Positions 1 through 32,000 of a stretch of 32,000 nucleotides of DNA are shown one piece after another (within the stretch, counting starts at the first letter, position 1; every line of letters begins with the position of its first letter). Where the stretch lies: assembly GCF_003072485.1 (NCBI RefSeq), contig NZ_CP025989.1, forward strand, positions 330,001 to 362,000. Reading direction: 5' to 3'. A program made the position numbers and the translations under genes. The notes beneath the pieces were generated by a model. It did not search any database, was not told where the DNA came from, and saw only the letters and a list, made by a program, of their open reading frames with translations. This DNA is from Candidatus Fokinia solitaria (GTDB lineage Bacteria; Pseudomonadota; Alphaproteobacteria; Rickettsiales; Midichloriaceae).

Positions 1-333
1 TATGAGATTCCAATTGTTTATGTACTGTAAATTCTCCATATAAAAGCTGTATAACTCATCTTTCTTCGTAGATTTCTGATATCGATTTATCAAAACAAGT
101 AAAGCGAATACTCTCTCTTCATTTATCTTAGATGAGAGAAAATAGTGTATCTCACTAATAGCGATCTGACTAAATGCAGTTGCAATTTTTCTTAGATTTG
201 GCATTGACACTCCAATAAATTGATCGTGTTCTGCATAATCTCCAACTCCAGTCTTAAATGCAAATGCTGCAAATGTAGGACTTCTTGTTATGTGATCGTG
301 AAAAGATTTTCTAATTTCTTGTATTATGTGCAT
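1..333 (-). CDS. DNA alkylation repair protein (AlkD-like HEAT-repeat family), N-terminal 111 codons; continues beyond the left window edge
   Basis: Hand translation of the minus strand from the ATG at 333-331 gives MHIIQEIRKSFHDHITRSPTFAAFAFKTGVGDYAEHDQFIGVSMPNLRKIATAF...EERVFALLVLINRYQKS...YINNWNLI, open to position 1. The F-x-GV-x-MP-x-LRKIA and INNW-x-L segments are what I recognise from AlkD-type proteins. It is absent from the ORF track because it has no in-window stop. Confidence 0.55.
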   Translation of the reverse strand, partial: MHIIQEIRKSFHDHITRSPTFAAFAFKTGVGDYAEHDQFIGVSMPNLRKIATAFSQIAISEIHYFLSSKINEERVFALLVLINRYQKSTKKDELYSFYMENLQYINNWNLI

Positions 334-439
334 CAGCGAATGAATATTGTTTTTATGCTACTTAATTAAGAAGAATATAGCACTAATAGATATAAAAGTA
401 CTATTTGTCAAAGATAGTATCAAAGAAATGAATATCACT

Positions 440-1387
440 CTAATTATTAGTGATTTCTGATATTTTCCGAGAGATAGTTTTACTTATATCGAGTACTTTA
501 AAGTACTTTGGTAAATTTGTGTGAGCAATAGTCGATGTTGTGATAATTTCACATATTGTATGTATCTTATGCGATGCAAAAAGCATATTCTGAGAAAGTA
601 CTGCATGACTAATCATAGCTTTTATAGTTTTTGCGCCATACTTTATCAGAGTTTCTGCTGCGTTTATTACTGTCCATCCAGTATCTATAATATCATCTAC
701 AATGATGCAATTTTTATTTAATATTGCTTTTATATCAGATTGTTTGAGCGCTGTGCCGATGCTGCGATCTTTCTTCATGATAATATGTTCGCAATGCAAT
801 TTTTCCGCAATTTCTTTGCTTCTTTTTGCGCTTCCAAGATCTGGTGAAATTATTAAAGGATTATCGGCATTGCGAATATGTGAGGCGAATAGATCAGTAG
901 TATCGATATTATAAAATCTCATATCAAATGCTTCTCTTGCTTTAGCAGAGTGAATATCTACCGTTAATAAGCATTCAATGGCGCTTGCCTTGATAATTTT
1001 TGCAATTGTATTAATTGGAGATGTTACTGCATATTCGCATTGCAATTGTTTATCCTGACGGCAATATGCAATGTAAGGAATAATAGCAATTATTTTAGAT
1101 GCGCCGGCATTTTGAGCTGCATTCGCCAAAAGCAGTAATTCTATAATATCGTCGTTTACGTTGCGATGTATGGAGTGCACTATAATTGCTTTATTGCCAT
1201 ATAATGAGGTATGTAGTTGAATCGAAAATTCTCCATTGGAAAACCGTTGTACAGCAGCTTGAATGTATTCAGCATTTTGATAAAAGGCTATTTTCTGCGC
1301 TATTTTTTGCGAATTTGTACCTACTATAATTTTCAATTTCTGATATAATTTTTCGTGCATTGTATCATTGCGTGAAGAGAGCATCAA
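440..1387 (-). CDS. prs: ribose-phosphate pyrophosphokinase (PRPP synthetase)
   Basis: 315-aa ORF. It has the PRPP-binding loop IIVDDIIDTGWT, an ISPDLGSAKRS segment and DIHSAKA, at typical Prs length. The true start may be the internal M (MHEKLYQ...). Confidence 0.9.
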   Translation of the reverse strand: MMLSSRNDTMHEKLYQKLKIIVGTNSQKIAQKIAFYQNAEYIQAAVQRFSNGEFSIQLHTSLYGNKAIIVHSIHRNVNDDIIELLLLANAAQNAGASKIIAIIPYIAYCRQDKQLQCEYAVTSPINTIAKIIKASAIECLLTVDIHSAKAREAFDMRFYNIDTTDLFASHIRNADNPLIISPDLGSAKRSKEIAEKLHCEHIIMKKDRSIGTALKQSDIKAILNKNCIIVDDIIDTGWTVINAAETLIKYGAKTIKAMISHAVLSQNMLFASHKIHTICEIITTSTIAHTNLPKYFKVLDISKTISRKISEITNN

Positions 1388-1450
1388 TACGATTTATGCG
1401 CTTGCTTGAGATTGCGGTAACTCAATGTATTGGAGACTTACGTGTGTGTC

Positions 1451-1894
1451 TCATATTGCGAGATTTTGTATGAAAGACTCATCAAGCATTTCTTTCGCGA
1501 TAATCTCGAAAGATTCTCTGTCAATTTCTAAAAATCCGTAGCGGAAAACTGCGCCCCACGCGTCCTTATTTTTTATGAATGATAGAGAGTTAATGAGAGG
1601 CTTAATATCTGTGTGCTTTCCCTCAAAATACTTCACATTACGTCTATATGGTTGAAATTCTCCACCCATATCGAATTTATACGGCATATCATCGGTAATT
1701 ATGCCGATAGCGGTAAATTTTTGATAAACTTTACTCTCATGCATTTTTACTTTAGAAGAGTAGTATATTATAAAATCTCCTAACTTTGGTCGTTTCGCTG
1801 GCGCTAACTTACCATGGCAAAATTGGCATATGCCAAGTTTTACGCCATTTTCTACGTGTTCTTTTGAAGCGACTCCTATCCAAAACTTTGGCAT
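1451..1894 (-). CDS. EVE (PUA-like) domain-containing protein
   Basis: 147-aa ORF. The N-terminus MPKFWIGVASKEHVENGVKLGICQFCHGKLAPAKRPKLGDFIIYYS matches the WIGVxSxEHVxxGV...GHGKxAP...GDxxxYYS pattern of stand-alone EVE-domain proteins. Confidence 0.7.
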   Translation of the reverse strand: MPKFWIGVASKEHVENGVKLGICQFCHGKLAPAKRPKLGDFIIYYSSKVKMHESKVYQKFTAIGIITDDMPYKFDMGGEFQPYRRNVKYFEGKHTDIKPLINSLSFIKNKDAWGAVFRYGFLEIDRESFEIIAKEMLDESFIQNLAI

Positions 1895-2122
1895 ATATTA
1901 GAGTATTAAGAAAACGGCAGTATAGTGAGTGAAAATCGTATTGTAAAATCTTTGCTTAACGCTTTTAGCAAAATATAAATTTTTCTCTTGAAAGATTTTT
2001 TAATTTACGAAGTTGTAGTGTGGCATAAGCGTACTTTATTAATTCTCTTGTAACATGGTAATATTTTCGATCCGTCAATTTGCTATACACATTGCAATGT
2101 CATTCATTTCGATGTAAATATA

Positions 2123-3103
2123 ATGCAAAACAAAGTACGCAACGCTATGGAAAAGAGATGGGCTTTTGAAGAAGCGGAAGCACTCTTTGCACTTCCGTTT
2201 AATCAGCTTATTTATGATGCACAAACAGTGCATAGACAGTATTTTTCTCCAAATGTTATTCAAATTAGTACGCTTTTGAGTATAAAAACTGGTGGCTGCA
2301 CTGAAGATTGTAAATATTGTCCGCAGTCGATGCATTATAATACTGGAGTAGAGAAGGGGCACTTGTTGAAGGTAAGCGATGTTGTAGAGGAAGCAAAAGA
2401 AGCAAAGAAGAAGGGTGCTAGTAGATTTTGTATGGGCGCTGCATGGAGAAGCTTACGAGATAAAGAAATGCCTGCAATCTGTGAGATGATAAGGGAAGTA
2501 AAAAAATTGGAGTTAGAAGTTTGTATGACATTAGGCCTGCTTAAGGAAGAGCAAGCGCTGCAATTGAAGGAAGCAGGGTTAGATTTCTATAATCACAATA
2601 TTGATACATCTGAAGAATTTTACGATAAAATTATCACAACAAGAGATTTTCAGAGTAGATTGAATACAATTGAATGTGTACGTAAGGCTGGTATCAAGAT
2701 TTGTTGCGGCGGCATTATAGGAATGGGCGAATCAAATGATGATCGCGTGAAGATGTTAGTTGTTTTAGCTAATTTTGATCAGCCACCTGAATCAGTGCCA
2801 ATAAATAAATTAATCAGAATTCCAGGCACACCTTTGGAGAATCAAAAGGAAGTAGATCCTTTTGATTTCGTAAGAACAATCGCGCTTGCGAGGATTATGA
2901 TGCCGAAGTCGTATGTTAGGCTATCTGCTGGTCGCGAGCAAATGTCGGATGAAATGCAAGCTTTATGCTTTCTTGCTGGTGCGAATTCTATTTTTTATGG
3001 TGAGAAGCTTTTGACTTCTGAGAATCCTACAATGCAGAGAGATGACGCTTTACTGCAGCGTTTAGGCCTTCGAAGCGCCGCAAGTAGTGTAATACATAAC
3101 TAA
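2123..3103 (+). CDS. bioB: biotin synthase
   Basis: 326 aa. It has the radical-SAM cluster motif [11 protein letters not shown] (CxxxCxxC), a downstream [12 protein letters not shown] segment and YNHNIDTS. It sits next to the other bio genes. Confidence 0.95.
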
Positions 3104-3206
3104 GTCTTCTTCCATTTAATTGCAAAAGAAGTATCAGAGTGAATGAAACTCATACAACTGTTTTGTGTTGAGTTTTGTAAAACTATTCTCGAAGAGGCGA
3201 TATAAA

Positions 3207-4502
3207 TTATCTGAATGAGTTAAGTACCTCACCAATCTTATCATAGGCATTTTCCAATTCTTTTTTCGATATACAGTATGGAGGTAGCAAATAAATTGTA
3301 TTTGAGAGTGGTCTTAGCAACAATCCTTCGCTGAGAAGTTTTGCGCTTATTGTAGGTACTAAATCTTTCGGTACTTTAACATCGAAAGCGGAAATTGTGC
3401 CTATGATTCGAGGTTTTTCTATCAATGCACATTGTTTTTTTAGAAATTTTATACCAGCATGATGTGTATCGTTGATATTTTGAATTGCTGCTTTGCATTC
3501 AGCTTTCATTAGTAAGTTGAACGATGCAATTGCTGCGCTACATGCTAGAGGATTAGCGGTATACGAATGACCATGCGCGAACGCTGTACTGAAATCATCT
3601 CCAAGAAATGCTTCGTATATGTTATCTCCAGTAATTGTCAAAGCAAGTGGAAGAAAACCTCCAGTAATCCCTTTTGAAAGGCATAGAAAATCCGGAGTGA
3701 TATCAGAAAGTTTTTCGAATGCGAAATGTGTCCCAGTTCTACCAAAGCCTGTCATCACCTCATCGAAGATGATTAGTATTTCGTTCTCACGTACTAGCTT
3801 TATGATATTTTGTAAAAATTCTACTCTACATACTCTCATACCACCTGCGCCTTGAATAAGTGGCTCCAATACAATAGCTGCAATTTTTCCTTTATATTGC
3901 TTTAAGTACTTCTGTAGCACTTTGATAGCTTGCGTTTCTTTTGCTTCAATTTCTCGATCATCGTCCCACGTATCGGCGTATGGTATAGCCAAAACTTTGA
4001 AAAACAGATCTTTAAATTGATCGTGAAAGCCGGATTTTTTTCCTACTGACATTGCGCCGAATGTATCACCGTGATATCCACCTTCAAAGCTGAGAAATAT
4101 ACTTTTGTCTCTATATCCTAAATTACGCCAGTACTGATAAGCCATCTTAATCGCAACCTCAACGGAAGTAGAGCCGTTATCTGAGAAAAAGAATTTTGCT
4201 AGTTTTAAAGGTAGTATTGTACGTAAGGATTTGCATAAATTAATTGCAGTTTCATGAGTGAAGCCTGCAAAAATAACGTGTTCTAAAGTTTTTGCTTGCT
4301 TGTATATACTATTTGCTATTTCCGCATTTGCATGACCATGAATGTTAACCCACCAGCTTGAAATGAGATCTAAGTAAGCTTTATCGTTTTGATCATAGAT
4401 ATAAGCACCTAAAGCTTTCTTAGCGCAAATTATATTTTTCGCTGTTCTTTCTTGCGTAAACGGATGCCATATCATTTCTTTATCAAGGTTGGAAAATATC
4501 AT
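3207..4502 (-). CDS. bioA: adenosylmethionine-8-amino-7-oxononanoate aminotransferase
   Basis: 431 aa, class-III aminotransferase. It has FDEVMTGFGRTG and the PLP-lysine context LSKGITGG. It overlaps bioD by 4 nt. Confidence 0.95.
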   Translation of the reverse strand: MIFSNLDKEMIWHPFTQERTAKNIICAKKALGAYIYDQNDKAYLDLISSWWVNIHGHANAEIANSIYKQAKTLEHVIFAGFTHETAINLCKSLRTILPLKLAKFFFSDNGSTSVEVAIKMAYQYWRNLGYRDKSIFLSFEGGYHGDTFGAMSVGKKSGFHDQFKDLFFKVLAIPYADTWDDDREIEAKETQAIKVLQKYLKQYKGKIAAIVLEPLIQGAGGMRVCRVEFLQNIIKLVRENEILIIFDEVMTGFGRTGTHFAFEKLSDITPDFLCLSKGITGGFLPLALTITGDNIYEAFLGDDFSTAFAHGHSYTANPLACSAAIASFNLLMKAECKAAIQNINDTHHAGIKFLKKQCALIEKPRIIGTISAFDVKVPKDLVPTISAKLLSEGLLLRPLSNTIYLLPPYCISKKELENAYDKIGEVLNSFR

Positions 4503-5119
4503 TGTGTATCTCTCAAAATTTTTACTAATCTTTCCGGAAGTGGAATATCTTTTAAAGTATTATAGCTAATTTTACTCAAGTATGGAAATTGCGCTATCAC
4601 TTGAGTCTTGCCATAAAATTCTATTGCTTCCATGTTTTCATTTTTATCTTCACCATTCATAATCACTCCAAGAATATCAATCTTTCTCGTTCTTAATGCC
4701 TCTATACAAAGTAAAGTATGATTGATAGTACCAAGTTTTGCACTTGTAACTATAATTACTGAGATATTTAGTTTTTTTATCAGATCGATCATGAGATACT
4801 CATCGTTGATTGGTACAAGTAATCCTCCTGCGCCTTCAACGATTAAATTCTCCTCTTGTGGTAAAATTATTTTATCAATATCAATGCGCTCATTTTCAAG
4901 TTTAGCAGCAAGATGTGGAGATAAAGCTTTTTTATACACAAATTTTTCTTGATGTATTTTACCTTGAGAGAGATTCTTTACAGTCATAGAATCTGTATTA
5001 CCCTCGCTTATTCCTGTCTGTATAGGCTTGAAGTATGTAGCATCCATATGCAAAGTAAGCCAAGATGAAATTACCGTCTTTCCTATGTCGGTATCTGTGC
5101 CGCATATAAATACTTTCAT
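4499..5119 (-). CDS. bioD: dethiobiotin synthase
   Basis: 206 aa. It has the N-terminal P-loop ICGTDTDIGKT and an EGAGGLLVP segment. It has 4-nt overlaps with both bioA and bioC. Confidence 0.9.
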   Translation of the reverse strand: MKVFICGTDTDIGKTVISSWLTLHMDATYFKPIQTGISEGNTDSMTVKNLSQGKIHQEKFVYKKALSPHLAAKLENERIDIDKIILPQEENLIVEGAGGLLVPINDEYLMIDLIKKLNISVIIVTSAKLGTINHTLLCIEALRTRKIDILGVIMNGEDKNENMEAIEFYGKTQVIAQFPYLSKISYNTLKDIPLPERLVKILRDTQ

Positions 5120-5871
5120 GTTATATTTTTTTTAAAGATTCCGAAAAATATCTTATAAGAGATGATAAGAGGGCGCTTTTGTTCGCGTATTAATGTTCTT
5201 AGTATGCGAAACGGTATTTGCCTGTGTGATGCTGAAGCACCTAATGCTTTAAGGTATCTAATAAATGATAGTACAGTATCAAACTTTATAGTTCTATTCA
5301 TGGTCCAGTATTGGAAACAGCAATGTCCTTTGATTGTATTGCAATATTCTGCAAGCGCTGTTTCTTTAGGGTAATTTTGAAGTACGGTATCGGTGTATAT
5401 GTTAATAATATTCTGCCATTCTCGAAATGTACCATCTAGTAATGTGGAAAATGCAAATATTTGAGAACTATTCAAATACAATGTTTGGATAGTTTTTTGT
5501 AAATCTTCTACCCATTGCAAAGCGAAATTACTTACTATCAGATCGTGCATATCGATATCTAATTCTGCCATATCACCTTGTATAAAGGTGCAATTCGGAT
5601 TTTTAATGAATTTTAGCCTGCATATATCAAGCATTCTTTCAGCGATGTCATTTAATGTGTAATGGCTTTGAGGATATACTTTCATTAATGATTCAGTCAT
5701 ATAGCCAGTACCAGTACCTAAATCTAAAACTGTTTTAGGAGTAAAATTCTGAATTTTTGATAATTTTTTTATTAGAAAATTTCCCGCTTTTCGCTGAATT
5801 ATGGCAACTAAATCATATGTTTTATCTGCGCTGTTGAAGCGCTCTTGCACTTTACCAGAGATAGAAGCCAT
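5116..5871 (-). CDS. bioC: malonyl-[ACP] O-methyltransferase
   Basis: 251 aa, class-I SAM methyltransferase with motif I VLDLGTGTGY. Its position between bioH and bioD supports the call. Confidence 0.8.
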   Translation of the reverse strand: MASISGKVQERFNSADKTYDLVAIIQRKAGNFLIKKLSKIQNFTPKTVLDLGTGTGYMTESLMKVYPQSHYTLNDIAERMLDICRLKFIKNPNCTFIQGDMAELDIDMHDLIVSNFALQWVEDLQKTIQTLYLNSSQIFAFSTLLDGTFREWQNIINIYTDTVLQNYPKETALAEYCNTIKGHCCFQYWTMNRTIKFDTVLSFIRYLKALGASASHRQIPFRILRTLIREQKRPLIISYKIFFGIFKKNIT

Positions 5872-6502
5872 CTAGAAATTTCATAATTTTTTCATAAACA
5901 GCTAATGGACTAGCGAGTCCAAGTATGTGTTCACCGTTATCTATCACATCTAATTTTATATTTGTGTTACTGAAATTATCATGTATAACTTGCGGCGGTA
6001 CCACCATATCATTATCCGATGCTAGAACAAGTGTAGGAACGGATGGTAGCACTATTGTACTGCGTAGTAAGTTTAGTTCAGTGCACATTAGATCGGAATT
6101 TAAATCTTCTTTATTAGGGCATTTGATCAATAATGAAGTGCTACATCTGCTATAAAAAAGATCTAATGCAATCATAGGATCAGTTCTAAATTTATTTTCC
6201 AACATCTTTAATTCTTTTTCCCTTTCTCTTCGTAATATAGGATGAAATCCTAGAAAATTTCTAAAACCGTTCAAAGCGATTAGGCGTTCAAAGTTTTTAT
6301 GTAACTCAAGTAGTTTCAATAATCCTAGAGAATGTCCTATACCTATGATTTTTTCATCATGAGGTATGTTGAAATGTGAAGGCCTTCTAAAATATCCTAA
6401 ATCTATAAAAGTGCATTTTTCTTTACTAAAACATGGTGCAATCTTATCCCAAAAACTTGCATCAAATCCGAAGCCATGACAGAAGACAAAATGGTAACTC
6501 AT
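5852..6502 (-). CDS. bioH: pimeloyl-[ACP] methyl ester esterase (alpha/beta hydrolase)
   Basis: 216 aa. It has an FCHGFG oxyanion-type motif and the nucleophile elbow GIGHSLG (GxSxG). It is embedded in the bio operon, overlapping bioC by 20 nt and bioF by 4 nt. Confidence 0.75.
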   Translation of the reverse strand: MSYHFVFCHGFGFDASFWDKIAPCFSKEKCTFIDLGYFRRPSHFNIPHDEKIIGIGHSLGLLKLLELHKNFERLIALNGFRNFLGFHPILRREREKELKMLENKFRTDPMIALDLFYSRCSTSLLIKCPNKEDLNSDLMCTELNLLRSTIVLPSVPTLVLASDNDMVVPPQVIHDNFSNTNIKLDVIDNGEHILGLASPLAVYEKIMKFLDGFYLW

Positions 6503-7653
6503 TGTATTATTTCTCTTAAGTAGTTTACTAACCTTTCTATATCTTGCAGTTGATGCTTCGATGTCAGTGCTATTCTTATACGAGAAGAATTATGCGGCAC
6601 TGTAGGAGGTCTTATACAGGATACTGTAATTTCTCGTTTCATCAATGCATCTTTGATTTGTAAGCAGATTTTTTCTTCTTTGAAAATAATAGGAACAATG
6701 TGAGTGGCAGATGTGCCAATATCAAATCCAAATTCTTGAAGTTTTGTACGTAATATAGTGCCGAGAGTTTGCAAATGAGTGCGTTCATTTTGTAAAGACT
6801 TCACCATTGTCCAAGCTTTTGAAGCAGAACCAATAATGTGCGGTGAAGGCGCGGTAGAGTATACAAAACCAGTTGCTTTGTTTATGAGAAAATCAATGAT
6901 CGTTTTATTACTTGCGATGTAGCCTCCGCTACTTCCTATTGCTTTACTCAATGTACCCATTATAACATGAGGAATATTATGTAATTGCACTGTAGTAGAG
7001 AGCCCATATCCATTTTTGCCGAATAAGCCAGTTGCATGCGCTTCGTCCAGATATAAGAATGCTTGATGCTTCGTCGCAAGTGCTGCTATTTCTTTTAAAG
7101 GCGCTATATCGCCGTCCATGCCGAAAAGCGTTTCTGTTACGATGAACTTCGGTCTTGAATCATTTTTGTAACTTTCCATAAGCGACTTTAAGTGTTCAAC
7201 GTCGTTATGATGATATCTGCATAACTCTGCTTTACTAAGAAATACTGCTTGATAAAGACTTGAATGATTCAGTTTATCAAAGAAAACTATCGCTTTTCCT
7301 CGTAAAACTTTTTCGTCGAGTAAACATGATAATGTGCTTATATTCGCTTGAAAACCTGAACTAAAAAGCAAACAGGATTCTGTATTTTTATCTCTTGCGA
7401 TGATTTTTTCAAATTCTTCGTATAACGGTAAGTTGCCAGATAATAACCTTGAACCAGTTGCGCCTACGCCGTATTTTCGAGCGCTGATTATAGCCGCTTC
7501 TATAACTTCACTGTTCTGACTTAGATTGAGATAGTCGTTTGTCGAGAAGTCCAGGAAATTAGTATGTTTCTCTTGTATATCTCGTGTATTTAAGATTCTG
7601 TAACGATTATCATTGCGTAAAGTTAGTAGATATTCTTCGTATGATTTATACAT
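6499..7653 (-). CDS. bioF: 8-amino-7-oxononanoate synthase
   Basis: 384 aa, alpha-oxoamine synthase. It has DEAHATGLFG and the PLP-lysine context GTLSKAIGSSGGY. It is the first gene of the minus-strand bio operon. Confidence 0.9.
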   Translation of the reverse strand: MYKSYEEYLLTLRNDNRYRILNTRDIQEKHTNFLDFSTNDYLNLSQNSEVIEAAIISARKYGVGATGSRLLSGNLPLYEEFEKIIARDKNTESCLLFSSGFQANISTLSCLLDEKVLRGKAIVFFDKLNHSSLYQAVFLSKAELCRYHHNDVEHLKSLMESYKNDSRPKFIVTETLFGMDGDIAPLKEIAALATKHQAFLYLDEAHATGLFGKNGYGLSTTVQLHNIPHVIMGTLSKAIGSSGGYIASNKTIIDFLINKATGFVYSTAPSPHIIGSASKAWTMVKSLQNERTHLQTLGTILRTKLQEFGFDIGTSATHIVPIIFKEEKICLQIKDALMKREITVSCIRPPTVPHNSSRIRIALTSKHQLQDIERLVNYLREIIQ

Positions 7654-7962
7654 TTTTAAGATGTTCTTAACTGAGCGAGAATAATTTTATGTTGCGGATA
7701 TTCAAATGAAGGGAACGATATGCGATTCTGAGGTATTTTGAATATAGGAACTACTGTAATGTATTAGAGAAAGAGATTATTACAAGCAATATAACCACAT
7801 TTGAGAGAAGAAATGATATAAGTAGTGATTATTTTATGATGGATCCTTGAATTTTCTGTAAAGAAAAAAAATCGTACTAAGCTATTAGTATTAATGTACT
7901 AGCTTTTACATAAAGCACAAGTTATTTTGAGAGAGTTTTATAAGAGAAATTAGCATGCTGTT

Positions 7963-9618
7963 ATGAGTAAAGAGAAGCAAGAAAAACATAAATTTACTGT
8001 GAAGTTACTTAAAGAAAAAAAGATAGCGAGAGATGCGGTAAAAGAAGCAAAATGCGAAGAATTGAAAGGCGAGACAAAAGAAAAATGTGAAAAATCTGAA
8101 GGGAGCTTCATATTCTATAAACGTAATTCAGATGAGAGCAACTTTGGTAAAAAACCTTGGTGGATTGACTATTTTGCTCTTGATAAAACGAAGTTTAAAC
8201 GTAATTTTGTCGAATCTTTATTAGTATTTGTCACGGTAAAAGATAAAGAAAAAGAAAGAATTTTTGCATATACGTTCGGTGTAGCTCGTTATTGGTTAAG
8301 GGAAGAATGTATAGAAAGCGATTTTGGATATAAAGTTGCTTTAAATACGATAGATCCTACAAAGATAAAAAGTGTAGATGCTCGTAGCCTAGAAGGTAAT
8401 GCAAAGGATAAAAGAGTAGTATTTAGCAAAGGTATGGATATAGAAGAGTATGATTGTAACAAATTTCTAGATTTTATTCATAGGATATCAGGAAAAGTTA
8501 AAGAGCAGTATAAGCATCTGTTCGATTCTGTGGCTGGATCAGAGAGCTTGATGATAACAGCTACAAAATCGAAAGATGAATTGATTGCACTTTCAAAAGA
8601 GCTTTTAGAGAGATTTGAGTCAGATGATTACAAAAATGATGATTCTTTGAAAGAAATAAATATGACTTACTCAGTTGCTGATATAGAAGTGACTGAAAGA
8701 CTTGATGAAGAATTGGGGAAATTACTCAAAAAAAGAGACTATAGTACAATGTCTTTCTCTGATGTAAAAATTCTTGATCCTGATATTTTTGAGTACTACT
8801 TATTTAATGGAAAGAAATATTATGATATGGAGGAGATTTTTGATGCATGGCGTGACATGCACGGATCGGTAGATTTTAGCTCAGCAGACGTGCTCGGTAA
8901 AGAGTTGCGAAAAACAATAACAGTATATACGAATGATGATAAAGAGCTTGACTCATGGAAGGTAAAACAATGTCTGAATGCTGATAATATTAAATTTGAT
9001 GACAATGAGTATATGTTCTTACGAAAGAAGTGGTATAAAGTAGATCGAGATTTTCTGTCGTATGTAGAAAAGGAAGTAAAAGAATATGAAATAAATGATG
9101 AGTGGATTAGAAACATTTTTGTAGATTATGACTCAGAAAAATATCAAAAGAAAGGTCAAGGACCTTTTGGAGAGCAGGAGTACAATATCGATTGCTGTAA
9201 TGCTAATTCAGAGCAGTTAGTATTATTCGACCGCAAGATGGTGCAATCCGAAAATCATGGCAAGATAGAGATCTGTGATGTTTATTGTAAGAGTACTAAA
9301 ACGTTTTTTCATATTAAGAAAGGAGAAAAAACAGCTCTAATGAGTCATTTATGGATTCAAGGACTTACATCTGCTTTCTGCTTGAATGCGGAAGATAAAA
9401 GGTATGTTAGTAAATTTAAGGAATGTACGAAGCTTTCTTCTTTTCCTTCACAATCTGAAATAAAGATATGTTATGCTATTATCAGTCATAAAAAAGCATT
9501 AGCTACACTCTCTAATTTTTCACTATATGCAGCAATTGGAAAATTTAAGGAGGCGGGTTTTAAAAAGGAGCAGGTAAAATATTTTTTCATTAATGAGATT
9601 AAAGCAAAAAAAAACTAA
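7963..9618 (+). CDS. TIGR04141 / DUF6119-like 'sporadically distributed' protein, function unknown
   Basis: 551 aa. The segment ERIFAYTFGVARYWLREECIESDFGYKVALNTIDPTKIKSVDARSLEG matches what I recall as the family core (RIFAxTFGxxRxLL...IExxFGxxVALNxIDxxxxxSxD). The C-terminal KIEICDVYCKSTKTFFHIKKGEKTALMSHLWIQGLTS resembles the ExCD...HxK...SHLxxQG tail. This is recognition by eye only. Confidence 0.6.
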   Translation: MSKEKQEKHKFTVKLLKEKKIARDAVKEAKCEELKGETKEKCEKSEGSFIFYKRNSDESNFGKKPWWIDYFALDKTKFKRNFVESLLVFVTVKDKEKERIFAYTFGVARYWLREECIESDFGYKVALNTIDPTKIKSVDARSLEGNAKDKRVVFSKGMDIEEYDCNKFLDFIHRISGKVKEQYKHLFDSVAGSESLMITATKSKDELIALSKELLERFESDDYKNDDSLKEINMTYSVADIEVTERLDEELGKLLKKRDYSTMSFSDVKILDPDIFEYYLFNGKKYYDMEEIFDAWRDMHGSVDFSSADVLGKELRKTITVYTNDDKELDSWKVKQCLNADNIKFDDNEYMFLRKKWYKVDRDFLSYVEKEVKEYEINDEWIRNIFVDYDSEKYQKKGQGPFGEQEYNIDCCNANSEQLVLFDRKMVQSENHGKIEICDVYCKSTKTFFHIKKGEKTALMSHLWIQGLTSAFCLNAEDKRYVSKFKECTKLSSFPSQSEIKICYAIISHKKALATLSNFSLYAAIGKFKEAGFKKEQVKYFFINEIKAKKN

Positions 9619-10113
9619 GCAATTGCCAGTGAATGTTTGAGAGGAAATATGTCAGAATGCTCAGATGCGCAAGAAGTGATGATGTAAATAGGTAGGTATC
9701 AGCGACACACCGGTGGATGCTGATGGACGGAGTTGATGAATCTAGAAAACAATTTTGATACTTTGTTGTTATGTTAGTTTTTTGAAATATCAAGATTTTC
9801 TCATCAAATATGTCAGGAAACATGTAAGGAAACATGTCAAAATGTCATACTGCACCTTTATAATTTGCCTCTTTTTTATTGAAGCGCACATCCTTTAGCA
9901 TAGTGACGAAAGCCTGTTTTCTTGAGAAGAGTAAAGTGTTTTTAATTGTCTAGCATAGCCTATTATTTTACATCAATTGTATTAGTATGAAGTGTTTTAC
10001 AGTAGTAAAAATATAGAAGTCGATTTTTTTACAGAATTGATACAAAAGCAGTTGCGTTTAAACTGTATGCAAGGTATTGTCGAGTAGTGATTTTGGCAAC
10101 GGATTGAATAAAA

Positions 10114-11148
10114 GTGGAAATGACTGATGGAGAAATAAAGACATTTGATGAGGCTATAACAATGGCTGGTGACAAAAAACATCTATTGTTAGGAAATGGC
10201 TTTAGCATTGAGTATGATGCAGAAATATTTTCATATGATAAAATCTGTGAATGTATTAATAAAAATGAGAAATTATTAGAAATTACTAAGAAATTAAATA
10301 CTACTAATATCGAGGAGATCATGAGAATCCTTGATAGATGTATTGATGTCATAACGATTATTAAACCTCAAGAAAAGGATAAGAAGGATGATCCAATCTG
10401 TGAAGAATTGAAGAAGATAAAAGATGAATTTAAGAGCGCTTTAGTTACTGCTATATTGAAACTTCATCCTCAAAATTATGATAAGAGATCAAGGCAATTG
10501 AAGTTAGATTGTGAAAGATTTCTTGCTAATTTCGATAGCATATATACTTTAAATTTTGATTTACTGTCATATTGGGCAATGCCTTTTCAAAAGTTTAAAG
10601 ATGGTTTTGTTGGTAAAGGGGAGGAACGGCTTTACTTTGCTTATTGGTGCGGGTGCAACATGAGATTTTTACATGGAGCGCTGCATTTGTTTCACGATAA
10701 AGTCGGTACATATAAAATAAGACGTTCAAATGACACTCCAGACTATTTACTTATGCAGATTGCGCGGCAGATAGAAGATGGAAATTTTCCGATATGTGTT
10801 ATAGATGGTTCTGCAGAGGGTAAAAGGAATGCGATTTATAAAAACGATTATCTAAGAACATCATATGAAAATTTAAGGAATCTTTCCGGCTCACTATTCA
10901 TATACGGATGCTCTTTAAGCCCGAACGATGATCATATTCTAGAGGCAATTGGTCAGAGTAATGTAGATAAAATTTTTATCAGCTTATTCGGTACTGCTAC
11001 AGCGGAAGGTTATGATGGAGCGATACGTAAAATCAAGGAAGTAAGGAAAGCAAAGCAAGAGCAGATGAAAGAGGAGAATAATCAGCAAAAAGAGCCGGAA
11101 TTTTACTTCTTCTCTGCGAAAAGTGCTAACGTTTGGGGTAAAAAATAA
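10114..11148 (+). CDS. DUF4917-like protein with SIR2-type motifs (putative NAD-utilising effector)
   Basis: 344 aa. It has HLLLGNGFSI (aa 23-32, a GxGxS start as in DUF4917/SIR2_2), IYTLNFDLL (aa 143-151), RFLHGALH (aa 184-191) and IYGCSLSPNDDHI (aa 263-275). This is the same motif order as SIR2_2-type proteins (GAGxS ... TTNYD ... LHG ... GxSxxD). The start could be M1, M3 or M17. Confidence 0.6.
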   Translation: MEMTDGEIKTFDEAITMAGDKKHLLLGNGFSIEYDAEIFSYDKICECINKNEKLLEITKKLNTTNIEEIMRILDRCIDVITIIKPQEKDKKDDPICEELKKIKDEFKSALVTAILKLHPQNYDKRSRQLKLDCERFLANFDSIYTLNFDLLSYWAMPFQKFKDGFVGKGEERLYFAYWCGCNMRFLHGALHLFHDKVGTYKIRRSNDTPDYLLMQIARQIEDGNFPICVIDGSAEGKRNAIYKNDYLRTSYENLRNLSGSLFIYGCSLSPNDDHILEAIGQSNVDKIFISLFGTATAEGYDGAIRKIKEVRKAKQEQMKEENNQQKEPEFYFFSAKSANVWGKK

Positions 11149-11157
11149 TGTAAATGC

Positions 11158-11445
11158 GTGATTATGAAGATAGAGATGATACCGGTAAGATCGAGCAATC
11201 TAAAAGAGATTGGATATGATCATAAGAATGAGCTTTTGATAATTATCTTTCACAAAGGCGATGCTTATCGTTATACCAATGTACCTTATGATACTTATAC
11301 GCAATTAATGAAAGGTGATCCTGATAATAACTCCATTGGCAAGTATTTTTGTGCGCATATTAGAACAAATCCTCAGTATCGATATAGCAAATTAAGAGAG
11401 AAGAGTTTCAAGGATCATGATGGAAAAAAATTCTATGTAGAGTAA
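11158..11445 (+). CDS. KTSC domain-containing small protein
   Basis: 95 aa. MIPVRSSNLKEIGYDHKNELLIIIFHKGDAYRYTNVPYDTYTQLMKG....SIGKYFCAHIR fits the KTSC pattern (V-SS-I-x-x-GYD...L-x-V-x-F-xG-x-Y-x-Y-x-VP...Y..L....S.G.YF...I). The ORF-track start is GTG at 11158; ATG at 11164 is equally plausible. The gap to the upstream gene is only 9-15 nt. Confidence 0.75.
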   Translation: MIMKIEMIPVRSSNLKEIGYDHKNELLIIIFHKGDAYRYTNVPYDTYTQLMKGDPDNNSIGKYFCAHIRTNPQYRYSKLREKSFKDHDGKKFYVE

Positions 11446-11525
11446 GAAGGCAAAGGTAATATAAAAGTTGAAAGAGTTTTTATTAATTTAAGTCTATACT
11501 GAATATTTATTAAATAAAATAGTAC

Positions 11526-13850
11526 ATGAAGCTCGATGTTACGCTAAAGCATTGTTATGGCATACAAAATTTGGAGAAAAAATTTGACTTTTCACAGTGC
11601 AGAACAGTTGTCATATACGCCTCCAACGCAGTTATGAAGACTTCTTTTGCTAGAACATTTTTGCAATTACAAGAAGAAAAAAGGCCTTCAGAAGAGATAT
11701 ATGGCTTAGAATCCGAATTTAATATTAAATTAAATGACAATGATATTAAAAGTAGCGATATCTTTGTTATTAAAACTTATAGAGAGAAATATGAATCTGA
11801 GAATATATCAAAATTACTTGTTGATGAAAAACGACAAAAAGAATACGAGGAAATATGGCAGAGCATTGCAAAAAATCAGACGTCACTAATGGTTGCTCTA
11901 AATAAATCTTCAGGCATAGAAAAGAGTAGATTAGAAAAAACGATACTATCTGATTTTAAAGATGATAGCGGTAATTTTCTTAAGTTCTTAGAGGGCATTA
12001 AGATTGACGAAATTACTGACAGCGACTGCAACTACGTTGATGTTAAATATTCTCTCATTTTCAATCAAAAAGTTGAGGAATTATTAAAAAATAAAGATGT
12101 TACTGATAATATAGAACGTTACACAAAGCAATACAATGAGCTATTAGACAAGTCACCATACTTTGATAGAACAAAGTTTAATCCATCGAAAGCAGATAGT
12201 GTACTTAAAACACTTGAAAAACAAAAATTCTTTGCTTCAGGGCATAAAGTAAAATTAAAGGGTAAAAAAATTCTGCTAGATAAAGTAGAGCTGCAGAAAG
12301 TGCTCGATGAAGCGAAAAAAGCAATTTTACAGGACTCAGAGTTAAAAAGAATACAAAATCTGATTACAGAAGGACAAGATGTAAAAGACTTCCAAGATTT
12401 ATTGGAAGAAACGCCTGAGATAATTAATGAATTATCTGATTTATCTTCTTTTAGAGAGAAGCTTTGGAAATCATATTTCAAAAAGGACGAGGAAAAATTC
12501 AGAAAATTAGTGGAAGAGTATCAGCAAAATAGAGAGAACTTAACACATATTGAGGATGCTGCTTCAAAGCAACTAACAACATGGAGTAAGGTTGTGGATA
12601 TTTTTCGAGAAAGATTTAAGGTGCCATTTGAATTAGAGATCAAAAATAAAAAGAGCGCAATCTTAGGAAGAGAGAAGCCGCATATTGCATTTATATTTAA
12701 AGATAAAAACGGACTGTCTAAGGAACTTAATAGAGATACACTTGAAGGTGCGAGTACTTTAAGTCAAGGTGAAAAAAGAGCGTTGTATTTATTGCAAATA
12801 ATTTTTGAAATAGAAAATAGAAAGCAGAGTAATACAAGAACGTTATTCATCATCGATGATATTGCTGATTCTTTTGATTATCAAAATAAGTATGCCATTA
12901 TAGAATACTTAAAAGAATTACATACAGAAGAGAATAATTTCTATCAAATCATTTTAACGCATAATTTTGATTTTTTTAGAACAGCTCAAGAAAGAATTTT
13001 AACAGATGAGAATAAAAGAACGCACTCTTTTATAGCGCAAAAGAATGATGATAGCATTTCACTTTTTGAAGCTGGTCACAGATATATTGTCAGTCCTTTT
13101 TCTTACTGGAAAACGCAGTTAAAAGGGGAAATAGGTGAGCGTGAGAGACATAAAATTCTAATAGCAATGATACCATTCATGCGAGAATTGCTGCATTATA
13201 TCAGCGCAGAGAAAGAACGTAACAGCGCTTCAACCGATAAAAAAGAGGAACGTAACGGCACTTCAACTGGTGAAAAGAAAGATTGTAATAGCGCTTCAAT
13301 CGATAAAAAAGAGGAACGTAACGACACTTCAACCGATAAAAAAGAAGAATATTGCCGCACTTTAACTGCTCTACTACATGTGAAGTCTGAGACAAAAAAT
13401 CTTAAATTTTGCGATTTAAATGATATATATAAAGATCTGTTCGATATAGCTTTAACCAAAGAAGATAAAGATATTTGTATATTTGACGCATTGTGTGCTG
13501 CTGCTGATGATATTAGCGAGAGAGAAAATGATAGCGCTTTAAATCTTGAAAATAAAATTATACTCTCAATTGCTGCAAGATTGATGGCAGAATATTATAT
13601 GGAATCTCGTGACATATCACTGAAAGATAAGATAGGACAGACGTTTAATCGTTTTAAGAAAAAGTATGAAAAAGATGAAGCGACTCCATTCCTTGAAAGG
13701 GTTGTAATTATGACGCCAGAAAACATACATTTAAACTCTTTTATGTATGAGCCAATTCTTGATATGTCTGAACAACATTTAAAAAAGTTGTATAAGGATG
13801 TACGCGAATTGTATAAATCAATTTCGAGTACACCTGCTACAACATTTTGA
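11526..13850 (+). CDS. ABC/SMC-type ATPase of the AAA_13 (PrrC/RloC-like) kind, with coiled-coil insert, degenerate Walker A and C-terminal extension
   Basis: 774 aa. It has the signature motif LSQGEKRALYLL (aa 412-423), Walker B LFIIDDIADSFD (aa 440-451) and an H-loop-like IILTHNFDFFR (aa 475-485). About 370 K/E-rich residues separate the N-terminal nucleotide-binding half (VIYASNAVMKTS, aa 28-40) from the signature motif, as in Rad50/SMC-like ATPases. The ~290-aa C-terminal region has no motif I recognise. Confidence 0.65.
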   Translation: MKLDVTLKHCYGIQNLEKKFDFSQCRTVVIYASNAVMKTSFARTFLQLQEEKRPSEEIYGLESEFNIKLNDNDIKSSDIFVIKTYREKYESENISKLLVDEKRQKEYEEIWQSIAKNQTSLMVALNKSSGIEKSRLEKTILSDFKDDSGNFLKFLEGIKIDEITDSDCNYVDVKYSLIFNQKVEELLKNKDVTDNIERYTKQYNELLDKSPYFDRTKFNPSKADSVLKTLEKQKFFASGHKVKLKGKKILLDKVELQKVLDEAKKAILQDSELKRIQNLITEGQDVKDFQDLLEETPEIINELSDLSSFREKLWKSYFKKDEEKFRKLVEEYQQNRENLTHIEDAASKQLTTWSKVVDIFRERFKVPFELEIKNKKSAILGREKPHIAFIFKDKNGLSKELNRDTLEGASTLSQGEKRALYLLQIIFEIENRKQSNTRTLFIIDDIADSFDYQNKYAIIEYLKELHTEENNFYQIILTHNFDFFRTAQERILTDENKRTHSFIAQKNDDSISLFEAGHRYIVSPFSYWKTQLKGEIGERERHKILIAMIPFMRELLHYISAEKERNSASTDKKEERNGTSTGEKKDCNSASIDKKEERNDTSTDKKEEYCRTLTALLHVKSETKNLKFCDLNDIYKDLFDIALTKEDKDICIFDALCAAADDISERENDSALNLENKIILSIAARLMAEYYMESRDISLKDKIGQTFNRFKKKYEKDEATPFLERVVIMTPENIHLNSFMYEPILDMSEQHLKKLYKDVRELYKSISSTPATTF
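13215..13346 (+). repeat. four imperfect in-frame tandem repeats (33/36/30/33 nt) inside the ATPase gene
   Basis: The units are gaacgtaacagcgcttcaaccgataaaaaagag / gaacgtaacggcacttcaactggtgaaaagaaagat / tgtaatagcgcttcaatcgataaaaaagag / gaacgtaacgacacttcaaccgataaaaaagaa. They encode ERNSASTDKKE-ERNGTSTGEKKD-CNSASIDKKE-ERNDTSTDKKE. Confidence 0.9.
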
Positions 13851-13864
13851 AAGAAATTGCCTTT

Positions 13865-14413
13865 TTAAAAAGTATCATCTAGTCTTTTACTGAGAGCTAT
13901 AATATGCTCCGGTCTCCTATGATGTTCGCACATAAAAATATAAATATCCTTTAATAGATTTTCGCACATTTGAACGAGATCTTTTGTCCAAAGTGCTCGT
14001 TCGTATGGTGGTGCGCTCTTTTCCTGATTTTGAATGTGAATTCTATTACGAATTTCAGCAACTTTATAGATGCGCTCGTGTACTTCAGGTATGCTTAACA
14101 AGTCATACTTTTTACAGATATCACTGAAATTTTTTAATTTATTTGGAAGACTGATATCGCGTATTTTGCTGAGTGCTTTTGGCTCAAGAGTAATATTCAT
14201 GAATTCGTGTCGGTGCTTTGCAACCCTACATAAAAAATCATATAAACAACATTCAATAATGCTACTTATAATCAAGAAGATTGGCTTATAATATAAGGGT
14301 TTCTTCTCATTTATCATCGAAGTTACTATTTGCAAGTTATGATTGACATTATTTTTTCTATTAAAGTCCCAGAAAAACGTACTTGAATGCTCTTTGAGTT
14401 CAGATATTTTCAT
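13865..14413 (-). CDS. hypothetical protein, predicted all-helical, with a HEPN-reminiscent C-terminal helix
   Basis: 182-aa ORF convergent with the ATPase gene, with a 14-nt gap between the stops. It has no recognisable family. The helix pair IISSIIECCLYDFLCRV ... YKVAEIRNRIHIQN is HEPN-like, but the R-to-H spacing is one residue shorter than the canonical Rx4-6H. Confidence 0.5.
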   Translation of the reverse strand: MKISELKEHSSTFFWDFNRKNNVNHNLQIVTSMINEKKPLYYKPIFLIISSIIECCLYDFLCRVAKHRHEFMNITLEPKALSKIRDISLPNKLKNFSDICKKYDLLSIPEVHERIYKVAEIRNRIHIQNQEKSAPPYERALWTKDLVQMCENLLKDIYIFMCEHHRRPEHIIALSKRLDDTF

Positions 14414-14751
14414 AAAATCTTACAGTCGTGCTTTTTTATCAAATATGATCATGTATAATGACAATTCGAAAAGTATTCAATAGCGTCTAAGATACTCTTT
14501 TTATTAAAAATTCGTACTCTATACTTTAACTTTCTGTTTTTTATACAAATCTATAAAATATTCATCATAGAAAAAATCTATAATATATATCTTCACGTGA
14601 AGTATGCGCATCTCCGAAATTAAGGAGAAGACTTTAGACAATGAAATGATACTCTTAAAGATAGGCAGAGTATTAGATTGATGTTACGATAGAGTAAAAA
14701 TTAGCGTCTCAAAGAACATTCACGACGCAAAAGACGAGAGAGATCGTATGC

Positions 14752-14841
14752 TGGCGGAGAAAGAGGGATTCGAACCCTCGATACGGTCACCCGTATACTT
14801 TCTTAGCAGGAAAGCGCCTTCGACCACTCGGCCATTTCTCC
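14752..14841 (-). tRNA. tRNA-Ser (anticodon GCU), CCA encoded
   Basis: The reverse complement reads GGAGAAA-TG-GCC-GAGTGGTCGAA-GGC-G-CTTTC-CTGCTAA-GAAAG-TATACGGGTGACCGTATC-GAGGG-TTCGAAT-CCCTC-TTTCTCC-G-CCA. It has a 7-bp acceptor stem, a 5-bp anticodon stem, the loop CU-GCU-AA, a long variable arm (ATACGG/CCGTAT) typical of class II tRNAs, and a canonical T-loop. Confidence 0.92.
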
Positions 14842-15126
14842 GTCACACCATATAATCGGCGATGAGCGACGAAAAAGCAATAACTTTAATGCTGAAAAGC
14901 GTATCGAGAAGAGGCGAGTTACACGTCACCACTTTTTATTACTTTTTCTGTTGAAATTATCATTTTGTCGCACATTGTATTTGCAGTACAAAGCGCTGAT
15001 GCGTCACAGTGTAATTCTTCGCTTTATGTAAGATGGTGTCATTCTTCGTCGATACAGAGCAGTATAGTGCCGCTTATGCGGAAGATATTTGTGCGGCATT
15101 TGTGCGGTATTTATATCTTTTTCTTT

Positions 15127-15510
15127 CTTATACATCGCGATCTTTCTTCTTTCTTATATATCGAAATACTTACACATCGTAATCTTCTTTCTTACTTATA
15201 TGCTATAATCTTTCTTTTTCTCGAAGCAAAGAGGTAGATGCAGAAGATCGAAATACTTACACATCGTAATCTTCTTTCTTACTTATATGCCATAATCTTT
15301 CTTTTTTCTCGAAGCAAAGAGGTAGATGCAGAAGATCGAAATACTTACACATCGTAATCTTCTTTCTTACTTATATGCTACAATCTTTCTTTTTCTCGAA
15401 GCAAAGAGGTAGATGCAGAAGATCGAAATACTTACACATCGTAATCTTCTTTCTTACTTATATGCTATAATCTTTCTTTTTCTCGAAGCAAAGAGGTAGA
15501 TGCAGCAGAA
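15127..15510. repeat. noncoding tandem repeat array, 87/88-nt unit, 4 near-identical copies plus a degenerate partial copy
   Basis: Unit starts (tcgaaatacttacacatcg...) are at 15161, 15248, 15336 and 15423, giving periods of 87, 88 and 87. A degenerate partial copy lies at about 15127-15160. Hand translation of a unit finds stop codons in all six frames. Confidence 0.95.
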
Positions 15511-15547
15511 GGTAGTTTCTTCATTAGAGAAGTATGCAAACGAGATA

Positions 15548-15739
15548 CTAGCACTGATCTTTCTTCTGACTATATTTTTCAAAGCGAATGAAAGGATAGT
15601 TTGCAATGAATGCAAATCCTCGTACTTCATAGCCAAGACTACGACGATATTCAGCCGGCAGCAATGTCAAAATCTCACCAAGAAATGCCAAGTTATTGTA
15701 TATAATACCGTTAAAGTTTCTCTTTTTTTGATTAGCTTC
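15548..15739 (-). pseudogene. possible remnant of a RelE/HigB-like (phage-related, COG4679-type) toxin gene
   Basis: The minus-strand open frame has no start codon: EANQKKRNFNGIIYNNLAFLGEILTLLPAEYRRSLGYEVRGFAFIANYPFIRFEKYSQKKDQC*. The FLG....L..LPAEYRRSLGYE segment resembles the F-x-G-x-S...L...FP-x-x-x-R-x-x-x-G-Y-x-L start of that toxin family, and similarity is lost afterwards. Short stop-interrupted fragments also lie upstream at 15739-15960. Confidence 0.25.
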
Positions 15740-15997
15740 TTACTTTTTACTATCCTCAACAACTTTTCTCAGTATTTCAGCATTTGAGTTAATTGTACTC
15801 TCGAAAAGCCTAATCTCTTCAGCTAGAGCCATTTATTGAGCAATTTTTATCCTTCTCAGTATCTTTGTGTGAAACTCATCAACTTCTTTTGCTACTCTAT
15901 TTTAATACCGTAATTTGCACTATTGACACTATTTCTTCATCTTTCAAGAAAGTACCAAAACCACTATAAGAGCGATTAACTTTTTATGTGTGAGCTA

Positions 15998-16408
15998 TCA
16001 TACAGCAAAAGACTCGCCACATCCGCATTTAGCCTTTGCATTTGGATTAAGAAACACAAAACCGCTTCTGATTTTTTCATCCTTATAATCGAGAGTTGTG
16101 CCTATAATATACAGTATTGCTTTTTTGTCTATTAATAGCTTGATATCTCCGAATTCGACAACTTCATATGTAGTGGATGAGTCAGAATATACATAATCGA
16201 AAGTATATGAAAGACCTGTACAGCCTCCTTTTTTTACTCCTATTGCGAGACCTATGGCATCCTGCTTGTTAGATAGTAAGGAGCGCACTCTACCAGCTGC
16301 GCTATCTGTGATATTGATGATAGATTTCCTTGTGCTTGATGGTAAATTGTCATTTTTCGCTACTTCAGAATTAGAAGTGACATTTTGAGAGCAGCAAGAA
16401 GTTTTCAT
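15998..16408 (-). CDS. erpA: iron-sulfur cluster insertion/assembly protein (HesB/IscA/ErpA family)
   Basis: 136 aa. It has GGCTGLSY and the C-terminal CGCGESF motif of A-type carriers. It also carries a ~28-aa Ser/Asn-rich N-terminal extension. Confidence 0.85.
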   Translation of the reverse strand: MKTSCCSQNVTSNSEVAKNDNLPSSTRKSIINITDSAAGRVRSLLSNKQDAIGLAIGVKKGGCTGLSYTFDYVYSDSSTTYEVVEFGDIKLLIDKKAILYIIGTTLDYKDEKIRSGFVFLNPNAKAKCGCGESFAV

Positions 16409-16569
16409 ATTACACTCTAAAAGTACGATGCGGACATGATATCAGATAACAAAACTGAAACAAGTAGTATCTCGTGTGCATAAGATATTTTGAACGCGCG
16501 TTTATCAAATATTGTAGAAGAGGGATGTACATAATGGAAGTGCATTTCATCGCTATTTTATTGAGTACT

Positions 16570-18534
16570 TCAATATGTTGTATAGTTCTTTATACCGTAC
16601 TTCTGACGTAAATGCGCTAAATACTCATAGTATATGATTGAATCGTACATATGTTTTACTTTGCTATAAAATTCACTTGTTTGAATCAAATTGTATGATT
16701 GTATCGAGGGATATCGTATACTCTCTAAGCTTGCAAAGCATATTTCATTTTCTGCACATAAGACCAATTTTGTGACAGGTTCAGGTACGGATAAATGCTG
16801 TAAACTTTCAACTATTGTATTATCGATGTTAGTTTGATTATCTAATTTATCTATTATAATTTTCTGCTTTGTAATGCTACTCTTGATATCACTTTGCTGA
16901 AGACACTTTGAGTGAATTTCTTGTATTGTAGCACTACTGCTGTTTAGTCGTTTCTGATAGTACAGATTTGAGATATTTCCTTGTATACAAGCATGGAAGG
17001 GAGAAATTTTTTCAATGCCGAATGCGAGTCTTTTATATTTTCGTATTATCTTATCTGCAATCTTCTTAATTTCCTCAAATGAAAGGCGTTTTGCGCGCAT
17101 GATATCGGAGACTCGAATAACATATATTGTTTTATGCGCATCGTCATTAACGATTTCTATAATATCGACAGCTTTATTGTTTTTCAGCTGAAATGCAGCA
17201 TCTGCAACTTCTTGATCTGTGACTAATTGATATGTTTTTACAGCATTAAAGTTTTGAATTTCTGACAGCAACACCTCTTCTACGATTTTATTTGGTGTTT
17301 TTTGCGTTAAAACGTCAAATTTGATTTGCTTATTATATCTTTTAGAAATGGATGTTAGATCTGAAAGCTGCGAATTTTCTAATTCTTCAGATATTTTGTC
17401 AATTGCTATCAATTGTTTATTTTTGCGTATTGCCTCAGCTGCTTTTGTAATAACGGCAGGAGAATTAATATCTTCATATTGAGCTTGATATATTTTTTGA
17501 ATAAGGAAAATATGCCATCCTATAGGCGTGGAGAATGGTCCTATATACTCATTAACGCTAGAAGAAAAAAGCTTTTCATTTAATATTTGATATTGTTCAA
17601 ATGTCTCTTTATTGACCTTTTCAAGTAGAGGCGCTGCATCAAGTAATAGAGATGCAGTATATTTCTTCTTTAATTCAGCGATAGATATTGCAGGCTTGAG
17701 ACGTATATCATCATATGCTTTGAGAGCGCTATCGTAATCTTTAAAAACTATCTGCGCGATATCTCTTTTTTCCGCGACGAAAAACATCTCTTTATTCTGA
17801 TTATAAAACTCCTCTATTTCCGCATGTGTTATTTTATCAGTAGGTATCTCGGACGATTCTATCAAAATATACTCTACTTTTCTCCTTTCTGGTATATTGG
17901 TATCAACTTTCATCTCATTGATGAATTTCGCTATCTCTTCTTCTGTTATCTGAATTTCTGGAATCTTATATTTGTATAACTGTATCGTTTTTGTATTTAC
18001 TAATGCAGGTGTCAACATATCAACAGTTTCCTGTGGCACTATCGTATATTCAAAGAAACGTAAAAGCTGCTTTTTCAATATTTCGTTCTTCATTTTATCA
18101 ATGAATTTTTCTTCGGGAATATTGTACTGCTTTAAAGTTTCTTTGTATTTTAGTACGTTAAATTTACCCTCTTCGGTGAAATCTTTAATCTTGCTAAGCT
18201 CTTTTTTTAGCATTTTATCCGACACTACAAGTCCAATTTGATTTGCTTCTTCGGAAAGCATCGTTTCCTCTATCAGTGTTTTTATAGTCATTACTCTAAT
18301 AGTTTCCGCAGGATATCCAAGCATTTTATCTGCAAGTTTATGCATTGCAATTTTGATATCTTGCTCAGTAATTACAGCGTTGCCTACTTTTATAGTGGTA
18401 CTTTTACTACTTTTTAAGTGACTGATTATTAGATCTCCTGCACACATTGAGATTACTCCAAGTAAAAGAAAGATTTGTAATATCGATTTATTGGATATAC
18501 GCTTAAACATTGTTTTACTGTTACCGTTATGCAT
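16570..18534 (-). CDS. periplasmic chaperone / parvulin-type peptidyl-prolyl isomerase (PpiD/SurA-like)
   Basis: 654 aa. It has an N-terminal membrane anchor (ILQIFLLLGVISMCAG), a SurA-N-like start, and a parvulin-like GPFSTPIGWHIFLIQK segment. The size is typical of PpiD-like proteins in reduced alphaproteobacteria. Confidence 0.6.
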   Translation of the reverse strand: MHNGNSKTMFKRISNKSILQIFLLLGVISMCAGDLIISHLKSSKSTTIKVGNAVITEQDIKIAMHKLADKMLGYPAETIRVMTIKTLIEETMLSEEANQIGLVVSDKMLKKELSKIKDFTEEGKFNVLKYKETLKQYNIPEEKFIDKMKNEILKKQLLRFFEYTIVPQETVDMLTPALVNTKTIQLYKYKIPEIQITEEEIAKFINEMKVDTNIPERRKVEYILIESSEIPTDKITHAEIEEFYNQNKEMFFVAEKRDIAQIVFKDYDSALKAYDDIRLKPAISIAELKKKYTASLLLDAAPLLEKVNKETFEQYQILNEKLFSSSVNEYIGPFSTPIGWHIFLIQKIYQAQYEDINSPAVITKAAEAIRKNKQLIAIDKISEELENSQLSDLTSISKRYNKQIKFDVLTQKTPNKIVEEVLLSEIQNFNAVKTYQLVTDQEVADAAFQLKNNKAVDIIEIVNDDAHKTIYVIRVSDIMRAKRLSFEEIKKIADKIIRKYKRLAFGIEKISPFHACIQGNISNLYYQKRLNSSSATIQEIHSKCLQQSDIKSSITKQKIIIDKLDNQTNIDNTIVESLQHLSVPEPVTKLVLCAENEICFASLESIRYPSIQSYNLIQTSEFYSKVKHMYDSIIYYEYLAHLRQKYGIKNYTTY

Positions 18535-18605
18535 GGTATTAGTTTTATATTCTCAATCTGATTTCGTCTAGCTTAGTCTTAAGTGAACTTTGGTATTGTA
18601 TCTGT

Positions 18606-19829
18606 ATGCAACTTTGGAAAAAATCGATTATCGGTATGCTTGGAGGAATACTATGCGGGGTATTTCTTCGTTACTATCATTGTGAATACGGTGTATTGAT
18701 ATTGAATTGTATGGAGGTACTTTCGACTCTTTACACCAATGCTTTAAAGATGATGATCATACCAGTAGTATTCTTCGCTGTGCTATTTGGTATTGTTAAT
18801 ACATCTGATATACAGCAATTTAAGAAAGTAGGGCTAAAAGCCATAGCAGTATGTGTTGTGAGTGCGATTATATCTTCTGGAATAGGATTGAGTCTCGGTA
18901 TTGTGATGCAGCCAGGAAGTGGAGTGAGTATTCAGTTGAGTGAAGAAGGCAATACATCGCAAAATGAGTTAGGGCACTTTATAGGAAATATTATACCGTC
19001 TAATCCGTTTGAAGCAATGTGTGCAGGAAATACGCTACAGGTTGTAGTTTTTGCATTTATTATTGGAATTGGTATCTTACTTACCCCTCATAGAGATGAA
19101 GCGAAAAAATTCGTGATTGTTACATCACAGATTCTTTTTAAAGTGATGGAAATTGTGATGAATTTTGCACCATATGGAGTATTCGCGATCATTTTATGTA
19201 TGACGGCAAAGCATGGATATGATGTACTGCATGGCCTTGGAAAGCTGTCAGGAGTGATCTTAGTAGGATTATGCGTCCAATATGTTGTCTTTCTATTAGC
19301 TGCGCGATTGATTAAGATTAAGCCGTTTCGTCTTCAACGCAAACTGTTTGAAACGCAAATGTTAGCATTTTCTACTTCATCATCTAAAGCTTGTATAGTG
19401 AAAGCGATAGACTTGCTACAGCATAAATTAGGAGTTTCGAGTAAGATTGCGAATTTCATATTACCACTAAGTACATCGGTAAATATGTCAGCGATTTCAA
19501 TTAGTTTGAGTATTAGCGCTTTATTCTTTGCGCAAGCGCTTGGTATGACAATCTCTACGATGGATTATTGTATAATAGTTCTCACCTCTACTCTTGGTGC
19601 TATAGGTGGCGCTGGTATACCAAGCGGCACTATTGTAATGATGAGTTTAGTATTATCATCTGTAGGTATTTCAGCAAGTGTAATACCGCTTCTTATAGGA
19701 TTTGATAGAGTACTTGATATGTGTAGAACTGTAATTAATATCACCGGAGATATCGTACTTACGTTGATAATGGCGAAGATTGAAGGTGAATTGGATCTAT
19801 TTGAGTGCAATAAGAGTGAAAAAATATGA
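18606..19829 (+). CDS. dicarboxylate/amino acid:cation symporter (GltP/DctA family)
   Basis: 407 aa and polytopic. It has FSTSSSKA, GAGIPSGT and DRVLDMCRTVINITGD, which are DAACS-family hallmarks. It overlaps dnaB by 4 nt (ATGA). Confidence 0.85.
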   Translation: MQLWKKSIIGMLGGILCGVFLRYYHCEYGVLILNCMEVLSTLYTNALKMMIIPVVFFAVLFGIVNTSDIQQFKKVGLKAIAVCVVSAIISSGIGLSLGIVMQPGSGVSIQLSEEGNTSQNELGHFIGNIIPSNPFEAMCAGNTLQVVVFAFIIGIGILLTPHRDEAKKFVIVTSQILFKVMEIVMNFAPYGVFAIILCMTAKHGYDVLHGLGKLSGVILVGLCVQYVVFLLAARLIKIKPFRLQRKLFETQMLAFSTSSSKACIVKAIDLLQHKLGVSSKIANFILPLSTSVNMSAISISLSISALFFAQALGMTISTMDYCIIVLTSTLGAIGGAGIPSGTIVMMSLVLSSVGISASVIPLLIGFDRVLDMCRTVINITGDIVLTLIMAKIEGELDLFECNKSEKI

Positions 19830-21238
19830 AAAAATCAACTGAGATTCCACATAGTGTGGAGTTAGAAATGGAAGTATTGGCGAAACTTTTTATTAATAAC
19901 GATGAAATAGATACCGTATCTGAACTTATATCGGCGCGATATTTCTATATACCGATTCACAGTAGGATATATGAGATTATGATGCAGCTATACAGTAGAG
20001 GATTACCTGCGTCACTTTCTACCGTTAAAGGATATATTAGTAGAGAATTTACTGATATCGATGTCTCACAATATGTAAAAGAATTGATAGAATTAGCCTC
20101 TCCATTCAGTGGCATAGAGAAGCTATGCTTTGCACTTCGCGAGTTATATCTCAAAAGAGAATTGATAAAACTCAGCGAGAGATCGATCAGTAATTGTTAT
20201 GATGATGAGTTGAAACTCACTGCTTCTGTCTGTATAGAGAAAATGGAAAGTGAACTTTTTAATGTTGCAATTAATTCCGGAGAACAAAGGACATTACAGC
20301 ACCTTAGCGAGGTAACGAGAAAGAATATGAAGAACCTTGATGCTGCTATCGATAGCGGAAGGGCGATTAGTGGCACTACTACAGGATTTTACGATATGGA
20401 TCATCTCACAGGAGGGTTACATCCATCAGATTTGATGATTATAGCGGCGCGTCCATCTATGGGGAAAACTGCTTTCGCATTAAAAATAGCATATAATGTT
20501 GCAAAGCATTACTATGATGAGAAAATAAATAAAGCCGTAGCTTTTTTCTCGCTTGAAATGTCTGCAGAGCAACTTGGTGCACGTCTTATATCAATGACTA
20601 CAGGAATAGATGGACATAGATTACGCAATGGAATGATCGATAAAAGAAAAGAGCTTCCACAGATCAATGAGAAAATTCAAGAGATTAATGCTTTACCGAT
20701 TCTTATTGATGATACCGCTGCGCTAACAATAGCATCGATCAAAGCGAAAGCGCGAAGAATTAAGAGAACTCATAACGTCGGTTTAATAGTTGTAGATTAT
20801 CTCCAGCTAGCTAGAGCATCCAATATCAATAGTAATACAAATAGAGTGCAAGAAATCGGCGAAATATCTCAGGGATTAAAAGCTATAGCAAAAGAATTGT
20901 CTATTCCAGTAATAGCATTATCACAGCTATCAAGAGCGGTAGAGTCGCGAGATGATAGAAGACCGATGTTACAGGATTTACGTGATAGTGGAAATATAGA
21001 ACAAGATGCAGATATAGTATGTTTCATATATAGAGAATCATACTATCTAAGCAGAGCTATAGAGCAAAATGACGGACTTAGCCCTGCAGAGAGAGGAGAA
21101 TTAGTGAATAAACGTAATATGGTAGGCAATATTGCAGAAATACTGATAGCTAAGCAAAGAAATGGACCTATAGGAACGTTTTCCACTATTTTTGAAGGAA
21201 GTACAACGAATTTTCTCAATATGGAGAGAAAAGACTGA
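19826..21238 (+). CDS. dnaB: replicative DNA helicase
   Basis: 470 aa. It has a DnaB N-terminal domain (PHSVELEMEVLAKLF), Walker A ARPSMGKTAFAL, Walker B LIVVDYLQL, and SQLSRAVESR. Confidence 0.95.
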   Translation: MKKSTEIPHSVELEMEVLAKLFINNDEIDTVSELISARYFYIPIHSRIYEIMMQLYSRGLPASLSTVKGYISREFTDIDVSQYVKELIELASPFSGIEKLCFALRELYLKRELIKLSERSISNCYDDELKLTASVCIEKMESELFNVAINSGEQRTLQHLSEVTRKNMKNLDAAIDSGRAISGTTTGFYDMDHLTGGLHPSDLMIIAARPSMGKTAFALKIAYNVAKHYYDEKINKAVAFFSLEMSAEQLGARLISMTTGIDGHRLRNGMIDKRKELPQINEKIQEINALPILIDDTAALTIASIKAKARRIKRTHNVGLIVVDYLQLARASNINSNTNRVQEIGEISQGLKAIAKELSIPVIALSQLSRAVESRDDRRPMLQDLRDSGNIEQDADIVCFIYRESYYLSRAIEQNDGLSPAERGELVNKRNMVGNIAEILIAKQRNGPIGTFSTIFEGSTTNFLNMERKD

Positions 21239-21263
21239 CGTGCTGACGTCGGCAAATTTTTTT
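21235..21263 (+). terminator. weak candidate intrinsic terminator after dnaB
   Basis: The stem ctgacg (21235-21240) / cgtcgg (21247-21252) is 6 bp including one G-U pair, with the loop tgctga. It is followed by caaa and a 7-T run at 21257-21263. The stem is short, so this is tentative. Confidence 0.3.
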
Positions 21264-21407
21264 AATATGATTTTTCAAATTTGCCTTATAGAGAAAAGTG
21301 CAATTTTTTTTATATATGGTGTAATTCAATTCAAATAAATGAATTTTATAAAAAAGCAAAGATCGTGCTATTTAAGCTGAAAATAGAAAAATGCATTAAT
21401 CGTATCG

Positions 21408-22187
21408 CTATACATTGGTGTTCTGCTTCTCTAAAAACTCTTCTGCAAGCATCATATATGAGATTGAGCCGGTACACTTAGAATCATATATAATTGCAGG
21501 CTTACCGTGAGATGGTGCTTCTGAAAGTTTTACATTTCTAGGTATTAGTGTGCGATATACTGTATCTCCTAATTCGTTTCTTACTTCTTGTACTATCTCA
21601 TGACAGATGTTGTTTCTCTTATCAAACATTGTCACTACTATACCTTCTATTTTTATTTGTGCGTTAATGGTGTTTTGCACTAATTTTATAGTATTTAAAA
21701 TGTATGCTAAACCTTCCATTGGAAGAAATTCGCACTGTAGAGGTATAATTACGCTGTTTGCACACGCAAAGGCATTTAATGTCAAAACACCAATTGATGG
21801 AGGGCAATCTATAAAAATGAAATCGTATCGTGGCAGCAATTCTTTTATTGCTGTCTTTAGAATAAGTTCAGGCATTGCTACTTTTAACAACTCCTTTTCC
21901 GCTATTGCTAATTGAATAGTAGACGTGATAATTTCCATATTATCTATATCAGCACTAACAGGTACTACAGAAGGGCTGACTTTATTCAATAGTACTTCGT
22001 ATAGAGTATAAACTCTCTTTGCATTTTCTATACCAAAGCTTGTACTTAAGTTACCTTGTGGATCGCTATCTATGAGTAATACTCTATACCCAATTACAGA
22101 GAGTGCTGTTGCGAGATTGACAACTGTTGTTGTCTTTCCTACTCCTCCTTTTTGATTTGCAACGGCTATTACTTTAGCCATGATCAA
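21408..22187 (-). CDS. parA: ParA/Soj-family partition ATPase
   Basis: 259 aa with the deviant Walker A NQKGGVGKTTT. It has typical Soj length and motifs (DSDPQGN, IDCPPS). The start is probably MAKV, two codons in. Confidence 0.85.
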   Translation of the reverse strand: MIMAKVIAVANQKGGVGKTTTVVNLATALSVIGYRVLLIDSDPQGNLSTSFGIENAKRVYTLYEVLLNKVSPSVVPVSADIDNMEIITSTIQLAIAEKELLKVAMPELILKTAIKELLPRYDFIFIDCPPSIGVLTLNAFACANSVIIPLQCEFLPMEGLAYILNTIKLVQNTINAQIKIEGIVVTMFDKRNNICHEIVQEVRNELGDTVYRTLIPRNVKLSEAPSHGKPAIIYDSKCTGSISYMMLAEEFLEKQNTNV

Positions 22188-22307
22188 TACTGCACAAGTC
22201 TATGATGAAACGTCAAAACGATTGTAATGGTGAAATACATAAAAATCCATTCTTGCGAACTTATAGCATGATATTTGCGGTGAAATCGCTAAAAGTGCTG
22301 ATAAAAA

Positions 22308-23042
22308 TCAAGAGTGAAAGAACTTTTCCACTACTTCATTATTACTGTTATTGCACTCATCGAGTGTACCACTCCATCCAATTGTACGATCTTTTATTAT
22401 TATTACGTTATCTGCGACTGTTTTTGTATAGTGCATGTCATGCGATACACTTACTACAGTGTACTTCATTTTATGATGTAGTTCGTGGATTAATGCAGAG
22501 ATTTTTTCTGATGTCTCTCTATCCAAGCCTGAAGTAGGCTCATCTAGCATCAGAAGTGTAGATTGCGTTGCTATTGCGCGTGCGATGCCTATTCTTTTCT
22601 GCATTCCGCCAGAGGATTGTTTACTGTTGCTGAAAGCTAGTTCCGGGGAAAGTTCGACCATTTTTAGGAGTGTTTTGGCACTTTCTATTAGCTCTTCATC
22701 CGTTTTGACTTCATTTATGAACTCGTTGAACATAATATCCTGCCACACGAGTAATGAGTCAAATGATGCGTTTAATTGGAAAGAAAAGCCTATTTTAGAG
22801 ATCGGAGCAGGGCGCTCTGATATATGTGAGGCGCCAACTTCATGTCCTCCTACTACTATAGATGTGCCTTTATCAGCTATCAGAAGACCACTCATGCACT
22901 TCAGAAGAACAGACTTTCCGCTACCTGATGCACCTAGTATAACGGTGGAAGTACCTGCCTTCAGATTGAAAGATATATCAGATAAAACAGTAGAACTATT
23001 GAAGCTTTTCGATAAATTCTTTACATGTATCGAGAGACTCAT
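22308..23042 (-). CDS. ABC transporter ATP-binding protein (MlaF-like)
   Basis: 244 aa. It has Walker A GASGSGKS, signature SGGMQKRIGIARA and Walker B LLMLDEPTSGLD. No permease gene is adjacent. Confidence 0.85.
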   Translation of the reverse strand: MSLSIHVKNLSKSFNSSTVLSDISFNLKAGTSTVILGASGSGKSVLLKCMSGLLIADKGTSIVVGGHEVGASHISERPAPISKIGFSFQLNASFDSLLVWQDIMFNEFINEVKTDEELIESAKTLLKMVELSPELAFSNSKQSSGGMQKRIGIARAIATQSTLLMLDEPTSGLDRETSEKISALIHELHHKMKYTVVSVSHDMHYTKTVADNVIIIKDRTIGWSGTLDECNNSNNEVVEKFFHS

Positions 23043-23053
23043 GCCAGATCTGA

Positions 23054-23194
23054 TTAAGCAGAAAGTACGTGCCGTCCCTTCGCACGTCTGTTTCTTATCA
23101 CCGCACGTCCTCCGACTGTTGCCATTCTTGCTCTAAATCCATGCCTTCTCTTTCTAACTATAGTACTTGGTTGGTAAGTTCTTTTAGTAGCCAT
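23054..23194 (-). CDS. rpmH: 50S ribosomal protein L34
   Basis: [46 protein letters not shown] (46 aa) is canonical L34. The 66-aa ORF in the track has a 20-codon upstream extension that I do not accept. Confidence 0.9.
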
Positions 23195-23440
23195 TTTGAG
23201 AAAAAAATACTTAACATGCTCATGGTAAATGAAAAAAAAACGGTGCACAAGCAATTAAATTACTGTGATGCAAAAAACTTACTCAGTTATTAAAACGAAG
23301 TAGAAACGCAGCAATATAGTTTTATTTGAAGTGCACGGCATTTTGGATAGAAAAATGTACTCAATTCATGGTAAGAAGATTTTTTTAAAGCATCGCATTA
23401 TCATGCAGAATGAGGAGTATCTTACGTTTGAGATAACTGA

Positions 23441-24883
23441 TCATTTCTTCGCCGATACTGAAACATTCTCTTTCGGATACAGTGCGAGTATATGATATGA
23501 GTTCTTTAAGAACATTGCGCCATTTTGGAAAGTAGGAGTTTCATAAAATGAAGAAGGAATGCGCTCTACAGAGAGTAATTTTCCAGTTAGCATATCAAAT
23601 GTAAGACATGAATTCTTAGTATTTTTAAGAACCACTCTATTTCCCGCGACTATCGGATGAGTATATATTACATCAGTGCTAAAAATAGCTTTTATTTTCG
23701 TTATGATAGATTCTTGTACCTCTACTGCGGATTTTAGCTGATACTTCCATTGAATTAAGCCATTACATAATTTTATCGCGAGTAGCGTATTGTTTGCATC
23801 GATAAAATACCCTAAATCTCCAGCGCCAGCAATTAATGTTGTAGGATGATAAAATTTTCTCCACAGTATTTTTGATTGTTCAAGGTCGTAATATTCGATA
23901 ATGCCGTCTTTTTTAGCTATTATATATCCAGTTTTATACTGAAGGATGCTTTGCGTATATTCATTATATCTTGTAGAGATAATTGCAGAATCTTGAGAGA
24001 AAAATTCTACAAGTGGTGAGTATATAGTTGATATATTAAATCTTTTTCCTTGTGCTGTATGAACGATATTGATTTTGTATACCTTTATCGCGCCATTTGC
24101 GATAGTTTGTATTGCAATTAATGCACTATCTTGAGTTATTGGTGTGATAACGATGTTATTGTTATAAATCTCCTTTATAACTACGCCTTCTACTTTAGGG
24201 ATAGCTAACAGCATTTTTCCATCATTTTTATCAAATAGTACGAGTTCACTATTAAGAGATGATGTAATTACGAAATCGTCAAAGAATTGAGGCGTAGTGA
24301 TTAGCGGGTTACTATATGAAGAATACCAGAGAGTAGTACCTTTATTAGCATCTACTTTCATGAAGCTGCCAAATGTATCGGTGCAATATACAGCATTTTC
24401 GGATTGATTATACGATATAGATGCACCTATGTATGCACGATATCCAATTCGTAATATTTGCTTATTACTTTTTTGTTTATTGCTTCTCGAAAGAGTATCG
24501 TTACTCCATATTACATCTCCATTAGGTGAGTAGCATATTATTGTACCATGTGCGTCTATCACTACGACATTCTGAGAATTGGTAGTGATCGGATTACCGC
24601 TATTTGGATATGCAATATTTGAGAAGCATCGAAACTTTTTAGTAGTATAACCTTTGTTCCATCTGAATTTTGCATTTGCATTAATAGCAGATTGATAAGT
24701 TAGAACTTCTGTAGGATATTCGGAAGTATCGCAAGTACTGCTTGTATCGATAGTACCATGCGAAGAAAATACGGAAATTTTTTCTCCTACAATCGGTTTC
24801 TTAGAGCCCGCCATCAAATCTTCGATAGGGCCGCATCCTACTGTTGAAAGGATTGATAACAATAAAATACTAATTTTTCTCAT
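23441..24883 (-). CDS. lipoprotein with PQQ-like beta-propeller repeats (BamB-like)
   Basis: 480 aa with a lipobox signal MRKISILLLSILSTVGC. Repeated hydrophobic / G / W-x segments (e.g. GDVIWSN, GTTLWYS, SKILWRK, GLIQWKY) are typical of beta-propeller blades as in BamB. Confidence 0.5.
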   Translation of the reverse strand: MRKISILLLSILSTVGCGPIEDLMAGSKKPIVGEKISVFSSHGTIDTSSTCDTSEYPTEVLTYQSAINANAKFRWNKGYTTKKFRCFSNIAYPNSGNPITTNSQNVVVIDAHGTIICYSPNGDVIWSNDTLSRSNKQKSNKQILRIGYRAYIGASISYNQSENAVYCTDTFGSFMKVDANKGTTLWYSSYSNPLITTPQFFDDFVITSSLNSELVLFDKNDGKMLLAIPKVEGVVIKEIYNNNIVITPITQDSALIAIQTIANGAIKVYKINIVHTAQGKRFNISTIYSPLVEFFSQDSAIISTRYNEYTQSILQYKTGYIIAKKDGIIEYYDLEQSKILWRKFYHPTTLIAGAGDLGYFIDANNTLLAIKLCNGLIQWKYQLKSAVEVQESIITKIKAIFSTDVIYTHPIVAGNRVVLKNTKNSCLTFDMLTGKLLSVERIPSSFYETPTFQNGAMFLKNSYHILALYPKENVSVSAKK

Positions 24884-24993
24884 TATATTGTATACTCAAT
24901 GTGATGGTGTGCAAAAATAATACCAGCCAATGTTATTCATATAATAGTAGAAATCTAGTTATTGTGAGTATAAGTATCATAAGAAATGCGTTT

Positions 24994-25554
24994 ATGCATC
25001 GTATTTACGTCATTTTAAAAAGTAAATTGATATTCGTTTTAGCTTGGAGTGTACCGATTGCCCTTGCCATCGGTGTAGAGCAATTCTTGCATATGGCGCC
25101 TTGTGCATTATGCCTAAAAGTGCGTAAGATGTATTATCTTGGCGCATGTATTGGAATTTTTAGCATTATTTTTGAAAATAAAATTAAAAAGTGGAAGGTT
25201 GCATATGGATTATTATCTTTTATTCAAGTAGCAGTAGCGGCACTGATTGTAGCAATAAGCTTTGTGCATTTCACAGTGGAGAACAATATACAAGCTTTTC
25301 ATTTTTTAACGAAATATCAGTTATTTCAATGTTCTTTGGATAGTGGATATGATTTTCAAAATGAAGCTGAATGGATGAAATTTATACAAGGGCGTCATTT
25401 TGTCAGTTGTGCAGAAAAAAATATGATACTAGGTATATCATTCGTTACTTTAAGTCTCATATACTCTATATTTCTCGTTCTATATAGTGCTGCAAGAGTA
25501 CTACTAGAATTGTCTAATAAGTGGAAAGGATGCAAGAAGACATTGGATTTGTAA
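24994..25554 (+). CDS. disulfide bond formation protein B-like membrane protein
   Basis: Four predicted transmembrane segments, with the first-loop APCALCL (CxxC) motif typical of DsbB. I chose ATG 24994 (MHRIYVIL...) rather than the GTG at 24901 given in the ORF track. Confidence 0.5.
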   Translation: MHRIYVILKSKLIFVLAWSVPIALAIGVEQFLHMAPCALCLKVRKMYYLGACIGIFSIIFENKIKKWKVAYGLLSFIQVAVAALIVAISFVHFTVENNIQAFHFLTKYQLFQCSLDSGYDFQNEAEWMKFIQGRHFVSCAEKNMILGISFVTLSLIYSIFLVLYSAARVLLELSNKWKGCKKTLDL

Positions 25555-26189
25555 TAAGCACTTCTAACATTGATGAATATTCTGTACTATTAGATATTTT
25601 TCTCAGAAAAGGCGGGCGTATAGTTGGCGTATGTAATGCTGCTACTGCAGCTTTTTATAGAGCGTTAAAAGGCTCTCTTATAGAAGTGCAGTTGTACAGC
25701 GCTGCATCGAATAACAAATTGAGTAAATTTTATATTCAAAATTCAAAATCTATTCTTGGACGCAGTAAGTATTCTTGCTGTTTTCAGATAGTTCTTGAAA
25801 TGCTAGATGTAGTGCTAGTGCAAAAGATTGAAGCCGTATCATTATGGATGTGCCTTCAATGGATACATAGATGTATCAATAGCGATAATCTTACTTTTAA
25901 GTATATGGTAAAGCTTCATATAATATTTGAAATTGAATTGATGAATTTCTTAGGAGAGACTGACGTCTTTCAGCATATAAGTGAAAAATTAGCGTTGGAA
26001 TATCACAATGCTTCGTCTTATGACTGTGAATCGTTAAATTCACGTGCTATATATTCTGCCGCTTTATCAAGAGAGGATTATATCGCCGTTACGTCGTTCA
26101 CTGATGCTGCACTGCAGCGGTATGATAAAAGTGTTAAAAATATCAGAAAAACCCTTATTTTCATGAGAGATTTCAACGAAAAAAATTGA
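25521..26189 (+). CDS. recO: DNA repair protein RecO
   Basis: The N-terminal QEDIGFVISTSNIDEYSVLLDIFLRKGGRIVGVC resembles the RecO OB-fold start seen in Rickettsiales RecO (..DIGVII.......E...I..VFT...G...G.V). The size is about right. ATG at 25530 is the more likely start, and the gene overlaps the upstream one. Confidence 0.5.
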   Translation: MERMQEDIGFVISTSNIDEYSVLLDIFLRKGGRIVGVCNAATAAFYRALKGSLIEVQLYSAASNNKLSKFYIQNSKSILGRSKYSCCFQIVLEMLDVVLVQKIEAVSLWMCLQWIHRCINSDNLTFKYMVKLHIIFEIELMNFLGETDVFQHISEKLALEYHNASSYDCESLNSRAIYSAALSREDYIAVTSFTDAALQRYDKSVKNIRKTLIFMRDFNEKN

Positions 26190-26250
26190 TTGATACTTGA
26201 TGCGTTTTATAATACCATTTCCATGGAAACGCGAGTATGGCTTTTAGTAA

Positions 26251-26439
26251 ATGATATCACAGATTCAGAAATTTTTTAGAGAAGTAAATAATGAACGCTT
26301 CAAAGTAAATTGGCCTAGTACACGAGATTCTTTTTTCGCACTTCTTGGAATCTTTGCTTTTGCTTTGATGATGGGGCTTTTCCTATTAACTCTAGATTTT
26401 GTATCATATAGTGCAATAAAAGCATTTTTAAATGTTTAA
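26251..26439 (+). CDS. secE: preprotein translocase subunit SecE
   Basis: 62 aa. It has FFREVNNERFKVNWPSTRD followed by one transmembrane helix, and lies immediately upstream of nusG as is usual. Confidence 0.8.
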   Translation: MISQIQKFFREVNNERFKVNWPSTRDSFFALLGIFAFALMMGLFLLTLDFVSYSAIKAFLNV

Positions 26440-26451
26440 TTCAGAGAAGTT

Positions 26452-26985
26452 ATGAATGAAAATAGTATGTGGTATGTGGTATACGTGATACCTGGAAAAG
26501 AGCAGTACTTCATAGATGCTTTACAAAAAAAGAAGGAAAAAGTGGCATTTTCTGTGCTGGATATTCTTTCACCTATCGAAAAGGTGTTGGTGTCAAAGAA
26601 TAACAGAAAAAAAGAGATGGTGAAAAGAGCACTTCCTGGATACGTTTTTCTCAAGATTTCTAAGATATCCGATGAATTGATAAAATTTCTCAGAGATACT
26701 AATCATGTTTCAGGCTTCTTAGGAGGTTCGTCGCCATCTCCAATTACAGAAGAGGAAGTACAAACGATGTTGAATTCAGTACAAAGTAAGAGAGAAATGC
26801 TTGATGCTATACCGGAGTTTTGTATTGGAGATAATGTTAGTATTGTAGAAGGAGCATTTGAGGGCTTTTTAGGGATAGTGCAATCTGTAGATAAAGAAAA
26901 ATCTACACTTGGTGTAACACTATCAATATTTGGAAGAGAAAATTTAGTATCCGTAAGCTTTATGCAAGCTAAGAAAGGTAAGTAA
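26452..26985 (+). CDS. nusG: transcription termination/antitermination factor NusG
   Basis: 177 aa. It has an NGN start (WYVVYVIPGKE), PGYVFLK, and the KOW motif GDNVSIVEGAFEGFLGIVQSVD. Confidence 0.9.
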   Translation: MNENSMWYVVYVIPGKEQYFIDALQKKKEKVAFSVLDILSPIEKVLVSKNNRKKEMVKRALPGYVFLKISKISDELIKFLRDTNHVSGFLGGSSPSPITEEEVQTMLNSVQSKREMLDAIPEFCIGDNVSIVEGAFEGFLGIVQSVDKEKSTLGVTLSIFGRENLVSVSFMQAKKGK

Positions 26986-27270
26986 GATCTGTGTAGAAAT
27001 TTTGAGAAAGCAATTATATCTATCTCATTTTTGTTATGTATGTGAGAGTTGAGTAATCTAGATCTTTAGTAGTAGAAAAGAATCATATACAAGTACTGAT
27101 GTCATTACCGACTACACTATTGTCAATTACTCATCGTTTATGGAAGAATATAAGTGCTTTCATGAAGATAAGATAAGTTTATACCAATCCGTTGTTAAGC
27201 ATCAAAGTATCAGAAAGCACCTAATCAAATATACGTTAAGTAAAATACGATATTAAAAGAATATTTTCCA

Positions 27271-30200
27271 TTAAACCTTATGTATGACAATTTGTATGTT
27301 TATAACATCTACTCTTCCATCAAGAGATGATATATCAATTTCAAATTTGTTACTTGTAACATCACTCATTATCGAAGAAACTTCAGCTTCGGTAGCGAGA
27401 GTTGTAGTAAGTATATATGTTTTAAAACGAGCCACTATATCACTGATTTGTTGGACATTCTCTCGCAGTAGTACATTAATTCTTATTTTCTGTGTGATTT
27501 CAAGATTTTCCTCTTTTCTAGATTGTTGTATAAAGCGGACTAAATCTCTCGCAATGCCTTCGTCAATTAATTCTTGAGAGAGCGATGTATCTAATATCAC
27601 TACGCCATCGGATAGCACTTTTGCTACATTTTTATATTTTTCTTTAATTTCTAATGCTTTTTGAAATTCGCCTTCATTCAATGTCACTCCTCCAACAATT
27701 AAGCTATTTTTAGTATAGCTAAAGTCTTTCTTTTTGAAAGCGGATAATATTTGTTTCACATGTTGAGGTCTTGTTTTTCCGAGTGTTGGTAAATTTAGCT
27801 TAAAAACTAAGTCAGCATATTGAACGATTTCCGTTTTATCAGCGTTAATCCATTCTTTTACGTTAATTTCATCTAGTATAATTTCTCTCATCTCATTGCT
27901 AAATTCAAAATCTGATACTCCAATAAAAGTAACGCATTTCAATGGTTGTCTGATCCTAATTTTTTGTTCATTTCTTATAGCCAGTGCGTTATTACACGCT
28001 AATCTTACCCTTTCCATATTACTTATTAACGATTCTGATATCTCGAACTGCGATAATTCAGGATACTCTTCTAGATGTACGCTTTTTTGATAATTTCCAT
28101 CAATTTCTGATAGTCCTAGATAAATTGCTTCCGACAAAGTAGGTGCGAGAGGTGCGAGTATTTTACAAAGAGTAAATAAGACAGTATACAACGTGTTAAA
28201 TGCCTCTTCTTTCTGTGCATTGTATCCGCTTTGCCAAAATATATGCCTAGATCTTCTAACGTACCAGTTATTCAATACTTCTAAAAAAGATGCTACTTCC
28301 TGTATGCATATGGCGGTATCGTAATTTTCCATAGCATTTTTTATTATTATCCATGTTTTTAGCAATTTTTGCAGTATATAGCGATTCAGAAGCGAGTGAG
28401 CAGTATCGATATTGCGAGGTGTTACTTGATCAATCTTTAGGTAGAGCATTAGGAAATTGTACGTACTCCATAGTGGCTTTACTACACCTTTGATTATGTT
28501 AATTGCACCTGTTACATCAGAATCTATAACGATATCTTCACCTTTTATTGCTTGTGAAGATAACATAAAGAGCCTTACCGCATCGGAACCTAATTTTTCT
28601 AGAGTTTTAAGAGGATCAGGGAAATTTTGCAGTCTTTTAGATAATTTCTTTCCGTCTGTACCTAGTACTACGCCGTGCGCTATGCAGTTCTTAAAAGGAA
28701 CTGTATTAAACAATGCTGTTGCTAAGACAAGCATTGTATAAAACCATCCTCGAGTTTGTGCTGCATACTCGACTACGAATTCTGCGGTAAAGTGAGACGC
28801 TGTATCGGTAAAAGGATGGCCGTATTGAGCAAATGGCATTGCGCCACTTTCAAACCAACAGTCAAAGACTTCTTTAACTCTTACAAGTCGTGATTTTCCC
28901 GTAGGATCTGATGGATTAATTTTTGTAAGACTGTCAATGAATGGTCTATGTAAGTTCGTTACTTTTATTCCAAAACTTTTTTCAATCTCTTCAATTGAGC
29001 CATATACTTCGACATGAGGATATCGAGGATCATCACTTTCCCATACTGGTATAGGGCAGCCCCAGTAACGAGTTCTTGAAATTGACCAATCTCGAGCATT
29101 TTCAAGCCATTTACCAAAAAGACCATTTTGTATATGAGAAGGATGCCACTTGATATGCTGATTTAATTTTAGCATTTTCTCTTTAATTTGAGTAACGGCA
29201 AGGTACCATGACGGTACAGCGCGGTATATCAATGGAGTATCTGTACGCCAGCAGTGAGGATAGCTGTGAAAATATTGTTCTGTTTTTAACCACGCATTTT
29301 TAATCTTTAACGCTTTTATAATATCGATCTCGGTATCAAATACTTGACGTCCTACGTAATCTGTTACTGGAAACGTAAATTTGCAACCATCATCTATCGG
29401 ACATACAGGATTTACATTATATAATTTCGCAAGATTATGATCGTCTTCGCCGAATCCAGGTGCTATATGAACTATGCCTGTGCCATTCTCAATTGTAACG
29501 AAATCGCCATGTACAACTTTGAAAGCATTTTGTTCATTAGTAAAATACTGAAATAGAGGCTTATACTGAATGCCAATCAAATCTTTTCCTAGTACCGTGC
29601 ATATTATGTCATTTCCTACTTCTTCCGCGTATTTTGGCAATAATACTTCTGATATAATGAAGATCGTGCTTTCATGTTCAACTATTGCGTATACGATATC
29701 TTGATTAACAGCTAGAAGAAGATTCGATGTAAGAGTCCATGGAGTAGTTGTCCAAGCGAGTAATGCTATTCTTTTATTTTTCCCTACTAAGGAAAATAAG
29801 TAATCAGATTCTACTACTTCAAAAAGTACCGTGACAGCTTTACTTTCTTTTTCCCTATATGAATTATCCAAACGCGTTTCGAAGTCGGAAATAGGAGTTT
29901 CGCACTTCCAAGAGTATGGCATTATTCTCGATGCTTTATATATAAGATCATCAGCATAAAGCTTCTTGAAGCACCAAATAACACTTTGCATATAGCTTAT
30001 ATCCATAGTCTTGTACTCTTCATTACTTCTTAGCCATCGTGCAGATTTAGAAAAGTATTGAAGCCATTCATCGGTGTATTTCAAAACGCTTTTACTACAA
30101 TGATCGTTGAATTTTTGTATACCGAGATCTTCTATTTGAGCTTTTCCTATGATATTTAACTCTTTTTCCGCTTCAAGTTCTGCTGGTAAGCCATGGCAAT

Positions 30201-30510
30201 CCCAACCGAGCTTAAATATGACTTTTTTACCTAGCATTGTATGATATCGTACGAAGCAATCTTTAATATACGATGTTAGTATGTGTCCCCAGTGAGGCAT
30301 GCCATTCGCAAATGGAGGACCATCATGAAAAGCAATTTCATCACCGTCTTTATTTAGCACAAGAGAACTTATCTGATTTTCTTGCCAGTATTTTTGGATT
30401 TGTTTTTCAATTTCGGAAAAATTACTGTGTAACGATAAATCCGAAAATGCCGTAACGGTATCTAAGTGAACGATATCGATATTATTGTTTTTAGAAGTGG
30501 ATTTTCTCAT
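27271..30510 (-). CDS. ileS: isoleucine--tRNA ligase (type 2, eukaryote-like form)
   Basis: 1079 aa. It has the HIGH-type motif PFANGMPHWGHILT, the KMSKS-type motif KLSKRLQNFPDP, and a class-Ia editing-domain-sized insertion. Confidence 0.93.
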   Translation of the reverse strand: MRKSTSKNNNIDIVHLDTVTAFSDLSLHSNFSEIEKQIQKYWQENQISSLVLNKDGDEIAFHDGPPFANGMPHWGHILTSYIKDCFVRYHTMLGKKVIFKLGWDCHGLPAELEAEKELNIIGKAQIEDLGIQKFNDHCSKSVLKYTDEWLQYFSKSARWLRSNEEYKTMDISYMQSVIWCFKKLYADDLIYKASRIMPYSWKCETPISDFETRLDNSYREKESKAVTVLFEVVESDYLFSLVGKNKRIALLAWTTTPWTLTSNLLLAVNQDIVYAIVEHESTIFIISEVLLPKYAEEVGNDIICTVLGKDLIGIQYKPLFQYFTNEQNAFKVVHGDFVTIENGTGIVHIAPGFGEDDHNLAKLYNVNPVCPIDDGCKFTFPVTDYVGRQVFDTEIDIIKALKIKNAWLKTEQYFHSYPHCWRTDTPLIYRAVPSWYLAVTQIKEKMLKLNQHIKWHPSHIQNGLFGKWLENARDWSISRTRYWGCPIPVWESDDPRYPHVEVYGSIEEIEKSFGIKVTNLHRPFIDSLTKINPSDPTGKSRLVRVKEVFDCWFESGAMPFAQYGHPFTDTASHFTAEFVVEYAAQTRGWFYTMLVLATALFNTVPFKNCIAHGVVLGTDGKKLSKRLQNFPDPLKTLEKLGSDAVRLFMLSSQAIKGEDIVIDSDVTGAINIIKGVVKPLWSTYNFLMLYLKIDQVTPRNIDTAHSLLNRYILQKLLKTWIIIKNAMENYDTAICIQEVASFLEVLNNWYVRRSRHIFWQSGYNAQKEEAFNTLYTVLFTLCKILAPLAPTLSEAIYLGLSEIDGNYQKSVHLEEYPELSQFEISESLISNMERVRLACNNALAIRNEQKIRIRQPLKCVTFIGVSDFEFSNEMREIILDEINVKEWINADKTEIVQYADLVFKLNLPTLGKTRPQHVKQILSAFKKKDFSYTKNSLIVGGVTLNEGEFQKALEIKEKYKNVAKVLSDGVVILDTSLSQELIDEGIARDLVRFIQQSRKEENLEITQKIRINVLLRENVQQISDIVARFKTYILTTTLATEAEVSSIMSDVTSNKFEIDISSLDGRVDVINIQIVIHKV

Positions 30511-30694
30511 CTATATTTTAAGACGCATTCTATAGCGAACGACATTGTACTGTATAGACTGAAAATCATCAATAAAAGTGTGTTTTAAGCAGTATCATAT
30601 GCGTTATATGATTTGCTGAGAAGTTTTAAATAAGCTACGTATCGCTTGCTGTTTCAAACCAGCAAGTGATACATATTGCGCGTGTTCGTAAGAA

Positions 30695-31318
30695 TTATTC
30701 TCCGTGACACTGTTTACTGTTAAATTTGCAGTAGTATTGTTGTAATTTCTCCAATTCTTCTTTCCATTTTTTTAAGACATGTTCTGCACTTTCAGAATGT
30801 AAACCTGCAATTGTAGTAGCATTTGTATGAGCATTCTGTAGCATTTCTTGCACGATATTCACAAAATGATGATATGGCGCTGTAGCACAGTGTTCTTGAG
30901 CGCCGTTTGTTCCGCATTTATTCACGAAATTTTTAATATGTTCGCACATTGCTGACATTGCTTCATGATATTTTTTAGCAGTCTTCAATATGTGATGTGG
31001 AGTATCATGTTTTTCCATGGATTGAGCGAAATCGCTGTTTCCTTCGATTTTTTTGTAGAGATCATGAGCCGCATGAGGATGGTTATGCATGAAATGAGCC
31101 GCATGAGCCGCCAAGTGAGGATGTTGGTACATGAAATGTGCTGAGGTTCGGGAGAAGATTGAAAGAAGGCCTTGAGGCGCGAGGGTGATCCGAGATGGGG
31201 GAAGGAGTCGGGGAGAGGGGTGGTTGGGAGAGGAGGGGTTAATGGTGGGGCTAGGAACGGGGTTTGGTTGTTTGGGAAGAAATGGGAAGTGGAAGAGCGC
31301 TATGATTGTTTGAGGCAA
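30695..31318 (-). CDS. His/Cys-rich protein, C-terminal part of a probably disrupted histidine-rich repeat gene
   Basis: 207-aa ORF. Its N-terminal ~60 codons lie in the C-rich strand of the G-rich tract and are Pro/Ser-rich. One repeat remnant follows (SAHFMYQHPHLAAHAAHFMHNHPHAAH), then a unique ~125-aa His/Cys-containing domain. I recognise no family. Confidence 0.4.
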   Translation of the reverse strand: MPQTIIALFHFPFLPKQPNPVPSPTINPSSPNHPSPRLLPPSRITLAPQGLLSIFSRTSAHFMYQHPHLAAHAAHFMHNHPHAAHDLYKKIEGNSDFAQSMEKHDTPHHILKTAKKYHEAMSAMCEHIKNFVNKCGTNGAQEHCATAPYHHFVNIVQEMLQNAHTNATTIAGLHSESAEHVLKKWKEELEKLQQYYCKFNSKQCHGE

Positions 31319-31722
31319 TGAGCCGCATCAGATGGTTATGGATAAATGAGCGCATGACCGCCAAGTTATGATGTTGGTACATGAATTTCGCTAAATGCGT
31401 ATGACTGTGGCGAAGTGAGCCGCATGAGGATGGTTATGCATGAAGAGCGCATGAGCCGCCAAGTGAGGATGTTGTACATGAAGTTCGCCAAGTGCGGATG
31501 ACTGTGGAGGAAATGAGCTAAATGAGGATGGTTATGCATGAAATGAGCTGCATGAGCCGCCAAGTGAGGATGTTGGTACATGAAGTGCGCCAAGTGCGGA
31601 TGACTGTGGAGGAAATGAGCTAAATGAGGGTGATTATGCATGAAATGAGCTGCATGAGCCGCCAAGTGAGGATGTTGGTACATGAAGTGTGCTAAATGCG
31701 GATGACTGTGGAGGAAATGATG
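31061..31722. repeat. 102-nt (34-codon) tandem repeat array of the His-rich gene, interrupted by the G-rich tract
   Basis: The landmark gccgccaagtgagg recurs at 31107, 31455, 31556 and 31658, with a degenerate gaccgccaagttatg at 31356. The spacings from the right are 102, 101, 99 and then 249 across the insert. Confidence 0.9.
31143..31316 (+). other. G-run-rich, C-poor tract replacing part of one repeat unit
   Basis: Runs of 3-5 G lie at 31197-31201, 31210-13, 31217-20, 31226-28, 31235-38, 31247-50, 31259-62, 31274-76 and 31284-86. The flanks on both sides resume the His-repeat sequence. Confidence 0.85.
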
Positions 31723-31755
31723 ATGTGCTTCCATATCGTTATGTAAATATGACAT
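31366..31755 (-). CDS. histidine-rich tandem-repeat protein, N-terminal part; the frame is lost after a 1-nt deletion
   Basis: 129-aa ORF: MSYLHNDMEAHH + 2.4 copies of HFLHSHPHLAHFMYQHPHLAAHAAHFMHNHPHLA. The reading then shifts to unrelated sequence (NILTWRLMRSS...) at the point where the DNA repeat is 101 nt instead of 102. Confidence 0.4.
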   Translation of the reverse strand: MSYLHNDMEAHHHFLHSHPHLAHFMYQHPHLAAHAAHFMHNHPHLAHFLHSHPHLAHFMYQHPHLAAHAAHFMHNHPHLAHFLHSHPHLANFMYNILTWRLMRSSCITILMRLTSPQSYAFSEIHVPTS

Positions 31756-32000
31756 ATTAATGATATTGATTTGATTAATAATATACTACTATCTTAATAT
31801 CATTTTTATATAAGAACAAGGTATAATAGTAAATTATTTATTTTCTTTTATAATTTAAGGGAGAAATTTTATTCTTATAAATGTATTGAATATTGAAGAA
31901 TAGTGAATTTTCTCATATACGAGAGCAGTACTTCCATCAAAGTGAAAATGCAAAAGAAAAAAAATATACTTTTCTGTGTGATGCTATAGAGCATTAATTA

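Follow-up and report, generated by a model that had tools for sequence, protein, structure and literature searches.

A lineage-specific islet of defence-island-type genes between tRNA-Ser(GCU) and the biotin operon of 'Candidatus Fokinia solitaria'

What occupies the DNA between the biotin operon and erpA in 'Ca. Fokinia solitaria', a Paramecium endosymbiont of the Rickettsiales with a genome of 837 kb, and does it belong to the core genome? The PpiD encoded here matches that of 'Ca. Fokinia solitaria' at 100% identity. An earlier note on the 32,000-nucleotide stretch analysed here (the window) had flagged positions 7654-15997 as an accessory island, and much of its description stands: the span is bordered exactly by bioF and erpA, conserved left and right flanks that lie outside the islet, and it holds five intact genes, noncoding gaps of precisely the lengths given, a genuine tandem repeat array and a tRNA-Ser(GCU) whose 3' end is directed toward the islet genes [Table 1]. 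Coding density across the span is 71%, as opposed to 91-95% in the flanks. The reading that we favour, with a probability of roughly 0.6, is that of a variable-content hotspot between the 3' end of the tRNA and the biotin operon, filled with five independently acquired stand-alone genes of the type found in defence islands and on plasmids.

Table 1. Features of the locus (positions in the window; nucleotide identities relative to L001)
Feature	Position	Strand	Evidence or remark
bioF	6499-7653	-	Pfam Aminotran_1_2; first gene of bioFHCDA (BOOM-type)
Spacer bioF/DUF6119 (divergent genes)	7654-7962		309 nt, noncoding
Segment A, gene islet	7659-14751		~7.1 kb, five intact ORFs
DUF6119 / TIGR04141 'sporadically distributed' protein, 551 aa	7963-9618	+	Pfam, NCBIfam
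Gap DUF6119/DUF4917	9619-10113		495 nt, noncoding; 12-nt x2.7 mini-repeat at 9806-9837
DUF4917 sirtuin-like protein, 344 aa	10114-11148	+	Pfam; PADLOC candidate PDC-S21
KTSC-domain protein, 95 aa	11158-11445	+	Pfam KTSC, 55 bits
Rad50/SMC-like ABC ATPase, 774 aa	11526-13850	+	PADLOC candidate PDC-S46, 749 bits
In-frame 33-nt x4.2 tandem repeat inside ATPase gene	13213-13349	+	TRF
orf182, 182-aa protein	13865-14413	-	Unnamed family with invariant RNxxHIQ motif
Spacer orf182/tRNA 3' end	14414-14751		338 nt, noncoding
tRNA-Ser(GCU)	14752-14841	-	ARAGORN; Rfam, 61 bits
Conserved core: tRNA-Ser + 57 nt upstream	14752-14898	-	91% identity, 147 nt
Segment B, noncoding DNA with minisatellite	14899-15999		1.1 kb
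Degenerate repeat, 26-nt x1.9	15115-15163		Precedes minisatellite
Minisatellite, 87-bp x4.0	15160-15509		TRF score 670, 97% matches
erpA	15998-16408	-	Pfam Fe-S_biosyn

The lineage specificity of the islet and its exact limits emerge from comparison with L001 (Logan SRR19308774; PpiD identity 73%), a single relative without an outgroup, so that the difference may reflect gain, replacement or differential loss alike. Both genomes share the order IleRS…DnaB-PpiD-erpA-tRNA-Ser on one side and bioFHCDA on the other, with collinear flanks of 76-78% nucleotide identity. On the left, homology spans 3374-7658, ending some 5-8 nt before the ATG of bioF; on the right, the homologous tRNA stretch breaks off at 14752, exactly at the terminal CCA of tRNA-Ser, and past segment B homology resumes at 16000 on the erpA side. 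Between the tRNA 3' end and bioF the two genomes have nothing in common at the DNA or protein level. L001 lacks all five islet genes and carries in their place 4.9 kb of unrelated DNA encoding DUF1398, GNAT and CADD-like proteins and a DPRP broken into three pieces, and tblastn detected no remnant of the F. solitaria genes in L001 or of the L001 genes in F. solitaria.

The flagged span is really two variable segments, independent of each other and parted by the conserved stretch around the tRNA, and the view that the span is devoid of housekeeping genes holds except for this stretch, the tRNA-Ser and the 57 nt upstream of it being conserved core sequence. Segment B would represent a separate noncoding expansion beyond the tRNA: from the tRNA promoter region to erpA the distance is 76 bp in L001 versus 1.1 kb in F. 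solitaria. The stop-riddled gene fragments reported in the span could not be traced to genes. Segment B matches nothing in Pfam or Rfam, translating 14842-15997 and the gaps in six frames yielded zero Pfam matches even at E<=10, and the putative fragments neither show tblastn similarity to L001 nor recur elsewhere in the window. Folding of the minisatellite units is no better than that of shuffled sequence, and a promoter scan of the spacer upstream of bioF revealed no enrichment.

All five islet proteins are full length and retain the residues invariant in their families. The DUF6119 protein matches its Pfam profile over positions 1-517 of 524 (335 bits; NCBIfam, 260 bits) and keeps E436, D439, K452, S461, H462 and Q466, despite being no more than 28% identical to any sampled homologue. 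Its homologues are embedded in type I restriction-modification (R-M) operons or adjoin integrases (across 72 genomes, the neighbours included a tyrosine integrase in 8, HsdM in 7, HsdR in 7, HsdS in 5 and an rve transposase in 4), and the invariant E..D..K core suggests that the protein may be a nuclease. The DUF4917 protein (Pfam, 134 bits; PDC-S21, 274 bits over the full length) carries the invariant motifs LLLGNGFS, YTLN(F/Y)DLL and LHGALHL, and would consume NAD+ or transfer from it; its homologues, 28-37% identical among those sampled, are stand-alone genes adjoining R-M, recombinase or toxin-antitoxin genes. The KTSC gene begins 9 nt past the DUF4917 gene, an association not encountered in 80 other loci, and its product has PHROG matches. 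The ATPase, with more than 4,500 homologues (best identity 55-58%), keeps all invariant family motifs, and its AlphaFold2 model (pLDDT 84) matches Rad50, SMC and retron-associated ATPases. The repeat inside its gene encodes a Fokinia-specific 44-aa insertion that is missing from all homologues and is placed by the model in a loop (residues 569-599, pLDDT <50). Convergent with the ATPase gene, orf182 encodes a member of a family with 191 cluster representatives at E<=1e-3 (best identity 49%) and without a Pfam or PDB match, in which R122, N123, H126 and I127 are invariant and Q128 nearly so; its plasmid homologues adjoin a resolvase or a pair made up of an ATPase and an S8 peptidase.

As the earlier note had proposed, the islet families are sporadically distributed, all five being sporadic mobile cargo elsewhere; homologues of the DUF4917 protein, the ATPase and orf182 occur on plasmids beside R-M, resolvase, toxin-antitoxin or DUF3800 genes, and four of the five islet proteins match phage protein families in PHROG. 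Judged from these homologues, the gene content is typical of defence islands and plasmids, a point that the earlier note missed. Because no two islet genes occur together in 157 other loci, we regard them as independent modules, and the unequal identity to the nearest sampled homologue (ATPase, 58%; orf182, 49%; DUF4917, at most 37%; DUF6119, at most 28%) is consistent with separate histories. Each gene would then work without partners, serving as both sensor and effector in defence against phage or invading DNA; the ATPase, for example, would use its Rad50-like head, powered by ATP, and its coiled coil to recognise foreign DNA or protein and then signal via its C-terminal helical domain. PADLOC has no model for DUF6119, KTSC or orf182 and lists PDC-S21 and PDC-S46 as candidates only, and none of the five genes (0/5) belongs to an experimentally validated defence system. 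Since the published description of the F. solitaria genome lists no more than two IS elements and few phage sequences (PMC5905368), the threat that such genes would counter is not evident.

In agreement with the earlier note, domain and repeat searches found no integrase or transposase domain among the window proteins or translated gaps, no direct repeats or att repeat flanking the islet and no partial tRNA-Ser copy anywhere in the window; with neither integrase nor att repeat to point to, we still infer, rather than observe, integration targeted to the tRNA. Compositional checks (GC, GC skew, codon usage) disclosed no anomaly in the islet genes: GC3 is 0.27-0.32 versus 0.24-0.35 in other genes, their codon usage fits that of reference genes at least as well, and the positive GC skew reflects purine-rich coding strands and nothing more. 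Entry was probably through integration or recombination beside the tRNA, in a single event or several; the recombinase and att sites would have disappeared afterwards, and base composition would by now resemble that of the host.

The same observations bear on other readings. Differential loss, in which the ancestor held both gene sets and the lineages kept complementary subsets with no gain after the split, would accord with the strong reduction of Fokinia genomes (PMC5905368), the host-like composition and codon usage, the missing mobility genes and att sites, the decay under way in the broken DPRP of L001, and the long noncoding gaps of F. solitaria, which could be erased genes. We nonetheless consider it unlikely: the sets of five and four genes share no member and have left no tblastn remnants either way, the breakpoints coincide exactly with the tRNA 3' end and the bioF start, and in other genomes each of the five families is sporadic mobile cargo. 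Nor does it seem at all probable that the islet consists of decaying relics whose ORFs are open by chance, their function lost. Low coding density, the repeat expansion in the ATPase, the nearby minisatellites and the extreme divergence of the DUF6119 and DUF4917 proteins could be taken that way, but the five ORFs cover their family profiles end to end with every family-invariant residue in place, 5.8 kb of unconstrained ORF in an AT-rich genome would quickly gain stop codons, and the repeat insertion is predicted to be confined to a disordered loop.

Two further proposals concern function and origin. Some of the genes, chiefly the DUF4917 sirtuin, might encode proteins exported to modify those of Paramecium rather than to oppose phages. 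The DUF4917 family includes SliP of Campylobacter jejuni, a sirtuin deacetylase that is secreted and acts on host histones (PMC10421069); the Fokinia protein keeps its sirtuin motifs intact, secretion systems and putative secreted proteins are known from F. solitaria (PMC5905368), and obligate intracellular bacteria usually have few or no defence systems (PMC9090908). That this accounts for the islet is quite doubtful, as plasmid-borne DUF4917 homologues of non-pathogens have R-M, recombinase and toxin-antitoxin genes for neighbours, PADLOC lists the family among its defence candidates, and the other four genes are left unexplained. Least credible is the earlier note's suggestion that islet and biotin operon travelled together as one mobile unit. 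The two are adjacent, the region upstream of bioF differs between the two genomes, and the literature agrees that the operon has a history of lateral transfer, Fokinia bio genes falling in a BOOM clade that has moved laterally between Paramecium symbionts, Fokinia spp. among them (PMC13134042). In L001, however, bioFHCDA is collinear, ~76% identical and at the same position with respect to erpA and tRNA-Ser, whereas the islet is wholly different; because the operon is thus conserved, it did not travel with the islet, and a joint arrival at any time after the two Fokinia lineages split is already contradicted. Nor do the terms DUF4917, DUF6119, KTSC and TIGR04141 occur in the supplements of the Megaera BOOM paper.

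Under the hotspot reading, individual islet genes can be set beside known systems. DUF6119 resembles genes embedded in type I R-M loci in the style of PrrC and RloC: a Paracoccus plasmid has the order hsdS-DUF6119-hsdR, and HsdM/R/S adjoin DUF6119 in ~10% of the 72 genomic loci. The Fokinia copy, however, has no R-M genes around it, and the likeness to PrrC and RloC is one of arrangement, with no sequence or structural link. The DUF4917 protein shares with PDC-S21 (DUF4917, SIR2-like) the full-length HMM match, the GxGxS, TxNxD and HG sirtuin motifs and the stand-alone gene, although its low identity to sampled homologues sets it apart from PDC-S21 and SliP alike; SliP, of the same Pfam family, is a demonstrated secreted deacetylase, whereas the Fokinia protein is known here from its sequence. 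We know of no established anti-phage activity for PDC-S21.

The ATPase belongs with PDC-S46, an AAA_13-type family whose nearest structures are Rad50/SMC heads and retron- and Septu-type PtuA ATPases. It shares the ABC signature LSQGEKRAL, the Walker B motif IIDDIADSFD, the H-loop LTHNFD and a coiled-coil insertion separating the two head halves. It departs from these relatives in an unusual P-loop (YASNxxMKTS), found across the whole PDC-S46-type family, in the lack of an adjoining PtuB, HNH or Mre11 partner nuclease here or in the other contexts examined, in an extra conserved C-terminal helical domain with no assigned function ending in the motif TPENIHLNSFMYEP, and, in Fokinia alone, in the 44-aa repeat insertion.

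As a whole, the islet differs from tRNA-flanked defence islands in having no integrase, att direct repeat, compositional deviation or experimentally validated cargo, and in residing in a host of a kind usually poor in defence systems. It resembles them in abutting a tRNA 3' end, in content that is entirely different in the nearest relative, in stand-alone cargo found elsewhere beside R-M, integrase, resolvase and toxin-antitoxin genes, and in a coding density below that of the core genome. The locus would thus be a common sort of variable hotspot; what is unusual is its host, an obligate intracellular symbiont with a very small genome.

The span between bioF and erpA, which the earlier note had taken for a single accessory island (7654-15997) perhaps co-travelling with the biotin operon, resolves on its pattern of homology to a relative into two independent lineage-specific segments with conserved core DNA between them. 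A protein-database search with PpiD returned only one relative above 25% identity (P0002, 73%), encoded on a 45.9-kb Logan contig from SRR19308774 (L001); a PpiD scan of a genome-contig collection not containing F. solitaria itself found no further relatives, and a metagenome pattern search with tRNA-Ser plus a conserved upstream motif gave 0 matches; exact look-ups of the erpA protein encoded in the window and of the NCBI PpiD protein P0001 returned no record. L001 has the gene order of the window (ileS-nusG-secE-…-dnaB-SDF-ppiD-erpA-tRNA-Ser and, further on, bioF-bioH-bioC-bioD-bioA), and the synteny check proposed in the earlier note showed, for this one relative, collinear flanks around unrelated content. 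Blastn identity is 76-78% over window positions 3374-7658 (bio operon) and 16000-28569 (erpA onward) and 91% over the tRNA and the 57 nt upstream of it (14752-14898); similarity ends at the terminal CCA of tRNA-Ser (14752) and approximately 5-8 nt upstream of the bioF ATG. The interval between tRNA-Ser and bioF measures 7.09 kb in F. solitaria versus 4.87 kb in L001. In the former, it is occupied by the five genes that we refer to as the islet (7659-14751); in the latter (12701-17566), by genes for a DUF1398 protein, a GNAT acetyltransferase, a CADD-like iron-containing redox enzyme (Pfam Haem_oxygenas_2) and a photolyase-related protein, DPRP, this last gene being a decaying pseudogene split into three ORFs. 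In tblastn searches run both ways, neither genome showed a remnant of the gene set of the other. What lies here is an accessory region that is real, specific to the lineage and sharply delimited, and it is composed of single genes of defence-island type beside a tRNA.

Features of the bioF-erpA span and its flanks (window coordinates)
Feature	Position	Strand	Remarks
Left part of window	end at 7653		prs, EVE-domain gene, bioB (+), then bioA-bioD-bioC-bioH-bioF (-)
DUF6119/TIGR04141	7963-9618		
DUF4917	10114-11148		
KTSC-domain protein	11158-11445		domain assigned by Pfam
ABC ATPase matching PDC-S46	11526-13850		
orf182	13865-14413	-	
tRNA-Ser(GCU)	14752-14841	-	3' end towards islet genes
87-bp x4 tandem array	15160-15509		97% matches
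erpA	15998-16408	-	
ppiD (PpiD-like protein)	16570-18534	-	
Right part of window			erpA, ppiD, dicarboxylate symporter, dnaB, parA, onward to ileS

The five ORFs, the tRNA with its 3' end facing them and the tandem array all lie where the earlier note had placed them, and the lengths it gave for the noncoding gaps (309, 495 and 338 nt) are exact. Coding density over 7654-15997 is 71%, compared to 95% in the left flank and 91% in the right. The "gene fragments" described around the repeat found no confirmation: six-frame Pfam searches returned nothing at E<=10, and the sequence bears no likeness to L001 and is unmatched elsewhere in the window. A by-eye likeness of 15540-15860 (-) to the N-terminus of IS5-family transposases was dropped, Pfam again finding nothing at E<=10. 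The erpA side of the tRNA (segment B, 14899-15999) spans 1.1 kb versus 76 bp in L001, and includes the 87-bp minisatellite and degenerate 26-nt repeats with a common TTTCTTTCTTAT core; the short L001 spacer contains a similar TTTTTCTTTCTTAT motif, suggestive of a local expansion. Segment B has no RNA-family match, significant fold or coding signal. Folding z-scores for the 87-bp repeat and the gaps, considered as structured RNA, were 0.2-1.1, and Rfam returned the tRNA only, besides a sub-threshold opposite-strand match overlapping it and a weak miRNA-family match (E 0.64). We regard segment B as neutral repeat DNA separate from the islet. A further repeat, of 12 nt in 2.7 copies (AAACATGTAAGG), lies at 9806-9837, within the 495-nt gap between the DUF6119 and DUF4917 genes.

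Other observations were made in the flanks. Across the biotin operon from the islet, prs and bioB are separated by an EVE-domain protein gene (1451-1894, -). Nucleotide homology to L001 is interrupted at 23260-23470, and an ABC-transporter ATPase ORF (22308-23042, -) encodes 244 aa in the window versus 195 aa as called in L001 (5579-6166). Histidine-rich repeats (HPHLAHFMYQHPHLAAHAAHFMHNHPH) fill most of two ORFs of 207 and 129 aa at 30695-31755 (-); they are encoded by a 102-bp array of 3.9 copies (31331-31720) with a local GC of 0.42 versus ~0.33 in the rest of the window, and the two ORFs have no significant Pfam match, the only hit being RasGEF (E 0.008), below the cut-off.

The lateral-transfer history ascribed to the adjoining biotin operon is borne out by a 2026 study (PMC13134042) in which the bio genes of Fokinia spp. 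belong to BOOM, a clade spread by horizontal transfer. The proposal that operon and islet travelled together fails, in that the operon is conserved and collinear in L001 and the islet is not; the two have not moved as one unit, at least since the two lineages split. That BOOM originally landed at this same hotspot is a speculation that may be entertained. The regions upstream of bioF (7640-7800 in the window, 17425-17585 in L001) are unrelated beyond the first few nucleotides before the ATG. This region presumably holds the BOOM operon promoter, and regulation of the operon may thus differ between the two genomes.

How the islet arrived is less readily read from the DNA. Domain, repeat and tRNA-copy searches upheld the earlier remark that no integrase, transposase or att duplication is visible: neither ORFs nor six-frame fragments contained a Phage_integrase, rve or resolvase domain, and there was no transposase in the islet and no direct repeat (attL/attR) flanking it in the window. 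The 32 kb contained no plausibly placed tRNA-derived copy, whether as an exact match of at least 12 nt or as a 14-20-nt match with 1-3 mismatches. The suggested profiling of composition did not set the islet apart from other window genes, GC being 0.32 versus 0.35 and GC3 0.27-0.32 versus 0.24-0.35, and its genes fit the codon usage of the reference genes no worse than other window genes do. GC skew is strongly positive over 7500-13000, accompanying purine-rich coding strands (purine fraction 0.57-0.60 in the plus-strand islet genes, 0.545 in orf182 and 0.51-0.58 in genes elsewhere). Since the closest homologues of the islet ATPase also lie on contigs of 27-30% GC, composition cannot date the entry. 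A promoter and terminator scan found fewer sites than in shuffled sequence and was uninformative. A plausible route, which we infer, is that the islet integrated at the tRNA and its recombinase was lost afterwards; with one relative and no outgroup, the comparison accommodates gain, replacement and complementary loss alike.

The ABC ATPase of the islet scores 749 bits against the PADLOC candidate defence family PDC-S46 and keeps all invariant motifs. Of the more than 4,500 family members, the best (55-58% identical) come from AT-rich freshwater metagenome contigs. An AlphaFold2 model (pLDDT 84, pTM 0.70) matched the heads of Rad50, SMC and condensin and the ATPases of retron complexes in Foldseek, with a probability of 1.0 for Rad50, SMC and the retron-associated ATPases and at TM-scores (0.2-0.4) kept low by the coiled coil. 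An in-frame 33-nt repeat in 4.2 copies (13213-13349) gives the protein a 44-aa insertion of KKEERN.TST-type units that is found in Fokinia only, in no homologue, and sits in a predicted disordered loop. Homologues stand alone beside resolvases, DUF3800, PIN-HTH pairs or housekeeping genes, and occur on 29 plasmids and in one phage-collection record. The neighbouring orf182, a 182-aa protein, belongs to an unnamed family (191 representatives at 50% clustering, the best 49% identical) without a match in Pfam or PDB profile searches. Its RNxxHIQ motif is invariant at R122, N123, H126 and I127 and nearly so at Q128; assignment as a HEPN ribonuclease (Rx4-6H) was considered, and the invariant RNxxH has just three residues between R and H. 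Plasmid homologues adjoin a resolvase or an ATPase and S8-peptidase pair. The public annotation of orf182 appears truncated (111 aa from an internal Met), homologues aligning from residue 4 of the 182-aa ORF.

The DUF6119/TIGR04141 protein matches both profiles over its full length (Pfam 335 bits, cut-off 27; NCBIfam 260 bits, cut-off 35). It is very divergent, with at most 28% identity to any of 72 genomic homologues or to plasmid copies, and retains the family-invariant residues E436, D439, K452, S461, H462 and Q466. The 72 genomes span many bacterial phyla and include an archaeon, a CPR bacterium and a Paracaedibacteraceae symbiont. Recurrent neighbours at these loci are tyrosine integrases (8), HsdM (7), HsdR (7), HsdS (5), YgjP (5) and rve transposases (4), and a Paracoccus plasmid has the order hsdS-DUF6119-hsdR. 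The homologue in the Candidatus Paracaedibacteraceae MAG L061 (match at 7001-8104) is 25% identical to the Fokinia copy. An AlphaFold2 model from a 3-sequence alignment reached a pLDDT of 34 and a 39-sequence profile found no match in the PDB, so that our guess of a nuclease would draw only on the invariant E..D..K pattern.

The DUF4917 protein matches Pfam at 134 bits and, over its full length, the PADLOC candidate family PDC-S21 at 274 bits; the family-invariant sirtuin-type motifs LLLGNGFS, YTLNFDLL and LHGALHL are all present, H187 in LHGALH being the presumed catalytic His. Plasmid homologues stand alone beside type I restriction-modification (R-M), recombinase, toxin-antitoxin or DUF3800 genes, and the nearest metagenomic homologues are 28-37% identical. 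Another member of the Pfam family, SliP of C. jejuni, is secreted and acts as a sirtuin deacetylase on host histones (PMC10421069), and a SliP-like host effector would be a real alternative in an intracellular symbiont, the likeness being that of a shared Pfam family only. The defence reading draws on the association of the islet families with R-M, integrase, plasmid and toxin-antitoxin genes, on the two PADLOC candidate models and on intact catalytic motifs, and it is from these that we infer functions for the islet genes, including anti-phage defence. PADLOC found no validated defence system among them, the other three genes having no PADLOC model, and four of the five proteins match rare PHROG families. 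In the literature, we found no demonstrated anti-phage activity for any of the islet families and no functional paper on DUF6119, TIGR04141 or PDC-S46, the first two receiving only passing mentions, each in one or two unrelated papers. A conserved DUF4917-KTSC-ATPase operon was ruled out: no other islet gene accompanies the homologues at 80 DUF4917, 72 DUF6119 and 5 ATPase loci, and co-occurrence is absent from plasmid contexts as well. The islet brings together single-gene modules and is not a multi-gene system, and the uneven identity to the nearest sampled homologues (58%, 49%, <=37% and <=28%) fits separate histories.

F. solitaria, a protein of which is 100% identical to the PpiD-like protein of the window, is a Paramecium endosymbiont whose genome (837 kb; contig of 837,348 bp) was the smallest reported among Rickettsiales at that time (PMC5905368). 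According to surveys, obligate intracellular bacteria possess hardly any known defence systems or none, and might carry unknown ones instead (PMC9090908), which makes the cluster worth noting; five intact defence-island-type genes in such an endosymbiont would be a concrete counter-example to that picture. We put at roughly one in four the chance that, at a hotspot flanked by a tRNA, this genome keeps several single-gene modules of immunity or conflict in working order, or that at least one of them, the sirtuin DUF4917, has been co-opted as an effector against the ciliate host. Working modules would imply that symbionts in the cytoplasm of Paramecium still face phages, plasmids or rival symbionts, and turnover of the site since the split from the nearest relative would indicate gene flow into Fokinia after genome reduction. 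In addition, three families that are so far uncharacterised (DUF6119, PDC-S46 and the RNxxHIQ protein) are each represented in the islet by a compact copy that stands naturally isolated.

Among known systems, the islet resembles classical tRNA-associated islands in directly adjoining the 3' end of tRNA-Ser and, on one comparison, in being absent from a relative that has unrelated genes at the same site. It resembles defence islands in the company that its gene families keep elsewhere, namely R-M systems, mobile elements and further defence genes. BOOM adjoins the hotspot yet is stable there, outside the mobile content. Features of this kind are familiar, and it is the host that is unusual; the islet leaves unchanged the accepted picture of how such islands work.

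Follow-up and report, generated by a model that had tools for sequence, protein, structure and literature searches.

The window analysed here is a 32,000 nt stretch of the Candidatus Fokinia solitaria genome. ORF calling on the window revealed three intact ORFs on the + strand between positions 10114 and 13850. Gene 1 (10114..11148, +) encodes a DUF4917 protein of 344 aa from a GTG start, gene 2 (11158..11445, +) a 95 aa protein with a Pfam KTSC domain, and gene 3 (11526..13850, +) a 774 aa split ABC ATPase that contains a coiled-coil insert and ends in a helical C-domain. In GenBank, gene 1 starts at an ATG at 10120 (342 aa) and gene 2 at an ATG at 11164 (93 aa). The gap between genes 1 and 2 is 9 or 15 nt and that between genes 2 and 3 is 80 nt, placing the KTSC gene nearer to gene 1 than to gene 3. 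In view of the close KTSC-gene 1 spacing and the common strand, genes 1-3 are likely to be co-transcribed. The intact ORFs, strand, gaps and motif order given for the trio in the initial annotation were all borne out by the ORF list, and the reduced, endosymbiont-type genome that it had guessed at was indeed the 837 kb genome of Ca. Fokinia solitaria, Fokinia being an obligate intracellular symbiont (PMC5905368).

The three genes lie within an island of ~7 kb flanked by the biotin operon and tRNA-Ser(GCU). The leftmost gene, g0 (7963..9618, +), encodes a 551 aa DUF6119 / TIGR04141 'sporadically distributed' protein, which matched Pfam DUF6119 (9e-100), NCBIfam TIGR04141 (4.8e-77) and phrog_18579 (1e-18) and had no PADLOC match; none of the 160 gene 1- and gene 3-anchored loci contained a homologue. 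The right edge is formed by g4 (13865..14413, -), a convergent orphan ORF of 182 aa with no match in Pfam, PADLOC, NCBIfam or PHROGs; the loci fetched for genes 1 and 3 contained no homologue either. The length of g4 is 182 aa in GenBank and 111 aa in RefSeq. The tRNA-Ser(GCU) gene (14752..14841, -), detected by ARAGORN and Rfam (tRNA, 61 bits), provides the right boundary, with its 3' end towards the island. A search for att-like direct repeats or an integrase at the island found none, and its GC, GC3 and codon usage were the same as those of housekeeping genes. Such host-like composition indicates long residence without decay, and the recent acquisition suggested earlier was thus not upheld.

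Domain content and conserved residues of genes 1 and 3

Analysis of gene 1 revealed a Pfam DUF4917 domain (134 bits, cut-off 28) and a match to PADLOC PDC-S21 (5.5e-82), with residues 4-342 aligned to profile positions 2-335 of 336. The protein is divergent, showing at most 37% identity to any relative found. The best PDB match of its AF2 model (pLDDT 85) was the Sir2 of SIR2-HerA (E 1e-8, TM about 0.5). SIR2_2 was matched by 30 of 35 gene 1 family members and AbiH by 19 of 35, and hhalign of the family with HerA-linked SIR2 gave a probability of 88% (E 2.9e-6). The motifs occur in the order GNGFS, LNFD, FLHG and GCSLSPNDD. GNGFS (residues 27-31; 10192..10206, +), the Rossmann GxG dinucleotide-binding motif, aligned with GAGAS of the HerA-linked SIR2; N147-F-D149 of LNFD (10552..10560, +), carrying the predicted catalytic Asn, aligned with its TNYD motif; and H187 of FLHGAL (10672..10674, +), the predicted catalytic His, with its LHGS. 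GNGFS, N147, D149 and H187 were invariant in 35 homologues, and gene 1 retained 38 of 38 family-invariant residues. Invariant residues, AF2 fold and hhalign thus agree in supporting the earlier assignment of gene 1 to the SIR2 superfamily, as a putative NADase whose catalytic positions are occupied by N147 and H187. Relatives of gene 1 are often found within type I R-M operons, a setting shared by PrrC, with HsdS, HsdR and HsdM accounting for 12, 8 and 5 of 150 neighbours, respectively. The closest relatives are located in Qat/AbiH/Mrr islands.

Gene 3 matched Pfam AAA_13 (46 bits, cut-off 36; 3.6e-12), PADLOC PDC-S46 (1.4e-225) and phrog_38705 (1e-130), with a sub-threshold match to SMC_N. 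The head of its AF2 model (pLDDT 81) resembles SMC, Rad50, RecF and PtuA. The deviant Walker A (A32-S-N-A-V-M37-K38-T39-S40; 11619..11645, +) forms a strand-loop-helix in the model. A32, N34, M37, K38, T39 and S40 were invariant in 36 homologues, and residue 35, which is Gly in at least 90% of homologues, is Ala in Fokinia (G35A). The C-terminal half of the ABC head (12759..12968, +) carries the signature LSQGE (412-416), Walker B IIDD (442-445) and H-loop TH479N, in which S413, G415, E416, D444, D445 and H479 were invariant in 36 homologues. Walker A and signature are separated by ~370 residues, as estimated in the initial annotation, and Pfam, PADLOC and the model concur with its view of gene 3 as a split ABC ATPase that is AAA_13 (PrrC/RloC)-like and not LmuB.

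The C-terminal extension, earlier put at ~290 aa, was found to be ~255 aa long (residues 519-774; 13080..13847, +), including a 44-aa repeat insertion present only in Fokinia. This all-helical, family-specific C-domain carries an invariant R685-x3-E689-x45-H735, has no Pfam or PDB sequence match and is confined to the C-terminus of this ATPase family (937 clusters). Homologues from many phyla, and on 29 plasmids, align over the full length, and gene 3 is conserved as a single polypeptide that includes the C-domain and keeps every family-invariant residue. The insertion, a 33-nt x 4.2 in-frame tandem repeat identified by TRF (13213..13349, +), occurs in none of 35 aligned homologues and falls in a disordered loop (pLDDT <50 at residues 572-598 of the AF2 model). 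The closest relatives (55-58% identity) are flanked by rlmH and dapD-type housekeeping genes, and neighbours of gene 3 homologues show no dominant family, R-M, nSTAND3, Pycsar-type TIR and Schlafen being among them. PDC-S46 proteins are in places annotated 'phage infection protein'.

Genomic contexts of the three families and readings of the island

Co-occurrence of genes 1 and 3 was checked in the best 80 loci per scan, together with viral, plasmid and closest-relative loci. No gene 3 homologue was present within ~8 kb of gene 1 homologues (0/115 loci; 80 genome, 31 viral, 4 closest-relative), and no gene 1 homologue near gene 3 homologues (0/~104 loci; 80 metagenome, 13 viral, 7 closest-relative, 4 plasmid). 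The upper 95% bound on co-occurrence for this sample is ~3%. Neither gene is accompanied by the other in its nearest relatives, and both families are predominantly solitary. They are already catalogued separately as the single-gene defence candidates PDC-S21 and PDC-S46, PADLOC PDCs being single- or multi-gene candidates found by their embedding in R-M, BREX and DISARM systems. The statement in the initial annotation that no sequence signature pointed to a named system therefore needs correction, and its trio as a conserved system, for which co-occurrence had been set beforehand as the test, was not supported as regards genes 1 and 3 in the sampled loci.

Pfam confirmed gene 2 as a KTSC protein (55 bits, cut-off 25; 6.4e-15); three PHROG families also matched, and no close relative was found in the word-indexed database. 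Its relatives (37-45% identity) adjoin gene 3 homologues and also HerA. KTSC abuts gene 3 homologues at loci L088, L092 and L115, with 3 of 141 immediate gene 3 neighbours being KTSC genes compared with 1 among 1682 other genes, a modest enrichment (p=0.0017); this adjacency is rare (~3% of loci) and variable in orientation. No SIR2-like gene is present at these three loci, and KTSC abutted DUF4917 in 0 of 155. At other loci, the KTSC cistron trails HerA in SIR2-HerA and E1 genes in E2-E1 operons. SIR2-HerA-KTSC operons with overlapping cistrons occur on Sulfitobacter and Rhizobium plasmids and at L102, and the top-scoring KTSC relative of gene 2 (55 bits) is HerA-linked. KTSC sequences did not cluster by partner. 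KTSC is a promiscuous small cistron, possibly serving the ATPase, gene 3; if gene 2 has a partner in Fokinia, gene 3 is likelier than gene 1.

Since genes 1 and 3 are separate in the sampled loci, a small endosymbiont defence island is likelier than a new three-part machine. We consider that 7654-14751 is probably a small defence-type chromosomal island of independent modules, not one three-gene machine. The defence or conflict character of the neighbourhood claimed in the initial annotation was supported, and its three-gene system found only partial support; the SIR2/ATPase/KTSC precedent and the modest enrichment of KTSC beside gene 3 homologues speak for it. Gene 1 would be one module, a stand-alone SIR2-superfamily enzyme which, when triggered, may hydrolyse NAD+ via N147 and H187 and so abort infection, by analogy with ThsA, DSR and SIR2-HerA. 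Gene 3 would be the other, its SMC/Rad50-like ABC head, split by the coiled coil, controlling the helical C-domain, and might act as an RloC-like sensor-plus-RNase (anticodon nuclease) without a zinc hook. Gene 2 would be a small accessory cistron, tied elsewhere to the NTP-using component in several conflict systems (HerA in SIR2-HerA, ThiF/E1 or the gene 3 family).

Alternatively, the trio could be a Nezha-like (SIR2-HerA-like) system with an ABC/SMC-type ATPase in the place of HerA. The ATPase, with the KTSC protein, KTSC being reportedly DNA-binding, would then sense foreign DNA and switch on the SIR2-like NADase. The single strand and tight spacing, the best structural match and profile-level kinship of gene 1, and the HerA-linked KTSC relative are consistent with such a system. 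The SIR2-HerA-KTSC operons of Sulfitobacter, Rhizobium and L102 give this logic a real precedent, so a functional trio keeps a small probability; variants of HerA with KTSC and an endoDNase replacing the sirtuin have also been noted by the Aravind lab. However, the families of genes 1 and 3 were together in 0 of ~220 loci, closest relatives included, and are mostly solitary, single-gene candidates; gene 3 has its own conserved putative effector domain, and KTSC-gene 3 pairs elsewhere lack a SIR2-like gene. On balance, such a system is unlikely. It is quite improbable that the genes are inert remnants of an old horizontally acquired island, undegraded as yet and functionless in Fokinia. We know of no Fokinia phage, gene 3 carries the P-loop G35A and the repeat expansion, g4 is an orphan with inconsistent annotations, and integrase and att site were not found; yet the four large ORFs are all intact despite strong pressure for genome reduction, genes 1 and 3 keep all their invariant residues (38 in gene 1), the composition is fully host-like and the gene 3 insertion is confined to a disordered loop. 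Campylobacter jejuni SliP, the only experimentally studied DUF4917 protein, is reported to be a secreted NAD+-dependent deacetylase that acts on host histones (PMC10421069), and the intracellular life of Fokinia (PMC5905368) makes host manipulation a plausible selective reason to retain gene 1 in an 837 kb genome; but that gene 1, perhaps with its neighbours, is a secreted sirtuin-like effector against the Paramecium host and not phages is very improbable, as the family occurs in free-living bacteria of soil and water, in an archaeon and in prophages, is found inside type I R-M operons and in defence islands and matches AbiH and SIR2_2, and as the neighbours PDC-S46, KTSC and DUF6119 are of mobile or defence type.

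Comparison with known systems

Gene 1 is a full-length match to PDC-S21, and the type I R-M embedding of its relatives is the PDC-defining criterion; in contrast, the Fokinia copy is very divergent and lies outside any R-M system. Gene 3 shares with PDC-S46 the full-length architecture and all family-invariant residues, but differs in the 44-aa repeat insertion, the P-loop G35A and the upstream KTSC gene (~3% of relatives). In structure, gene 1 is nearest to the Sir2 of SIR2-HerA / Nezha (E 1e-8), and the two align at the GxG, N-x-D and H motifs; both the SIR2-HerA-KTSC variant and the Fokinia trio combine a SIR2-type gene with KTSC and ATPase genes. However, the ATPase is HerA/FtsK-type in the former and ABC/SMC-type in the latter, the gene order is SIR2-HerA-KTSC as against SIR2-KTSC-ATPase, and the DUF4917 and PDC-S46 families were not together in the sampled loci elsewhere. 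C. jejuni SliP, compared by description, has the Pfam family DUF4917 and a sirtuin-like fold in common with gene 1, but is a reported host-directed deacetylase, whereas the contexts of gene 1 relatives point to defence. Lamassu/DdmABC follows a similar logic of effector gene, SMC-like ATPase and small third gene, but gene 3 is AAA_13-like with its own C-domain, and the PADLOC models of LmuA, LmuB and LmuC gave no match at E<=0.1.

Gene 3 resembles RloC and PrrC in passing AAA_13, in the coiled-coil insert that splits the ABC head and in the helical C-domain that follows. It differs in having no CxxC zinc hook, in its deviant Walker A, with Met replacing Gly, in the residue before the His, which is Ile and not Ser, and in a C-domain without detectable Pfam or PDB sequence match. 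R685-x3-E689-x45-H735 obeys the R-X3-E-X36-52-H rule of the RloC ACNase (PMC2610378), and these residues lie at nearly the same positions as R692/E696/H737 of G. kaustophilus RloC. Judged by architecture and motif pattern, the C-domain of gene 3 may thus be RloC-like and a putative RNase (anticodon nuclease).

Gene layout and distribution of the gene families

Three ORFs were found on the forward strand at exactly the positions named in the initial annotation: gene 1 (10114-11148, 344 aa), gene 2 (11158-11445, 95 aa) and gene 3 (11526-13850, 774 aa). Gene 2 follows gene 1 after 9 nt (15 nt when counted from the annotated ATG starts) and gene 3 begins after a further gap of 80 nt. The motifs GNGFS, LNFD, FLHG and GCSLSPNDD were present in this order in gene 1, the Pfam domains DUF4917, KTSC and AAA_13 were all matched, and about 370 residues separated Walker A from the ABC signature in gene 3. 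The agreement of ORF positions, gaps, motifs and Pfam matches confirmed the description made from the sequence, with one correction: the C-terminal extension of gene 3, put at ~290 aa, measures ~255 aa.

These genes had been proposed to form an uncharacterised three-gene defence or conflict system. We collected 115 loci around gene 1 homologues (the best 80 genome loci, 31 viral or prophage contigs and 4 contigs of the closest relatives) and ~104 loci around gene 3 homologues (the best 80 metagenome loci, 13 viral contigs, 7 contigs of the closest relatives and 4 plasmids), and searched six-frame ORFs of all loci with HMMs of both families. A gene 3 homologue was found within ~8 kb of a gene 1 homologue at none of the 115 loci, and a gene 1 homologue at none of the ~104 gene 3 loci, the upper 95% bound on co-occurrence being ~3%. 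KTSC genes were likewise absent from the 155 neighbours of gene 1 homologues. The initial annotation had named lack of co-occurrence as a refutation of its own proposal, and this is what was found for the gene 1/gene 3 pair. A conserved three-gene system does not hold up, with families 1 and 3 never together and KTSC never beside gene 1 homologues at the loci collected, and the main claim to novelty therefore falls. The region of genes 1-3 is instead probably a defence-type island of independent modules. Gene 1 would act as one module, a stand-alone SIR2-type putative NADase listed by PADLOC as the single-gene phage defence candidate PDC-S21, and gene 3 would act as another, a stand-alone RloC-like ATPase-effector listed as PDC-S46. 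The KTSC protein would be an accessory and, if it serves anything here, would more likely serve the ATPase than gene 1.

The two families keep different company. The closest relatives of gene 1 are found in islands that also carry Qat genes, AbiH, Mrr, PycTM and an integrase, and its homologues are often found inside type I R-M operons (HsdS in 12, HsdR in 8 and HsdM in 5 of 150 immediate neighbours, by Pfam). DUF4917 genes also occur beside complete SIR2-HerA systems in Bdellovibrio and Pedobacter genomes (loci L017, 5232-9044, and L012, 8001-14585), and one family of 340-371 aa flanks DUF4917 at both of these loci and at L061. The closest relatives of gene 3 (55-58% identity) are flanked by rlmH- and dapD-type housekeeping genes. 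No partner dominates among gene 3 homologues, the neighbours of which include R-M, nSTAND3, Pycsar-type TIR, Schlafen and DUF2130 genes (Pfam). At L162 (8001-10873), as well as at L163 and L164, a DUF3800 gene comes 2 nt after a gene 3 homologue of 49% identity, on a mobile element that also carries resolvase, NikA-like, SSB, BrnT/BrnA and Phd toxin-antitoxin genes.

KTSC contexts and a possible joint system

Gene 2 matched Pfam KTSC with 55.1 bits (cut-off 25) over profile positions 2-56 of 58. A word-indexed search with the Fokinia KTSC returned itself only, with no close relative, and KTSC homologues were gathered instead with tblastn and by iterating jackhmmer over the fetched loci. KTSC genes adjoined gene 3 homologues on three independent contigs, lying 3 nt upstream at L115, 116 nt upstream at L088 and 18 nt downstream at L092. 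Among the immediate neighbours of gene 3 homologues KTSC accounts for 3 of 141, against 1 of the 1682 other genes that were mapped (p=0.0017, Fisher test). None of the three loci carried a SIR2-like gene; the remaining neighbours were a UDG-family gene, Mrr-nSTAND3 and a hydrolase.

Searches that started from KTSC revealed relatives carried by plasmids and by many phages. KTSC is the third, overlapping cistron of SIR2-HerA operons on Sulfitobacter and Rhizobium etli plasmids (PADLOC SIR2 5e-182, HerA 6e-159). Operons of the SIR2-HerA-KTSC type lie at L220 (1973-5210), L221 (1985-5210) and L102 (13485-15274), the KTSC gene at L102 beginning 2 nt after the HerA gene (E 2e-124). PADLOC has no model for this variant of three genes and gives no match for KTSC. 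KTSC is attached to a ubiquitin-like conjugation operon too: on a Halorubrum plasmid (L222, 669-3701) genes for E2/UBC, a ThiF/E1 adenylyltransferase and KTSC stand in series, KTSC overlapping E1 by 4 nt. In Agrobacterium it trails a truncated ATP-binding gene, and in a phage-like Bacillus plasmid it stands alone. When KTSC sequences were grouped by partner type, no clustering signal was seen in such short sequences. The domain has been described by the Aravind laboratory as DNA-binding and coupled to HerA-like ATPases. Given its contexts beside HerA, E1/ThiF and gene 3 homologues, KTSC behaves like an accessory that promiscuously joins the NTP-using component in several conflict systems. Its recurrence with this component in at least three of them (HerA, E1/ThiF, PDC-S46) points to an adaptor role, and the picture that emerges is of a plug-in partner for immune systems driven by an ATPase or by adenylation.

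Such an adaptor could also make a working unit of the three Fokinia genes, a reading that we regard as unlikely. The DUF4917 NADase would then be governed, through KTSC as DNA-binding adaptor, by the RloC-like ABC ATPase, giving an analogue of Nezha (SIR2-HerA-KTSC) with its motor swapped and with an NADase and a putative RNase under one sensor. In its favour, SIR2-HerA-KTSC operons show that components of this kind can form a unit, the Sir2 protein of SIR2-HerA is the nearest structural relative of gene 1, and the KTSC gene lies only 9-15 nt from gene 1 in Fokinia. Against it, genes 1 and 3 never co-occurred at the other loci collected, and a putative effector is already built into gene 3. 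If this hybrid were real, immune systems driven by an ATPase would have in KTSC a plug-in adaptor of general use.

The probable island and its retention in a reduced genome

Candidatus Fokinia solitaria is a Rickettsiales (Midichloriaceae) endosymbiont of Paramecium (PMC5905368) with a genome of 837,348 bp. Upstream of genes 1-3 and on the same strand lies g0 (7963-9618), a 551-aa gene of the DUF6119/TIGR04141 'sporadically distributed' family (Pfam and NCBIfam). Its further matches are a PHROG of unknown function and, at a weak E of 0.04, DUF3800, and it is probably another mobile or defence gene. On the other side is g4 (13865-14413, reverse strand), an orphan ORF convergent with gene 3 across a 15-nt gap, which matched no family in four libraries and is annotated with 182 aa in GenBank vs 111 aa in RefSeq. 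No homologue of g0 or g4 was present in any fetched gene 1 or gene 3 locus, so that neither appears as a partner. Next comes a tRNA-Ser(GCU) at 14752-14841, its 3' end pointing to the block (tRNA and Rfam scans); it was the sole match of the Rfam scan. With g0, g4 and tRNA-Ser around the trio, a biotin operon to the left, and iscA-like, surA-like and transporter genes to the right, the block at ~7654-14751 looks like an island within housekeeping DNA.

The biotin synthesis gene set directly left of the island (2123-7653) is complete and forms a compact operon within a genome that is very reduced: bioB on the forward strand, then bioA, bioD, a bioC-like methyltransferase gene, a 216-aa ORF without Pfam match and bioF on the reverse strand. 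Just right of the tRNA, an intergenic 87-nt unit is repeated in tandem in 4.0 near-perfect copies (97%; 15160-15509). At the right end of the window (30500-32000), GC rises up to ~0.42 and GC skew is strongly positive, with no Rfam family at threshold.

Recent acquisition, one of two explanations first offered for the intact genes, found no support. The island genes cannot be told apart from the flanking housekeeping genes by GC, GC3 or codon usage, and a search of the island for an integrase and for a direct repeat of att type matching the 3' end of tRNA-Ser found neither. Four long genes of one strand, rich in K, E, N and I, coincide with the strong GC skew at 7.5-13.5 kb, which is taken to reflect the coding-strand composition of those genes. 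Promoter-like sites in 7500-15000 (26 vs 35 in shuffles) and terminators, which were at background, were uninformative on operon structure.

The island could also consist of inert remnants. We consider this very unlikely, because, in a strongly reduced genome, the ORFs are intact, all family-invariant residues are kept and the composition is host-like. A defence-type island, intact and fully ameliorated, is unusual in so reduced a genome as that of this 837-kb obligate ciliate endosymbiont. Its retention suggests pressure from phages or mobile elements, or that the genes were re-used against the host.

Genes 1 and 3 in relation to known systems

Gene 1 matched Pfam DUF4917 with 134.1 bits (cut-off 28) and PADLOC PDC-S21 over its full length (5.5e-82, profile positions 2-335 of 336). 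An alignment of 34 homologues (30-37% identity) from many bacterial phyla and one archaeon revealed invariant residues H23, G27-N-G-F-S31, N147, D149, H187, G188, D272 and H274 (34-35 homologues). The top 25 PDB matches of its AlphaFold (AF2) model (pLDDT 85, pTM 0.86) were led by Sir2 of SIR2-HerA/Nezha (E to 1e-8, TM ~0.5), followed by human SIRT2/3, Sir2Tm and DSR2. Pfam SIR2_2 was reached by 30 of 35 family members and AbiH by 19 of 35; the divergent Fokinia protein, searched alone, reached neither. Full-length profiles of genes 1 and 3 gave marginal SMC matches or noise only against PDB sequences. With hhalign, the gene 1 profile aligned to four HerA-linked SIR2 proteins with a probability of 88% (E 2.9e-6), pairing GNGFS with GAGAS, LNFD with TNYD and FLHGAL with KLHGSL. 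This alignment supports N147 and H187, both invariant, as the predicted catalytic residues suspected from the outset. Sequence and model together point to a stand-alone putative NADase of SIR2 type. A host-directed role is suggested by the sole DUF4917 protein studied, SliP of C. jejuni, which is reported to be a secreted deacetylase of sirtuin type (PMC10421069), and is in our view very unlikely.

Gene 3 matched PADLOC PDC-S46 over the full length (1.4e-225, 749 bits), in two stretches split by a Fokinia-specific insertion, and Pfam AAA_13 with 46.2 bits (cut-off 36), SMC_N remaining sub-threshold. The insertion, a lineage-specific, K/E/S/T-rich stretch of 44 aa (residues ~567-610), arises from 4.2 in-frame copies of a 33-nt repeat (13213-13349), is absent from all 35 aligned homologues and is predicted to form a disordered loop. 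Homologues of 710-740 aa, aligned over the whole length including the C-terminal region, were found in Bacteroidota, Pseudomonadota, Cyanobacteria and other groups, as well as on 29 plasmids, and their annotation goes no further than 'AAA family ATPase' or 'phage infection protein'. Invariant in the family are the signature LSxGE, the DD of Walker B and the H-loop His. Walker A is deviant throughout PDC-S46 (A-x-N-G-x-M-K-T-S in the family alignment), an invariant Met replacing the canonical Gly before Lys; in Fokinia (11619-11645, forward strand, residues 32-40) it also carries G35A. In the model (pLDDT 81), the ABC head matched those of SMC, Rad50, RecF and retron/Septu PtuA by Foldseek; the ~370 residues before the signature are mostly helical, and the SMC/Rad50 heads matched are ones with coiled coils. 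The C-domain is all-helical in the model; R685-x3-E689 and H735 are among its many invariant polar residues. An exhaustive search (937 clusters at 50% identity) found it only C-terminal in this ATPase family, and a representative search gave no other architecture. For the C-domain, scanning 16 members against Pfam at E<=5 yielded only scattered single matches, and a PDB profile search none.

PADLOC lists the two families separately, among 145 candidates obtained by 'guilt-by-embedding' in BREX, DISARM and type I R-M, although no assignable signature had at first been seen. Genes 1 and 3 are very divergent new members of these already catalogued candidate families. The literature held nothing specific on PDC-S21, PDC-S46 or DUF6119. 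PDC-S46, a widespread candidate, gains a mechanistic hypothesis: an RloC-like protein without zinc hook, with the triad R685/E689/H735 and a Met P-loop.

With its SIR2 fold (model), GxG motif, and Asn and His at equivalent positions, gene 1 belongs to the SIR2 superfamily of NAD-binding Rossmann enzymes. In contrast to ThsA, which joins SIR2 to SLOG and has a TIR partner, gene 1 is a single domain of 344 aa and g0-g4 have no SLOG or TIR match; DSR1-DSR2 differ by a C-terminal sensor of ~1000 aa or more. In SIR2-HerA (Nezha) a HerA/FtsK-type ATPase (DUF87) stands beside SIR2, whereas gene 3 is of ABC/SMC type without DUF87/HerA match, in a PADLOC library that scores a true HerA partner at 6e-159. 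No Lamassu model was among the PADLOC matches at E<=0.1 for any of g0-g4, and the original view of gene 3 as AAA_13-like rather than LmuB-like is borne out by this and by the AAA_13 score above cut-off. The CxxC zinc hook of RloC is missing from gene 3: residues 41-411 contain no CxxC, nor does the family consensus. Because of this, and because the C-domains are linked by a motif pattern, we describe gene 3 as RloC-like, by motif and architecture, and do not assign it to RloC. Like gene 3, RloC is an ABC ATPase of the AAA_13 family that a coiled coil splits, and R685-x3-E689...H735 fits as a motif pattern the RloC/PrrC anticodon-nuclease rule Arg-X3-Glu-X36-52-His (PMC2610378), at nearly the same positions as R692/E696/H737 of G. 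kaustophilus RloC.
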